A stretch of DNA of 64,000 bases, from NCBI GenBank assembly GCA_944322695.1, contig CALUPQ010000028.1, positions 25,525 through 89,524 of the forward strand, in the 5' to 3' direction. The DNA is from an uncultured Mailhella sp. (GTDB lineage Bacteria; Desulfobacterota; Desulfovibrionia; Desulfovibrionales; Desulfovibrionaceae). Below the pieces are notes generated by a model. That model saw only the letters and a program-made list of their open reading frames with translations, was not told the DNA's origin and did not search any database. Shown here one piece after another: positions 1 through 64,000 of the stretch. Each line of letters begins with the position of its first letter. Position 1 is the first letter of the stretch. A program made the position numbers and the translations under genes.

Positions 1-671
1 ACGGGAGCGTCCGCCGTCAGTTCCTTGCAGGAAGGCTCCTTGCAGTCGAGCACGCGCAGAGGGTTGGTCTCCATGCGGCGACGGCAGTCCTCGCAAAGCT
101 GCGACGGGTCGAGAGCGGCAAGCCAGTCGTGCAGGTTCTTGCGATAGACGGGACGGCAGGAGGAACAGCCCAGAGAGTTTATCTGAAGCGTAAGATTCTT
201 CAGCCCGAGCTTTCCGAGAAACTCCATCATCATGCAGATGATTTCCGCATCGGCCTCGGGTTCCCGGGGGCCGAGGCACTCGCAGTTGATTTGATGGAAC
301 TGACGCATGCGGCCCTTCTGGGGGCGTTCATGCCGGAACATGGGACCGATGGTGAAGAACCTGCTCACGGCTTCGCGGGCATGGACGCCGCTTTCAATGT
401 AGGCGCGCATGACGCCGGCCGTGGCTTCGGGACGCAGGGACATAGAGCGGCCCTTGCTGTCGGGGATGCAGTACATCTCCTTCTGCACCACGTCGGTTTC
501 CGTGCCTATGCCGCGGCAGAAAAGGTCGGTGTACTCCATGAGCGGAGTACGGAGCTCACCGAAACCGTAGCGCGGAAAGACCTCGCGCGCGGTGGCATCC
601 ATCATCTCAAAAAGACGGCTCTTCGCCGGAAACTGGTCGGCAAAGCCCTTGATAGCCTGAATCTGTGCCAT
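1..671 (-). CDS. hisS: Histidine--tRNA ligase (5' part; runs off the window edge)
   Basis: Manual minus-strand translation from ATG at 671: MAQIQAIKGFAD...FGELRTPLMEYTDLF..GIG..TDVVQKEMY...SLRPEATAGVMRA...GPMFRHERPQKGRMRQFHQINCE...RRMETNPLRVLDCK (class II HisRS motifs). Not in the ORF track because it is truncated. Confidence 0.95.
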   Translation of the reverse strand, partial: MAQIQAIKGFADQFPAKSRLFEMMDATAREVFPRYGFGELRTPLMEYTDLFCRGIGTETDVVQKEMYCIPDSKGRSMSLRPEATAGVMRAYIESGVHAREAVSRFFTIGPMFRHERPQKGRMRQFHQINCECLGPREPEADAEIICMMMEFLGKLGLKNLTLQINSLGCSSCRPVYRKNLHDWLAALDPSQLCEDCRRRMETNPLRVLDCKEPSCKELTADAP

Positions 672-770
672 GAACGGACTCCAGCAAATAGAAATAACGC
701 ATGAGGATAGGGTCTTTTCTCCCCATTGTCAAAGCATTACCGGCATGCGGGGACATGGGGGACCGGGGAG

Positions 771-1661
771 TTACGGCTTCTTCGGGAAGTTCGCGATGAG
801 ATATTCCCAGAACAGCTCTTCGGCGGAGGAAAGATGCGGAACCCGGACCGCATGGATGGGAGCGGTTTTCTCAATGCCGGGGAAGGGAATGTCCTTTTCC
901 ACAAGCGCGCCCTTCCGTACCAGACGGGCGCAGCGCACCGTAAGCTCCGGCAGTATGACCACCGCCTCGTTGCGCACGGCGAGGGAAAGCACGTCCTCCA
1001 TGTCCGCAAGGCGGTACTCGCCGGCGAAGTACGGCGCATAGCGGCCGGAAATATGGTTCTGGCCGCCGGAATAGTAGGCGATATATTCGCCCTGCAAATC
1101 TTCCGCATCCAGCACGGCCTTGCCGGCGAGGCGATGCCCGGCTCCGAGAAACATCTTGCGGGTGACCATGCCCAGCCGCACGGTCTCGCAGCCGAACTGA
1201 CGCACCCGTTCCAGCACTCTCGCTTCCTTACCGTCCAGAACAACGGAAATCTTCGAACCATGACGGAATTCATCCGCGGCGTCCCCGATATAGACGGGGC
1301 GCAGAGTAACGTGAATGTTCGGATGCAGCGCCTTGAACGGAGTCACGATGGTTTCGTTCAGGTACTGCACCAGGGAGCTCTGCGAATCGACGACGAAGCA
1401 GACGGTTTCCTCCGCCGTGCCGACGCGCATGTCGTCTATGATGGCCATGACCTGCTGTGCACGCTCAAGCACCTGCATGCCTTCAGCAGTGAGCGTCACG
1501 CCGGCCCGCCCCGTCCGGAAAAGCTCGCGCCCGACTTCCTGCTCCAGCTTTTTCAAAGCCGTGGACACCGCGGGACGGGTGACCTTGTGCCTCTCCGCCG
1601 CGGCGCTGATGGACCCCACATGTGCGGTTGTGATAAAATACTCAAGCCATTCCAGACGCAT
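771..1661 (-). CDS. LysR-family transcriptional regulator
   Basis: N-terminal HTH MRLEWLEYFITTAHVGSISAAAERHKVTRPAVSTALKKLEQEVGRELFRTGRAGVTLTAEG; ~296 aa; divergent from the transporter/reductase genes. Confidence 0.92.
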   Translation of the reverse strand: MRLEWLEYFITTAHVGSISAAAERHKVTRPAVSTALKKLEQEVGRELFRTGRAGVTLTAEGMQVLERAQQVMAIIDDMRVGTAEETVCFVVDSQSSLVQYLNETIVTPFKALHPNIHVTLRPVYIGDAADEFRHGSKISVVLDGKEARVLERVRQFGCETVRLGMVTRKMFLGAGHRLAGKAVLDAEDLQGEYIAYYSGGQNHISGRYAPYFAGEYRLADMEDVLSLAVRNEAVVILPELTVRCARLVRKGALVEKDIPFPGIEKTAPIHAVRVPHLSSAEELFWEYLIANFPKKP

Positions 1662-2037
1662 TTTTCCTTCCTTTTCGGCTTCTTCTTACTACGAATGACG
1701 GCTGCGGGCAACCGCGCTTTGTCCTTTTTTTCCCGTAAGCAAAATCATCCAGATGGCCATCGAAAATTAATATTTCACTTTTTTCCTTCCCTCTCGCATA
1801 AAATAATACCGGATACCGACCGAATATCCGGACGGATAAGCATGCCCGAACATCCTCTTTTTGTGATTTTCCGCCTTATCCGGACCGGACTGAAAATAGA
1901 GACAGAAGCAAAAAAACGGCGACCATGTGCCGCCGCGTACAAAAAGTGCAAAAAAATTTCTCCGTCCCGTCCGGGAACGTCGCCGCGGAATGTTCCCGGG
2001 CGGGACACCTAACCTTCAACTCCTGGGGAGGCCGGGC

Positions 2038-3492
2038 ATGCTGAAACAACTGAGCAAGAACAGCCCTTGGTATTACCTTCACACGTTAATCACGCTGCTC
2101 ATCATCTTCTGCTTTTTCCAGTTCGTTCCCGCTGTTGAACCTCTGACCCCCGTGGGCATCAGAGTTCTTGGCATCTTCATCGCCGTTCTGTACGGCTGGG
2201 TATTCTGCGACGTGGTCTGGCCGAGCCTCATGGGTCTCATCATGCTCGGCATGTGCGGCTACGACAGCATAACAAAGGTCTTTGCCACCTCCATGGGCAA
2301 TTCCACCGTCATCATGCTGGTGCTGTTCTGCGCCGTGACCGCCATCCTGAGCTCCGCGGGCATTGCCGAATACATCTCCGCAAGAATGGTGGGCCTGAAA
2401 ATAGTACGCGGCCGCCCCTACATGCTGACCTTCATGCTCATGCTGGTCATGGTGGCCTTCAACCTGCTCGTGAGCGCCACCGCCGCCATCATGATGTTCT
2501 ATCCTCTGGTCAAGGAAGTGAGCAAGCAGTTCGGCTTCAAGGCCGGCGACAAGTGGCCTATATTCGTCATTCTTTCCGGCTCCTACATCGGCTGCCGCGC
2601 CTATCAGCTTCTGCCCTTCAAGTCCGGTCCCGCCGTGGTGTACGGCTCCTACACCCAGTTCTTCGGCGTCAACGACATCAACTATGCCGCCCACATGGTC
2701 TGCGCCTTCTCCATTCTGCCCGCCAGCATCGGCATCGTCATGTCCCTGTGCCGCTCCGTGTTCAAGCCCGACGTGACCCCCATCCTCAACGGTTCCGCCT
2801 CTCTTTCCGGCGCCGATGTTCAGCTGACCGGTCACCAGAAGTACGTGCTCTTCTCCTTCCTCGTTCTGCTCGTGCTGCTGCTCTGGCCCAACGTGGCTCC
2901 CAAGGACTGGGCCATCACCCAGTTCCTGAACAAGATGACCACCAACGGCATCCTCATGGCCTACATCGGCGTGTACGTCTTCATCCACTTCCGTGAAGGC
3001 ATCGGCTTCAAGGACATCCTCTGCAGGGAAATGTCCTGGCCCGCCCTCTACGTGACCATGACCTCCCTGACCATGGCCGCCGTCTTCCAGTCCGACGCCA
3101 CCGGCATCATGACCTGGATTAAGGAAGGCATGGAACCCTTCATGGCCGGCAAGAGCGCCCTCGTGTTCGTGGCCATCATCACCTTCCTGTGCATGATGGT
3201 CACCAACGTGGCCAACAACCTCGCCTGCCTCGCCATGTTCTCCCCCCTCGCCTGCACCATCGGCCTGAGCCTCGGCGGCGACGTTCACATGCCCGCCATT
3301 CTCTTCAGCATCCTCATGATAGGCTCCCTCGGCATCATCACGCCGCCCGCCTCCACCCTCACCGCCTACCTGTACGGTGAAAAGGAATGGCTCCCGGGCA
3401 ACTGCGTCATGACCTACGGCATCCTGTACAGCCTCATCAACTGGGTGGTCGTCATGGTGCTCGGCTACGGCCTCGGCGCCATCCTCTTCTAG
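2038..3492 (+). CDS. SLC13/DASS-family (dicarboxylate/anion:sodium symporter-like) permease
   Basis: Many TM helices; LTPVGIRVLGIFIAVLYGW, TNVANN and ITPPAS motifs; start taken at ATG 2038 after GGGGAGG RBS. Confidence 0.8.
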   Translation: MLKQLSKNSPWYYLHTLITLLIIFCFFQFVPAVEPLTPVGIRVLGIFIAVLYGWVFCDVVWPSLMGLIMLGMCGYDSITKVFATSMGNSTVIMLVLFCAVTAILSSAGIAEYISARMVGLKIVRGRPYMLTFMLMLVMVAFNLLVSATAAIMMFYPLVKEVSKQFGFKAGDKWPIFVILSGSYIGCRAYQLLPFKSGPAVVYGSYTQFFGVNDINYAAHMVCAFSILPASIGIVMSLCRSVFKPDVTPILNGSASLSGADVQLTGHQKYVLFSFLVLLVLLLWPNVAPKDWAITQFLNKMTTNGILMAYIGVYVFIHFREGIGFKDILCREMSWPALYVTMTSLTMAAVFQSDATGIMTWIKEGMEPFMAGKSALVFVAIITFLCMMVTNVANNLACLAMFSPLACTIGLSLGGDVHMPAILFSILMIGSLGIITPPASTLTAYLYGEKEWLPGNCVMTYGILYSLINWVVVMVLGYGLGAILF

Positions 3493-3647
3493 CCTGACGG
3501 CGGAGGGAGAAAGGGCTTCGTCCCCATGCCCTGCCCCCTCCGCCTCTGCCGCACCCCTGCGGCATATTCGGCAACGAAGCCGAACCCGGCTTCACGGTCT
3601 TTCTCGGAAACATAAAAAGCCTCACCTGTAAGACAAGGATTCACCTC

Positions 3648-5648
3648 ATGATACCCGAGTACGCGAAAAAATATCCCAAGATGTTCGAACCGCTGACCAT
3701 CCGTCGCGGCAGGAACGAGTTCGTGTTCAACAACCGCGTCATGATGTCCCCCGTGGGCATCTGCGCCACCGGCGGCGGTGCGGACAACGGCCGTATCAAT
3801 ATCTTCGGCGTGGACTACTGGACCGGCATCATCCGCGGCGGTTTCTCCTCCGTGTGCCTGCCCATGGAAATTCCCTCCAACGGCAGCCATGAAGGCGTGT
3901 TCGACCTGAACCCCGCCAAGTGCAACTACATGAACATGCACCTTCTGCAGCGCTCCGTTCACGCCTACAATGGAAAGACCTTCGCCGAACTCATCCACGG
4001 CGGCCGCTGCATGACCCGTCCCGACGTGCCGCTCATCGGCGCGAGCGACTCCGAATATCAGGGCCGTCACGTGAAGGGCATGGACGCAAAGGACATGCAG
4101 GACATCATCGACATGTGCGTGGAGTTCGCCCATCAGGCCAGACGCGCGGGCTTTGACGGCATCATGATTCACTTCGCCCACGGCTGGCTCTTCCACGACT
4201 TCCTCTCGCCCCTCACCAACAAGCGTACCGACGAATTCGGCGGTTCCGTGGAAAACCGCTGCCGCTTCCCGCTCATGGTGCTCAAGGCCGTGCGTGAAGT
4301 CATTGGCGACGACCTTCTCATCGAACTGCGCCTCACCGGCAACGACGAAATGGAAGGCGGCATCGAACCTGAAGACGCTGCCCAGCAGGTCCTCATCTTC
4401 CAGGACTACGTGGACATGATTCACATAAGCTGCGGCACCCGCATCGACGTGACCAGCCGTCCGCGCATGACCCCCACGAGCTTCTTCCCCACCGAGCACA
4501 ACGCCTACGCCAGCGCCATCGTGAAGAACACTCCCGGCGTGCGCATTCCCATCGGCACCGTCGGCGCCATCGGCGACCCGGTCCGTACCGAAAAGCTGCT
4601 TGAAGAAGGCAAGGCCGACTACGTGCTCATCGCCCGTGCCGCTATCGTCGACAACGAATGGGTGAAGAAAATCAAGGAAGGCAGAGAAGAAGACATCCGC
4701 CCCTGCCTGCGCTGCAACATGTGCCTCGACCACGGCCGCAGAAAGTCCAAGATTAAGGGCAAGGAACTGGTCATGGCCTCCGAAGTGAGCTTCGACCGCC
4801 GCTGCGCCGTGAACCCGCTCTCCATGCAGGGCGCCACGAAGAAGATGTTCCCCGCTCCCGCGCGCAAGAAGAAGGTCGTGGTGGTCGGCGGCGGCGTGGC
4901 CGGCATGAACGCCGCCCTGAGCGCCGCCGAACGCGGACACGAAGTCACCCTGTACGAAAAGACCAACAAGCTCGGCGGTCAGGCCCTTCTTTCCGACGGC
5001 ATGTGGTTCAAGCAGGAAATGAAGGCCTACCACGAATGGCTGGAACGCCAGGTGCGCAAGAACGGCAACATCTTCGTGGTGCTCAACACCGAAGCCACCC
5101 CTGAAATGGTGTCCGACATCAACCCCGACGCCACCATCGTGGCCGTGGGCGCGAAGCAGATTGTGCCCCCCATCCCCGGCATTGAAAAGGCCACCATGGC
5201 CTTTGACGTGTTCGGCAACGAAGACAAGGTGGGCAAGAAGGTCGTCATCATCGGCGGCGGCGACATCGGCTGCGAGCTCTCCATCCATCTGGCCGAAAAG
5301 GGCCATGACTGCACCGTGGTGGAACTCACCCACTTCCAGGCCGGCAACGCCGAACTGTGCATCCGCATGTCCATCCTCCAGTTCATGGAAAAGAACAACG
5401 TCACCACGCTGCTCGACACCAAGGCCACGGAAATCACCGACGAAGGCGTCTGGGTGGAAAACGAGAACGGCAGAACCCTGCTGCCCGCCGACACCGTCAT
5501 CGTCTCCGTGGGCACCACTCCCCTCAGGGAAGAGCGCGACAGCTTCCGTAACGTTTCCTACGACGTCATCAACATCGGCGACTGCAAGAAGGCCTCCAAC
5601 ATGCAGCACGCCGTGGAAACGGGCTTCGACGCGGGCCTTATCCTGTAA
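3648..5648 (+). CDS. Fe-S/FMN/FAD NAD(P)H:flavin oxidoreductase (OYE-like, BaiCD/BaiH/FadH architecture), paralog 1
   Basis: TIM-barrel AGFDGIMIHFAHGWL..FLSPLTNKRTDEFGGSVENRCRF; CLRCNMC...RCAVNP Fe-S motif; GGGVAG and GGGDIG Rossmann motifs. Confidence 0.9.
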   Translation: MIPEYAKKYPKMFEPLTIRRGRNEFVFNNRVMMSPVGICATGGGADNGRINIFGVDYWTGIIRGGFSSVCLPMEIPSNGSHEGVFDLNPAKCNYMNMHLLQRSVHAYNGKTFAELIHGGRCMTRPDVPLIGASDSEYQGRHVKGMDAKDMQDIIDMCVEFAHQARRAGFDGIMIHFAHGWLFHDFLSPLTNKRTDEFGGSVENRCRFPLMVLKAVREVIGDDLLIELRLTGNDEMEGGIEPEDAAQQVLIFQDYVDMIHISCGTRIDVTSRPRMTPTSFFPTEHNAYASAIVKNTPGVRIPIGTVGAIGDPVRTEKLLEEGKADYVLIARAAIVDNEWVKKIKEGREEDIRPCLRCNMCLDHGRRKSKIKGKELVMASEVSFDRRCAVNPLSMQGATKKMFPAPARKKKVVVVGGGVAGMNAALSAAERGHEVTLYEKTNKLGGQALLSDGMWFKQEMKAYHEWLERQVRKNGNIFVVLNTEATPEMVSDINPDATIVAVGAKQIVPPIPGIEKATMAFDVFGNEDKVGKKVVIIGGGDIGCELSIHLAEKGHDCTVVELTHFQAGNAELCIRMSILQFMEKNNVTTLLDTKATEITDEGVWVENENGRTLLPADTVIVSVGTTPLREERDSFRNVSYDVINIGDCKKASNMQHAVETGFDAGLIL

Positions 5649-5771
5649 CTTTCCAGCCTCACAAGAACTCCCCGCCCTCTGTCTCTCCCGGAAGGGCGGG
5701 GAAAGCCGGACGATGCGGCCCTTTCCGCCACTCCTGTAATGAGGGCCGCATCGTCCATGAAGGAAATTTCC

Positions 5772-7751
5772 ATGAAACCCATCTATAAGGAAAAGTATCC
5801 GCATCTGTTCCAGCCCATGTACGTGGGCAAGAACAAGGTCCGCTTCAACAACCGCGTGCTGGTCGGCCCCATGGGCTCCGGCGCCACGGGCGGCGGCGAG
5901 GACAGCGACGGCCGCATCAACACCTTCGGCATCGACTTCTGGATGCGCTACATTCAGGGCGGCTTCTCCTCCGTGGCCCTTCCCATGGAAGTGCCCATCG
6001 ACGGCAGCCATGAACACATGTTCAACCTGAACCCCAAGACCTGCAACCAGATGAACTTCCAGCGCCTGCAGCGCGCCGTGCACGCCTTCAACGGCAAGAC
6101 CTTTGTGGAATTCATGCACGGCGGCCCCTACATGCGCGACGGCTTCAAGAAGATTTCCGCCGACGATGAACCCCATCTCGGCGCCGTTGCCGCCACGAAG
6201 GAAGAACTGGAAGAAATCGCCGCCATGTTCGGCGAATACGCCCACTGGGCCCAGATTGCCAACTTCGACGGCATCATGCTCCACTACGGACACGGCTGGC
6301 TGTTCAACTACTTCCTCTCTCCCCTCACCAACCACCGCACCGACGAGTTCGGCGGCTCCATCGAGAACCGCTGCCGCTTCCCGCTCATGGTCATCAAGGC
6401 CATCCGCGAGACCGTGGGCGACAGCATGCTCATCGAACTGCGCATGAACGGCAACGATGAGGCCGAAGGCGGCATCACTCCCGAAGAATGCGCCGAACAG
6501 GTGAAAATCTTCGAGCCCTACATCGACATGGTGCACATCACCTGCGGTCACCGCGTGGACGCCATGACCCGTCCCAAGCAGTGCCCCACCGGCTTCGACC
6601 GCACCGCCCACAACGCCTACGCCAGCGAAATCGTGAAGAAGTCCGGCGTGAAGATTCCCGTGGGCACCATCGGCGGCATCTACGACCCCGCCGTGGCCGA
6701 AGAAGTGCTGGCCAAGGGACAGGCCGACTACGTGCTCATGAGCCGCTCCGCCATGGCCGACCCCGAAATCATCAAGAAGGCCAAGGAAGGCCGCGAAGAC
6801 GACATCCGTCCCTGCCTGCGCTGCAACTACTGCATGGACCACGGCCGTCGCGTGGCCATCTCCAAGGATTTGCACCTGCTCGCCTACCCGAGCTACGACC
6901 GTCACTGCATGGTCAACCCCCTGCAGTTCCAGAGCGCCCAGAAGCTGCGCATTCCTCCGGCGGAACGTTCCAAGAAGGTCGCCGTCATTGGCGGCGGCGT
7001 GGCCGGCATGGAAGCCGCCATCAGCTGCGCCATGAGGGGCCACAGCGTGGTGCTCTATGAAAAGACCGACCGTCTCGGCGGTCAGGCCCTTCTCTCCGAC
7101 CCCATGTGGTTCAAGAAGGAAATGAAGAAGTTCCACGAATATCTGGAACATCAGGTGAAGAAGCGCCCGGCCATCACCGTGGTGTACAACACCGAAGCCA
7201 CGCCCGAAATCATCGAGCAGAACGACTTCGACGCCGTCATCGTGGCCGTGGGCGCGGAACAGATTGTGCCCCGCATCCCCGGCGTGGAAAAGGCGAAGAT
7301 GTCCTTCGACGTGTTCGGCCATGAAGACATCGTGGGCAAGAAGGTCGTCATCATCGGCGGCGGCTCCATCGGCGTGGAACTCGGCATCCACCTGAACGGC
7401 CTCGGCCGTGAGTGCACCGTGGTGGAAATGGGCGAATTCATCGCCGCCAAGGCCCAGCTCACCGAACGTACGGCGTATCTGAACGCCCTCAACCAGTACA
7501 AGGTCAAAACCATGGTCAACGCCCGCTGCACCGAAATCACCGACAAGGGCGCCCAGGTGGAAACCCCCGAAGGCTCGAAGTTCCTCGAAGCCGACACCGT
7601 CATCATCGCCGTTGGCACCAAGTCCCTCGAAGCGGAACGCGACAAGTTCATCGACACCGCCTTCGACGTCATCAACGTCGGCGACTGCGTCTGCGCTTCC
7701 AGCATCGTGCATGCCGTGCACTCCGGCTTCGACGCGGGCCTGACCCTGTAA
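5772..7751 (+). CDS. Fe-S/FMN/FAD NAD(P)H:flavin oxidoreductase (OYE-like), paralog 2
   Basis: FDGIMLHYGHGWL..FLSPLTNHRTDEFGGSIENRCRF; CLRCNYC...HCMVNP; GGGVAG, GGGSIG; collinear with paralog 1; start at ATG 5772 after AAGGA. Confidence 0.9.
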   Translation: MKPIYKEKYPHLFQPMYVGKNKVRFNNRVLVGPMGSGATGGGEDSDGRINTFGIDFWMRYIQGGFSSVALPMEVPIDGSHEHMFNLNPKTCNQMNFQRLQRAVHAFNGKTFVEFMHGGPYMRDGFKKISADDEPHLGAVAATKEELEEIAAMFGEYAHWAQIANFDGIMLHYGHGWLFNYFLSPLTNHRTDEFGGSIENRCRFPLMVIKAIRETVGDSMLIELRMNGNDEAEGGITPEECAEQVKIFEPYIDMVHITCGHRVDAMTRPKQCPTGFDRTAHNAYASEIVKKSGVKIPVGTIGGIYDPAVAEEVLAKGQADYVLMSRSAMADPEIIKKAKEGREDDIRPCLRCNYCMDHGRRVAISKDLHLLAYPSYDRHCMVNPLQFQSAQKLRIPPAERSKKVAVIGGGVAGMEAAISCAMRGHSVVLYEKTDRLGGQALLSDPMWFKKEMKKFHEYLEHQVKKRPAITVVYNTEATPEIIEQNDFDAVIVAVGAEQIVPRIPGVEKAKMSFDVFGHEDIVGKKVVIIGGGSIGVELGIHLNGLGRECTVVEMGEFIAAKAQLTERTAYLNALNQYKVKTMVNARCTEITDKGAQVETPEGSKFLEADTVIIAVGTKSLEAERDKFIDTAFDVINVGDCVCASSIVHAVHSGFDAGLTL

Positions 7752-7806
7752 CGCTTCCATGCCCCGCCGCTTCCGTTGCATGCGGCGGGAAAAAGTGCAA
7801 GAATAC

Positions 7807-7847
7807 TGGACTCCCGGACGTTTTGCGTCCGCGGAGTCCATTTTTTT
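7807..7847 (+). terminator. Rho-independent terminator after the reductase pair
   Basis: TGGACTCC-CGGACG...CGTCCG-C-GGAGTCCA stem followed by T7. Confidence 0.7.
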
Positions 7848-7858
7848 CAGGACTGCCC

Positions 7859-9868
7859 ATGGAAGACCTCATTCTTCGCGAAATCGTCGTTCTTTTCATT
7901 CTTTCCATCATCGTCGTTCTTGTCTGCCTGCGCTTCCGCCTGCCCTCCATCGTGGGCTTTCTGCTTACCGGCGTGCTGTGCGGCCCCTCCGCCCTCGGGC
8001 TCATTCCCACGCCGGAAGCGGTGGACACCATGGCCGACGTGGGCGTCGCCTTCCTCATGTTCTCCATAGGCATGGAGCTTTCCGGCAAGGAACTCGTGCG
8101 GCTGAAAAAGCCCCTCTTCCTCGGCGGCTCCATGCAGGTGCTGCTGACCATGGCCTTCGTGTTCGTCCTCACCTTCTGGTGGTGCGGACCGAGGCTCGGC
8201 ATCGTTTACGGCTGCATGGTCACGCTCTCCTCCACGGCCATCGTGCTGAGCCTCCTGCAGCAGAAGGCGCTCGTGGAATCCCCGCAGGGGCAGGTCTGTC
8301 TGGCCGTGCTCATCTTCCAGGACCTCGCCATCGTGCCCATGGTGCTCATCTTCCCCCTGCTTTCAGGCGGTCTTGAGCTCGATACGAACTCCATGCTCCT
8401 GGCTGCGGGCAAGGGCGTTCTCGTCATCGGCGGCATTCTTCTCTTCGGCAAGTACCTGCTGCACCGCCTCATGTTCAGCGTGGTGAGCACCCGCAGCCGC
8501 GAGCTCATGCTCATGACCACGCTGGGCCTGTGCCTCGCCGTCGCGCTCATCACCTCGTGGCTCGGCCTCTCCCTCGCGCTCGGCGCCTTCCTTGCCGGCC
8601 TCATGATGGCGGAATCGGAATACAGCCTCAATACGCTCGAAAGCATCATGCCCTTCAAGGAGGTCTTCTCCAGCATCTTCTTCATCTCCGTGGGCATGCT
8701 GCTCGACGTGCGCTTCTTCCTCACGCATCTTCCCGTCATCGCCCTGTGCGCGGCGGCCATCATCGCGGCCAAGATACTCATGGTCGCTCCGGCGGTGCGC
8801 ATTCTCAGATACTCCATGCGCACGGCCATTCTCGCGGCCTTCAGTCTCGCTCAGGTGGGCGAATTTTCCTTCGTGCTCGCCAAGTCGGCCCTGGGACTCG
8901 AACTCATCAGCAACGACTCCTACCAGATTTTCCTGGCCGCCAGCATTCTCACCATGGTGCTCACGCCCCTGCTCATCGGCGTTGCCCCCAGGGCGGCCGG
9001 AACCGTCCTGAAAAGGTCCGACGTGCAGAACGCGGAAGCCGCCGCGGACGACGGCATGGAACAGCATGAGGAAAACTCCGGCATCATCCGCGACGGGCGC
9101 CAGCTCAGGGACCATCTCATCATCATAGGTTTCGGCATAGGCGGCAAAATCATGGCCCACGGCGCAAAACGCTGCGGCATTCCCTACATCATTTCGGAAA
9201 TGAACCCCGACACCGTGGAACGCTACCGCTCCACCGAGCCCATACGTCACGGCGACGCCTCCTTCCCTCTGGTGCTTGAGCATCTCGGGGCCGCCACGGC
9301 AAGGGCGCTTGCCATACTCACGTCCGACCCGGCGGGCAGCCGCGCCATCATCGCCAACGCCCGCGCCATGAATCCCTCCCTGCACATCATCGTGCGCACG
9401 CGCTTCCTCGGCAACCTGGATTCCTACAAGGAAGTGGGGGCCAACGAAGTCATTCCCGAAGAATTCGAAACGTCTCTGGAAGTCTTCGCCCGGGTGCTGA
9501 ACCACTACCTCGTGCCGCGCCAGACCATAGACCAGTACGTTTCCGCCATTCGCCGGGAAAACTACGGCATGCAGCGTCAGCTCGGCATGGGCGGCTCCAT
9601 CATGGAAAGCCTGCCCGACTTGCAGCTCGTGGCCTATGCCGTGGAGGAAGACTCCCCCCTGGCAGGCAAAACCATAGGTCAGGCCGCGCTGCGCAAGGAG
9701 CACGGCGTGACCGCGGCCGGAGTGCGCAGGGGAGACGCCATCAACAACAATCCCGATGCGCAGACGACGCTTCTTGCCGGGGACATCGTCTATCTTCTCT
9801 CCACGCAGGAAGCGCTCACAAAAGCGGCATGGCTTTTCCATACCGCCGGCGAAGGGAGAGCGGACTGA
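7859..9868 (+). CDS. CPA2 cation:proton antiporter (KefB/KefC-like) with TrkA-N and TrkA-C (RCK) domains
   Basis: LPSIVGFLLTGVLCGP, LSSTAIVL, LIFQDL, ALGAFLAG, AQVGEFSFV; IIIGFGIGG Rossmann-like segment; C-terminal RCK-C. Confidence 0.9.
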   Translation: MEDLILREIVVLFILSIIVVLVCLRFRLPSIVGFLLTGVLCGPSALGLIPTPEAVDTMADVGVAFLMFSIGMELSGKELVRLKKPLFLGGSMQVLLTMAFVFVLTFWWCGPRLGIVYGCMVTLSSTAIVLSLLQQKALVESPQGQVCLAVLIFQDLAIVPMVLIFPLLSGGLELDTNSMLLAAGKGVLVIGGILLFGKYLLHRLMFSVVSTRSRELMLMTTLGLCLAVALITSWLGLSLALGAFLAGLMMAESEYSLNTLESIMPFKEVFSSIFFISVGMLLDVRFFLTHLPVIALCAAAIIAAKILMVAPAVRILRYSMRTAILAAFSLAQVGEFSFVLAKSALGLELISNDSYQIFLAASILTMVLTPLLIGVAPRAAGTVLKRSDVQNAEAAADDGMEQHEENSGIIRDGRQLRDHLIIIGFGIGGKIMAHGAKRCGIPYIISEMNPDTVERYRSTEPIRHGDASFPLVLEHLGAATARALAILTSDPAGSRAIIANARAMNPSLHIIVRTRFLGNLDSYKEVGANEVIPEEFETSLEVFARVLNHYLVPRQTIDQYVSAIRRENYGMQRQLGMGGSIMESLPDLQLVAYAVEEDSPLAGKTIGQAALRKEHGVTAAGVRRGDAINNNPDAQTTLLAGDIVYLLSTQEALTKAAWLFHTAGEGRAD

Positions 9869-11164
9869 ATGGACGAGGCCGCACCTCTTCCTTCCGGCCT
9901 GTCGGCGCTGAATGAAGACGAACGCCGGGAATACTGGGCGGCGCTTGCTCTGCGGCACATCCGCGGACTCGGCGTCAGAGCCGCCTGCACGCTTCTGAAG
10001 CATTTCGGCTCCGCCTATGAAGCCGTGATGAACGTTCCCCGCTGGCCGGAAGCCGGTGTGCCGGCACAGAAGGCGGAAGGGTATCTCAGCAACGCATGGA
10101 GGACCGCGGCAAGGCCGGAATGGGAATCCGCCCGCAGGCTGAAAGGCTCCGTCATTCTGTGGACGGACAGCCGTTACCCCGAGCTTCTCAGGGAACTTCC
10201 CGACGCTCCCGCCCTGCTTTATGCCGCAGGGGACGTTTCCCTGCTGAACTCGCCCTGCGTCGCCGTCATCGGCTCGCGGGGCGCATCATCCGCGGCGCTC
10301 GACTTCGCTTCCTCCATCGCTGAAGCGCTTTCCAGGGCGGGCATCACCGTGGTTTCCGGTCTGGCCTTCGGCGTGGACGGCTACGCCCACCGGGCCGCGC
10401 TTTCCGGCCCCGGCCGCACCATCGCCGTCATGGCCGGAGGCATGGACTTTGCCCAGCCCGCAAGACACGACAGCCTTTACCGGAGCGTGAAGGAAAAAGG
10501 TCTCGTCATCAGCGAAACGGCCCCCGGAACCATTCCCGGACCGGGTTCCTTTCCCATACGCAACCGCATCATGAGCGGTCTTTCCCTCGGCGTCCTGGTG
10601 GCGGAGGCCGGAAGCGTGCGCAGCGGCAGCCTCATCACCGCCAGGCTTGCCGCGGAACAGGGGAGAAACGTCTATGTGCCCTCGCCGGACGCCCTGCGCG
10701 CCCCGTACCGGGAAGGCACGAAAAAACTGCTGCTGGACGGCGCAAGACCCGTGTTTCAGGCCGGGGACATTCTGGCCGACCTTTTCCCGCACCTGAAAAG
10801 CACGCTGCAAAACGGGCCCAAACGCCGTCTTGAAGCACAGCCGCCCGCGCCCCGGGAATCTTCCGAAAACATTTACGAAGCTCCTCAGGAAACGGTTCCA
10901 GCCGCACAGCCGAAGACGGCTCCCGCTCCTCGTCCGGCAGGAACGCCCCCCGCGCGCTCCTTTGCATCGCCTCTTACCGAAGAGGAGGAGACCATCCTTG
11001 ACCTGCTCAGGCATGAACCGTTGTCTCCGGATGAGCTGCTTTATGCGGCGCAGGAAAGAAGCGGCACATGGACCAGCGCCTCGGTCAGCGCCGTGCTGAT
11101 GATTCTGGAAGTGAAAAAACTGGTGCGCCGCCTTTCCGATGCGCGCTACGAGGCCGTAGCATGA
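9869..11164 (+). CDS. dprA: DNA-processing protein DprA
   Basis: YPELLRELPDAPALLY, VAVIGSR, VVSGLAFGVDGYAH, FPIRNRIMSGLS, SGSLITA. Confidence 0.93.
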   Translation: MDEAAPLPSGLSALNEDERREYWAALALRHIRGLGVRAACTLLKHFGSAYEAVMNVPRWPEAGVPAQKAEGYLSNAWRTAARPEWESARRLKGSVILWTDSRYPELLRELPDAPALLYAAGDVSLLNSPCVAVIGSRGASSAALDFASSIAEALSRAGITVVSGLAFGVDGYAHRAALSGPGRTIAVMAGGMDFAQPARHDSLYRSVKEKGLVISETAPGTIPGPGSFPIRNRIMSGLSLGVLVAEAGSVRSGSLITARLAAEQGRNVYVPSPDALRAPYREGTKKLLLDGARPVFQAGDILADLFPHLKSTLQNGPKRRLEAQPPAPRESSENIYEAPQETVPAAQPKTAPAPRPAGTPPARSFASPLTEEEETILDLLRHEPLSPDELLYAAQERSGTWTSASVSAVLMILEVKKLVRRLSDARYEAVA

Positions 11165-12135
11165 ACCGCATTGCCGAAATCACCGCCTCTCTTCCCTCAG
11201 CCCCGGCCGCCTTTCTGGCCTGGCTCGAATTTCAGAAAGGAGCCTCCGAAGCCACGGTGGAGGCCTACGCTCTGGACATTCTGGAATTCGAAACCTACCT
11301 GCGCGGCATGGGAGCCACGCTGGAGCGCCCCTCCGAAATCACGCGGCAGATGGTGCAGGGCTTTTCCGCTTCGCTTTTCCGCAGCGGCATGGCCCGGTCG
11401 TCCATGGCGCGCAAACTGTCCGCCCTGCGCTCGCTGTTCCGGCACCTGCTGCGCCTGCACAAAATCGAGGCCGACCCCTGCGCCGGGGTGCGCAATCCCA
11501 AGCAGGACCAGCGCCACCCGGCCATGCTCAACGTGGACCAGACCTTTGCGCTTCTTGCCCCGGAACGGAAAGTCGGCAATATTTCCTCCGGGGAAACGTC
11601 CGCGGACGACATCTTCCTTTTGCGGGACATGGCGCTTCTGGAGCTGCTCTACGGCTCCGGCCTGCGCATTTCCGAGGCGCTGGGGCTGAACGTGGGCGAC
11701 CTTCGGCCGGAAAGCGGCCACGTCCGCGTCATGGGCAAAGGCAGCAAGGAGCGCGTGGTTCCCCTGAGCGACACCTGCATCGCCGCCCTTGCCCGCTACC
11801 TTGCCGTGCGCGCCGACATTCCCCCCGTCCATGGAGAGCGGGCCGTCTTTCTGGGTCGCAGAGGAAAGCGGCTGGACCGGCGGCAGGCCGCCCGCATTCT
11901 GGAGGAAAGGGCGCAGGAGGCCGGCATTCCCCAGCACGTTTCTCCGCACGATTTGCGCCACTCCTTTGCCACCCACCTTCTGGAAGGCGGGGCGGACCTT
12001 CGCGCCGTGCAGGAGCTGCTCGGCCACAGCCGCATTTCCACCACGCAGCGCTACACGCACCTCAACCTCGACGCCCTTTCCCGCATTTACGACAGCGCCC
12101 ATCCCCTGGCCGGCGCCGGGAAAAAGAAAGACTGA
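11161..12135 (+). CDS. xerC: Tyrosine recombinase XerC
   Basis: ARKLSALRS, RDMALLELLYGSGLRISE, VMGKGSKER, SPHDLRHSFATHLL..GADLRAVQELLGHSRISTTQRYT; overlaps dprA stop; housekeeping context. Confidence 0.85.
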   Translation: MNRIAEITASLPSAPAAFLAWLEFQKGASEATVEAYALDILEFETYLRGMGATLERPSEITRQMVQGFSASLFRSGMARSSMARKLSALRSLFRHLLRLHKIEADPCAGVRNPKQDQRHPAMLNVDQTFALLAPERKVGNISSGETSADDIFLLRDMALLELLYGSGLRISEALGLNVGDLRPESGHVRVMGKGSKERVVPLSDTCIAALARYLAVRADIPPVHGERAVFLGRRGKRLDRRQAARILEERAQEAGIPQHVSPHDLRHSFATHLLEGGADLRAVQELLGHSRISTTQRYTHLNLDALSRIYDSAHPLAGAGKKKD

Positions 12136-12230
12136 ACAGCCGCCGGGGAAGCGCCGGCATTTACCCGTTGCGCGCCAGGCCAAGAAAGGGTAAACTCTCT
12201 TGTCCTTTTCCTCTTCAGGGTGGTGCACGC

Positions 12231-13028
12231 ATGTCCGACCAACTCCTTCTTGCCGACATCGGCAATACCTGCATCAAGATTGTCTTTGCCCGCCCCGACG
12301 CTCTGGAGGCCGCCTATTCCCTGCCCACCAGAGCGCAGCACACGGCCGACAGTCTCGGTCTCTCACTCATGCAGCTTCTTTCCCTGAGAGGCATGACGGC
12401 ACAAGACGTTGCCGCCTGCGTGCTCTGCTCCGTCGTGCCCGACGTGAGCACGCTGTTCCAGGAAGCCTGCCGGAAATACCTCGGCAAAGCCGCCCTCACC
12501 TTTCCCGGCGACTTTTCCATAGACATGGTCAACGGCTACGACCAGCCGCAGGAAGTGGGCGCGGACAGACTTCTGGCCGCCTACGCGGCAAGAAAGCTCT
12601 TCCCCGAGCCGCCGTCCCTCATTTCCGTGGACTTCGGCACCGCCACCACCTTCGACTGCGTTTCCGGCAACACGTATCTCGGCGGTCTCATCTGTCCGGG
12701 ACTTTTCTCCTCGCGCAACGCTCTGGCCACCAATACGGCAAAACTGCCCCGCATCTCGCTGGAAATGACGGATGAACACGCCGCCATCGGCAAAAACACC
12801 ATCACCAGCATGAATCACGGCTTTCTCTTCGGCTTCGCCGCCATGACGGAAGGCCTCTGCGAACGCCTGAAACAACAGCTTCCCGGCCCCACGTTCGTGG
12901 TGGGAACGGGAGGCGCCGCGCATGACCTTTCCAGAATCTGCCGGGCCTTTGACATTGTCAGACCCGACCTTATTCTTGAAGGACTCCGCCTGCTCTGGGT
13001 CGGAGGCAAGACGCGCACTGCCCTTTAG
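12231..13028 (+). CDS. coaX: Type III pantothenate kinase
   Basis: LLADIGNT, VGADRL, VDFGTATTFD, GGLICPG, TAKLP, TGG. Confidence 0.93.
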   Translation: MSDQLLLADIGNTCIKIVFARPDALEAAYSLPTRAQHTADSLGLSLMQLLSLRGMTAQDVAACVLCSVVPDVSTLFQEACRKYLGKAALTFPGDFSIDMVNGYDQPQEVGADRLLAAYAARKLFPEPPSLISVDFGTATTFDCVSGNTYLGGLICPGLFSSRNALATNTAKLPRISLEMTDEHAAIGKNTITSMNHGFLFGFAAMTEGLCERLKQQLPGPTFVVGTGGAAHDLSRICRAFDIVRPDLILEGLRLLWVGGKTRTAL

Positions 13029-14399
<1,371 letters not shown>

Positions 14400-14407
14400 G
14401 AACCTCC

Positions 14408-14432
14408 GGCGGGAAGCGTCCTTCCCGCCTTT
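14408..14432 (+). terminator. Terminator-like hairpin after eno
   Basis: GGCGGGAAG-cgtc-CTTCCCGCC then short T-run. Confidence 0.5.
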
Positions 14433-14548
14433 CAGAGCAGGGCCGCCCCTCCCCCAGGAAGGGCGGCCGCTGCTTCCCTGCGCCGCAGGCAGGCCATTTC
14501 CGTCGCTCCTTTTTCGGAAAAGCCGGCCTTCGGCATGAGGAAATCATC

Positions 14549-15241
14549 ATGAGCAGACTGCTGCGTATTCTTTTCTGTGCCTTCCTCGCTCTCGGTCTTT
14601 TCGCCCAGAGCGCCTCTGCCGCCGACATTTCCGCCACGGTGAAAAAGATGCAGGCCGCCTATGCCGCCATGCAGAGCTTCCGAGCCGACTTCACGCAGGA
14701 ACTTCTGCAGAGGGAAACCGGCATGACGGAAAAGAGGCAGGGCGTCATCCTGTTCCAGAAGCCCCTTCGCGTCCGCTGGGAAACCGCCGCCCCCCATGCC
14801 GAGCTTCTCATGGTCACGGACGAGGAAATATGGAACTACCTGCCCGACGAGGAGCTGGCCTACCGCTACTCCCGCGCGCTGGCCGAAGATTCCCGCTCCC
14901 TCATTCAGGTCATCACCGGACAGAGCGCCCTTTCCCGCGATTTCGACGTGGAATCCGCCCAGTCCGAGGAGGACGGCAAACTCATCCATCTGCTGCTCTA
15001 CCCCAAGGAACCCACCACGGAGCTCACCGAGGCGCAGCTGTGGCTCGACCCGGACAGCGCCCTCATCCGTCGCGCCATGGTCATGGACTTCTACGGCAAC
15101 ACCAACACCATCGAGCTTGGCAACATCACGCCGAACGTTGCCGTGTCCGACAAGGACTTCCGCTTCACCCCGCCCGCCGGAACGGAAGTGGAGGACCATG
15201 TGGAAGCCAAACACCCCGCCTCGCGCCCCCTTCTGAACTAG
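14549..15241 (+). CDS. lolA: Outer-membrane lipoprotein carrier protein LolA
   Basis: Signal peptide; SFRADFTQ..G..FQKPLRVRWE..P..L.VTDEEIWNY; C-terminal FRFTPPAGTEV. Confidence 0.88.
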   Translation: MSRLLRILFCAFLALGLFAQSASAADISATVKKMQAAYAAMQSFRADFTQELLQRETGMTEKRQGVILFQKPLRVRWETAAPHAELLMVTDEEIWNYLPDEELAYRYSRALAEDSRSLIQVITGQSALSRDFDVESAQSEEDGKLIHLLLYPKEPTTELTEAQLWLDPDSALIRRAMVMDFYGNTNTIELGNITPNVAVSDKDFRFTPPAGTEVEDHVEAKHPASRPLLN

Positions 15242-15370
15242 TTCTGCCGTACAAGGGCAGTCGATATTTTCTGCAAAAACAAACTGTTGCAGCAGTCTCC
15301 GTCCGCTTTTCCAAGCCATTTCGGCGGGGGCTGGACTATCCTGACAATTAAAGGTACATAGACTCTTCGC

Positions 15371-16297
15371 ATGGAACAGCAGCACGGCATACTGGTACTC
15401 GACAAGCCCAAGGGGCTTTCCTCCGCGCAGTGCATTGCACGCGTCAAAAGGCTGGGGCAGAAGAAAATCGGCCATGCCGGCACCCTCGACCCCATGGCGA
15501 CGGGCGTGCTGCTCGTGCTGCTCGGCAACGCCACCAAACTTTCCGGCTATCTTCTGGAAGGCGGGGTGAAGACCTACGGCGGCACGCTGCGTCTCGGCGT
15601 CGCCACCGACACATGGGATGCCGAAGGTTCCATAGTGTCCGAAACGGCCCTCAGCGAAGACGACCTCGCCGAAGGCTCCGGGCTCGAACAGGCCGCACGC
15701 CGCGAAGTGGCGGCCTGGCTGGATGTGACGGAACAGCCCGTTCCGCCCTATTCCGCCGCAAAGCACCAGGGCCAGCCCCTGTACAAGCTGGCCAGGGCCG
15801 GCATGGAAGTGCCCGCCAAGGTGAAACGCATACATGTTTCGTACGCCGATGTTCAATGGGTGAACATGCCGGACGTGCGATTCCGGGTAACGTGCAGTTC
15901 CGGTTCCTACATACGGTCCCTGGCCCACAGCTTGGGGATTCGACTTGGGTGCGGAGCCATGCTCACGGAACTGACCCGGGAATACAGCCACCCGTTTGGC
16001 CTGGACGTCGCCCACACGCTGGACGAAGTCCTTGCCGAGCCTGAAAGGCTGCCGGAATGGGTCATGCCCATCAGCGCCGCCCTGCCGGGATGGAAGAACA
16101 TTTCCATCGGCAAAGCGCAGGAAGCGAACCTGATAAACGGCATTCCCGTTCCCCATCTGCCGGGCTTCGGAGATTTCCTCCCCGGCGAACGCGCCCTCAT
16201 ACTGGCGCAGGATGGCTCGCCTCTGGCTCTGGCAGAAGCCCGCATGGACAGGGAACGTCCTGTCTGGGCAGTGCTTCGGGGGCTTTTTACCCACTAA
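15371..16297 (+). CDS. truB: tRNA pseudouridine(55) synthase TruB
   Basis: GILVLDKPKG, KIGHAGTLDPMATGVL, QPVPPYSAAK..G.PLYKLAR, CSSGSYIRSL. Confidence 0.96.
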   Translation: MEQQHGILVLDKPKGLSSAQCIARVKRLGQKKIGHAGTLDPMATGVLLVLLGNATKLSGYLLEGGVKTYGGTLRLGVATDTWDAEGSIVSETALSEDDLAEGSGLEQAARREVAAWLDVTEQPVPPYSAAKHQGQPLYKLARAGMEVPAKVKRIHVSYADVQWVNMPDVRFRVTCSSGSYIRSLAHSLGIRLGCGAMLTELTREYSHPFGLDVAHTLDEVLAEPERLPEWVMPISAALPGWKNISIGKAQEANLINGIPVPHLPGFGDFLPGERALILAQDGSPLALAEARMDRERPVWAVLRGLFTH

Positions 16298-16330
16298 CCT
16301 CTGGCAGACGCCAGAGAGGAGGATACCGCT

Positions 16331-16600
16331 GTGGCTATGGATTCCGCTCAGAAGCAGGCCGTTATCGCCCAGTTCGCCAAGCACGAAGGCGACACCGGCT
16401 CCGCTGAAGTTCAGATTGCCCTTCTTACCGCCCGCATCAACGGCCTCGCCGGCCATTTCAAGGCCAACAAGAAGGACTTTCATTCCCGCACCGGCCTGCT
16501 CAAGCTGGTCGGCCAGCGTCGCAAGATGCTGAACTACCTGAAGAAGACCGACATTCAGAGCTATCGTGCCCTGATTGAAAAGCTCGGCCTGCGCAAGTAG
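16331..16600 (+). CDS. rpsO: 30S ribosomal protein S15
   Basis: [19 protein letters not shown]...[23 protein letters not shown]; 89 aa; GGAGG RBS. Confidence 0.98.
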
Positions 16601-16764
16601 TCGCGACCAAGGTCTGAAAGCAAGGGGGAGCGGGAGCAATTCCGCTCCCCCATCATGCATGGATGGGGCTCTGGCCCCCAACCTCAACGCGAGGAAGGAG
16701 CATCCGCGAACAGAGGCGAAAATTTCGTCTTTCTTCACGGAGTCTCCTTCCAGGAGTAACCACT

Positions 16765-19011
16765 ATGGGTCTGCTCAACAGCACTCGTGTTTCCGCCACC
16801 GTGGGCGGAAAGGAAATCATTCTGGAAACGGGCCGCGTGGCCCGTCAGGCCAACGGCGCCATCTGGGTTCAGTGCGGCGGCACCGTGGCTCTCGTCACCG
16901 TCTGCGAAGCCCAGCTCGAAACCCCGAAGGACTTCTTCCCCCTCACCGTGGAATACGCCGAACGCATGTACGCCGCCGGCCGCATTCCCGGCAACTTCTT
17001 CCGCCGTGAAATCGGCCGTCCCAGCGACCATGAAACCCTCGTGGCCCGTCTCATCGACCGCCCCATCCGTCCGCTCTTCCCCAAGGGCTACGGCAATGAG
17101 GTGCAGGTGCTCGCCACCGTCATTTCCGCCGACGGCGAAAACGACCCCGACGTGCTCTGCATCACCGCGGCTTCCGCGGCCACCTGCATTTCCAGCATTC
17201 CCTTCGCCGGTCCTGTGGCGGGCGCCCGCCTCGGCCGCGTGGACGGTCAGTTCGTGCTGAACCCCACCAACGACGAACTCAAGCGCTCCGACATGGACAT
17301 CGTGCTCGCCGCTTCCCGCGACGCCGTGGTCATGGTGGAAGGCGAAGCCAAGCTCGTCAAGGAACAGGACCTCATCGACGGCCTGAACTGGGCCCACAAG
17401 GCCATCCAGCCCCTCATCGACGCTCAGGAAGAGCTGGTGAAGCTCGTCGGCAAGACCAAGACCGAATTCACGCCCAAGGAAGACGACCCCGAACTCTTCG
17501 CCTATGTGGAAGAGCTGGCCATCAAGTCCGGCATGGAAGACGCGCTCCGCACCACCGACAAGCTGCAGAGAAAGGACGCCCGCAAGGCCGTCAAGGACAA
17601 GGTGAAGGCCCTCATGGCCACCGACGAGCGCTATGCCGAGGACCCCGTCGCCCAGGCCGCCATCGGCGACGTGCTGGAACACCTGGAAAAGAAGCTCGTG
17701 CGTCAGAGAGTCATCACCGAAGGCACCCGCATCGACAACCGCGACACGAAGACCGTGCGTCCCATCGAAATCGAGACCTCGGTTCTGCCCCGTGCCCACG
17801 GCTCCGTCATCTTCGCCCGCGGCGAAACCAAGACCATTGCCGTCACCACCCTCGGCAGCTCTTCCGACGAACAGAAGGTCGATACCCTGAACGGCGATGA
17901 AAGCAAGCGCTTCATGCTGCACTACAACTTCCCGCCCTTCACCGTGGGCGAAGTGAAGTCCGTGCGCGTGTCCCGCCGCGAAATCGGTCACGGCCACCTG
18001 GCCGAACGCGCCCTCAAGGCCGTGCTGCCCTCCGCCGAGAGCTTCCCCTACACCATCCGCGTGGTGTCCGACACGGTGGAATCCAACGGTTCGTCCTCCA
18101 TGGCCGCCGTGTGCGGCGGCTGCCTCTCCCTCATGGACGCGGGCGTGCCCATCAGCGCTCCCGTGGCCGGCGTGGCCATGGGCCTCATCAAGGACGGCGA
18201 CACCTACACCGTGCTTACCGACATTCTCGGTGACGAAGACGCCCTCGGCGACATGGACTTCAAGATTGCCGGTACCGCCGAAGGCATCAGCGCCATCCAG
18301 ATGGACATCAAAATCAACGGTCTTCCCACCGAAGTCATGGCCCGTGCCATGGAACAGGCCCGCGTGGCCCGTCTGCACATTCTCGGTGTCATGGCCGAAG
18401 CCATGCCTGCCGTGCGTTCGCTCTCTCCCTATGCTCCCCAGCATGAGGAAGTGTTCGTGAATCCCGAAATCATCCGCATGATTATCGGTCCCGGAGGCAA
18501 GAACATCAAGGCCATCACTTCCGCCACCGGCGCCGCCATCGACATCGAGGATTCCGGCCGCATCACCATCTTCGCCCCCACCCAGCAGGCCATGCAGGCC
18601 GCCAAGGAAATGGTGCTCTACTACGACCAGCATGCCGAACTCGGCAAGAACTACAATGCCAAGGTCAAGCGCATCATGGACATCGGCGCCATCGTGGAAA
18701 TCCTGCCCAACCTCGAAGCTCTGGTGCACATCTCCCAGCTCGACACCAACCGCGTGGAAAAGACGGAAGACGTGGCTCACCTCGGCGAAGACATGATGGT
18801 CAAGGTCATCGAAATCAACGGCGACCGCATCCGCGCCAGCCGCAAGGCCGTGCTGCTCGAAGCCCAGGGCATCGAATGGAACCCCGAAGATACGGCCCGT
18901 CCCGCCCGCCGCGAGCGCAGCGACCGCGGTGACGGCGACCGCCGCAGCGAACGTCGCGGCGAACGCCGTGAACGCGGCGACCGTCCCCGCCGTGAACGCA
19001 GAGAAGACTAA
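16765..19011 (+). CDS. pnp: Polyribonucleotide nucleotidyltransferase
   Basis: DFFPLTVEY, GRIPG.FFRRE, RLIDRPIRP, HGS..F.RGET, ESNGSSSMA, DALGDMDFK, KH and S1 domains; follows rpsO. Confidence 0.98.
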   Translation: MGLLNSTRVSATVGGKEIILETGRVARQANGAIWVQCGGTVALVTVCEAQLETPKDFFPLTVEYAERMYAAGRIPGNFFRREIGRPSDHETLVARLIDRPIRPLFPKGYGNEVQVLATVISADGENDPDVLCITAASAATCISSIPFAGPVAGARLGRVDGQFVLNPTNDELKRSDMDIVLAASRDAVVMVEGEAKLVKEQDLIDGLNWAHKAIQPLIDAQEELVKLVGKTKTEFTPKEDDPELFAYVEELAIKSGMEDALRTTDKLQRKDARKAVKDKVKALMATDERYAEDPVAQAAIGDVLEHLEKKLVRQRVITEGTRIDNRDTKTVRPIEIETSVLPRAHGSVIFARGETKTIAVTTLGSSSDEQKVDTLNGDESKRFMLHYNFPPFTVGEVKSVRVSRREIGHGHLAERALKAVLPSAESFPYTIRVVSDTVESNGSSSMAAVCGGCLSLMDAGVPISAPVAGVAMGLIKDGDTYTVLTDILGDEDALGDMDFKIAGTAEGISAIQMDIKINGLPTEVMARAMEQARVARLHILGVMAEAMPAVRSLSPYAPQHEEVFVNPEIIRMIIGPGGKNIKAITSATGAAIDIEDSGRITIFAPTQQAMQAAKEMVLYYDQHAELGKNYNAKVKRIMDIGAIVEILPNLEALVHISQLDTNRVEKTEDVAHLGEDMMVKVIEINGDRIRASRKAVLLEAQGIEWNPEDTARPARRERSDRGDGDRRSERRGERRERGDRPRRERRED

Positions 19012-19049
19012 GAAGATACGGGGGAAATTCCCCCGCATCCCATAATTCG

Positions 19050-19085
19050 GAAGGCCGCCCTATGTATCGGGCGGCCTTCTTTTTT
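19050..19085 (+). terminator. Rho-independent terminator after pnp
   Basis: GAAGGCCGCCC-tatgtatc-GGGCGGCCTTC then T6. Confidence 0.8.
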
Positions 19086-19415
19086 CCTGTCTGCGCCAAG
19101 CTTCCCGCCTCTGCCGAAGCACTCTTCCGGCCAAACATCACGGCCATGCCCTCAAGAAACGATTATACGACATAAGACGGCGTCACCGGCATGAACGCCT
19201 GCCCCTCGGACCAGATTCCCTGGAGACGAAGGCCCATGCCCCTCATCAAAGGGCTTTTCCCGTCGGGCACGCGAAGCCTGTTTTTCAACGCCGTCGGCGC
19301 AATTTCCCGCCACGTTCCACAGCAGCGCGGACATGAAAAAGGCGCGCCCCCAGGGAAGCACGCCTTTCGAAGTTTTTCAGGCATCCGCCAAGATGGCGTT
19401 TCGGCCCGACGGCGT

Positions 19416-20873
19416 TCAGCCCAGCCGTTCTTCTATTTTCTTCTGCAGCTCCTTGTCCTCACCGGGCTGAAGCATGCGTTCCGGGCTCAGAACGTAGTTA
19501 ATCTCCTCTTCGGTCATGTAGTTGTGCCGAATGACCAGATTATAGACCGATTCACCGCTGTTTAGGGCTTCACGGGCGATGCCCGAAGAACGTTCATAGC
19601 CGATGTAGGGGGCCAGCGCCGTGACGAGACCTATGGAGTTGCGCATGAGCGCGGCACAATGCTCCCTGTTGGCGGTAATGCCGTCCACGCACAAATCCCG
19701 CAGGATATGGCAGGCGTTGCCGAGATGCTTCAGGGAGGCGAAAAGCGTGTAGGCTATCACCGGTTCCATGGCGTTGAGTTCCAGCTGTCCGGCCTCGGCC
19801 GCCATGGAGATGGTCACGTCCTTGCCTATCACGTCGAAGCAGACCTGATTCACCACTTCGGGAATGACGGGATTCACCTTGCCCGGCATGATGGAGGAGC
19901 CGGGCTGACGAGGCGGAAGATTGATTTCGTTCAAGCCGCAGCAGGGGCCGGAGGACAGCAGGCGCAAATCGTTGCAGATTTTGGAGAGCTTCACCACGAA
20001 ACGCTTCAGCAGACCGGAAATCTGCACATAGGCGCAGCAGTCGGACGTGGCCTCCACCAGATTTTCCGCCAGAAAAAGCGGCAGACCGGAGATTTCCACA
20101 AGACGACGCGTCACCAGCGCGGCATAGCCCTCCGGCGTATTGATGCCGGTGCCTATGGCCGTGGCGCCCATGCTGATGTCGCACACCTGCTCGCGGCCTT
20201 CACCGATACGGCGGATGTCTTCACCTATGGTGGTGGACCAGGCGGAGAACTCCATGCCCAGCGTCATGGGCACGGCGTCCTGCATCTGGGTGCGGCCCAT
20301 CTTTATCACGTCCCGGAATTCCACGGCCTTGGCGGCAAAGCCCTGACGCAGGTACTCCATGTCGCCCATGAAGTCCGTCAGCGTCGTGTACAGAGCCAGT
20401 CGGATGGCCGTGGGATAGACGTCGTTTGTGGACTGGGAGCAGTTCACATGATTATTGGGATGGCAGTACTGATACTCGCCCTTCCTGTGCCCCATAAGCT
20501 CCAGGGCGATGTTGGCGATGACCTCGTTGGCGTTCATGTTGCACGAGGTTCCGGCCCCGCCCTGATAGACGTCCACGGGGAACTGGTCGTTGTATTCCCC
20601 GGCTATGACCTTGTCGCAGGCCCGGCAGATGTACCTGCCTATGTCTTCCGGCAGCACGCCGAGCTCCATGTTCGCCATGGCGGCGGCTTTCTTCACATAG
20701 CCCAGCGCCTGGATGAAGCGGGGCATGGACGAGATGGTCGTGCCCGAAATACGGAAATTTTCCAGCGCCCGGCTGGTCTGTATGCCGTAGTACACGTCGG
20801 CGGGGATGTCCAGTTCACCAAGAAAATCGTGTTCCCTTCGTGTCGTGCCCATGAGCCTGTCCTCGTGTTGCAT
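19416..20873 (-). CDS. aspA: Aspartate ammonia-lyase (aspartase)
   Basis: QGGAGTSCNMNANEV, HPNNHVNCSQSTNDVYPT, KMGRTQMQDAVP, GSSIMPGKVNPVIPE, AEAGQLELN. Confidence 0.92.
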   Translation of the reverse strand: MQHEDRLMGTTRREHDFLGELDIPADVYYGIQTSRALENFRISGTTISSMPRFIQALGYVKKAAAMANMELGVLPEDIGRYICRACDKVIAGEYNDQFPVDVYQGGAGTSCNMNANEVIANIALELMGHRKGEYQYCHPNNHVNCSQSTNDVYPTAIRLALYTTLTDFMGDMEYLRQGFAAKAVEFRDVIKMGRTQMQDAVPMTLGMEFSAWSTTIGEDIRRIGEGREQVCDISMGATAIGTGINTPEGYAALVTRRLVEISGLPLFLAENLVEATSDCCAYVQISGLLKRFVVKLSKICNDLRLLSSGPCCGLNEINLPPRQPGSSIMPGKVNPVIPEVVNQVCFDVIGKDVTISMAAEAGQLELNAMEPVIAYTLFASLKHLGNACHILRDLCVDGITANREHCAALMRNSIGLVTALAPYIGYERSSGIAREALNSGESVYNLVIRHNYMTEEEINYVLSPERMLQPGEDKELQKKIEERLG

Positions 20874-21089
20874 GCGTTTGGCCCGCCCCTTTTATGCCGA
20901 CATACGGACAAAGGGCCTCGGGCCTGAGTTTTGTCTCAACATACGCCATATATAAAAATATTCAACAGTTATGAAGACTATAAGCACTCTTTCCGCCGCT
21001 TTTCCCTCTCTTTGTTCAGACGCGGAGGCGGCCCCGGAGCCTGCCGATTCCGGGGAGGGGACCCGCCTCCGCATCAGTGGCAGAAGGCT

Positions 21090-22214
21090 CTATACCCTGT
21101 CTTTAAGCGGCAGATAGTCGATATCGAAACCGTAGTGACGAGGGTCGAGCATGGGCAGGTTTTCAGGGCGCAGGTGCAGTTCTCTGGCGGGAAGGCCGAG
21201 AATGACGAAGTGCTGGCCTTCCTGGCACTCGTTGTTCAGGAGCGGCCGGCCGAGGTTGTATTCTATCTGGCAAATCATGTCCGGGCTGGTGGCATAGGGA
21301 ACGTCATCCAGCCAGGCCACGTGGTTCTCGTTCTTGAACCAGATGCGCAGGGTATGACCGGCGAACTCCGCTTCGCCCTCAAACGTGTTGTAGCCGTCGA
21401 GGTAGCCGTCCTTGACGGTCCATTCGGCGCGCACCAGCCTGCCCTGGAAAAGACGCTTCGCGCCGGTATGCTGCATCACGGCTTCCACCATGTCCTTGCC
21501 GGCTTCCCTGGCCTCGCGGGCGCAGCGGCCGATGCCCACGCATTCGCTGACCGTGCCGTGCACGGTGGCCTTCTTCATGACCGAAGCGGGCACGGGGGAA
21601 AGGGCGAGAGCGGTGTTGCCGAAGGCCGCCATGGCGAGCATCTTGCCGATGCGTTCGCCCAGAGCCTCGTTGACGATATCATACACAACGGACTTGTTGC
21701 CCCATTTGTCCACGGAGACGATGGGAGTCATGCTCTCGCCGAGCAGACAGGAACCGCTCTGCGCCACTTCGGGCAGGGCGCGGCCGCAGTAGTCCGCATC
21801 CACGGCCTTGATGCCGAGAATGGACGCCGTGGCGATGGGGGAAGGAGTGTTGGCGCCGCCGATTTCGGGAATGATGAGCGCATCGACCTTACGACCCGCA
21901 ATCTTTTCAAAGAAGCGGACGGCTTCCACCATGTTGTTCTCGTACTTCCATTCCGTCAGGCCCAGCGACTTCTTCTGAGCTTCCTGCTCAGGGGTGAGCG
22001 GGGCGCGGTTTCCCATGAAGGTCACGCATACGGTAAGGGCGTCGTCGGGAAGAGAAAGGGGGTCCACGCACTCGATGCTTCCCTTTTCCGCAAGTTCGCG
22101 GCTCAGAAGCTTATGGCCTTCCGCAGGAGTTCCGCCGCCGCCGACACCGAGAAGCGTTGCCCCCCAGGTAAGGTCTTCAACGTCAATCTGGGATTTAAGA
22201 ATAATGCCGCTCAT
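21090..22214 (-). CDS. DUF917 family protein (thiohydantoin desulfurase-like), paralog A
   Basis: GATLLGVGGGG, PEIGGANT, DADYCGRALPE, WFKNEN, SPDMI motifs characteristic of DUF917. Confidence 0.88.
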   Translation of the reverse strand: MSGIILKSQIDVEDLTWGATLLGVGGGGTPAEGHKLLSRELAEKGSIECVDPLSLPDDALTVCVTFMGNRAPLTPEQEAQKKSLGLTEWKYENNMVEAVRFFEKIAGRKVDALIIPEIGGANTPSPIATASILGIKAVDADYCGRALPEVAQSGSCLLGESMTPIVSVDKWGNKSVVYDIVNEALGERIGKMLAMAAFGNTALALSPVPASVMKKATVHGTVSECVGIGRCAREAREAGKDMVEAVMQHTGAKRLFQGRLVRAEWTVKDGYLDGYNTFEGEAEFAGHTLRIWFKNENHVAWLDDVPYATSPDMICQIEYNLGRPLLNNECQEGQHFVILGLPARELHLRPENLPMLDPRHYGFDIDYLPLKDRV

Positions 22215-22371
22215 AAGAAACCTCGCTTTGAAAGAGTTGACGACATTCCGGCAATGCTCCCCCGATGGGAAGCAACGGCCCCGACGACCGCGGTACGGAT
22301 TCCCCGGAAAGGGGCGGAACCCGCAGAGTCTTCACGGAACATGCCGCAAAGGCCCCAATCCCGAACAAATA

Positions 22372-23595
22372 TTACAGAAGAGGCTCCGTCGCCCCTTCCA
22401 GCCCTGCCAGGGCGAAAATGAGCAGAAGCAGCGCCTGCGCGCCCTTCCAGCTGTCCTGCGGGTCATACCATTCATCCGGCGAATGCATGTTGCCGCAACG
22501 GCCGTTGCTGTTCACGCAGAGGGCCGGAATGCCCGCGCTGATGGGAAAGTTCGCGTTGGTGCTCGAAGGCGGACAGATGTGTCTTTCCACCTCCACGGCA
22601 CGGGCCGAGGCCAGCGCAGCCTGAACGATGAGGGAATCTTCCGGCACGCTTCCGCCGGGCTTGTCTCCGTAAGGCCTGTCCACCACCGTCAGCGGTGCGG
22701 AACCCGGATGACGGCGATTCTCCTCATCCACGGCTCTTTTCACGCAGTCGAGAATGCGGGCCTCCAGCCTCGCCTTTTCCACGTCGTCCAGAGAACGTAT
22801 GTCCACGTGCATGGACGCCTGCGACGCAATGGAGTTCACCGACGTGCCTCCCGCGACAAGTCCCACGTTGTACGTGGTCTTCACGTGCTGCTCCGGCTCG
22901 ATGTCCGCAATCATGGCTATGGCCCGGCCGAGAGCATGCACGGGATTGACCCGGCCCCAGTTGTTCCAGCTGTGCCCGCCTGGGCCTTTCAGCGTGATTT
23001 CATGGCGCTTGCAGGACACCGCCCCGCGGATGATGTCGAAGTCATGCCCGCTGTCAAGACAGAGATACGCGGCAAGATTCTTCTGCGTTTCCATAAGATG
23101 ACGCACGCCGCGCGCCTCCCCGGGAGCTTCCTCGCCCACGGTCCCTCCGAACATGAGGGTCTTTACCGGTGAAAGCCCGCAGGCGCGGATGGCCCTGACC
23201 ACCGAAAGCTCCGTGGCCATGGACGCCGTATTGTCGGCAATGCCGGGACAACGCAGCACGCCGTCCTCATCTTCGGTCAGCGAGAGCGGAACGTTCTTTC
23301 CGAACACCGTGTCCATGTGGGCTTCCACCAGCACGCGTTCCGTCTCCCTTCCCCGGACAAAGCCGAAGACGTTTCCCACCTCGTCGGTAAAGCAGTCCCC
23401 GAGCCCTGCGGCCTCCAGCCTGCCGAGAAACATGGGGGACCTTATTTCCGGCTCGGTATGAGGAGCTCCGGAAACGAGCACCATCTCCTTCAGGTCAGCG
23501 CGCTTCCTGTCCTCATCGTCGCGAAGAAAGGCAAGAGCCTTCCGTACGCGTTCATCGGCCAGCAGTGCCTCCATGACGGCTTCCATTTTCTTCAT
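22372..23595 (-). CDS. M20/M25/M40-family metallo-amidohydrolase/peptidase
   Basis: DEVGNV, EAHMDTVF, GIADN, GEE, GPGGHSW..GRVNP, GGTSVNSI, STNAN..I..GIP, H.PDEW. Confidence 0.88.
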   Translation of the reverse strand: MKKMEAVMEALLADERVRKALAFLRDDEDRKRADLKEMVLVSGAPHTEPEIRSPMFLGRLEAAGLGDCFTDEVGNVFGFVRGRETERVLVEAHMDTVFGKNVPLSLTEDEDGVLRCPGIADNTASMATELSVVRAIRACGLSPVKTLMFGGTVGEEAPGEARGVRHLMETQKNLAAYLCLDSGHDFDIIRGAVSCKRHEITLKGPGGHSWNNWGRVNPVHALGRAIAMIADIEPEQHVKTTYNVGLVAGGTSVNSIASQASMHVDIRSLDDVEKARLEARILDCVKRAVDEENRRHPGSAPLTVVDRPYGDKPGGSVPEDSLIVQAALASARAVEVERHICPPSSTNANFPISAGIPALCVNSNGRCGNMHSPDEWYDPQDSWKGAQALLLLIFALAGLEGATEPLL

Positions 23596-23605
23596 AATTC
23601 ACTTC

Positions 23606-24406
23606 CTATCGCCAGATGACGGACAGCTCCCGCCGCGGCGGCACCCTTCTGAACTTCACCTTCGGCCAGCCCACCATGAGCCCGCCGAAAATCTGTCTCG
23701 TACTATCCAGCCCCAGGAACTCCACCAGGTCGGGCCGCTCCGCCGCCATGTGCGCCGCCAGGCCGGACCAGCAGCTGCCGAGCCCTGCGGAGGCGAGCAG
23801 AAGCTCCATATCCTCCAGCGCGATGGCGCAGTCCTGAATGCTGGTGGGTATGCCCGCCGTGGCATGGGCGAGCAGCACGCAGGGCGCACCGCGCAGCACC
23901 GTGTCATGTCCGCGGCGGTACTCCTCGCCTATGCTGCGGTAGTTCTCCGACTGCAGAGCCCATTCGGCAATGGCCTCCGCCAGCTGCCTGCGGGCTTCCG
24001 GGCTTTCCAGCACTATCCAGCCCACGTCCTGCCGGTTGCAGGCCGTGGGAGCCCAGCGGTTTTTATCCAGCAAAGATTCCAGAAGCGTCCGCTCCACGGG
24101 CCTGTCGCTGAAAAATCGCACGGAACGGCGCATCTGAAGAAAAAGACTCAGACTCTCCAGAGGAACGCGCCACGTTTCCGGCTCCAGATTCTTCTGGACA
24201 AGCTCATGCCCGTCCTCCCAGAGAGTGACGGCATTCCGGGGACATACGGCATGGCAGTGGCCGCAACCGTGACAGGGACGGGGAACCATCCGGCAGGGGG
24301 CCGCCACGCCGTTCTCAAGACAAAGCTGAGAGGAAGGACAGACTTCCACGCAGGCGGCGCATCCTATACAGCGCCCGGCGTCGATACGGGGATAACGCAT
24401 GCTCAC
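23606..24406 (-). CDS. Nitroreductase-family protein with N-terminal 2x[4Fe-4S] ferredoxin domain
   Basis: CIGCAACVEVCP and CHGCGHCHAVCP; RRSVRFF, WAPTACNRQ, GLGSCW. Confidence 0.9.
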   Translation of the reverse strand: MSMRYPRIDAGRCIGCAACVEVCPSSQLCLENGVAAPCRMVPRPCHGCGHCHAVCPRNAVTLWEDGHELVQKNLEPETWRVPLESLSLFLQMRRSVRFFSDRPVERTLLESLLDKNRWAPTACNRQDVGWIVLESPEARRQLAEAIAEWALQSENYRSIGEEYRRGHDTVLRGAPCVLLAHATAGIPTSIQDCAIALEDMELLLASAGLGSCWSGLAAHMAAERPDLVEFLGLDSTRQIFGGLMVGWPKVKFRRVPPRRELSVIWR

Positions 24407-25077
24407 TCCTCGCTGTTCACAAGTTCCGCCGCAAAACGGGCCACCAGACTGTTCGCCTGTATCACCGGACAGTGGCAGACGCGACGCACGGCCTCCCGGT
24501 AAGGCGCGGTATAGCCCATGCAGTGCAGCAGCACGACGTCGGCCCCCTTCAGAGCCGCGGCCGCCGCTTCGGCCTTCCGCACATCCTCATAGGGCGAAGC
24601 CGCCGCCGTGACGAAACGGCAGGGAAGAGAACCGTAATGTTCCGTAAGCTCGCGCCCCTGGTCGGCAAGCGGAGTAAGCAGTCCGACGGTTCCTCCTTCG
24701 CGCGCCACGGCATCCACGGCGCTGTCGATGATTCTGCCCGCCTCCAGCACCAGCATGCCTTCCGGCACGTTCAGGGAAAAACGGCAGGTGCACAGCAGCA
24801 CGACCGTGCGTACCCCCTGTGCATGCAGAGCCTGAAGTCCCTGTTCCAGCAGCGCCGCGGCCTGCTTTTTCCCAAGGCTGCACTGCGAGCCGTCCCGAAG
24901 ACGGGAAACCAGAGGAAAATCCCCGGGCAAAGGCTCAAGCGCCCTGCGGGCCTCCGCGTCAAGGCCGTCCAGAATGCCGTATTCCACAAGCTCCACATCG
25001 GGCATTTCCCGCTTCATGACGGGCAGAATGTCCGTACGCGGCGTTTCTCCCATGGAAAGAAGACCCAGTTTTTCCAT
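24403..25077 (-). CDS. AroM-family protein (Asp/Glu/hydantoin racemase-like fold), paralog 1
   Basis: LGLLSMGETPRTD, LDGL, SRLRDG, LLCT, ASPY, LHCMGY; start at ATG 25077. Confidence 0.85.
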   Translation of the reverse strand: MEKLGLLSMGETPRTDILPVMKREMPDVELVEYGILDGLDAEARRALEPLPGDFPLVSRLRDGSQCSLGKKQAAALLEQGLQALHAQGVRTVVLLCTCRFSLNVPEGMLVLEAGRIIDSAVDAVAREGGTVGLLTPLADQGRELTEHYGSLPCRFVTAAASPYEDVRKAEAAAAALKGADVVLLHCMGYTAPYREAVRRVCHCPVIQANSLVARFAAELVNSEE

Positions 25078-25078
25078 G

Positions 25079-25768
25079 CTACCGCTCCGACAGAAGTTCG
25101 GCACATACGTGTCCGACAAGCGCGCTGGACTGCAGCACCATGGCGCCGCTTGCCTGCGCGATGAATTCGCGGTGTTCGCGCGTGTACCCCATGCAGTGGA
25201 GAACCACGGCGCCGCAGCCCCGCAAAGTCACGGCCGCCCTTTCCAGCTCCGCCCGGTCTCCGTAGGGACTCGCGTGAGCCGTAACGACCTCGTAGCCCAT
25301 GTCTTCGAACTTTCTTCCGGTAAAGGCCTCCTGCGAGGCAAGCGGCACCAGGGCGCCGAGCCTGGAGCCCGCCGGTACCGCCGCGCGGACGCATCCGTCG
25401 ATGATGTCCCTGCCGGAAAGCAGCGTCAGGCTCTTCGGACAGACAACGCCTTCAAAGGCCCCCGTGCACATGAGCACCGCCACATCCACGCCCTCGGCGG
25501 AAAATTCGCGCAGTTTCGCGTTCACAAGGCCGGTCAGCAAAGGCTTGGACATGACGACGGAAGAACCGTCGTCCAAACGGCTTATGACGGGATGCTCGGA
25601 AGAGGAACGGGGGGCGAGAGCCTCCATCTCCTCCCGGGAAAGCCCATCCAGCAGGCCCTTTTCCGTCACATGGACGGATGGCCCTGCGAGAGCGCGTATC
25701 ACGGGCCCGTAATCCAGGCGGGGACTCTGCCCCACCGCCAAAAGTCCCAGAGTTTTCACGGCAGACAC
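25079..25768 (-). CDS. AroM-family protein, paralog 2
   Basis: LGLLAVGQSPRLD, LDGL, SRLDDG, LMCTG, ASPY, LHCMGY. Confidence 0.85.
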   Translation of the reverse strand: MSAVKTLGLLAVGQSPRLDYGPVIRALAGPSVHVTEKGLLDGLSREEMEALAPRSSSEHPVISRLDDGSSVVMSKPLLTGLVNAKLREFSAEGVDVAVLMCTGAFEGVVCPKSLTLLSGRDIIDGCVRAAVPAGSRLGALVPLASQEAFTGRKFEDMGYEVVTAHASPYGDRAELERAAVTLRGCGAVVLHCMGYTREHREFIAQASGAMVLQSSALVGHVCAELLSER

Positions 25769-25770
25769 CT

Positions 25771-26442
25771 TCAGACAAGAAGTTCACCGGCCATGCGCCC
25801 CATGACGGCGTTGGCCTCCAGCATCAGCGCGCCGCTGGCCTCGGCCACCACGCGCCGGTGCTCGCGCCCGTATCCCATGCAGTGCATCACCACGGCAAAG
25901 CAGCCTCTGAACACCCTGGCGTTTTCAGCCAGCTCCTTCATGTCTCCGTAGGGATTGCCGTGACCGCAGACGACATCGTAGCCCATGTCTCGGTATTTGC
26001 CGCCGGAAAGAGCCTCCTGCTCGGCAAGAGGCACCAGCACGCCGAGCTTCGCACCGGGCGGGCATACGGCGAGCACGGCATGGTCGATAATCTGCCGCCC
26101 CTGAAGAAGAGCGAAGCCTTCCGGCGCCTCCAGCCCCTCGAAGCTGCCCGTGCACATGAGACAGCCCAGAGTCGTGCCCGATTCGAGCATCTCACGCATG
26201 ATTCTGTTGAGATGCGGTACGAGCATAGGCTTGGACACCCTGACGGAGCGGCCGTCGCTCAGCTCCGTGACCACGGGATGCTCGCCCGGCCGGGGAGCCA
26301 TGGCCGCAATATCCTCATCCGTCAGACCGTCCAGCGCGCCGCGTACGTCAAGCCGGACATCCGTGCCGACAATGTCGCGAATCACGGGAACGAAATCGCC
26401 GTCCGTCGACTGCCCTATGCTGATGAGTCCGAGTCTTTTCAT
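25771..26442 (-). CDS. AroM-family protein, paralog 3
   Basis: LGLISIGQSTDGD, LDGL, TELSDG, LMCTG, NPY, MHCMGY. Confidence 0.85.
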   Translation of the reverse strand: MKRLGLISIGQSTDGDFVPVIRDIVGTDVRLDVRGALDGLTDEDIAAMAPRPGEHPVVTELSDGRSVRVSKPMLVPHLNRIMREMLESGTTLGCLMCTGSFEGLEAPEGFALLQGRQIIDHAVLAVCPPGAKLGVLVPLAEQEALSGGKYRDMGYDVVCGHGNPYGDMKELAENARVFRGCFAVVMHCMGYGREHRRVVAEASGALMLEANAVMGRMAGELLV

Positions 26443-26451
26443 AAGACACCT

Positions 26452-27264
26452 CTACTTCTTTCCGCCGTACAGGGTCTTCAGACCAACGGAATGCTCCATG
26501 AGGAACATCATGCCGTAGGCGAGAACGATGTTGATGGTGGCGATGGCAGCCGCCACGGGGTCGAATTCGAAGCGCAGGTAGTCGAACATCTGCACGGGCA
26601 GCGTGGAATACCCGGGCCCGGTGAGCAGCAGGGACAGGGGGAACTGGTCGAAGGAACTGATGAAGGCGAACACGCCGGAGCCGATGATGCCGTTCTTGAT
26701 GTGAGGCAGCGTGACGTAGAAGAAGGTCTGCAGGCGGGTGGCACCCAGGTTGCGCGCGGCTTCCTCCATGGAATAGTCGAAGTTGTACAGCACGCTGCTC
26801 ACCACCAGAAAGACGTAGGGCGTGGTGATGAGCGTATGACCTGCATACAGCCCGAAGAAGGTCTTGCCGCCCACGCCGATGCTGTAGAACGAGACCATGA
26901 GCGCAAGACCGGTGAGGATGGAAGGCAGCATGAGCGGCGAGAGCATGTACGGACGCAGAATGGAGGCCAGTCTGCCCGAATAGCGCACCACGTACAGCGC
27001 TGCGCCGAGCCCTATGAGCGTGGAGGACACCGAGGCGGCCAGCGCCAGCTTAAGGCTGAAGTAGAAGGATTCCATCATCTGCTCGGTGGCGAAGAGCTTG
27101 GAAAACCACTTCAGGGAGAATCCGTCCGGCGGAAAATGCAGGTATTCACCGCCGTTGAAGGCGGCCAGCACCACGATGACCGTGGGCAGCAGCAGAAACA
27201 CGTAGGCCAGAAACACCATGACGTCCACGAGACGGTCGGTAAGGTTCTTTTTCTGTTCTCTCAT
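26452..27264 (-). CDS. ABC transporter permease (PotC-like)
   Basis: FSLKWF, EEAARNLGATRLQTFFYVTLP (EAA loop), FISSFDQF. Confidence 0.9.
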   Translation of the reverse strand: MREQKKNLTDRLVDVMVFLAYVFLLLPTVIVVLAAFNGGEYLHFPPDGFSLKWFSKLFATEQMMESFYFSLKLALAASVSSTLIGLGAALYVVRYSGRLASILRPYMLSPLMLPSILTGLALMVSFYSIGVGGKTFFGLYAGHTLITTPYVFLVVSSVLYNFDYSMEEAARNLGATRLQTFFYVTLPHIKNGIIGSGVFAFISSFDQFPLSLLLTGPGYSTLPVQMFDYLRFEFDPVAAAIATINIVLAYGMMFLMEHSVGLKTLYGGKK

Positions 27265-28130
27265 TACTTCAGCCCCCGCATGGCATGCATGAGCACCTTG
27301 ATGTAGATGCTCAGCAGGGTAACGACGATGACGAACATGATGACGGCCATGGACGCTCCACCGGGCCAGTCAAAGGCATCCAGCGCGGTCTGCACTATCA
27401 TGAGCGGCGTGGTGAGCGTCTTGTTGCCGCCGAGCAGCAGCGGAATGGCATAGGAGCTGATGGTAAGCACGAACACCAGAATGGAGCCCGACATGATGCC
27501 CGGCAGCGACATGGGCAGGGTTATCTTGCGGAAAGCCGTGAATCTGCTCGCGCCGAGGCTGCGCGCGGTATATTCCAGCTCGGGGTTGATGGCCTGAATG
27601 GAGCCGGTGAGAGAAATGACCATGTAGGGCATGTACACCTGCACAAGACCCACCATGACGCCGAACATGTTGTACATGAGCGGCAGCGGCGCATCGATGA
27701 TGCCCGCCTTGAGCAGAAGGTCGTTGATGAGGCCCTTGTCGGCGAGAAGCACCATCCAGCCGTAGCAGCGGATGACCACGCCCACCAGCAGGGGAGAAAT
27801 GACCACCATGTACAGCAGACTGCGGTACTTCGAGCGGCTTCTGGCCAGACGATAGGCCAGAGGATAGCTGATGAGCAGACAGATGACGACCGTGGCCACG
27901 CCGCCGAGCAGCGTTTCGCCGAGTATCGTCCAGAAAAACGGGTCGGTCAGATTGAAAACGTAGTTTTCCAGCGTGAATCCGGGAAGATAGGCGCTGCTCG
28001 AACTTGTGGGCTTGAAGCTGACATATCCGAGAAAGGAATACGGCAGCACGAAGAAAATCATAATCCACAGCGCCGCTGGCAGGAACAGAAGCATGCGGGA
28101 AGCGGCCTGCTGCGTTTTGGTGACGGCCAT
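27264..28130 (-). CDS. ABC transporter permease (PotB-like)
   Basis: LLISYPLAY, VVIRCYGW, GLIN, ARSLGAS...ITLPMSLPGI. Confidence 0.9.
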   Translation of the reverse strand: MAVTKTQQAASRMLLFLPAALWIMIFFVLPYSFLGYVSFKPTSSSSAYLPGFTLENYVFNLTDPFFWTILGETLLGGVATVVICLLISYPLAYRLARSRSKYRSLLYMVVISPLLVGVVIRCYGWMVLLADKGLINDLLLKAGIIDAPLPLMYNMFGVMVGLVQVYMPYMVISLTGSIQAINPELEYTARSLGASRFTAFRKITLPMSLPGIMSGSILVFVLTISSYAIPLLLGGNKTLTTPLMIVQTALDAFDWPGGASMAVIMFVIVVTLLSIYIKVLMHAMRGLK

Positions 28131-28139
28131 GGCAAACTC

Positions 28140-29228
<1,089 letters not shown>

Positions 29229-29500
29229 GATGCCTCTCCAGTCTTTTCACCGTTGCAATGGGGATAGGTTTCGAACATTCGGGGGGCAGGCCGCCCGTCG
29301 GCCTAAAACACTCCGGAAAACTCCTTCTAAAAAGGAGCCTGCCTTTTCCGACAGGACGGCCTTTTCCCCTCGTAAGGAACGGAGCCCCTTTCAGGGCCCC
29401 TCCCTTTCCGGTTGCCGGACCGGGAAAACGCCTTTTTCCGTCAAGGCTGCGGGACTTTCCCGCAGCCTTCCATGCGGCCAAAGCAGGCCGCTCTCATGCA

Positions 29501-30529
29501 TCAGCGGGCAATCTTCTGGTTCCATTCGCGAATGATGCGGCTCTTGGTACCGTTGAAGAACGCCCAGTCGAAAGCCTTGATGCGGCTCACGCCGTCAGGA
29601 CCGACGGGAATGTAGGGTTTGAGGTCTTCCGGCACTTCCACGCCCTTGGTGCAGGGAGTGGTGTAGAAGCGGCGCACGAACTTGGCCTGCACTTCGGGAG
29701 TGAGAAGGTAATCAATCCAGGCATGGGCGAGGTCCTTGTGCTCGGAACCGACATGCACGGCAAAGACCTGTTCGAACATGAGCATGTGTTCCGCAGGTTC
29801 GGACCAGCCAATCTTCACGCCGGCCTTCATGAGACGGGCGATGGCGGGAGTGTCCAGAATGCCGATTTCCACTTCGCCGAGCGTGAGCTGCTTTTCCATG
29901 TCGCCGGAAAATTCCGAAAGCTTGAAGGGCTTGAGCTCGTTAATCTTGTCCATGGCCTTCGAGGTCTGCGTCTGGTCGTTGAACCACACGTCGCCCACGC
30001 TCAGCAGGAACTGGGCGCCCATGGAGTTGGTGGCCGTGTACAGGCCGAGCTTGTTCTTGTATTCGGGCTTCCACAAATCCTTCCAGCTCTTCGGAGGATT
30101 GCTCACCTTGTCGGTAAGATAGGCGATACCCGCAGGCTGTACGACGCCGATGACGCCGCTGGTCTTGCCGTTCTTGTCCTTGAAGGTGATGAGCGCATCC
30201 TTGAGGTGGGGAATCTTCGATTCGTCAAACGGGTCGAAATATCCTTCAAGACGCATCTGGTTCGCCCAGATTTCATTCATCATGACCACGTCGTAGGGCG
30301 CCTTGTCCTTGCCGCTTGCACGCATTTCCGCCAGCCAGTCCTTGGCGAGACCGATGGCGAGCTTGATTTCGCAGTCATGCTTCTTGGCGAATTCAGGAAT
30401 GATTTCCGTCTCGAAGAAGTTCTGGTAGGCACCGCCGTAGCATGTCATAATCAGGGTTTCGCGAGCGTTTGCAAAACCGGGAACGGCAAGAACGGCAGCC
30501 AGAAGAAGAGAGGCAATCTTTGTCTTCAT
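29501..30529 (-). CDS. ABC transporter periplasmic substrate-binding protein (PotD/PotF-like family)
   Basis: Signal peptide; YGGAY, PPKSWKDLWKPEYK, AWIDYLLTPEVQ; adjacent to PotABC-like genes. Confidence 0.88.
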   Translation of the reverse strand: MKTKIASLLLAAVLAVPGFANARETLIMTCYGGAYQNFFETEIIPEFAKKHDCEIKLAIGLAKDWLAEMRASGKDKAPYDVVMMNEIWANQMRLEGYFDPFDESKIPHLKDALITFKDKNGKTSGVIGVVQPAGIAYLTDKVSNPPKSWKDLWKPEYKNKLGLYTATNSMGAQFLLSVGDVWFNDQTQTSKAMDKINELKPFKLSEFSGDMEKQLTLGEVEIGILDTPAIARLMKAGVKIGWSEPAEHMLMFEQVFAVHVGSEHKDLAHAWIDYLLTPEVQAKFVRRFYTTPCTKGVEVPEDLKPYIPVGPDGVSRIKAFDWAFFNGTKSRIIREWNQKIAR

Positions 30530-30545
30530 ATACGTCTCCTTTGCA

Positions 30546-31673
30546 TTATTTGACGAGCTCTTCCATGGGAACGTAGTCGATATCGAAACCGTAATGGCGC
30601 GGCTCCATGAACGGCAGAGCCTTCGGCTCTCTGTGACGGGCGCGGGAGGGAACGGCCATGAAGCTGATGTTCATGCCTTCCTCTATTTCCTGCGTCATGA
30701 TGGGCTGTCCGCTGGCCGTCAGCACCTGCGCCACGCGGTCGGGCGTGGTCACATAGGGCTTTTCATCCAGCCAGGTGATATGGTTCTCGTTCTTGAACCA
30801 CACCTTGAACGTATGTCCTGCCCAGTTTCCGGTGCCTTCAAGCCAGTGATACCCGGAATAGTATCCGTCGGGGATGCCCCATTCCTTTCTGACCACCTTT
30901 CCCTCAAAGAGCATCTTCGCTCCCGTGAAATCCAGAAGGGCCTGACGCACGTCGCCGCCCGCTTCGCGGGTCAGACGCATGTGACGGCCAATTTCGAAGC
31001 ACTCCGTAAGCGTGTTGCGGAATATGTATTTCTTCATTTCGCGGCCGGTCATGAGGAAGAAGGCCATGGCGGTGTTGCCGAAGGCGGCGGTGGCCAGCAT
31101 CTTTCCTTCCCGCTCGGCCAGAGCGCTGTTCACGGTCTCATACACGACGGCCTTATTGCCCCACTTGTCCACGGAGGTCATGGGCGTAAGCGGCACGCCT
31201 TCAATGCAGGGCATGCCCTGCTTGGTTTCGGGCTTCGCCTTGCCCGTGTAGTCCCCGTTTATGGGAGTGATGCCGAGGCTGAGGGCCGTGGCCAGGGGAC
31301 CGGGCGTATTGGCCCCGCCGAGCTCGGAAGGAACGATGCCGGAAATCTTCTTTCCGGAAATCTTCTCCATGAAGCGCAGCGCTTCCAGAAGATTGTTCTC
31401 ATATTTCCATTCCACAAGGCCCAGATTCTTCTTCTGCTCCTCCTGCTCGGGCGTGAGAGGGGCCCTGTTCCCCATGAAGCTCGTGGTGACGACGTACTCG
31501 TCGTCGGGGAAATCGTCAGGGTCCACGGCCGTTACGGGACCGTGCTCGGCCATGGCCTTCTTGAGAAGCCTCAACCCTTCGGAGACAACGCCTCCGCCGC
31601 CGATTCCCTGAAAACATGCGCCCCAGGCGAGGTCTTCAACGTCCAGTTCCGTACTTATCGTAAGATTGGCCAT
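30546..31673 (-). CDS. DUF917 family protein (thiohydantoin desulfurase-like), paralog B; first gene of the operon
   Basis: GACFQGIGGGG, PSELGGANT, NGDYTGKAKPE, WFKNEN; collinear with paralog A; ATG at 31673 with AGGAG RBS. Confidence 0.88.
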   Translation of the reverse strand: MANLTISTELDVEDLAWGACFQGIGGGGVVSEGLRLLKKAMAEHGPVTAVDPDDFPDDEYVVTTSFMGNRAPLTPEQEEQKKNLGLVEWKYENNLLEALRFMEKISGKKISGIVPSELGGANTPGPLATALSLGITPINGDYTGKAKPETKQGMPCIEGVPLTPMTSVDKWGNKAVVYETVNSALAEREGKMLATAAFGNTAMAFFLMTGREMKKYIFRNTLTECFEIGRHMRLTREAGGDVRQALLDFTGAKMLFEGKVVRKEWGIPDGYYSGYHWLEGTGNWAGHTFKVWFKNENHITWLDEKPYVTTPDRVAQVLTASGQPIMTQEIEEGMNISFMAVPSRARHREPKALPFMEPRHYGFDIDYVPMEELVK

Positions 31674-31727
31674 ACGCACTCCTGTCATGCGCGACACGTT
31701 GAACGTGGAAAAAGTCTTTTCATTCTT

Positions 31728-31741
31728 TGTAAACGATTACA
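31728..31741. promoter_or_regulatory. LacI-family operator (TGTAAACGATTACA)
   Basis: Near-perfect 14-bp palindrome with central CG, typical of LacI/GalR operators. It lies 55 bp upstream of the operon start and just downstream of a minus-strand TTGACT -35-like hexamer (31748-31753). Confidence 0.75.
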
Positions 31742-32179
31742 TCCATGAGTCAATAGCATTTTGGGAGTAGTATACCAAGTAAATATAATAATTTCAGTAT
31801 ATTATAAAAAAAATACATAAAATTTCACGTCGTATTCACATATCACATTTTCGTCAATTTTTTTTCAGCGTACAAAGAGGATACTGAAACAAAAATGTTC
31901 TTCTTATGGCTGCAGACAGTCGGTTTCAGACCAGCACAATCAACTGAAATAAAATATATAACTACTAGATATAATTTAATATATTATTCAACAACTCATA
32001 ACGCTCTCATGCCTAAGCACTCTTGAAACTGACACGAGAAAAAACACCAGACCATATCTTTCCATGTGATTTTCCCTTCCCTCATAACAAATTTGACATT
32101 AGTTCATTTTCCAAACACTTTAACAGAAAAGGCGATTCCCTGCATGACGACAGGGCTACATACCGAAAAAGAGGAAACG

Positions 32180-33271
32180 ATGACGAATCCCATAGCCTGC
32201 GACATCACGATGAAAGACGTGGCCGAATTCAGCGGCGTTTCCACAGCCACGGTTTCCCGCGCCATCAACACTCCGGAAAAGCTCAGCCCCGACACCCTGA
32301 AAAAAGTACAGCAGGCATTCCGTACCCTCGGTTATCAGTACAATCCTCTTGCGGCCGCCATGTCTCGCAGCTCCAGCAAACTCATAGGCATCATGATAGG
32401 CAACCTGCGCGAAAACCTGGCTCTGCTGACGCTGGAAGACGTGCAGGCCTATGCCTCGAAGCTCGACTATAACGTACTGGTGGCAAACTCCTGCTTCGAC
32501 AGTCATACCGAGAAAAAAATTCTCTATAATTTCAGGCAGTACAAAACAGCCGCCGTCATCGTCATCGGTCCGGGCCTGCACTGCCACCAGCATATCCGCA
32601 CCGTCCTCGGCAATGATATTCCCCATCTTGTCCTGTGGGACTCCTACGAGAAGAGCGACAACATCAACTTCATCGGCGCCACCAGCGAGAACGTCATGGA
32701 ACAGGCCGTTTCCGCCCTCGTCAGGGCGGGACACCGCCGTATCGGGCTCGGCATGAGTTACTACGCCAACATCCGCAAGGCCCACAGCAGAATCAAGGCC
32801 TTCGGCGACATTCTGCAACGTCTCCACCTGCCCTTCGACGAGGATTCCATGGTTCTTATCAACGACGAACCACGCCTCACCCGCTCCTCGTTCGAGCACG
32901 GCCGTCAGATTATGAAGCAGTTTCTGGAAAAGAAGCATCCGCCCACGGCGCTCATCTCTCCCATGGGCAACATGGCGGCAGGCAGCATATCCTATCTTCA
33001 GGAGTACGGCCTTTCCTATCCGAAGGACATGTCTCTCGTCTGCCTGAGCGACGACGATATTTCCTCCATCTACTATCCCCCGCTCTGCGCCGTCCGCTCC
33101 CAGAAGGAAAAGCTCTTCCAGCTCGTCCATGAATTCGTGGACGGCATTTCTTCGGCGGAACCGCAGCGCATCACCTGCAAACTGCGCTCTTCCGTATGCC
33201 GGAGGAGCTCGTGCATGCCTCCGGCAAAAGAATACCGTGAAGGCCCCGTGCTCAGCCCGCGCAGGGCTTAA
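32180..33271 (+). CDS. LacI-family transcriptional regulator
   Basis: TMKDVAEFSGVSTATVSRAIN HTH, YQYNPLAAAM hinge, GHRRIG, periplasmic-binding-like effector domain. Confidence 0.93.
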   Translation: MTNPIACDITMKDVAEFSGVSTATVSRAINTPEKLSPDTLKKVQQAFRTLGYQYNPLAAAMSRSSSKLIGIMIGNLRENLALLTLEDVQAYASKLDYNVLVANSCFDSHTEKKILYNFRQYKTAAVIVIGPGLHCHQHIRTVLGNDIPHLVLWDSYEKSDNINFIGATSENVMEQAVSALVRAGHRRIGLGMSYYANIRKAHSRIKAFGDILQRLHLPFDEDSMVLINDEPRLTRSSFEHGRQIMKQFLEKKHPPTALISPMGNMAAGSISYLQEYGLSYPKDMSLVCLSDDDISSIYYPPLCAVRSQKEKLFQLVHEFVDGISSAEPQRITCKLRSSVCRRSSCMPPAKEYREGPVLSPRRA

Positions 33272-33437
33272 CGCATCCGTCACCCCTCTTCACGGCAAAA
33301 AATCCTTATGCAGGCCGTGATTCGCATCCGGCCATCCGGCTTTCCTCAGCAGGGAAAGCCGGATGGCCCCGTCCCGCTCCGACGTTCCTTCCCTTTGCGG
33401 AACAACGGATGGGAGCGGAGTGTCCCGAGGAAAAACG

Positions 33438-33953
33438 ATGAAGGAGCTCATTCTTGTCGGCGGCCCCATGGGCGTGGGAAAGACCAGCACCTGCCGGGAG
33501 CTTCTGCACCGGCTCTCCCCTTCCGCCTTTCTGGACGGAGACTGGTGCTGGACCATGTCTCCCTTCGTGGTGAACGGCGAAACAAAAAACATGGTGCTCG
33601 ACAACATAGGCCACATTCTGAACAACTTTCTGCGCTGCTCCGCCTACCGCTACGTCATCTTCTGCTGGGTCATGCACTCGCAGTCCATCGTGGACGACAT
33701 TCTGCGCAGACTCGACCTGACCGACACGAGAACCACGCTTTTCACCCTGACGGCTTCGGAACAGGTGCTTCGCGCACGGCTGCAGCACGACATTGATGAA
33801 GGAACAAGGAGTCCCGGCGTCATTGAGCGGAGCCTGGAGAGGCTGCCCCGGTATGCGGCCATGAAAAGCGTGAACATAGATGTAAGCGACATCACCCCCG
33901 CCTTGGCGGCAGCACGGATGGAGGCTTTTCTGAAGGAACCGGAACGTTCCTGA
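33438..33953 (+). CDS. Small P-loop nucleotide/small-molecule kinase (AAA_33-like)
   Basis: LILVGGPMGVGKT Walker A, FLDGDW, LRARL lid. Confidence 0.8.
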   Translation: MKELILVGGPMGVGKTSTCRELLHRLSPSAFLDGDWCWTMSPFVVNGETKNMVLDNIGHILNNFLRCSAYRYVIFCWVMHSQSIVDDILRRLDLTDTRTTLFTLTASEQVLRARLQHDIDEGTRSPGVIERSLERLPRYAAMKSVNIDVSDITPALAAARMEAFLKEPERS

Positions 33954-33957
33954 AGAC

Positions 33958-34000
33958 GAAAAAAGCCGCGTGTCTCCTCTTTTCAGAAAAGCACGCGGCT
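33958..34000 (-). terminator. Terminator-like hairpin between convergent genes
   Basis: AGCCGCGTG...CACGCGGCT stem preceded by an A-run (T-run on minus strand). Confidence 0.55.
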
Positions 34001-34121
34001 CTCATGCACAAAAGGCAGGAAAAACCGTTTTTCCTTCCCCTCTTTTTACAAAACGTCAGGGCAAGGCGGGCCCAACGCTCCGGCCTCGCCGGACAGAAGC
34101 GACGTTTCCTCCGTCTCTTTT

Positions 34122-34772
34122 CTACTTCGCCACTTCCCAGATGGTCACGGGCACGGGCACTTCCTGCTCGGTCAGCGGAGAAACGGGCAGACTGCATATG
34201 CGCTTATGGCGCAGACCGTGGGCGGGCAGCGTATCCAAAAGGTGATGGAAAATGTCCCTTCCGGGTTCGGCAATCCAGGCGCGCCCTCCCGCCTTCAGCA
34301 TGGAAGCGATGAAAGCCGCCACAGGTTCGGCGAACGCCTGCTCGTACATGATGTCCCCTGCCCAGATACAGTCGAAGGAGGCAGGCGGCAGGGAAGGCTC
34401 TCTCCAGTCCATGACTTCGAAGCGCACGCCGTCTATGCCGTTGAGCGTCGCGTTCACGTTCGCGTACTCTATGGCCTGCGCCTCGTAGTCCATGGCCGTC
34501 ACCTCGGCCCCCAGCCAGCGGCCGAGCAGCGCGGTGAACCCCAGGCCGCACCCCATGTCGAGGCAGGACTTGCCGCGTATGTCATCCTGCATTTCCGCAA
34601 GCCATCCGGCCAGCGCCAGAGAGGAAGGCCATATCTCGTTCCAGTAGGGCAGGCGTTCCTCCCCTTCTCTTTTTTCCATGTCGGCCCACAGGGTATCCAT
34701 ATCGGCACGGCGCATGTGCCATATCCGTCCGCAGGAGGAAAAAATCCTGTCAAAAGGCGTAAACTGTTCCAT
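34122..34772 (-). CDS. Class I SAM-dependent methyltransferase (lysine methyltransferase-like)
   Basis: LPYWNEIWPSSLALA, LDMGCGLG, MDW, AGDIMYE, IAEPGR. Confidence 0.85.
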   Translation of the reverse strand: MEQFTPFDRIFSSCGRIWHMRRADMDTLWADMEKREGEERLPYWNEIWPSSLALAGWLAEMQDDIRGKSCLDMGCGLGFTALLGRWLGAEVTAMDYEAQAIEYANVNATLNGIDGVRFEVMDWREPSLPPASFDCIWAGDIMYEQAFAEPVAAFIASMLKAGGRAWIAEPGRDIFHHLLDTLPAHGLRHKRICSLPVSPLTEQEVPVPVTIWEVAK

Positions 34773-35033
34773 ATCTCGTCCTTGGGGTGAAATTTCCGTC
34801 CGCGCTTTGCGCGGCAAGACGGAGTATAGCCGCTCCCCCGCCGACAGGGAAGTGCCCGGCAAAGGACTTGCCGGACGTGTGCAATAGCGGTATCATGCCC
34901 CTTCACCTCGGCTTTTCTCTTCGGAAAAGCCCTGATTCTGGTGTCCGTACGGGGCGTCGGCGCTGCTTCTGCCCCTTTTGAAACGACGTGCGCGCCAGCC
35001 GACACGCCACGCACAGCGCAAAGCAGGTTTGAC

Positions 35034-36857
35034 ATGGATAATAGGGGCGAGGACAGAAAGGATTTTGCCAGGCGTTCCTTCAGAAAAGACGGGGAACGCG
35101 GCGAAGGCCGGCGTCAGGAACGTTCGGAACATTTCCGCCCGCGCAGAGAACAGCGCGGTGACGACGAGCGCCGGGAAGGGCGCAGAGATTTCAAAAAAGA
35201 CGGTTTCCGCCCGAGAACGGACCGCGGCTTTTCCAAGAACCGCGACCTCGGCGCGCTCATGGACCTCGACAACGACATCCTGCATCTCGTGGTGCGCCGC
35301 GCCCAGATGCTCGCCCGCCTGCGCAGCGGCGGCCGTCTCGCTCCCGAAACGGAAAAGACGCTGCGTACCGCCTGGGAAAACAAGGCCGCGCGCCTTGCCC
35401 GGGACAACCGTCTCTCCCGTGACCTGTTCATGCTTCTTCAGTCCATCGAACCCATGACGCGCATGGAAGAGGAGCAGGGCTACTACAACCTTTCCCCCAA
35501 CGGGGAAGAGGTGGACATCCGCATTCCCGCCCCGTCCGACACCGTGGCCGCCCGCTGCTGGCTGGCCGTGGCCGCCGCTTCCGGCAAGGAAACCAGAATC
35601 CGCCGCGTTCCCCTCACCGACGCCGTCGTCAGCGGCGTGAAGGCCCTCAATCAGATAGGCGGTCAGCTCTGGTGGGAAGAGAACGGCGACGTGCAGAGCC
35701 GCGGCGGCAAGGGTCTTGTCCGCAACATGGACAAGGTCATCCACATCGGCGACGACGCCTTCAACCTCTGGCTCGTCATCGCTCTCTGCATAGGCATGCC
35801 CGCAAGGCTCAAGCTCACCGGCGACAGCTCCCTGCGTTTTCTGGACATCGCGCCGCTGCGCCACTTCCTGCCCCAGCTCGGCGTGCGTCTGACCAACGTC
35901 ATTCCCTCGCAGGACGGCCTGCCCGTGCGCATGGAATGCTCCGGCCTCATGCCGCGTGAAGTCCGCCTGGCCGACGATTTGCCCGAAGATTTCGTGGCCG
36001 CCCTCGTGCTCGCCTCTCCCTTCTGGGAAACCTCGTGCCGCCTGACGCTGCCCGAGCGCGAACCCCGTCTTCTTCCCCTCGTTCTTGACGTGCTTTCCGG
36101 CTGCGGCATGAATGTTTCCAGAAACGGACGCGAGATTGTCGTGGAGCGCGGCGAGATTGTCGTGCCGGCCGAGCCCGTGGTTCCCATGGACGCCTGCGTG
36201 GCCGCCACCGTGCTCATGCTGCCCGGCTTCAACGGCGGACACGCCGTGCTCGAAGGCGTCTGGGGCGGCAACACGACGAGCGCTCTTGCGGAAAAAATCC
36301 TGCGCGGCGCCGGGCTCAACGTAAAGTACGGCTCCCACGAAGTGGAGTGCACGGGCAAGGAACGCGAAACCTCCGCTCCCGCACCCGAAATCATGCAGGC
36401 CGTGCTTGAACGCTGCCCCGAACTTCTGCCGCTCTGCACCGTCATCATGGCGGCCGCCGCACACGAAGGCGCCAAGGTCACCCTTCCCGAACTTTCGGAA
36501 GAAGAGCGCCATCTCGTCACGGCCTTCCTCGCCCGCTGCGGCGTGGAGGAAAAGGACAACGTGCTTGCCCCCGTGGAAGAAACCGTGCCCGGCTCCTGGG
36601 TGGCTCCCTCCGCACAGTGGGCCATGGCCTACGCGCTCGGCGCCTTCCTCAAGCCCAACCTGCACCTTTCCAACCCCGGCGTGATGACCGGCCTTTTCCC
36701 GGCTTTCTGGAACATATACAACACGCTGCCCCGTCCCGAACTGAAACGCAAAGCCGAGCAGGAGACCGAAGATGCCAAACCAGCACGCAGACGCGTCATC
36801 GCCCATGGAGTCTATGGAGAGCTTCCTCCTGAACCCGCTACCGGAGACGATTTCTGA
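35034..36857 (+). CDS. Degenerate EPSP-synthase (AroA)-fold protein with charged N-terminal tail and chorismate-mutase-like helix
   Basis: Segments follow AroA order (IPAPSDTVAAR; HIGDDAF; LTGDSSLRFLDI; WAMAYAL..L.NPGVMTGLFPAFW) but catalytic motifs are replaced; LMDLDNDILHLVVRRAQML resembles the CM type 2 first helix. Confidence 0.65.
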   Translation: MDNRGEDRKDFARRSFRKDGERGEGRRQERSEHFRPRREQRGDDERREGRRDFKKDGFRPRTDRGFSKNRDLGALMDLDNDILHLVVRRAQMLARLRSGGRLAPETEKTLRTAWENKAARLARDNRLSRDLFMLLQSIEPMTRMEEEQGYYNLSPNGEEVDIRIPAPSDTVAARCWLAVAAASGKETRIRRVPLTDAVVSGVKALNQIGGQLWWEENGDVQSRGGKGLVRNMDKVIHIGDDAFNLWLVIALCIGMPARLKLTGDSSLRFLDIAPLRHFLPQLGVRLTNVIPSQDGLPVRMECSGLMPREVRLADDLPEDFVAALVLASPFWETSCRLTLPEREPRLLPLVLDVLSGCGMNVSRNGREIVVERGEIVVPAEPVVPMDACVAATVLMLPGFNGGHAVLEGVWGGNTTSALAEKILRGAGLNVKYGSHEVECTGKERETSAPAPEIMQAVLERCPELLPLCTVIMAAAAHEGAKVTLPELSEEERHLVTAFLARCGVEEKDNVLAPVEETVPGSWVAPSAQWAMAYALGAFLKPNLHLSNPGVMTGLFPAFWNIYNTLPRPELKRKAEQETEDAKPARRRVIAHGVYGELPPEPATGDDF

Positions 36858-37068
36858 GCTTGAAGCCCAGATGGAAGTCATCTCCGCGGAACAGAAGCGG
36901 TGTCAGGACAGCATACGCAGACTCATGGCCGCCGAAGACGTGGAAAAAGGCATCGTGTTTCCGCAGGAAATACACGAGCTGCATCAGCGCAAGAACATGC
37001 TGGAAACCCACATGCAGTACCGCAGGGTGCGCATCAACCGGCTCAGACTGTACAGGGAAGGCCGGTAA
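36814..37068 (+). CDS. Small hypothetical coiled-coil protein
   Basis: 84-aa ORF MESFLLNPLPETISELEAQ..., GGAG RBS, overlaps the upstream gene end and fills the gap before the YkgJ gene. Confidence 0.6.
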   Translation: MESFLLNPLPETISELEAQMEVISAEQKRCQDSIRRLMAAEDVEKGIVFPQEIHELHQRKNMLETHMQYRRVRINRLRLYREGR

Positions 37069-37134
37069 GACCTTCCGACAGAAGTTCTTCCGGCAGGTTC
37101 TCCTGCCGGGAGAACACATCATAAGGAACATATC

Positions 37135-37833
37135 ATGAGCGATAACCATCAGTGCCGCCAGTGCGGAACCTGCTGCCGCAAGGGCGGTCCGGCCCTGCAT
37201 AAGGAAGACGCGCCCCTGCTTGTGGAAGGCGTGCTTCAGCTTCAGGACCTGTGCACCTTCCGCGCAGGCGAACTCGTGCGCGACAACTCCAACGACCACG
37301 TGGTGCCGCTGCCCGAGGAAATCGTGAAAATAGCCGCGCCCTTCGGCTCCCGGCCCGACGACTGGACCTGCCGTTTTCTCACCTCGGACAACCGCTGCTT
37401 CATCCATGAAAAGCGTCCGGCCGAATGCAAAGCTCTTTTCTGCGACGACCCCAAGGCCCTGCTCGCCATGCACGGGGAAGACAGGCTCGACCGCAAGTCC
37501 ATCCTCGAACTTCTCCATGCCCCGCAGTGGCTTCTGGACTCCGTGGAAGCTCACGAATCCCGCTGCAACTATGCGGCCCTCATTGAACTCGCCTCCCATC
37601 TCGAAGAGCAGGAAGCGGCCCGCCGGGCCCTCGTGGAAGTGGTGGAATACGACAGAGCCTTCAGAGAACTCGTCATGGAAAAAGGCAAAGTGCAGAAGGA
37701 AATGCTGGACTTCCTGTTCGGCCGCCCCCTCATGCACACCGTCATCATGTTCGGTATCGATGCCCGTCACAACGCCGACGGCAGCATCACTCTCGTGCAG
37801 ACCACAAAAGCCACACTGAAGAGGCAAGCATGA
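37135..37833 (+). CDS. YkgJ-family cysteine-cluster protein
   Basis: CRQCGTCC, C.FL...NRCFIHEKRPAECKALFC. Confidence 0.88.
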   Translation: MSDNHQCRQCGTCCRKGGPALHKEDAPLLVEGVLQLQDLCTFRAGELVRDNSNDHVVPLPEEIVKIAAPFGSRPDDWTCRFLTSDNRCFIHEKRPAECKALFCDDPKALLAMHGEDRLDRKSILELLHAPQWLLDSVEAHESRCNYAALIELASHLEEQEAARRALVEVVEYDRAFRELVMEKGKVQKEMLDFLFGRPLMHTVIMFGIDARHNADGSITLVQTTKATLKRQA

Positions 37834-38810
37834 TAATAGTCACCGGCGGCGCCGGCCTCATCGGCGCGAACATGATATGGGAACTGAACCGCCACGGCAT
37901 GGACGACATCCTCGTGGTGGACAACCTCGCCTCCACGGAAAAGTGGAAGAACCTCTCCCACCTGCGCTACAGCAACTACATGCACCGCGACGCCTTCCTC
38001 GCCCAGCTCCGCTCCGGCAAGAAGCTGGAAGGCGTGGAATGCGTGATACACATGGGAGCCTGCTCCTCCACCACCGAGCGCAACGCCGACTTCCTCATGG
38101 AAAACAACTTCCACTACACGGTGGAAGTCTGCCTCGCCGCCCTTGAAGCCGGCGCGCGCTTCATCAACGCAAGCAGCGCCGCCACCTACGGCGACGGCGA
38201 ACTCGGCTTCTCCGACTCGCTGGACATCATGCCGAAACTCCGCCCCCTGAACATGTACGGCTATTCCAAAAAGCTCTTCGACATGTGGTGCATGCAGCAC
38301 AAGCTGCTCGGCGAAGTGGTGAACCTCAAGTTCTTCAACGTGTACGGCCCGGACGAATACCACAAGGGCAGCATGATGAGCATGGTGTGCCGCGCCGTGC
38401 CGCAGGTGAAGGAAACCGGCAAAATCCGCCTCTTCAAGTCGGACAATCCCCGCTACGGCGACGGCGAATCCGTGCGCGACTTCGTCTATTCCAAGGACTG
38501 CGCCGCCCTCATGCACTGGTTCATGGAAAATCCTTCGTGCAACGGCATCTTCAACGTGGGCACGGGCCACGCCCGCAGCTGGAACGACCTGGCAAAGGCC
38601 GTGTTCGCCTCCATGGACAAAGAAGAGAACATCGAGTACTTCGACATGCCCGACCACCTCAAGGGCAAGTACCAGTACTTCACCGAAGCCGACATGTCCT
38701 GGCTTGAGCGCGAAAAATGCCCCGTGAAGTTCCACTCTCTGGAAGAGGGCGTGGACGACTACGTGCGCAACTATCTCATGCAGGACGACCCGTATCTCTG
38801 CTCTCTGTAG
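37830..38810 (+). CDS. hldD: ADP-L-glycero-D-manno-heptose-6-epimerase
   Basis: MIIVTGGAGLIG.N, VVDNL, HMGACSSTTE, ASSAATYG, PLNMYGYSK, FFNVYGP.EYHKGSM, KYQYFTEAD. Confidence 0.95.
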   Translation: MIIVTGGAGLIGANMIWELNRHGMDDILVVDNLASTEKWKNLSHLRYSNYMHRDAFLAQLRSGKKLEGVECVIHMGACSSTTERNADFLMENNFHYTVEVCLAALEAGARFINASSAATYGDGELGFSDSLDIMPKLRPLNMYGYSKKLFDMWCMQHKLLGEVVNLKFFNVYGPDEYHKGSMMSMVCRAVPQVKETGKIRLFKSDNPRYGDGESVRDFVYSKDCAALMHWFMENPSCNGIFNVGTGHARSWNDLAKAVFASMDKEENIEYFDMPDHLKGKYQYFTEADMSWLEREKCPVKFHSLEEGVDDYVRNYLMQDDPYLCSL

Positions 38811-38855
38811 GCACGACTTTCCCGAAAATTCCCCGTCAGGAACATTCGGCCTTCC

Positions 38856-38886
38856 GGCCCGCTCCCCCAGAGGAGCGGGCCTTTTT
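38856..38886 (+). terminator. Rho-independent terminator after hldD
   Basis: GGCCCGCTCC...GGAGCGGGCC then T5. Confidence 0.75.
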
Positions 38887-38917
38887 ATTGCCCGGATATT
38901 AAATCATCTTTCTGAAA

Positions 38918-38956
38918 TGTCATGAAAAATTCATATCGGTGTGACGAGGGGGTCAT
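38918..38956 (+). promoter_or_regulatory. Pho-box-like array (four half-sites, 11-bp period)
   Basis: TGTCAT(38918), ATTCAT(38929), TGTGAC(38940), GGTCAT(38951), exactly 11 bp apart, upstream of a phosphorus-compound ABC operon. Confidence 0.7.
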
Positions 38957-38996
38957 ATTTCCCATATAGCTTTCTCCTGTTTTCCAGGAGGAACTT

Positions 38997-39788
38997 ATGC
39001 TTCAGGCAACAAACATCGCCAAACGTTACGGTTCTGCGACGGCGCTTCATCCGACGACTCTTCACCTTGAAAAGGGCTCCTTTACTGTACTTCTCGGACC
39101 TTCTGGCGCCGGAAAGTCCACCTTGCTGCGCTGTCTTGCCCTGCTCCAGCCCGTATCGGAAGGAAATATCCTCGTACGAGGCATCGGTATGGTCGATACG
39201 GCCGCCAAACTGCGCGAACTTCGCCGAAAAACAGGTTTCATCTTTCAGCAGCATCAGCTCATTCTGCGTGAGACGGCTCTGAGAAACACATTAAATGGTC
39301 GCATAGGCTTCCACTCCCTGTTTCACGGCCTTCTGCCGGCCTCTCCGCTTGAAGTGGAAAAAGCGTATGCCTGCCTTGCCCGTGTGGGAATAGAAGAGTT
39401 TGCTCTTACTCCGGCAGGAAACCTTTCCGGAGGGCAACAGCAGAGAGTGGGCATAGCCAGAGCCCTTATGCAGCAGCCCGAAATCATGCTGGCTGACGAG
39501 CCTGTGGCCAGCCTCGACCCGCAAAGGGCATACGAAGTCATAGAACTTCTTCACGGCATCTGCCGGGAGCGCGGCATCTGCTCCGTGGTGAGTCTTCATC
39601 AGGTGGACCTCGCCCGGAAATTCGCCGACAGAATCATAGCCCTCAACGCCGGACGTATTGTGTTCGACGGCAGTCCCGACGAGCTGACCGAAAGCGTCCT
39701 CACCCGGCTGTATGCCACCTCGCCTGTGGAAAAAAGCAAACCTGATACACCCCCTGCTCTCTCTTTTCGGGCGGCCTTTGCCGCCTGA
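38997..39788 (+). CDS. ptxA: Phosphite/phosphonate ABC transporter ATP-binding protein
   Basis: LLGPSGAGKSTLLR, IFQQHQLI, LSGGQQQRVGIARAL.Q.P..LADEPVASLDP, SLHQVDLA; PhnC/PtxA type, in operon with ptxD. Confidence 0.85.
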   Translation: MLQATNIAKRYGSATALHPTTLHLEKGSFTVLLGPSGAGKSTLLRCLALLQPVSEGNILVRGIGMVDTAAKLRELRRKTGFIFQQHQLILRETALRNTLNGRIGFHSLFHGLLPASPLEVEKAYACLARVGIEEFALTPAGNLSGGQQQRVGIARALMQQPEIMLADEPVASLDPQRAYEVIELLHGICRERGICSVVSLHQVDLARKFADRIIALNAGRIVFDGSPDELTESVLTRLYATSPVEKSKPDTPPALSFRAAFAA

Positions 39789-39922
39789 GTCCCCCTTTTT
39801 CGCTATGAACTCCAACTGTCTGTGCAGACCGTAAGACTCCGGTCAGTAACTCACCTTCCGGAGAACGTCCCTGCTGTAACTCCTCATCAACTCAACACCT
39901 TCCATCAAAAAAGGAGTATTTC

Positions 39923-40783
39923 ATGCAATTCCGTCATGTCCTCTTTGCTCTTCTGGGACTTCTTGCCCTGAACAGCGTTGCCTTTGCCTCCGGAGAAAGT
40001 GAACCTCAGACTCTCCGTGTCGCGCTTCTGCCCGATGAAAGCCCGAGTGTAGTCATCAAAAACAACGAAAATCTGAAGAATTACCTTCAGGAAAAACTGA
40101 GCAGAAAGGTGGAACTCGTCGTCACCACCGACTACTCTTCCATGATTGAGGCCATGCGGCACGGCCGTCTGGACCTCGCCTATTTCGGCCCGCTTTCCTA
40201 TGTCATGGCAAAATCAAAATGCGACATAGAACCCTTTGCCGCCATGCAGAAAAAAGGCAAGGCCACCTATCGTTCCGTTGTCATAACCCATGTCGGAAGC
40301 GGTATTGAAAAACTTGCCGACATCAAGGGGCACGACATGGCCTTCGGCGACATCGCGTCCACCTCTTCCCATCTTATTCCCAAGTCTCTGCTTCTGAACG
40401 ACGGCCTCAGTGCCGGGAAGGATTACAAGGAACACTTCGTAGGCAGTCACGACGCCGTGGCCATGAACGTGCAGAACGGTAACGCGCAGGCCGGCGGCAT
40501 GTCCGAGCCCATTTTCCATACCATGATGGAAAAGGGCCTTCTCAAGGCAGACAAGGTCAAAATCATAGCCACTTCGAAAGATTTTCCCGAATACCCCTGG
40601 ACCATGCGCGCAGGCCTGAGCCCCGAACTGAAGAATGCCGTCAAACAGGCGTTTCTCGATATGAAGGACCCTGCTGTTCTCAAGCCCTTCAAAGCCGACG
40701 GTTTCGTAGCCATAGACGATAAGGCCTATGACTCCGTACGCGAACTGGCGAAGATTCTGAACCTCAATCTGGAAAAGATGTAA
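39923..40783 (+). CDS. ptxB: Phosphite ABC transporter periplasmic binding protein
   Basis: ALLPDE, VVTTDYSSMIEAMR.GRLDLAYFGPLSY, GDIASTSSHLIP, GSHDAVA, PEYPW (Tyr cap typical of PtxB). Confidence 0.85.
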   Translation: MQFRHVLFALLGLLALNSVAFASGESEPQTLRVALLPDESPSVVIKNNENLKNYLQEKLSRKVELVVTTDYSSMIEAMRHGRLDLAYFGPLSYVMAKSKCDIEPFAAMQKKGKATYRSVVITHVGSGIEKLADIKGHDMAFGDIASTSSHLIPKSLLLNDGLSAGKDYKEHFVGSHDAVAMNVQNGNAQAGGMSEPIFHTMMEKGLLKADKVKIIATSKDFPEYPWTMRAGLSPELKNAVKQAFLDMKDPAVLKPFKADGFVAIDDKAYDSVRELAKILNLNLEKM

Positions 40784-40784
40784 C

Positions 40785-41582
40785 ATGACAACAACTCTTG
40801 AAGAGGTCAGGCGTGCCGTCCGCAGCAACTACCGCAATATATGCCTGAAGCTGGCCGCGCTGGGGGTGTTCATTATCGTCTGCTCATGGCACAGCGGCCT
40901 GCTGGACCTGAAAAGAATGGCAGAGGGCGGTCCGGCCCTCTGGCAACTTCTGACGGAAATGTTTCCGCCGGACTTCACCAATATGCAGAAATGGGGAAAA
41001 CCGATCGTCGATACGCTGTGCATGAGTGTCGCCGGAACGTTCATAGCTCTGGTTCTTTCCCTGCCCGTGGGTCTCATGGCCGCCGGTAACGTGGCGCCGA
41101 ACAGAGCCGTGTACCGTCTGGCAAGAGGAATTCTCAATATTCTGCGCTCTGTGCCCGAGCTCATCATGGGTATCATCTTCGTAGCGGCGGTGGGTTTCGG
41201 AGCTCTTCCCGGCGCGCTGGCCCTGGGCCTGCACTCCGTAGGTATGGTGGGCAAGTTCTTTGCGGAATCCATCGAGCACTGCGACCCCAAGCCGGTGGAA
41301 GCCATACGCGCCGTAGGGGCAACAAGAGCGCAGACCGTCCTTTACGGTATTCTCCCGCAGGTACTGCCGCAACTTGTCGATACTCTGGTGTATCGCTGGG
41401 AATACAATTTCCGTGCCTCCACGGTCATGGGCATGGTAGGCGCCGGGGGCATAGGCTTCGAGCTCATGGCTTCGCTGCGCATCATGCAATATCAGGAAGT
41501 GTCCGCCATCCTGCTTGTCATTCTCGTTATGGTCACGCTGGTGGACGGTCTCGGCTCCAGAATACGGAGAAAAGTCTCATGA
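40785..41582 (+). CDS. ptxC: Phosphite ABC transporter permease
   Basis: MFPPDF, LRSVPELIMGIIFVAAVGFGALPG.LALGLHSVGMVGKFFAE, YRWEYNFRAS..G.VGAGGIG. Confidence 0.85.
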   Translation: MTTTLEEVRRAVRSNYRNICLKLAALGVFIIVCSWHSGLLDLKRMAEGGPALWQLLTEMFPPDFTNMQKWGKPIVDTLCMSVAGTFIALVLSLPVGLMAAGNVAPNRAVYRLARGILNILRSVPELIMGIIFVAAVGFGALPGALALGLHSVGMVGKFFAESIEHCDPKPVEAIRAVGATRAQTVLYGILPQVLPQLVDTLVYRWEYNFRASTVMGMVGAGGIGFELMASLRIMQYQEVSAILLVILVMVTLVDGLGSRIRRKVS

Positions 41583-42580
41583 ATAAAAAACCCCACTGCC
41601 TTGTCACCTGCCGGATTCATCCGGAAGTTGTGGAATATCTCGAACAATACTGTACTCTCGACCTGAATCAGACCGATGAAAGTCTTCGTCCTGAAGAACT
41701 TCAGACTCGTATCAAAGAGGCAGACGCCGTGATGATGTTCATGCCCGACAAGGTGGACGAAACTTTACTGTCCGCCGCCCCCCGTCTGAAAGTGATAGGC
41801 GCAGCACTGAAGGGCTATGACAACTTCGATATAGAGGCTGCCACGCGACATCATGTATGGCTGACCTATGTGCCTGATTTACTTACAACGCCTACAGCAG
41901 AGCTGACAATTGCACTCATGCTCGGCCTGAGCCGAAACATCGCCGCCGGCGACAGACGGGTTCGCAATGACTTCCGAGGCTGGCGTCCGGTGCTCTTCGG
42001 CACGGGTATAGCCGGCTCCACCGTAGGTATCATAGGCATGGGCAGACTGGGACAGGCCGTTGCCGGACGGCTTCGCGGATGGAATACCAGACTGCTCGGC
42101 TTCGATATTTCCGAACACGCTGCCGCCGAAGCCAGCGAACTCGGCGTGGACATGCGTCCTCTGGAAGAGGTACTGAAAGAATCCGACTTCGTTCTTGTTC
42201 TTACCCCTCTGACGCCTGGAACACGGAACCTGCTGGACGCCGGACGCCTTACCCTCATGAAACAGGGGGCTTTTCTCGTGAACGCCGGGCGGGGGTCCTG
42301 CGTCGATGAACAGGCTGTGGCCCAGGCGCTGGAAAGCGGGCGTCTGGCGGGATATGCCGCCGATGTGTTCGCATTCGAAGACTGGGCGCTCGACAACCGC
42401 CCCGAAAGTATCTGTCCGCCGCTGCTCTCCCCGAAACTGAATACGCTTTTCACCCCTCACCTCGGCTCCGCCGTGGACAGGGTGAGACTCGCCATTGAAA
42501 TGGCGGCGGCAGAAAACATCGTGGACGTTCTCGAGGGACGCGTTCCCAGGCATCCCGTGAACAGCCTTTCCCCAAAATAA
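41579..42580 (+). CDS. ptxD: NAD-dependent phosphite dehydrogenase
   Basis: PtxD-specific strings: NQTD..L, FMPD.VD, ALKGYDNFD, VWLTYVPDLLT.PTAEL, GW.P..FGTG, RGSCVDE.AV, YAADVF.FEDWA...RP, TLFTPHLGSAV..VRL.IE. Confidence 0.92.
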   Translation: MNKKPHCLVTCRIHPEVVEYLEQYCTLDLNQTDESLRPEELQTRIKEADAVMMFMPDKVDETLLSAAPRLKVIGAALKGYDNFDIEAATRHHVWLTYVPDLLTTPTAELTIALMLGLSRNIAAGDRRVRNDFRGWRPVLFGTGIAGSTVGIIGMGRLGQAVAGRLRGWNTRLLGFDISEHAAAEASELGVDMRPLEEVLKESDFVLVLTPLTPGTRNLLDAGRLTLMKQGAFLVNAGRGSCVDEQAVAQALESGRLAGYAADVFAFEDWALDNRPESICPPLLSPKLNTLFTPHLGSAVDRVRLAIEMAAAENIVDVLEGRVPRHPVNSLSPK

Positions 42581-42593
42581 CAGACGGAAAAAA

Positions 42594-42648
42594 AAGAAAA
42601 AAGTTCCCGGGGAGACGAACATTCCGTATCCCCGGGAACTTTTTTCTT
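42594..42648. terminator. Bidirectional intrinsic terminator
   Basis: AAGAAAAAAGTTCCCGGGGA...TCCCCGGGAACTTTTTTCTT between convergent genes. Confidence 0.85.
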
Positions 42649-42665
42649 ACACTTGAAAGAGCGTA

Positions 42666-44198
42666 CTACATTTCCACAGCCTCGAACACGGCGACTATGC
42701 TGTTCTTTTCGCGCAGTTCCAGCATGGAACCGCTGATGTTCCATTCATCCACGCCTGCAAACATCTCATGCATGGCCCGTGCCTGCTCCTCGCCCTGCGG
42801 ACAGAGGCGCAGCGTGGAACCGCCTTCCTTGAAGGTCAGCTTTTCCCCGTCCCGCTGCCAGTTCATGAAAAAGTTGTTGCAGCCGTCGGAACCGGAAGCC
42901 TGTCCGTTTTCCCGCAGAATGAGATGCGGCTCGGACTGTTCCGGAAAAAGCTCGACTTCCTTTCCGCCCATTTCACGCAGACGCCAGTAGGTCTGAAGCA
43001 GCGGAGCGGAAGCATAGTTTTCCGTGGAGCATACGCCGCCTTTCTGCACAAGAAACACGTTGGACGCCTCAAGGTGTCCGTTCTGCATCTTTCCTTCCAG
43101 CACGATGGAGGCGTTGCCGTTCTCCTGCATGATATGACTGAGCTGGGCATAGCCTTTGCCGGAAGGCAGAATGGGAATGTCACGCTGGGAATTGCATTCG
43201 GAGAAAACGGGCTTCCCCCCTTCGTTTCTGAGCTCTCCTTCCATAAGAAAGCCCTTTGAAGGCCAGGGGATGTTTGCCTTCTTCAATTCTATGGGCTGAG
43301 CCGAGAGGCCGTTGAGCAGAAGATTGCCGCCCGCCTCCCGCGTGGCGGTCACGGGCTCAAGAGCACCGCGCGTCACTTCAATGGTGCGGTTTCTGTCCTT
43401 TTCCATCCAGGTGCCCATGTACTGATTGCGGTCTCCGTCCTGCGTAAGCAGGGCAAGGCCGTCTTCCTCAAGGTACAGATGGACGGTGACGTCCTTGCCG
43501 GAAACCTTCATCTTCCCGCTGTAGCTCGCAGGCGTTTTGAGAGGGGGAAGCTGATTTTCTCCGGGCATGGTACGGTACAGCAGAACTTCGGGCGTACCGG
43601 GGATGGAAATGATTTCATCGGTCTGCGTGGCGAAAAGCGTTTCACCGCTGTGCAGAATGGATGCGGCAAGACGCACAGGTCCCTTGATGGTCTGCTCAAG
43701 ATAATACACGCGGAAGGGAATTCTTCCGTTCCCGGAGGCGGGCATGATGGAAGAAGCCACGGGCATGGGGGAATGCAGGGGATAGAGCTGCACGCTGACC
43801 ACCACTTCCGGCGGAAGGGCCATGCGCTCGCGGTAGAACAGCGCACCCTCCAGCTTTCCCACCTTCGCACGGCTTTTCTTCCATACCACGGCAGCACCGT
43901 CGGCATCGGTCAGTTCCAGGCTTCCCGCCTTCGCCTGCCGAAGGATGAGCTTCTGTTCCTTCACCTCACCGCCGGGGCTGTCCATGGTGGCGAGAGTAAG
44001 CACGCCATTATTCAGCGTCCAGCTCACGCCGGAAAGAGCGGTCCTGTCGGGAATGCCCAGCGAGCCGTCCTCATCCAGGAAATAAAGTCTTTCCTGCTCG
44101 TCCACCCACAGGCCGCTGATGTCGCCGGAAGAATTCGACGAAGAGACACAGGAGAAAAGAAAAAGCGAGCAGAAAAGAAAAAGTACCAGTTTACGCAT
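42666..44198 (-). CDS. Multidomain lipoprotein with YbaY-like and C-terminal META (HslJ) domains
   Basis: Lipobox-like LFLFSC; YRERMALPP (YbaY); YWRL.EM.G....PHLIL..G.ASGSDGCNNF...STLRLCP (META). Confidence 0.8.
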   Translation of the reverse strand: MRKLVLFLFCSLFLFSCVSSSNSSGDISGLWVDEQERLYFLDEDGSLGIPDRTALSGVSWTLNNGVLTLATMDSPGGEVKEQKLILRQAKAGSLELTDADGAAVVWKKSRAKVGKLEGALFYRERMALPPEVVVSVQLYPLHSPMPVASSIMPASGNGRIPFRVYYLEQTIKGPVRLAASILHSGETLFATQTDEIISIPGTPEVLLYRTMPGENQLPPLKTPASYSGKMKVSGKDVTVHLYLEEDGLALLTQDGDRNQYMGTWMEKDRNRTIEVTRGALEPVTATREAGGNLLLNGLSAQPIELKKANIPWPSKGFLMEGELRNEGGKPVFSECNSQRDIPILPSGKGYAQLSHIMQENGNASIVLEGKMQNGHLEASNVFLVQKGGVCSTENYASAPLLQTYWRLREMGGKEVELFPEQSEPHLILRENGQASGSDGCNNFFMNWQRDGEKLTFKEGGSTLRLCPQGEEQARAMHEMFAGVDEWNISGSMLELREKNSIVAVFEAVEM

Positions 44199-44211
44199 GA
44201 ATCTCCTCAGT

Positions 44212-45498
44212 TCAGGCCAGGGCCACGAGGTCGTACTCCCTGGTTTCCACGATATCGGCTTCCACCACGGCGCCATTTTCCACGCCCGGTCCGCTGATAT
44301 AGGTCAGGCCGTCCACGTCCGGGGCCTGGAACCAGGTGCGTCCGGTATGAAGGCCGGGCCACTCGTCGGAAGCTGCGTCAACCAGCACGTCCATGCGCTG
44401 ACCGGCATATCCGGCGAGAATGTCTTCGCTGATACCGCTTTGAAGTTCCATAAGTTCCTCCCTGCGGGCCTCCTTGACGTCCTCGTCAACCTGGTCCGGC
44501 ATGGAAGCCGCCGCCGTGCCCTCTTCGGGCTGGAAGGCGAACACGCCCATGTGATGGAATCTGTTTTTCTCCACAAAATCCATGAGCGTGCGGAAATGTT
44601 CGTCTTTTTCTCCGGGAAAGCCCACCATCATGGTCGTGCGCAGGGCCGCCTCGGGGAAGAATTCGCGTATGCGGTCCACGGCCTCCTGCGGATTGCCGGA
44701 GAAGGGGCGGCCCATACGGCTGAGTATGTCCGGATGAGCATGCTGAAGAGGCATGTCGAAGTACGGAACAAAGGGCTTTCCCGCTTCCTTAAGAAAACGC
44801 AGAAGGTCGCGGGTGAGACCGCCGGGATACAGATACAGCAGGCGCAGACGTTCGAGCCCGTCGAGCTTCAGCAGTCTTTCCAGAAGATGGCGGGGGTCCT
44901 TTCCAAAGTCCGTGCCGTAGGCCGTGACGTCCTGCGCCACGAGAATGAGCTCCTTCACCCCGCCGTTCACCAGCGCGGAGGCTTCCGTCACCAGGTTGTC
45001 CGCCGGTTCGGACGCGTACTTTCCGCGGATGGAGGGAATGGCGCAGAAGGAGCAGTTGTGGCGGCACCCCTCGCCTATTTTCAGCCAGGCGTAGGAAGGC
45101 CCGGTGCTGAGCAGGCGCCCCGGAGCCGTCTGCATCAAATGCAGGGCGCGGGAAAGCTGTTCCGCCCAGGTGTCGATGTCGTCGGTATGCAGCCAGAGGT
45201 CCACCTCCGGCAGTTCGGCTCTGAGGTCCGCAACGCCGTAACGCCCGGGCAGGCATCCCGCCACGGCGAAAAAGGGCTTCTTTCCGGCGGGCAGGGCTCC
45301 CAGGTCCTCTATCATCTCCACGACGGTCTGTACCGATTCCTGCACGGCAGGGGCGATGAAGGCGCAGGTATTGATGAAGACAAGGTCGGCCTTTTCAGGC
45401 TCGTCCACAGTAATCACGGGGCCCAGGGAACCCAGCAGACGTTCGGTATCCACACGGGTTTTGGGGCAGCCAAGACTTTGGGAATAGATACGGAGCAT
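44212..45498 (-). CDS. rimO: Ribosomal protein S12 methylthiotransferase RimO
   Basis: SLGCPK, INTCAFI, LKIGEGCRHNCSFCAIPSIRG radical-SAM motif, YFDMPLQH, QAPDVDG TRAM domain. Confidence 0.95.
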   Translation of the reverse strand: MLRIYSQSLGCPKTRVDTERLLGSLGPVITVDEPEKADLVFINTCAFIAPAVQESVQTVVEMIEDLGALPAGKKPFFAVAGCLPGRYGVADLRAELPEVDLWLHTDDIDTWAEQLSRALHLMQTAPGRLLSTGPSYAWLKIGEGCRHNCSFCAIPSIRGKYASEPADNLVTEASALVNGGVKELILVAQDVTAYGTDFGKDPRHLLERLLKLDGLERLRLLYLYPGGLTRDLLRFLKEAGKPFVPYFDMPLQHAHPDILSRMGRPFSGNPQEAVDRIREFFPEAALRTTMMVGFPGEKDEHFRTLMDFVEKNRFHHMGVFAFQPEEGTAAASMPDQVDEDVKEARREELMELQSGISEDILAGYAGQRMDVLVDAASDEWPGLHTGRTWFQAPDVDGLTYISGPGVENGAVVEADIVETREYDLVALA

Positions 45499-45589
45499 AC
45501 AACCTTCAAACAGGCCTGGACTTGTCAACAGGACGGGCCTGAGATATCCCTTTCTGCCATGAAAACCGCCTTTCGGCAAGGAGACCTCC

Positions 45590-46222
45590 ATGACACTCCC
45601 TCAGACGCTCATTCTGGCCACACATAATCAGGGCAAGGTAAAGGAGCTGCGTGAACCTCTTGCGCGCTTCGGCTTCGACGTGCAGAGCCTGCCGGCCGAC
45701 TTTCCCGACGTGCCGGAAACCGGCTCCACCTTCGAGGAGAACGCCCTCATCAAGGCCCATGCAGTGGCCGACGCCCTCGGCGTGCCCGCCGTGGCCGACG
45801 ACTCGGGCATAGAAGTGGACGCCCTCGGCGGCGCGCCGGGCGTGTATTCCGCCCGTTACAGCACCGACTGGCCGGAATTGGAAGGCGAAAGCACGGACGA
45901 GCGCAACAACCGCAAACTTCTCACGATGCTTGAGAACGTCCCCGCCGAAAAGCGGACCGCACGCTTCCGCTGCTGCATGGCCATGGTCTATCCCTCCGCA
46001 TGGAAGGACGCGCCGGCGGACATCGTGGTGAGCGGAGCATGGGAGGGCAGCATTACGGACAAGCCCTCGGGCAGCAACGGCTTCGGCTACGACCCGCTCT
46101 TTCTCGACCCGGCAAGCGGCCGTACCGGCGCGGAACTCTCCCGCGAGGAAAAAATGGCCCGCAGCCACCGCGGCAAGGCCCTCGAAAAACTGCTGGCCAC
46201 TCTGGAAAACGCGGACGCCTGA
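45590..46222 (+). CDS. rdgB: Non-canonical purine NTP pyrophosphatase (RdgB/HAM1)
   Basis: LATHNQGKVKE, ETGSTFEENA..KA, ADDSG.EVDALGGAPGVYSARY, GFGYDPLF, SHRGKA. Confidence 0.95.
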   Translation: MTLPQTLILATHNQGKVKELREPLARFGFDVQSLPADFPDVPETGSTFEENALIKAHAVADALGVPAVADDSGIEVDALGGAPGVYSARYSTDWPELEGESTDERNNRKLLTMLENVPAEKRTARFRCCMAMVYPSAWKDAPADIVVSGAWEGSITDKPSGSNGFGYDPLFLDPASGRTGAELSREEKMARSHRGKALEKLLATLENADA

Positions 46223-46340
46223 ACCATGCTTCCGAATGTTTTGCCTGCGCCCGAAGACAGGCAGGAACATAGTCACCATACAGAGGAAACGCGGCAGCAT
46301 CGACCCTGCCCTTTCGCCTGAAAACACGTCTCCGACATAA

Positions 46341-46380
46341 AAGTGGCCCGACTTCTGCAAAGCCGGGCCACTTCTTTTTT
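46341..46380 (+). terminator. Intrinsic terminator after rdgB
   Basis: AAGTGGCCCG...CGGGCCACTT then T-run. Confidence 0.7.
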
Positions 46381-46486
46381 CAGCTATCAGAGCTTCCGCC
46401 ATTCTGCGGCGCACAGAAAACAGGACCGAAGGCAGAACCGGCAGACGGCTTATTCCGCTCGTTTCTTCCCCGACCTGAAACCTCTC

Positions 46487-46927
46487 CTACCTGTTCCGCT
46501 GCGGAAAGTGATTATGCGGCGTATAGGTGTAGGTTCCGCTGAAAAGCGGGGAAGTGATGATGAAATCCGCCGTGGAACGGTTGTTGGCGATGGGAATGTC
46601 ATAAACCTGCGCAATGCGCAGAAGCGCCTTCACGTCGGGGTCGTGGGGCTGTGCGGTCAGCGGGTCGGAGAAAAAGACGATGATGTCGATGTGGCCTTCG
46701 GCCACCTTTGCGCCTATCTGCTGGTCGCCGCCGAGCGGGCCGCTGAGGTAGGGCGTGACGGGCAGCCCCGTTTTTTCATTGATGAGGTGCGCCGTCGTGC
46801 CGGTGCCGCAAAGAAAATGACGGGCCAGAATCTGGCTGTGGGCGGCACACCACTCGATGAGGCTTTCCTTCATGTTGTCGTGGGCGATAAGAGCGATGTG
46901 CTTGGTGGCGCTCATGGTTCTTTCCAT
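46487..46927 (-). CDS. mgsA: Methylglyoxal synthase
   Basis: IALIAHD..K, TGTT, SGPLGGDQQIGA, DPLTAQPHDPDVKALLR, N.STAD. Confidence 0.95.
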   Translation of the reverse strand: MERTMSATKHIALIAHDNMKESLIEWCAAHSQILARHFLCGTGTTAHLINEKTGLPVTPYLSGPLGGDQQIGAKVAEGHIDIIVFFSDPLTAQPHDPDVKALLRIAQVYDIPIANNRSTADFIITSPLFSGTYTYTPHNHFPQRNR

Positions 46928-47034
46928 GTGTTTGCTCTCCTGTTCTCGGGCCGGGACGTCCGGCATACATGTTTATCTTTCTGACCCGGTCATGATAGAC
47001 GGCCTTTGTGAAGCCTTCATGAAGCCGTCGGCCC

Positions 47035-48051
47035 TCAGCGGGAAAAATGGTCGAATCCTGCGCAGGCCGGCTTTCGCCCGTTGAGCGTGATGCCCCCGGC
47101 GCGCACCCTGCCGAGGACCGAGACTCGCCGCCCAAATCCTGCCAGGCTGCCGGCAAGCTCCGGCCACAGTGCTTCCGGACAGGTACCGACAAGAGCATAA
47201 TCCTCTCCGCCTTCAAAGGCAAAGTCGGCCGTGGAAATTCCGGCTCCGGAGGCGTAGCGGAGCACCTCTTCCGGCAGAATGTCGTCCGTGAGCGCGATAT
47301 CCGCGCCAAGGCCGGACTGGCGGCTTGCCAGAAGACGCGGCAGGTCGCGGGCCAGCCCGTCGGAAACGTCCATGAGGCCGATGCGGCCCCCAGCGTCATG
47401 ATGCAGCGCAAAGCGTCCCAGGGCCACGCCCTCTTCCGCCAGCGGGACGGGACGAAGATGCGCAGCGCAGGCACGGGGCCAGGCCTCCTTCACCTCTGCG
47501 CACTCCTTTGGCAAAGAGGTCTTCTCAAGCAGTGTAAGCCCGAGGCGCGCAAGGCCTACCTCCCCGGCAAGAAACACGACATCTCCTTCCCGGGCCACGC
47601 CCCGGCAAAGTCCCCGGGGCAGCCCTTCCGGCAGTTCTCCCCAGGCCGTCACGCAGATGTTGAGAAGAGAAGAGCGCGCCAAATCGCCGCCGGAAAGCGC
47701 AAGGGAAAATCTGTCGCAAAGCGCCTTCATCCCCTCGCAGAAACCGGAAAGCCACGCTTCGTCCTCATGCCCCGTCAGGGTAAGCCCTATGGAAAGGCCG
47801 ACGGGCACGGCGCCGCTTGCTCCCACGTCGCTCACGTTCACGGCCACGGACTTGAACCCGATATCGAAAGGCGTGAAATACCGCCGACGGAAGTGACTGT
47901 CCTCGGCGAAGATGTCCGTGGTCACGGCCAGAGGGCCGCCCGGCCGCAGCACGGCGCAGTCGTCCCCGCGGTCGAGCAGAAGCGCCGGGTGCCCGGAGGG
48001 AAAGAAGCGTTCCACCAGGCGAAGGATATCGTCTTCGCTCGCGATGCTCAT
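47035..48051 (-). CDS. thiL: Thiamine-monophosphate kinase
   Basis: GDDCAV, TTD....HF, AVNVSD..A.GA.P, GGD, MDVSDGL..DL, GGEDY.L. Confidence 0.93.
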   Translation of the reverse strand: MSIASEDDILRLVERFFPSGHPALLLDRGDDCAVLRPGGPLAVTTDIFAEDSHFRRRYFTPFDIGFKSVAVNVSDVGASGAVPVGLSIGLTLTGHEDEAWLSGFCEGMKALCDRFSLALSGGDLARSSLLNICVTAWGELPEGLPRGLCRGVAREGDVVFLAGEVGLARLGLTLLEKTSLPKECAEVKEAWPRACAAHLRPVPLAEEGVALGRFALHHDAGGRIGLMDVSDGLARDLPRLLASRQSGLGADIALTDDILPEEVLRYASGAGISTADFAFEGGEDYALVGTCPEALWPELAGSLAGFGRRVSVLGRVRAGGITLNGRKPACAGFDHFSR

Positions 48052-50381
48052 GACTGCTCCATGGTGAGATAATCGGCAAGGATGATTTTCAGCCCCAGCC
48101 CGGGGAAGTTGACCCGGTACTTGTCCGGCGGAATCTCCTCCACAATCTTGCCGCGACCGAACAGACGGTGACGGCAGAAGCCGAGCTTTTTCTTCACCGG
48201 CTTTTCGTCGGGGCTCTCTTCCAGCGTGCGCCCGCTCTTCAGCGCGTCGCGCACGGCCGCCATGTAGGCGTCGTCGGTATCCTCGCGGGAGCGGGGAACA
48301 GCGTCCGCCTCCCGTTCACGGGGCGGCCAGTCGTCATCCTGAGCCCGGGACCTGAAGGAAGAACGCTTCCCGTTGTCCTCCTCGTCCCAGTGCCAGGAGC
48401 GTCGCTTCTGCGACGGGAAGGGATTGCCGAAGGAAGACGCCTGCGGGCGGGGAGCTTCCCTGATACGGCGCCTTGTGAGCGCGCCGCCGTAGTTTTCGTA
48501 TATCTCGTCCAGAATGTCCGAAGGCAGTTCGCGCACGAAGGGGCTCGGCGAAGCCGGCTCCTGTCCGCCCGAGCTTCTGCTGTAGAGGCTGAGCGGAACG
48601 AACAAGTCCAGCGTATCCTTGGCGCGCGTGCAGGCCACGTACATGAGGCGGCGCTCCTCCTCGAAATCCTCGGGACGCACCAGCGCATGACGGGAGGGAA
48701 AGCGGTCTTCCACAAGGTCGATGATGAGCACGGCCGACCACTCCAGCCCCTTGGCGGAATGAACGGTGGAAAGGGTGATTTTTCTTTCCGCGTCCTCGTC
48801 TTCCGGGGCCTCTTCCGGGCTGTCCAGCGAAAGGTCGGCCACGAAGAGCTGAAGGTCGTCGTAGGACGAAGCGATGGTGGACATCTCCTCGAGTCCCTGA
48901 AGACGACGGGGCCAGTCGTCGGGGAAAAGCTCCTCCATCTTCGGCCGGTAATGTTCGAGAATACGGCCTATCACCTCGGCGGGGCGGGGCCGCTCCATGC
49001 GCAGCGAGGCAACAAGCTCCATGTTCTCCAGAAAATCCGGCCAGCGGGAGCAGGCCTTCCTGAGTGCCTTCTCGTCGTTGCCGCAGGAGAGCGCAAACAG
49101 CTTGGCCGAGGTTTTCGGTCCTATGCCGCGGGAAAGCGCGGCGATGCGGTCGAAGGAAGGCATGTCCAGAGGATTTCCCACAAGGCGCGCAAAGGCCATT
49201 ACGTCCTTCACGTGCGCGGCCTCGGCGTAACGCAGGCCTCCGTACTTGCGGAAGCCGATGCCGCGCTTGTTGAGCTCAAGTTCCAGATGGTAGGACTGAT
49301 ACCCCGAGCGGAACAGCACGGCAACGTCCTTTGCGGGCACCGTGGCCAGCAGCTCTTCAATGCGTCTTGCGGCAAGCTGAGCCTGACTTATGTCGCTCAG
49401 AGGACGGTACAGGGTGACGGCCGTTTCGGAAGGTTTGGGCCTGCGGGAAAAAAGATGCTTGCGATAGCCTTCCGTACTGCCTGCAAGCAGGCAGTTGGCG
49501 ATGTCGAGCACGGGCTGCACGGAGCGGTAGTTCTCTTCCAGCCTGATGATGCGCGTGTTGTGAAAGAGCTTGGGAAAATCGAGAATGTTGTGCACCGTCG
49601 CGCCGCGGAAGGCATAGATGGACTGCGCGTCGTCGCCTACGGCCATGACGTTGCCGTTCTCTCCGGCCAGCATGCGCACAAGGCGCGCCTGCACCTTGTT
49701 GGTGTCCTGATACTCGTCCACCATCACCTGGCGGAAACGCAGCTTCTGCGCCTGAAGCACGTCGGGCTTGTCGATGAAAAGCTGTTCGAGCTCGAAGAGC
49801 AAATCGTCGTAGTCCATGAGCGCGTGCTCGCGCTTGTACTTGCGGTAGGCGTCGCCGAGCTCCACAAGGTCGGAAGCATGAGGCAGCAGGTGCTGCGCCT
49901 CGCGGGAAAGCACTTCCTCAAGCTCCATTTCCTTGTTGCGCGCCTTGCTGAGCAGGCCGAGCACCGCCTGGGTGCGGGGAAAGCTGCGGTCCCCCCTGCC
50001 TATCTTCAGATTTTCCTTGCACGCCTGTATGGCGGAGACGCTGTCGGACGTGTCCATGACCGAAAGCGTGCCGCCCGTCCAGTCCGGACACCAGCGCCGG
50101 AGCACCGAAAAGGCGAAGCTGTGAAAGGTTCCGCCCTGCACGCCGAGAAGCTGCTGCTCCAGAAGCCCCGCGGCCCTGTGCAGCATTTCCTGCGAAGCCT
50201 TGCGCGTAAAGGTGAGAAGCAGCATGGAGTGCGGGTCCATGCCGTGTTCGGCAAGCCAGGCCAGACGGTACACGATGGTGCGGGTCTTTCCGGAACCTGC
50301 GCCTGCAATGACCAGCATGGGGCCTTCCGGTGCGGTGACGGCTTCCTTCTGCGCTTCATTAAGAATGGAAAGGTCAAGCAT
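48048..50381 (-). CDS. UvrD/PcrA-family SF1 DNA helicase
   Basis: LNEAQKEAV, IAGAGSGKT, TFTRKA, VDEYQDTN, VGDDAQSIYAFRG, LEENYRS, STVHSAKGLEW, EEERRLMYVACTRA. Confidence 0.93.
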   Translation of the reverse strand: MLDLSILNEAQKEAVTAPEGPMLVIAGAGSGKTRTIVYRLAWLAEHGMDPHSMLLLTFTRKASQEMLHRAAGLLEQQLLGVQGGTFHSFAFSVLRRWCPDWTGGTLSVMDTSDSVSAIQACKENLKIGRGDRSFPRTQAVLGLLSKARNKEMELEEVLSREAQHLLPHASDLVELGDAYRKYKREHALMDYDDLLFELEQLFIDKPDVLQAQKLRFRQVMVDEYQDTNKVQARLVRMLAGENGNVMAVGDDAQSIYAFRGATVHNILDFPKLFHNTRIIRLEENYRSVQPVLDIANCLLAGSTEGYRKHLFSRRPKPSETAVTLYRPLSDISQAQLAARRIEELLATVPAKDVAVLFRSGYQSYHLELELNKRGIGFRKYGGLRYAEAAHVKDVMAFARLVGNPLDMPSFDRIAALSRGIGPKTSAKLFALSCGNDEKALRKACSRWPDFLENMELVASLRMERPRPAEVIGRILEHYRPKMEELFPDDWPRRLQGLEEMSTIASSYDDLQLFVADLSLDSPEEAPEDEDAERKITLSTVHSAKGLEWSAVLIIDLVEDRFPSRHALVRPEDFEEERRLMYVACTRAKDTLDLFVPLSLYSRSSGGQEPASPSPFVRELPSDILDEIYENYGGALTRRRIREAPRPQASSFGNPFPSQKRRSWHWDEEDNGKRSSFRSRAQDDDWPPREREADAVPRSREDTDDAYMAAVRDALKSGRTLEESPDEKPVKKKLGFCRHRLFGRGKIVEEIPPDKYRVNFPGLGLKIILADYLTMEQS

Positions 50382-50389
50382 GGGGACGC

Positions 50390-51052
50390 TCAGTTGACGG
50401 AAGATTCGTCGCTTTCGGAGGAAGGAGCCGACTCTTCGGGAGCTCCGGCCGCCCGCAGGCGTTCCCACAGCTCGTCGATGCCCAGGCGCGTCACGGAGGA
50501 AACCACCACGGGCTTCGCACCGCCGAGGATTCTCTCCCACGTCTTCTGCTGGGCGGAACGCTCCCTCAGCGTACACTTGTCCGCCTTGGTGAGCACGGCG
50601 ATGACCGGAAGGTGATGCGCCTTCGCAAAGTCGGCCATCACCCGGTCGGACTCCTGCGTGGGAATGCGACAGTCGATGAGCAGCGCAAGCGCGCGCAGGC
50701 TGCGGGTCTCCTCCAGATATTTCTGAATGAGGGCAGCCCAGTTCCGCCTCTCCTCATGGCCGCGTCTGGCATAGCCGTAACCGGGCAGGTCGGTCAGGCA
50801 GAAGCCGTCCGGCTTCACCTCGAAAAGATTGACGGAACGGGTTTTTCCCGGTTCGGAACTGACCTTGGCCAGCTTCTTTCTGCGAGCCAGCGCGTTGATG
50901 AGCGAGGACTTGCCCACGTTGGAGCGCCCGGCCAGCGCAATCTGCGGCATGTCGTGCGTGGCCGCTTCAAGCTGTTCAAGCGTGTACAGGGTGGCCAGAA
51001 GTTCCAGAGTGGGTTCCGGCCTTTTCTTTTTTTCGGCGGACGGGTCGGTCAT
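50390..51052 (-). CDS. engB: Ribosome biogenesis GTP-binding protein YihA/EngB
   Basis: [30 protein letters not shown]. Confidence 0.94.
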
Positions 51053-51270
51053 GGCGCTCCTCCCGAGTTGACAAAGTGAGCCTCTATCGGACAATATATC
51101 TTGCTTTGCGGAAAGAGCCGAGATTAGCCTGCTCCGGCAGAAAAGGCAAATATTCCGCAGACGGCCTCCCCACGGCGGGAGAGCCTTCCCTCACCAACGG
51201 GGAAAGACGGGCCTACGCCGGCCTGTTTCGAAACGTTACAGAAAATACCGTATTTTTGCCTGGAGGCATC

Positions 51271-51828
51271 ATGTATTCCACTACCGACTTTCGCCGCGGC
51301 CTGAAAATCGAGATTGACGGCACCCCCTACGAAATCGTTGAATTCCAGCACTTCAAGCCCGGCAAGGGCGGCGCCATGGTGCGCACCAAGCTGCGCAACA
51401 TCCTGAACGGCCGCGTGGTGGACAACACCTTCCGCTCCGGCGAAAAGGTGGGCAAGCCCGACATGGAACAGCGCGACATGCAGTACCTGTACCGTGAAGG
51501 CACCGACCTCATCTTCATGGACATGACCACCTACGAACAGATTTCCCTGCCCGAGTCCGAAACCGACGGCAAGGCCGACTGGCTGCTGGAATCCCAGCAG
51601 TGCCGCGTGCTGCTCTACAACGGTCAGCCCATCGACATCGAAGTGCCCGTGAGCCTCGTCATGACCGTCGTGAAGACCGAACCCGGCGTGAAGGGCGACA
51701 CCGTTTCCAACGTGACCAAGCCCGCCACCCTTGAAACCGGCGTGGTCATTCAGGTGCCGATTTTCGTGAACGAAGGGGACCGCGTCAAGGTCGATACCCG
51801 CACCCGCGAATATCTCGGCCGCGATTAA
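51271..51828 (+). CDS. efp: Elongation factor P
   Basis: [45 protein letters not shown]. Confidence 0.97.
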
Positions 51829-51947
51829 TCCGCGACCTTTCCTTTCGCGCTGTCGGCAGGACGTCTTGCGCCCTACCGGCAGCGCTTTGCTTTTTTCCGG
51901 CGGAAACACCTCCGGGGCGCACTTTTACCGCTTGAAGGGAACCATCA

Positions 51948-54764
51948 ATGTACGGACACAGGCTGGTACGCGAACTGCTCGGACTGCTCTTTCTGTTCTG
52001 CGGTCTGCTCATGCTGCTCAGTCTCTGGAGTTACCACGTCGGTGACCCCACCTTCAATCAGGCCGTGAGCATACAGGCGTCGTCCGTCCAGAACGCGGCG
52101 GGACTGTTCGGAGCCTACCTGGCCGGTTTTCTGGTGGACAGCTTCGGTCTCGGCTCCTTTTTGTGGGTCGTCTTCTTCCTTTCCGTGGGGGCCGGTCTGG
52201 TTTCCCGGTGGATTGTGCTCAAGTGGTACCGCTGGATAGGATACCTCCTGCTTTTCGCCTGCGCCCTCGTCACCGCCACCTCCTTCAACATCGAAATGCA
52301 CGGCATACAGGGCGGTGGACTCCTGGGCAAATGGCTTTCGGCCTTTTCCCTCATCTTCTTCAGTCCGTCGGGCTCCCTGCTGCTCTGGCTTTTCGTGTTC
52401 CTCATCGCCATGGAACTGGCGTTCAGCATTTCATGGCTGACGCTGGGCTCCCGCCTCATAGCCTGGCTTTTCAAAAAAATCCCTTCCTTCGGCACCACCT
52501 TCGACTTGCCCGTCCCCCGCATTCCCGACTCCCTCAGGCGCATGGGCTCCCTTGCAGGAAAAATACGCCGCGCCCCCAGGGACAGTGAACGCCCGCGCCC
52601 CGTGCTCGACATCGTGCTCGGCAAGAAGGAAGAGTCCGCTCCTGCGGCGCTCGAGCTCAAGCTGGACGACTCCGCACAGGAAAAGGCTCCCTCTCCCCAT
52701 GCCGGAGAAGAGAACCTCAACGAATTTATGCGGCTGGTGGAACGGCCGGAAGCGGTGACGCCCGAAAAGACGCCTGACACTCCCACGCCCTCCTTCCGCT
52801 CTGAACCCGTGCAGGCTTCCGTCCGTCCCGAAGCTGCTCCCGCGGCCCAAAACGAACCGGAAGCGAACGACTTCATCCTCGAACTCGACGACCCGGTGGA
52901 AATCCCCGCGTCTGCTCCGGCATCCGACGTCTCCGTTGCCGCTCCCGAAGAAAAAGCCCCGCAGCCTGTGGAAGAAGAAAAAACGCCGGTGGAGCCCGAA
53001 GAAATCGAGGAACTCCAGCCCTCGGCGCTGGCCGCTCTCAGCGCCTCCGCCGCCTCTGCCACGGAGGACTATCCCGCCGTGGTGGTCTCCACGCAGGTGG
53101 AAAAGCCCCTGCCCCGCGTCGAAACGCCGCAGGAAGAATCCTTTGTTCCTCAGAAGGACGAAGGCTACGCTTCCGTGGATACGGCCGTGGCCGGAGCCAT
53201 GGCTCTGCAGAAGGAGCTTGCGGCGGTTCCTGAGCCTGCAGCTCCTGCGCCCGCCCCCGTGCTGCCCAGGCGCAAGATACTCCCCCTGCCTCCCATGGAT
53301 TTGCTCTCCCCCCTGCCGGAAGAAGACCTTGCCAGCAGGCCCGACGAGCTCACTCTGGCAAGGCAGGGCAACGCGCTCATCACCTGCCTCAAGAACTTCA
53401 ACGTTCACGCCACGCTGGCCCGAATCACCCCCGGTCCCGTGGTCACCATGTTCGAAGTGCGTCCCGCTCCCGGCGTGAAGGCCACTCGCATCACAAACCT
53501 CGCCAACGACCTTGCCATGTCGCTCAAGGCCGTGTCCGTGCGCATGCAGGCGCCCGTGCCGGGTACCGACACCGTAGGCGTGGAAGTGCCCAACGAGAAA
53601 CGCGCCACCGTGCATTTCCGCGAAATCGTGGAAAACGAGAACTTCCGCCAGGCCAAGTCCCTGCTTACCATCGCCCTCGGCAAGGATACCGGCGGCAGAC
53701 CAGTTTCCGCCGACCTTGCCAAAATGCCGCATCTTCTGGTGGCAGGCGCCACCGGCGCGGGCAAGAGCGTATGCCTGAACGCCATCATTCTCAGCCTGCT
53801 CTACCGCGCCCGGCCGGACGAAGTGCAGATGATTCTTGTGGACCCCAAGCGCGTGGAACTTTCCATGTATGCGGACTTGCCGCACCTCGTGCACCCCGTG
53901 GTCACGGACATGGACCTCACCAAGAACGCGCTGCTCTGGGCCATCGACGAAATGAACCGCCGCCTGTCGCTCTTCTCCAAGGTAAAGGTGCGCAACATCA
54001 CCGGCTACAACGAACGGCAGGCCCGCCTGCGCGCCGAGGTGGAAAACGGCGGCTCCATGCCCATCGACGCGGAAACAGGCGAACCGGAAGACCTTTCCAA
54101 CATGCCCTTCCTCGTCATCATCGTGGACGAACTGTCCGACCTCATGATGGTGAAGAGAAAGGAAGTGGAAGGCAGCATCGTTCGTCTGGCACAGCTCGCC
54201 AGAGCCGCGGGCATACACCTCATCATCGCCACCCAGCGCCCCAGCGTGGACGTGGTGACGGGCATCATCAAGGCGAACTTCCCCTGCCGCATCGCCTTCA
54301 AGGTGACGAGCGGACAGGATTCGCGCACCATTCTGGACGGCGCGGGCGCGGAAAAGCTGCTCGGCATGGGCGACATGCTCTACAAGCCCAACGGCGGCAT
54401 GATTCAGCGTCTGCACGGCGCCTTCGTCAGCGATGAGGAAGTCTCCGCCGTGGTGGAATACTGGAAACGCCAGCAGCCGCCGAACTATAAAATCGACTTT
54501 GCGGAATTCGGCAACGACGATAACGACGACGCGACGGAAGAATTCGGACAGCAATCCTCCCGCGGCAACGACATCGTGGACGACCCCATCTACGCGGAAG
54601 CCATCCAGTTCGTGCTGGAAAACGGCAAGGTTTCCATTTCCCTGCTGCAGCGGCGCTTCCGCATAGGCTTCAACCGCGCCGCCCGCTTCGTGGAACAGAT
54701 GGAAAAGGACGGCCTGCTCAGTCAGGCCGACGGCACCCGCCCGCGCAGCGTCGTCCACCGCTAA
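51948..54764 (+). CDS. ftsK: DNA translocase FtsK
   Basis: N-terminal TM domain, Pro/Glu-rich linker, GPVVTMFE, PHLLVAGATGAGKSV, DPKRVEL, LAQLARAAGIHLIIATQRPSVDV, gamma domain LQRRFRIGFNRAAR. Confidence 0.96.
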   Translation: MYGHRLVRELLGLLFLFCGLLMLLSLWSYHVGDPTFNQAVSIQASSVQNAAGLFGAYLAGFLVDSFGLGSFLWVVFFLSVGAGLVSRWIVLKWYRWIGYLLLFACALVTATSFNIEMHGIQGGGLLGKWLSAFSLIFFSPSGSLLLWLFVFLIAMELAFSISWLTLGSRLIAWLFKKIPSFGTTFDLPVPRIPDSLRRMGSLAGKIRRAPRDSERPRPVLDIVLGKKEESAPAALELKLDDSAQEKAPSPHAGEENLNEFMRLVERPEAVTPEKTPDTPTPSFRSEPVQASVRPEAAPAAQNEPEANDFILELDDPVEIPASAPASDVSVAAPEEKAPQPVEEEKTPVEPEEIEELQPSALAALSASAASATEDYPAVVVSTQVEKPLPRVETPQEESFVPQKDEGYASVDTAVAGAMALQKELAAVPEPAAPAPAPVLPRRKILPLPPMDLLSPLPEEDLASRPDELTLARQGNALITCLKNFNVHATLARITPGPVVTMFEVRPAPGVKATRITNLANDLAMSLKAVSVRMQAPVPGTDTVGVEVPNEKRATVHFREIVENENFRQAKSLLTIALGKDTGGRPVSADLAKMPHLLVAGATGAGKSVCLNAIILSLLYRARPDEVQMILVDPKRVELSMYADLPHLVHPVVTDMDLTKNALLWAIDEMNRRLSLFSKVKVRNITGYNERQARLRAEVENGGSMPIDAETGEPEDLSNMPFLVIIVDELSDLMMVKRKEVEGSIVRLAQLARAAGIHLIIATQRPSVDVVTGIIKANFPCRIAFKVTSGQDSRTILDGAGAEKLLGMGDMLYKPNGGMIQRLHGAFVSDEEVSAVVEYWKRQQPPNYKIDFAEFGNDDNDDATEEFGQQSSRGNDIVDDPIYAEAIQFVLENGKVSISLLQRRFRIGFNRAARFVEQMEKDGLLSQADGTRPRSVVHR

Positions 54765-54797
54765 CCCATGCTCCGGCAGGGCCGGAAAGGAACAGCC

Positions 54798-55655
54798 ATG
54801 ATACTCGACGGCAAGACTACCGCGGCCGACATACGCGCCGCACTGCGAGAGGAAATAGAAAAGGACAGGGAAAAAGCGGGACGCGCCCCCTGTCTGGCCG
54901 TGGTTCTCGTGGGAGAGGACCCGGCTTCCCAGGTCTATGTGCGCAACAAGGAAAAGGCCTGCGCCGACGCCGGTATCGAAACGGTCTCCTACCGCAAGCC
55001 TGCCTCCATGCCCCAGAAGGAACTGGAGGAATTCATCGCCTCCCTGAACGCCGACTCCGCCATCGACGGCATTCTGCTTCAGCTTCCCCTGCCCGAAGGA
55101 CTGGATGAACGCCCCTGCATCGACGCCATCAGCCCCGAAAAGGACGTGGACGGACTCACGGCCGTCAATCAGGGCCGCGTGGCCATGAACGTGCCGGGCC
55201 TGCGTCCCTGCACGCCTGCAGGCATACTGGCCCTGCTCGACCGCTACGGCATTTCCGTCAGCGGAAAGAAGGCCGTGGTCATAGGTCGCAGCAATCTCGT
55301 GGGACGGCCCATCGCCCTCATGCTGGGCAGCCGCGACTACAACGCCACCGTCACCATGTGCCATTCCCGCACTCCCGACCTTGCCGCCGTCTGCCGTGAG
55401 GCCGACGTCATCGTGGCCGCGCTCGGCAAGCCGCGCTTCGTGACGGCCGACATGGTCAAGCCCGGCGCCGTCATCATCGACGTGGGCATCAACCGCGGCG
55501 AGGACGGCAAGCTCTGCGGCGACGTGGACTACGACAACGTCGCCCCCATCGCCTCAGCCATCACTCCCGTGCCCGGAGGCATAGGCCCCATGACCATTTC
55601 CCAGCTTCTCGTCAACACCACAAAGGCATGGAGAGCAAAGCTCCTTTCCGCCTGA
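54798..55655 (+). CDS. folD: Bifunctional methylenetetrahydrofolate dehydrogenase/cyclohydrolase
   Basis: VGEDPASQVYVRNK, GILLQLPLP, EKDVDG, PCTPAG, GRSNLVG, TPVPGGIGPMT. Confidence 0.97.
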   Translation: MILDGKTTAADIRAALREEIEKDREKAGRAPCLAVVLVGEDPASQVYVRNKEKACADAGIETVSYRKPASMPQKELEEFIASLNADSAIDGILLQLPLPEGLDERPCIDAISPEKDVDGLTAVNQGRVAMNVPGLRPCTPAGILALLDRYGISVSGKKAVVIGRSNLVGRPIALMLGSRDYNATVTMCHSRTPDLAAVCREADVIVAALGKPRFVTADMVKPGAVIIDVGINRGEDGKLCGDVDYDNVAPIASAITPVPGGIGPMTISQLLVNTTKAWRAKLLSA

Positions 55656-55671
55656 CGGAATGTTCCGATAG

Positions 55672-55704
55672 AAAAAGCCCGGTGCATTTGCACCGGGCTT
55701 TTTT
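55672..55704. terminator. Bidirectional intrinsic terminator (folD/queA)
   Basis: AAAAAGCCCGGTGCA-tt-TGCACCGGGCTTTTT. Confidence 0.85.
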
Positions 55705-55829
55705 ATGCGACGTATCGCGGCAAGGGCCCCGTTCCTGCTCCCCGGCTTCAGCCGAAGTTTTTTCTCCGGGCCGGCGGATTATCCCGTAACCATACGGAAC
55801 AGGCAGCCCCGCCATTTCGATGTTCCGTC

Positions 55830-56927
55830 CTAACGAACGAACATGGCGTCTCCATAGGAGAAAAAGCGGTATTTCTCCTTCACGGCTTCGGCATAGGCGG
55901 AAAGGATGCGCTCGCGCCCGCACAGAGCCGCCACCAGCATGATGAGCGAGGACTCGGGCAGGTGGAAGTTCGTGATGAGATGGTCCACCACCTGAAAGCG
56001 GAAGCCGGGGTAGATGAAGATGTTGGTCCAGCCGTGCCAGCCCTGTTCCGGAATGACGCCGCCGTTCTTCTGTGCGCAGCCCTCCATGGTACGGCAGGAC
56101 GTGGTGCCCACCGCCACCACGGGCCGTCCCGAGGCTTTCGCCTCGCGGATGACGCCGGCCGTTTCCGGTGAAATCTCCACATATTCGCTGTGCATGGGAT
56201 GCTCGCGTATGTCCTGCTCACGCACGGGGCTGAACGTGCCGTAGCCCACGTGCAGCGTCACTTCGGCCCAGCCTATGCCCTGCTCCTTCAGGCTTTCACG
56301 CAGTGCGTCGGTAAAATGCAGGCCCGCCGTAGGCGCGGCCACGCTGCCGGACTTTTCCCTGTCCGCATACACGGTCTGGTAGCGGGACACGTCCTCGCTG
56401 TCCTGCTCGCGCCGGATATAGGGCGGCAGCGGAAGATGCCCGATGCTTCTCATGCACTCCACAAGGTCGCCCTTCCAGAACAGCATGACGTCATGACGGC
56501 CGAAGTCCTTTTTGTTCAGCACCTCCGCCGCGATGCAGTCGCCGAAGGTAAGACGGTCGCCCACGCGGATGCTGCGCGAGGGACGCAGCAGCACTTCCGC
56601 CCGCGCGCGACTCCAGCCGCCTTCTTCGGTGACGGCGCAGGCGACAAGCAGCGGAGGAGGCGTGAGCAGCAGAAGCTCGGCCTTGCCGCCAGAAGGCTTG
56701 AATCCGAAAAGACGGGCCGGCACCACGCAGGAATTGTTGGCTACCAGCAGCGCTCCCTTCGGCAGAAATTCGCCGAGACGGGAAAAGGTGGAGTGAATGT
56801 TTCTGCCGCTCGCTCTGTCCAGCACCATGAGGCGCGAGGTTCCACGCTCCTTCGGCGGGTACTGGGCAATGCGTTCTTCAGGCAGTTCGTAATTGTAGCT
56901 CGACAGCTCAAAATCTGATGCGTTCAT
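55830..56927 (-). CDS. queA: S-adenosylmethionine:tRNA ribosyltransferase-isomerase
   Basis: ELPEERIAQ, PLPPYI, YQTVYA..GSVAAPTAGLHF, TLHVGYGTF, VGTTS, TNFHLP.S, YRFFSYGDAM. Confidence 0.97.
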   Translation of the reverse strand: MNASDFELSSYNYELPEERIAQYPPKERGTSRLMVLDRASGRNIHSTFSRLGEFLPKGALLVANNSCVVPARLFGFKPSGGKAELLLLTPPPLLVACAVTEEGGWSRARAEVLLRPSRSIRVGDRLTFGDCIAAEVLNKKDFGRHDVMLFWKGDLVECMRSIGHLPLPPYIRREQDSEDVSRYQTVYADREKSGSVAAPTAGLHFTDALRESLKEQGIGWAEVTLHVGYGTFSPVREQDIREHPMHSEYVEISPETAGVIREAKASGRPVVAVGTTSCRTMEGCAQKNGGVIPEQGWHGWTNIFIYPGFRFQVVDHLITNFHLPESSLIMLVAALCGRERILSAYAEAVKEKYRFFSYGDAMFVR

Positions 56928-57045
56928 GATGGTTCCACACCGTTCAGTCCGATGGACCTGTCTGGAAAACTCAGGGACGGAAAGGCTGGCGCAGCCTGCC
57001 CTTCAGACAGAATGCGCCAGCCTCCGGCACACGAAACATGTCGCG

Positions 57046-58551
57046 TTATTTTTCTGCTACAGCGGTTTCGCTGTCAAGCAGCAACCGGGCCTCTGCCACG
57101 GAGCTCTTGAAGCGCTCGCGGTCCTTCTTGTCCACAGGCGCGGAACGGGCGCCGGAAAGAGTGCTGGGATTGACGAACTTGCCGTTCTTCATGACACGAA
57201 AGTCCAGATGCGGTCCCGTGGCGGTACCGGTGGCCCCCACGAAGGCCACGACCTCGCCCTGCTCCACCCTCTGTCCCACCTTCAGGGACGAGGCGAAACG
57301 GGAAAGATGGGCGTACTGCGTTTCAATGCCGCCGCTGTGACGGATGATGAGCGTATTGCCGTAACCGCCCTTCCATCCCTTGAAGGTCACCTTGCCCGCG
57401 CCGAGCGCCTTGACCGGCGTGCCGCGCGGAGCCGCGTAGTCCACGCCCTGATGGGGACGAACCTTGCCGAAGATGGGATGCTTGCGGTGCATGGTGTAGC
57501 CGGAGCTGACTCTCGTGAAGTTGAGCGGAGCCTTGAGAAATTCCGTTTCCAGGGAACTGCCGTCCGCGGCGAAATAATGGGCCCCGCCCTTCTCATCCAG
57601 GAAGCGGAAGGCCTCGAAGGTCTTGCCGGCGTTGACGAAGCGGGCCGCGACGATGTCTCCGTAGCGGCGGAAATCATCACCGAGATATTTCTTCTCCACC
57701 ACCATCTCGAAAGTGTCGCCTTCCTGAACCTCATTCACGAAGTTAATCTGGTGGCTGAACACCTCGGCCAGACGTACGGCCAGATTGGCGGATTCTCCGG
57801 CATCGGCCATGGCCTCGAACAGCGAGGAGCTGATGGTTCCGCTCACCTTCACCAGCTTCGTATCGAATTCAAAAACGTCCACGCGGGCGCTGAAGCCATC
57901 TTCCCCACGCTCCACAACAAGGCGGCTTTCCTCGTCGATGTCGTAGGTCAGACGGTTCATGCTCTCCCCGTCCGCATCACACTCCACGCTGAACAGATGG
58001 CCTACCATGAGCCTGTTCAACGGGAATACGGCGGACGCTGCCTTCACGGCCTGGTCTGTCTCGTTGTTGTCCAGCCAGGTGAGCAGAAGCGCTCCGGCGC
58101 TGTCGCCGCTGCGGATGACGGTACGGAACACCTGCGTTCCGCAGCCGGAATCCTCCACCATGTAGCGGCTGTTCTTTTCCCACGGCACGGCTTCGGAATA
58201 ATCGGGAATGCACATGCCTTCCCTGGAGGAAAGAAAGGCCTCCAGAGAATCGTCATATCTGGGGAGCTCCTCGGAACCGGAAAGACTTCCTTCATTCCAG
58301 AAATCCCGCATCCAGGAAAGGCCGCTGCCCAGAGAGGCCATCTGCATGTCTCCGGGAACGGGAACCTCGACGCCCTGAGCAAAGTCATGCGGCTTCACGG
58401 CCTGCAGAGCAAAGCCGTTCTCCGGCAGGAAAAAAACATCATCCTCCTGACCGGAAAAAAACATCGCACCGGCCACAAGCACGGCGCCGAACAGGACGCC
58501 GCCGAGCGTCAGCACGGGACGCGTGAAGAATCTTTGATATTTTTTTATCAT
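57046..58551 (-). CDS. M23-family murein DD-endopeptidase (MepM/Csd3-like)
   Basis: RVSSGY..R.HP....PHQGVDYAAP.GTPV, GGYGN, YAHLS, TGTATGPHLDF. Confidence 0.9.
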   Translation of the reverse strand: MIKKYQRFFTRPVLTLGGVLFGAVLVAGAMFFSGQEDDVFFLPENGFALQAVKPHDFAQGVEVPVPGDMQMASLGSGLSWMRDFWNEGSLSGSEELPRYDDSLEAFLSSREGMCIPDYSEAVPWEKNSRYMVEDSGCGTQVFRTVIRSGDSAGALLLTWLDNNETDQAVKAASAVFPLNRLMVGHLFSVECDADGESMNRLTYDIDEESRLVVERGEDGFSARVDVFEFDTKLVKVSGTISSSLFEAMADAGESANLAVRLAEVFSHQINFVNEVQEGDTFEMVVEKKYLGDDFRRYGDIVAARFVNAGKTFEAFRFLDEKGGAHYFAADGSSLETEFLKAPLNFTRVSSGYTMHRKHPIFGKVRPHQGVDYAAPRGTPVKALGAGKVTFKGWKGGYGNTLIIRHSGGIETQYAHLSRFASSLKVGQRVEQGEVVAFVGATGTATGPHLDFRVMKNGKFVNPSTLSGARSAPVDKKDRERFKSSVAEARLLLDSETAVAEK

Positions 58552-59329
58552 AAAAAGTGACACTTCTTGATGCTGAGGGGAGAAAATAAGGAAGAGGGAT
58601 ACATACCCAAGGGGTATATAACCAAGAAACCACTTGTTTATGCAAGCGTTTTCTGGTAAAAAATTTTATGCCCGGCACCCGGTCCGAACGCCGTGACCGC
58701 CATGTCGGCCTGTGTCGTTTTCCCTTGTATTCACGGCTGTTAGGTGCATCTTCAGCACCCCATGCCCAAGAGCAAAAATTTATTCCTTCTCTACCCGACA
58801 TGAACGACTTTTCCAGCTTCTCCTCTGCCCGGAGAAAGGATGGCCTCGGCGGAATAAAACACCCCGCGACCATAAAGGACGCCCTTTCGGCCGCCATGCC
58901 GCCGAGGTTCGGTCTCTCCGGCAGGAACATGGAAAAGAACATTGCGCATCCCTCTTCCGGCTTTCCCATCCCTACAAGGGCCACCCGCGAAAACGGGGCA
59001 CGCCGCCTCTCTCCGCGTCTTTTCCTGCGGCAGGCAGCAACGCCGGATGTCAGGATGCACCTCACTTCGTCGCTCCGCGATGATTCCCGTCTCCGTCCCC
59101 TTTCTGAACGCATGCCGAGTTACGAACAAACGCACGCCCCTTTCCCGGCAGAAAAGAGGACACCTCTTTTGAATCTCTCTTTCCTTCTTCCGCCGAACTG
59201 CCTGTCCGACCGGGAAGGAAAGCATAGCCTGGTTCAAAAACAACCTGTTGATATCAAAGAACATGGAGCGGCCTGTCCCGCAGGGGGGAAACCTTCCTTC
59301 CTCCGTTTGGAACAGAAGGAAGTCCTGTC

Positions 59330-59462
59330 TCACCTGAAGGCCCGGCATTTTTACGGAAACACCATGAAAGTGACACTGCATTTCTTTGAAAAAACAGGAA
59401 AAAATAGAGTTACGAACAAAGATGTGCACATGGCGCGCACAAAGCTGACGAAATGGTGCGCA
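59330..59462 (+). pseudogene. Possible remnant of the dnaA 3' end (domain IV), within a 307-codon ORF (58668-59591)
   Basis: Occupies the dnaA position, upstream of and co-oriented with dnaN; translation LSHLKARHFYG...EKTGKNRVTNKDVHMARTKLTKWC loosely resembles Desulfovibrionaceae DnaA C-termini (recalled, not aligned); no Walker A/B found. Confidence 0.3.
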
Positions 59463-59600
59463 AAACGCTCCGAAAACGGTTCGAACCTTGCCAAAATGTG
59501 CATTCCTCTCCCGGCAGTTACTGTTTTTGTTCCTATAATAGCAAATGATATCAATATGTTATCACATATAGGAACAAACGGACAGGATTAAACCTTCTAC
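59400..59600. other. Putative replication origin (oriC) core
   Basis: AT-rich; IHF consensus TATCAAtatgTTA at 59549-59561; 12-bp inverted repeat 59526-59537/59567-59578; immediately upstream of dnaN-gyrB-gyrA with a local switch in gene orientation. Confidence 0.5.
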
Positions 59601-59614
59601 TACAAGGAAAAGCT

Positions 59615-60781
59615 ATGTATGTAACCGTCAAAAAGGAACAGATTATCGAAGGCCTGCAGAAGGCGGCTTCCATCATTCCCAGCAAGGCCGGTGCGGCGTA
59701 TCTTCGCTCCATCTGGCTTCAGGCCGTAAAGACGCCCGACGGTGACAGGCTCACCATCATGTCCACGGACGTGAACATCGAATTCACGGGCACGTATCCG
59801 GTGGAGATTCGGGAAGAAGGTACGGCGGGCGTGAACGGACGCGCCTTTGTGGAACTTCTGCGCCGTCTTCCCGGAGGGGAAATCAGCCTGCGGCTTGACG
59901 AGGAATCCCACATTCTCGCCGTGGAGCAGGGACGCCGTTCCTACAAGCTGCCCACGGTGGACCCGGTAGGGTTCCAGCCTCTTCCCGCCTTCCCCGAAGA
60001 AGGCGCGGTGCTCTGGTCCGGCGACTTCTTCCAGGACGTCATCGACAGGGTGGCCTTCTGCATCAGCGACGACGACAGTGCCGAAGGTCTTGCCTGCCTG
60101 TATCTCAAGGCCGGAGATGCCGGGAAGGTTGACGTGTGCGGTCTGAACGGCCATCAGTTCGCCATGGTCCGTTTCATCAACGATGCGCTTGCCAATCTTC
60201 TTCCCGAAAACGGGCTGCTCATTCAGAAGAAGTACGTCAACGAGCTGCGCAAGTGGCTCGGCAGCGACGAGGTCATGCTGAACATCAGCGAACGTCGCTT
60301 CCACATCCGCACCGGTTCCGGCAGCGAAACGCTGAGCATTCCCCGCAGCGCCAATTTCAGCTATCCCGACCATCTGAGCTTCCTTGCCCGTCTTGACGGC
60401 GACAACACTTCCCAGCTCGACGTGGACCGTCGCGAAACGCTCAACGCTCTCGACCGTCTGCTCATCTTCAACAACGACAGCGACCGCTGCACCTACTTCC
60501 GTTTCTCTCCCCAGGAAGTGGAGCTTTCCGCTCAGGGCCAGGAAACCGGTTCCGCCACCGAGCATCTGGAAGGAACGTTCCAGGGCGACCTTGAGCTCAT
60601 CGCCTTCCCGACCCGCAGCCTCATGGACATTCTCGGTCATTTCCAGTCCCAGAGCCTGCACTACGTGTTCACCGGGGCGGAAGGCCCGTGCGGCATCACC
60701 GGTTCCGACGATGCGCAGTACACCGTCATTCTCATGCCCATGAAAATAGCCGAATCCTCCTACTATACCGAAGAGGAATAG
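59615..60781 (+). CDS. dnaN: DNA polymerase III subunit beta (sliding clamp)
   Basis: ~388 aa three-domain clamp; STD, F.ELLRRLP, LNGHQ, C-terminal ILMPM; upstream of gyrB. Confidence 0.92.
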   Translation: MYVTVKKEQIIEGLQKAASIIPSKAGAAYLRSIWLQAVKTPDGDRLTIMSTDVNIEFTGTYPVEIREEGTAGVNGRAFVELLRRLPGGEISLRLDEESHILAVEQGRRSYKLPTVDPVGFQPLPAFPEEGAVLWSGDFFQDVIDRVAFCISDDDSAEGLACLYLKAGDAGKVDVCGLNGHQFAMVRFINDALANLLPENGLLIQKKYVNELRKWLGSDEVMLNISERRFHIRTGSGSETLSIPRSANFSYPDHLSFLARLDGDNTSQLDVDRRETLNALDRLLIFNNDSDRCTYFRFSPQEVELSAQGQETGSATEHLEGTFQGDLELIAFPTRSLMDILGHFQSQSLHYVFTGAEGPCGITGSDDAQYTVILMPMKIAESSYYTEEE

Positions 60782-60913
60782 GTTTTTCCGACCGGGCTTT
60801 CGCGGTCTGTTCGTGCTCTGCAAGGGGGACGGACAGACCGCCTGCCTGTTTTAGGGGCCGCAGGAGCCTTTTTGCGCCGATTTGGGGGTAGTTCCCATCC
60901 CCTGCACAGGGGT

Positions 60914-60942
60914 TTGAAGTTTTCCGCGTTTTCGTATATACT
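60914..60942 (+). promoter_or_regulatory. Sigma70-type promoter of gyrB
   Basis: TTGAAG-17 bp-TATACT, 58 bp upstream of gyrB ATG. Confidence 0.65.
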
Positions 60943-60955
60943 GAAAGACTCTTGA

Positions 60956-63409
<2,454 letters not shown>

Positions 63410-63500
63410 CGGACAGACCGCGCCTCTCCCGTGACGGCGCGGTCTTTTCCCGGTTTTTCAGGGAACAAACCGCAACATTCCGCTTCAAAGGACTTCTACC

Positions 63501-64000
63501 GTGGCAGAATTCAAAGTCGATATAGAAAAAGAACTGCGCCAGTCCTATCTGGCCTACTCGCTCAGCGTCATCATAGGGCGAGCCATTCCCGACGCGCGCG
63601 ACGGCCTCAAGCCCGTGCATCGCCGCATTCTCTTCGCCCAGTCGCAGATGGCCAACACCTATAACCGTCCCACCAAGAAAAGCGCCCGCGTGGTCGGCGA
63701 CGTTATCGGCAAGTATCATCCTCATGGCGACGTCGCCGTCTATAACGCCCTTGTGCGCATGGCGCAGGACTTCAATATGCGCGACCCCCTGGAAGACGGC
63801 CAGGGCAACTTCGGCTCCATCGACGGCGACTCCGCCGCCGCCATGCGATACACCGAAGTGCGCATGTCCCGCCTCGCTTCGGAATTTCTGGACGATATAG
63901 AAAAGAAGACCGTGGACTTCCGTCCGAACTACGACGGTTCGGAACAGGAACCCGAAGTTCTTCCCACCAAGGTGCCGAACCTCTTGCTCAACGGTTCTTC
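63501..64000 (+). CDS. gyrA: DNA gyrase subunit A (5' part; runs off the window edge)
   Basis: Manual translation from GTG 63501: ...[29 protein letters not shown]...[33 protein letters not shown]...[20 protein letters not shown]. Confidence 0.97.

Follow-up and report, generated by a model that had tools for sequence, protein, structure and literature searches.

A putative LacI-repressed DUF917/AroM operon with a probable aspartate outlet in a Mailhella-like gut sulfidogen

Within the window, meaning the whole 64,000-nucleotide stretch of DNA analyzed here, twelve genes that all lie on the minus strand occupy positions 19416–31697 (Table 1). Pfam and NCBIfam profile searches recovered every one of the families that the original prediction had assigned to them. 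From the ATPase gene through to the M20 gene the reading frames abut or overlap, as had likewise been proposed, with gaps of −4 to +10 bp throughout, and wider gaps separate the SBP from the ATPase gene (272 bp), the M20 from the DUF917-A gene (157 bp) and DUF917-A from aspA (216 bp). Just to the left of the block lies pnp with its own terminator. The block has the same genomic place in two close relatives, and in a further genome of the same genus (G457) a different region follows pnp. Of the suggestion that the block was inserted after pnp, the adjacency to pnp stands; the limits of an insertion could not be fixed. Read at the level of sequence, the twelve-gene block is an actual LacI-repressed uptake and catabolism operon of a gut Mailhella-like sulfidogen.

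Table 1 Coordinates of the operon, its regulatory elements and its neighbors in the window.
Feature	Position	Strand	Basis
pnp	16663–19011	+	
aspA, aspartate ammonia-lyase	19416–20873	−	TIGR00839 (equivalog), 722 bits, cut-off 681
DUF917-A (S-Me-THD-like)	21090–22214	−	Pfam; family motifs complete
M20 metallohydrolase, cytoplasmic, PahZ2 homologue	22372–23595	−	PDB 7ljh match
Two-[4Fe-4S] ferredoxin domain (N-terminal) fused to nitroreductase-fold flavoprotein	23606–24406	−	Pfam Fer4_7/Fer4 and Nitroreductase
AroM3	24403–25119	−	Pfam PF07302, 179 bits
AroM2	25079–25768	−	Pfam PF07302, 182 bits
AroM1	25771–26442	−	Pfam PF07302, 172 bits
ABC permease (PotC-like)	26452–27264	−	Pfam BPD_transp_1
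ABC permease (PotB-like)	27264–28130	−	Pfam BPD_transp_1
ABC ATPase with TOBE domain (PotA-like)	28140–29228	−	Pfam ABC_tran and TOBE_2
Periplasmic SBP, PotD-like fold	29501–30529	−	Pfam SBP_bac_8/6/1/11
DUF917-B (S-Me-THD-like)	30546–31697	−	Pfam PF06032 and PF20906
Candidate LacI operator TGTAAACGATTACA	31728–31741		14-bp palindrome read in sequence
Promoter-like site	31801–31828	−	GTGAAA, 16-nt spacer, TATAAT; consensus scan, pattern match only
LacI-family repressor gene	32177–33271	+	Pfam LacI HTH and Peripla_BP_3

The longest reading frame of the divergent LacI-family gene begins at 32066. As the helix-turn-helix occupies residues 48–92 of this long frame (Pfam), and hence begins only at residue 48, translation probably begins at the ATG at 32177. 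No NCBIfam equivalog model reached its cut-off for the repressor. The promoter-like site of the operon sits in the 480-bp AT-rich divergent region, and downstream of it, some 30 nt ahead of the first gene (DUF917-B), we located a candidate operator. This element fits the LacI/cre consensus, its half-sites matching at five of six positions around a central CG, and is the sole match with at most two mismatches in the whole window. The cre-like palindrome bears out the claim that the block is divergent from a LacI gene with a visible operator.

Alignment of the SBP with E. coli PotD revealed N, S, A and Q at the positions of E36, D168, E171 and D257, which we take to be the acidic polyamine ligands; because all four are replaced, the SBP is by this comparison not a polyamine binder. 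The AroM paralogues share two invariant cysteines (C101 and C192 in AroM2 numbering), which align with the catalytic cysteine pair of racemases (HHalign probability 88%, E 3e-6). AroM1 retains both cysteines and lacks two arginines present in AroM2 and AroM3, and AroM3 probably starts at the ATG at 25077. The gene for the Fe-S nitroreductase comes next after AroM in three Mailhella-type loci, and a separate trio of Fer4-nitroreductase, AroM-like and M28 genes occurs in another Desulfobacterota genome.

The two DUF917 proteins are sisters in the tree, reflecting a duplication common to Ca. Mailhella merdigallinarum. DUF917-A keeps the family-wide motifs GGGG, ExGGxNT, DxDxxGRAxPE and FKNEN, making hydrolytic chemistry on a ring carbon plausible. 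DUF917-B carries GKAKPE in place of the family motif GRAxPE, as well as the replacements of D139 by N and of N327 by T. The AF2 model of DUF917-A (pLDDT 94) has 2o3i as its sole fold relative, which is uninformative on function. The DUF917 proteins of the module form one supported clade (100/99) that comprises many anaerobes and thermophiles, with members in Thermotogota, Bipolaricaulota, Chloroflexota and archaea. This clade, to which both proteins belong, is associated with the SBP type of the operon, with racemases and with transporters of the peptide or NCS1 type. Against the NCBIfam equivalog models NF058529 and NF058532 (thiohydantoin and S-methyl-thiohydantoin desulfurases; cut-offs 450 and 440 bits), DUF917-A scored 72 and 69 bits and DUF917-B 37 and 41 bits. 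With scores this far under the cut-offs and clade partners pointing elsewhere, the idea that DUF917 removes sulfur here was not sustained.

The M20 protein matches PahZ2 (PDB 7ljh) over its full length, residues 6–399 aligning against 25–424 (E 1.9e-60, 208 bits), and the motifs HMDTV, GIADNT, GEE, LDSG and MHSPDEW align as well. PahZ2 is an oligo(aspartic acid) exo-hydrolase that frees aspartate from α- and β-linked oligo-aspartate (PMC13017698). This close homologue, together with scores of 43 bits against 204 for TIGR01879 and 29 bits against a cut-off of 520 for the ErtE model, speaks against the role of N-carbamoyl hydrolase that had been considered. A copy with 63% identity remains with the rearranged cluster in another Mailhella lineage. 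PahZ2 homologues elsewhere are stand-alone genes without conserved context, and with only some 35–40% identity they may differ in specificity. AspA probably forms the outlet of the pathway; its gene directly follows the nitroreductase gene in loci of the Ca. M. merdigallinarum type. Alternatively, aspA may be a general gene that merely neighbors the operon, as it is the sole aspartase gene found in the host MAG (completeness 77%), is preceded by a promoter-like stretch as well as a GC-rich hairpin, such that it may possess a promoter of its own, and does not follow the cluster in one of the Mailhella MAGs.

The whole block is kept in three related MAGs with 70–97% protein identity. Ca. M. merdigallinarum-type loci show a rearranged version, retaining two DUF917 genes, the SBP, the ATPase, two permeases, two AroM, the Fer4-nitroreductase, AspA and M20. 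Orthologues of the SBP (50–54% identity) adjoin DUF917, AroM or hydantoin-racemase-type PF01177 genes in all four contexts examined, namely Neomoorella mulderi and three metagenome contigs, and these contexts also hold M20 or DUF1177 genes. In the surroundings of 29 DUF917 loci of more distant relationship, the genes met most often were those of Dpp/Opp ABC systems (14–15 loci), Asp/Glu/hydantoin racemases (14/29) and NCS1 permeases (5/29). AroM is accompanied elsewhere by DUF1177 and peptide-type importers, by HyuA-type or HyuA/B-type hydantoinase genes and by peptidase S51; DUF1177, its usual partner, is predicted to have a zinc-exopeptidase fold. An organosulfur link other than the one originally predicted also came to light, as a D-cysteate sulfo-lyase gene adjoins the cluster in a Peptococcaceae MAG and in a sister species, where it is cuyA with a cuyB-like gene; this is not seen in the window.

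The analysis shows directly which genes are present, how the operon is built, to which families the proteins belong, and what is conserved and co-occurs; from these results we infer every catalytic step, the order of steps and the substrate. They support the broader claim that a repressor controls the uptake and catabolism of a chiral compound derived from an amino acid, with aspartate and fumarate as the outlet. The specific route that we favor, and to which we give about an even chance of being correct, would start with a dedicated ABC importer of PotD-like fold taking up an aspartate-based small chiral cyclic amide or pseudo-peptide. Candidate rings would be 5-carboxymethyl-hydantoin or a dihydroorotate-type cyclic ureide, as well as aspartimide; an Asp-containing diketopiperazine or an iso/D-aspartyl peptide would also qualify. 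The three AroM paralogues would act as two-cysteine racemases that interchange stereoisomers, the two DUF917 paralogues would hydrolyze a ring or amidine-type carbon, and the Fe-S/flavin nitroreductase-fold enzyme, linked to the ferredoxin pool, would perform a two-electron step on a C=C/C–C bond beside a carbonyl. Free L-aspartate would be released by the PahZ2-like M20 and converted by AspA to fumarate and ammonium, feeding fumarate or energy metabolism. Counting against this route, no substrate is established for any member of the DUF917 clade, AroM, DUF1177 or the SBP clade.

Several of the same observations could be accommodated by a salvage of aspartyl peptides that are damaged or unusual, for example β-(iso)aspartyl or D-aspartyl di- and oligopeptides such as aged-protein fragments, D-Asp cross-bridges in Gram-positive cell walls or material resembling polyaspartate. 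AroM would then epimerize D residues, M20 cut α- and β-Asp links, DUF917 open aspartimide rings and AspA use the aspartate. The only characterized close relative of the M20, PahZ2, acts on a substrate with D/L units and α and β links (PMC13017698; see also PMC4456602), several stereo- and regio-isomers could be handled with three racemase paralogues, and AroM occurs elsewhere with peptidase S51 (Asp-dipeptidase/cyanophycinase family), the exopeptidase-like DUF1177 and Dpp or OPT peptide importers. We nevertheless judge this salvage unlikely, since the importer of the operon is Pot-type rather than peptide-type, the NCS1 permeases and HyuA-type or HyuA/B-type genes near DUF917/AroM elsewhere point to ring compounds instead of linear peptides, and the Fe-S nitroreductase is left without a role. 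That enzyme would have a function in a reductive route from orotate, dihydroorotate or 5-carboxymethylhydantoin-type compounds, where the Fe-S flavoprotein would reduce the ring C=C, DUF917 open the ring to N-carbamoyl-aspartate, M20 serve as ureidosuccinase and AspA lead to fumarate. The old Clostridium oroticum scheme comprises an Fe-S flavoenzyme, a cyclic-amide hydrolase, an amidohydrolase and an aspartate outlet, and each class has an analogue in the operon. Furthermore, PF01177 partners in other phyla carry the first-cysteine motif SCAADPG, presumably typical of hydantoin and allantoin racemases, and the NCS1 permeases adjoining DUF917 are consistent with such a route. It appears improbable all the same, given that the M20 is unlike known carbamoylases, that there is no evidence of pyrimidine reduction by nitroreductase-fold enzymes and that three racemases would be superfluous.

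Two further possibilities involve sulfur. According to the original prediction, an imported thiohydantoin or thioureido amino-acid derivative would be racemized, desulfurized by DUF917 under release of H2S or a thiol, and hydrolyzed towards aspartate, which, if true, would be a new organosulfur-to-sulfide path. The only curated names for DUF917 are indeed desulfurases (NF058529, NF058532 and Pfam S-Me-THD), the intact motifs of DUF917-A would permit hydrolysis at a ring carbon, and the host is a sulfidogen. We consider this route very improbable in view of the low desulfurase scores and the clade partners, which are racemases, peptide/NCS1 transporters and exopeptidase-like proteins; moreover, no cluster gene suggests thiocarbonyl chemistry, and a profile search of the 77%-complete host genome for a D-hydantoinase yielded 187 bits at best against a cut-off of 393. 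The accompanying claim that this is not the known ergothioneine pathway was upheld. The module might also act on a sulfonated analogue in the form of an amide or ring containing cysteate, and feed sulfite respiration; the aspartate enzymes would then work alongside or on a mixed substrate. Cysteate corresponds to aspartate as its sulfonate analogue, the host genome carries cuyA, and a D-cysteate sulfo-lyase equivalog lies next to the cluster in two lineages that are not related, namely in the Peptococcaceae MAG (531 bits, cut-off 450) and, as cuyA (498 bits) with a CuyB-like racemase gene and a transporter, in Ca. M. merdigallinarum. The functions of CuyA and CuyB, leading from cysteate to sulfite, are established in Bilophila (PMC11193023). 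However, this adjacency was seen in just 2 of about 100 DUF917 loci, the host cuyA lies on another contig, and the cysteate genes of M. merdigallinarum form a self-sufficient unit, so that their proximity may reflect a catabolic island; we consider a cysteate substrate very improbable as well.

Returning to the aspartate-based cyclic amide or pseudo-peptide that we favor, the related modules in Moorella and Limnochordales contain neither aspartase nor nitroreductase, indicating that the aspartate outlet is lineage-specific. The designation as an undescribed system holds for the biochemistry but not for the gene set, which varies on a module already recorded as co-occurring (bioRxiv 10.1101/2023.09.25.559410). 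The operon is a lineage-specific variant of a widespread, cross-phylum and uncharacterized DUF917/AroM module that combines racemase, hydrolase and importer.

The twelve genes named in the original prediction were all recovered on the minus strand, in the families given there (Pfam, NCBIfam). From the ATPase gene through the M20 hydrolase gene the gaps measure -4 to +10 bp, and wider gaps follow the genes of the solute-binding protein (SBP; 272 bp), the M20 hydrolase (157 bp) and DUF917-A (216 bp). Immediately left of the block lies pnp with a strong terminator. The divergent gene encodes a LacI/GalR repressor (Pfam LacI and Peripla_BP_3), most likely starting at 32177, as the helix-turn-helix is not reached until residue 48 of the long open reading frame. 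The 480-bp, AT-rich region between this gene and DUF917-B harbors a cre-like palindrome with a central CG, TGTAAACGATTACA (31728-31741), with a promoter-like site on one side and the first gene on the other, representing a candidate LacI operator. The window has no other site of this kind, and no second LacI operator precedes DUF917-A or aspA.

Genes of the cluster and the AroM-adjacent protein of related loci
Feature	Position	Strand	Remark
DUF917-B	30546-31697	minus	first in transcription order
PotD-like SBP	29501-30529	minus	second
ATPase with TOBE domain	28140-29228	minus	third
Two permeases	27264-28130, 26452-27264	minus	after ATPase
AroM1, AroM2, AroM3	25771-26442, 25079-25768, 24403-25077/25119	minus	after permeases
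2x[4Fe-4S]-nitroreductase fusion	23606-24406	minus	after AroM3
M20 hydrolase	22372-23595	minus	after nitroreductase fusion
DUF917-A	21090-22214	minus	after M20
aspA	19416-20873	minus	last in transcription order
~280-aa protein, other loci	L183:17616-18500; L006:14001-14846 (minus); L158:11028-11840; L055:13562-14110

Several further features were observed in this region. The gap after the SBP gene (29229-29500) contains a weak hairpin with a T-run at 29355-29338 on the minus strand, which may be a partial terminator of the type giving excess SBP transcript in ABC operons. Between DUF917-A and aspA (20990-21080, minus strand) a strong GC-rich inverted repeat, GCGGAGGCGG...CCGCCTCCGC, without a T-tract is followed by an AT-rich promoter-like stretch; this repeat might serve in RNA processing or attenuation, or mark a transcription-unit boundary. 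Over DUF917-B, SBP, the intergenic region and LacI (28000-34000) the GC content is 0.53-0.58 compared to about 0.61-0.63 in the surroundings, consistent with acquisition of that cluster end from elsewhere. Beyond LacI are located an AAA_18 kinase-like gene (33363-33953) and a divergent EPSP-synthase-like gene (34941-36857). E. coli aroM is co-transcribed with the shikimate kinase gene aroL, and the closeness of AroM genes to shikimate-type genes in the window may be a coincidence.

The source is a Mailhella-like Desulfovibrionaceae metagenome-assembled genome (MAG) whose 206 contigs total 2.27 Mb at a completeness of about 77%, with uncultured Desulfovibrionaceae and Mailhella MAGs as its nearest public relatives. 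The entire cluster was kept in three related MAGs, and in two close relatives the block occupies the same position, the flanks showing 93-94% DNA identity and aspA plus the cluster 76-88%. Of 401 genomes sampled across the phylum, only 8 had AroM, and the 12 other Desulfovibrionaceae sampled all lacked it; a same-genus genome that is 99% complete lacks it as well and has aspA elsewhere. This rarity, together with the absence from the same-genus genome, identifies the cluster as accessory. In genome G457, from the same genus, the genes after pnp bear no relation to those of the window and give no island edges. Loci of the type found in Ca. Mailhella merdigallinarum, a sister species, are rearranged to the order DUF917A-SBP-DUF917B-ATPase-permease-permease-AroM-AroM-Fer4-nitroreductase-AspA-aminotransferase, with a convergent M20 gene whose product is 63% identical to the M20 of the window. 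AspA and M20 stay with the DUF917, AroM and nitroreductase genes across this rearrangement, which we consider the best evidence for their membership in the pathway.

At the positions of E36, D168, E171 and D257, the acidic amine-binding residues of E. coli PotD, the PotD-fold SBP reads N, S, A and Q (HMMER alignment, 8y5h_E), and its score of 51 bits on the NCBIfam PotD model, compared to 582, places it outside the PotD/PotF polyamine binders. A genome scan with the SBP yielded distant PotD genes only; the orthologues came from the protein database, and four of four examined contexts (50-54% identity) sit with the same enzyme set. Neomoorella mulderi exhibits the order SBP-ATPase-DUF917-permease-permease-DUF917-racemase-AroM-orphan-M20, and three metagenome contigs, two of which hold nearly the same locus, have either a racemase with DUF917 or DUF1177 with AroM. 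The locus of a Limnochordales MAG (IclR-permease-permease-SBP-ATPase-racemase-DUF917-DUF917-AroM) is similar, and is not counted as a fifth orthologue since its SBP is only 29% identical. The gene set is a cross-phylum module with a dedicated importer. The top neighbours in 29 more distant DUF917 loci were Dpp/Opp ABC transporters (14-15), Asp/Glu/hydantoin racemases (14) and NCS1 permeases (5). Furthermore, a ~280-aa protein without Pfam or NCBIfam family adjoins AroM in Moorella, Peptococcaceae and Desulfobacterota loci with a mutual identity of 45-53%; it is absent from the window and probably represents the 'orphan' component of the general module.

Co-occurrence of this parent module is already published, with DUF917, AroM, racemases, peptide transporters and peptidases enriched around non-CDPS cyclodipeptide oxidase (CDO; nitroreductase-like) genes (bioRxiv 10.1101/2023.09.25.559410), and its biochemistry has never been characterised. 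A literature search on DUF917, PF06032 and PF07302 returned this cyclodipeptide-oxidase paper only, and nothing was found on the ergothioneine desulfurases. The window shares with the parent module DUF917 and AroM next to an importer, a metallohydrolase of the MH-clan type and a nitroreductase-fold flavoprotein, but lacks DUF1177, a PF01177 racemase, the ~280-aa orphan and CDOB. Its variant is distinctive in having a Pot-type importer instead of Dpp/OPT, three AroM, a lineage-specific DUF917 duplication, a ferredoxin-fused nitroreductase, an M20 resembling the oligo(aspartic acid) exo-hydrolase PahZ2, an aspartase, and LacI control.

We compared DUF917-A and DUF917-B, the only DUF917 genes in the MAG, with the curated equivalogs of the (S-methyl)thiohydantoin desulfurases, NF058529 and NF058532, whose cut-offs of 440 and 450 bits refer to the whole-protein score. 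DUF917-A reached 69 and 72 bits and DUF917-B 41 and 37 bits, 6- to 12-fold under the cut-offs, so that the removal of sulfur assumed in the original prediction receives no specific support from these scores and desulfuration by either protein appears unsupported. Both belong to the same Pfam superfamily as the ergothioneine-catabolic desulfurases (PF06032 + PF20906; domain scores of 136+160 bits for DUF917-A and 120+149 bits for DUF917-B) and share its family-wide motifs, but fall in another clade and another gene context. The cluster also differs from the ergothioneine pathway in lacking an ErtE-like carbamoylase, the ErtE model scoring 29 bits on the M20 compared to a cut-off of 520. The genome-wide search for a hydantoinase that had been proposed revealed no D-hydantoinase above cut-off in the 77%-complete MAG.

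An AF2 model of DUF917 (pLDDT 94) matched 2o3i with a Z of 38.8 and an rmsd of 2.5 over 332 residues. Besides this unannotated structure, no fold relative was found by Foldseek and a wide VIA search, the remaining matches having a Z of 5 or less, and the fold therefore gives no mechanistic clue. In a maximum-likelihood tree, A and B each pair with their M. merdigallinarum orthologue, and the A pair and the B pair are sisters (99/99) inside a 100/99 clade that also holds DUF917 proteins from Neomoorella mulderi, a Peptococcaceae MAG and a metagenome contig. The notion of an ancient A/B pair was dropped, the tree showing a duplication specific to the lineage. The family-wide motifs are intact in DUF917-A; the B lineage has GKAKPE instead of GRAxPE and T instead of N327, changes that suggest a shifted specificity.

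All three AroM paralogues matched PF07302 with 172-182 bits and have C101 and C192 invariant, aligned with the conserved cysteine pair of the PF01177 racemases of the module (HHalign probability 88%, E 3e-6). Judged by family model and cysteine pair, AroM would thus be an Asp/Glu/hydantoin-racemase-like protein. Within the cluster, PF01177 gave a sub-threshold match on AroM3 only, and sequence searches of the PDB with AroM and DUF1177 yielded no match. Elsewhere, AroM is most often translationally coupled to DUF1177, beside Dpp, OPT or TctC importers, further partners being DUF917 with a HyuA-like protein, a HyuA/B fusion and peptidase S51. The DUF1177 model (pLDDT 76) adopts the zinc-exopeptidase fold of M28/M17 enzymes (Foldseek E 1e-7, TM about 0.5); based on this predicted exopeptidase fold, the M20 of the window may take the part of DUF1177.

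The Fe-S nitroreductase follows AroM in all Mailhella-type loci, and in an unrelated Desulfobacterota genome the genes of a Fer4-nitroreductase, an AroM-like protein and an M28 peptidase are neighbours. Such arrangements are in line with the published enrichment around the nitroreductase-like CDO genes. A metagenome protein of 450 aa (P0065), 70% identical to the enzyme of the window, combines AroM and Fer4-nitroreductase in one product, being either a true fusion or a gene call running across the 4-bp overlap. The match of the nitroreductase to AlbA (8uc3) was weak and partial (E 2e-5). No CDOB (PF19585) partner is present in the cluster, where the genes flanking the nitroreductase abut and thus leave no room or open reading frame for one; the protein carries a 2x[4Fe-4S] domain instead, and falls outside the cyclodipeptide oxidases.

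The M20 enzyme, whose family includes N-carbamoyl and N-acyl amino-acid hydrolases according to the original prediction, scored 43 bits on TIGR01879 (cut-off 204) and turned out to be PahZ2-like instead. Aligned over residues 6-399, it is homologous to PahZ2 (7ljh; E 1.9e-60, 208 bits) along the full length and keeps the motifs for metal binding and catalysis (H, D, EE, D, H) in alignment, the next-best solved M20 structure following at E 1e-5. PahZ2 of Sphingomonas sp. KT-1 is periplasmic, acts with PahZ1 on synthetic polyaspartate and frees aspartate from alpha- and beta-linked oligo-aspartate (PMC13017698). The window enzyme differs in that its residue 6 aligns to PahZ2 residue 25, the N-terminal extension thus being absent, and in that there is no PahZ1. 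AspA exceeded the TIGR00839 cut-off for aspartate ammonia-lyases (722 compared to 681 bits), and aspartate as the product of a PahZ2-type enzyme would fit AspA beside the M20. With a PahZ2-like M20 and an equivalog-level AspA, L-aspartate is the likely product of the pathway and fumarate its likely outlet. The MAG contains several flavoprotein genes of the fumarate-reductase/succinate-dehydrogenase type. In 50 neighbourhoods of PahZ2-like homologues we observed no AroM, no DUF917 and no recurrent partner; as PahZ2-like genes stand alone in other organisms, the M20 was presumably recruited into the cluster in the Mailhella lineage. The aspartate reading is weakened by the finding that no aspartase besides aspA was detected in the MAG and that aspA seems to have its own promoter, and also because related modules of other phyla are devoid of aspartase and nitroreductase.

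Cysteate is the sulfonate analogue of aspartate, and a minority alternative links the cluster to sulfonate (cysteate) metabolism. The link comes from two unrelated lineages in which cuyA is a neighbour of the DUF917/AroM cluster. In Ca. M. merdigallinarum (locus L196:4176-8978) three genes precede the cluster across a GntR gene, encoding a D-cysteate sulfo-lyase equivalog (498 bits, cut-off 450), a CuyB-like racemase (162 compared to 190) and a transporter of the Na+/H+-antiporter family, and in the Peptococcaceae MAG a CuyA equivalog (531 bits; L006:8424-9434) lies directly upstream of DUF917-M20. Bilophila uses CuyA and CuyB to turn cysteate into pyruvate, ammonium and sulfite (PMC11193023). 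The B. wadsworthia system resembles the window in pairing a two-cysteine racemase with a lyase deaminating an acidic amino acid in a gut Desulfovibrionaceae member, but the lyase of the window is an aspartase and its racemase-like proteins are AroM, not PF01177. As the adjacency occurs in only two lineages among about 100 DUF917 loci, and cuyA of the source genome lies on another contig, we retain the cysteate link as a minority rival and a lead. The cuyA of the MAG is split over two contig ends (C100:20215-21075 and C49:2-253), and its overlapping halves share 73% and 81% identity with the gene of M. merdigallinarum. A CuyB-type racemase was not detected in the MAG, the sole PF01177 match being one gene on contig C120, which raises the question of which protein supplies D-cysteate in this organism.

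For the route to aspartate and fumarate, a functional parallel is the classical hyu cluster, consisting of an NCS1 permease, an amidohydrolase-type hydantoinase, the HyuE racemase and an M20 L-N-carbamoylase. Import, racemisation at C-alpha, ring hydrolysis and a metallo-amidohydrolase freeing an L-amino acid would be common to both, whereas no hyu protein is homologous: DUF917 stands in the place of the hydantoinase and AroM in that of HyuE, the M20 is PahZ2-like rather than carbamoylase-like, and the importer is an ABC system. With none of the four components (hydantoinase, PF01177 racemase, carbamoylase-type M20, NCS1 permease) present, the cluster may work like a hyu cluster without being one.

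The earlier interpretation is supported as to a catabolic, stereochemistry-handling route with an aspartate outlet, and unsupported as to sulfur removal. From the observed architecture, family assignments and conservation we infer all of the chemistry and the step order as follows. LacI would hold the operon repressed until an effector appears, and the ABC system would import a small chiral compound, not a polyamine. The AroM paralogues would equilibrate its stereoisomers via a two-cysteine mechanism, DUF917-A and DUF917-B hydrolyse a ring or amidine-type carbon, and the Fe-S flavoprotein add or remove two electrons at a C-C bond beside a carbonyl. The PahZ2-like M20 would then liberate L-aspartate, from which AspA would give fumarate and ammonium. 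Candidate substrates are, in order of preference, Asp-derived cyclic ureides or imides, Asp-containing diketopiperazines, and iso- or D-aspartyl peptides. A further reading, which we consider improbable, is an anaerobic route that starts from an aspartate-derived ureide or imide, unsaturated or cyclic, of the orotate, dihydroorotate or 5-carboxymethylhydantoin type. The ferredoxin-linked nitroreductase-fold enzyme, DUF917 ring hydrolases and the PahZ2-like amidase would convert it to aspartate and on to fumarate. If true, it would provide genes for the long-orphan activities carboxymethylhydantoinase and ureidosuccinase, the first non-sulfur function for DUF917 and the first function for AroM, as well as a new electron-sink nutrient for gut sulfidogens.

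AroM was named in E. coli decades ago, and to our knowledge AroM, most DUF917 proteins and DUF1177 have no known function; the three are repeatedly found together as a module, in organisms ranging from gut bacteria to thermophilic archaea. In the window, two flanking enzymes with recognisable chemistry, the PahZ2-like hydrolase and the aspartase, narrow the product to aspartate and thereby render the module testable with few candidate substrates. Since Neomoorella mulderi (GCA_001594015.1) is a named isolate genome with the same SBP-linked module, experiments can be designed independently of an uncultured MAG. In the gut, a Mailhella-type sulfidogen would gain fumarate from the operon, and in a sister species the cysteate-to-sulfite genes are physically linked to the cluster.
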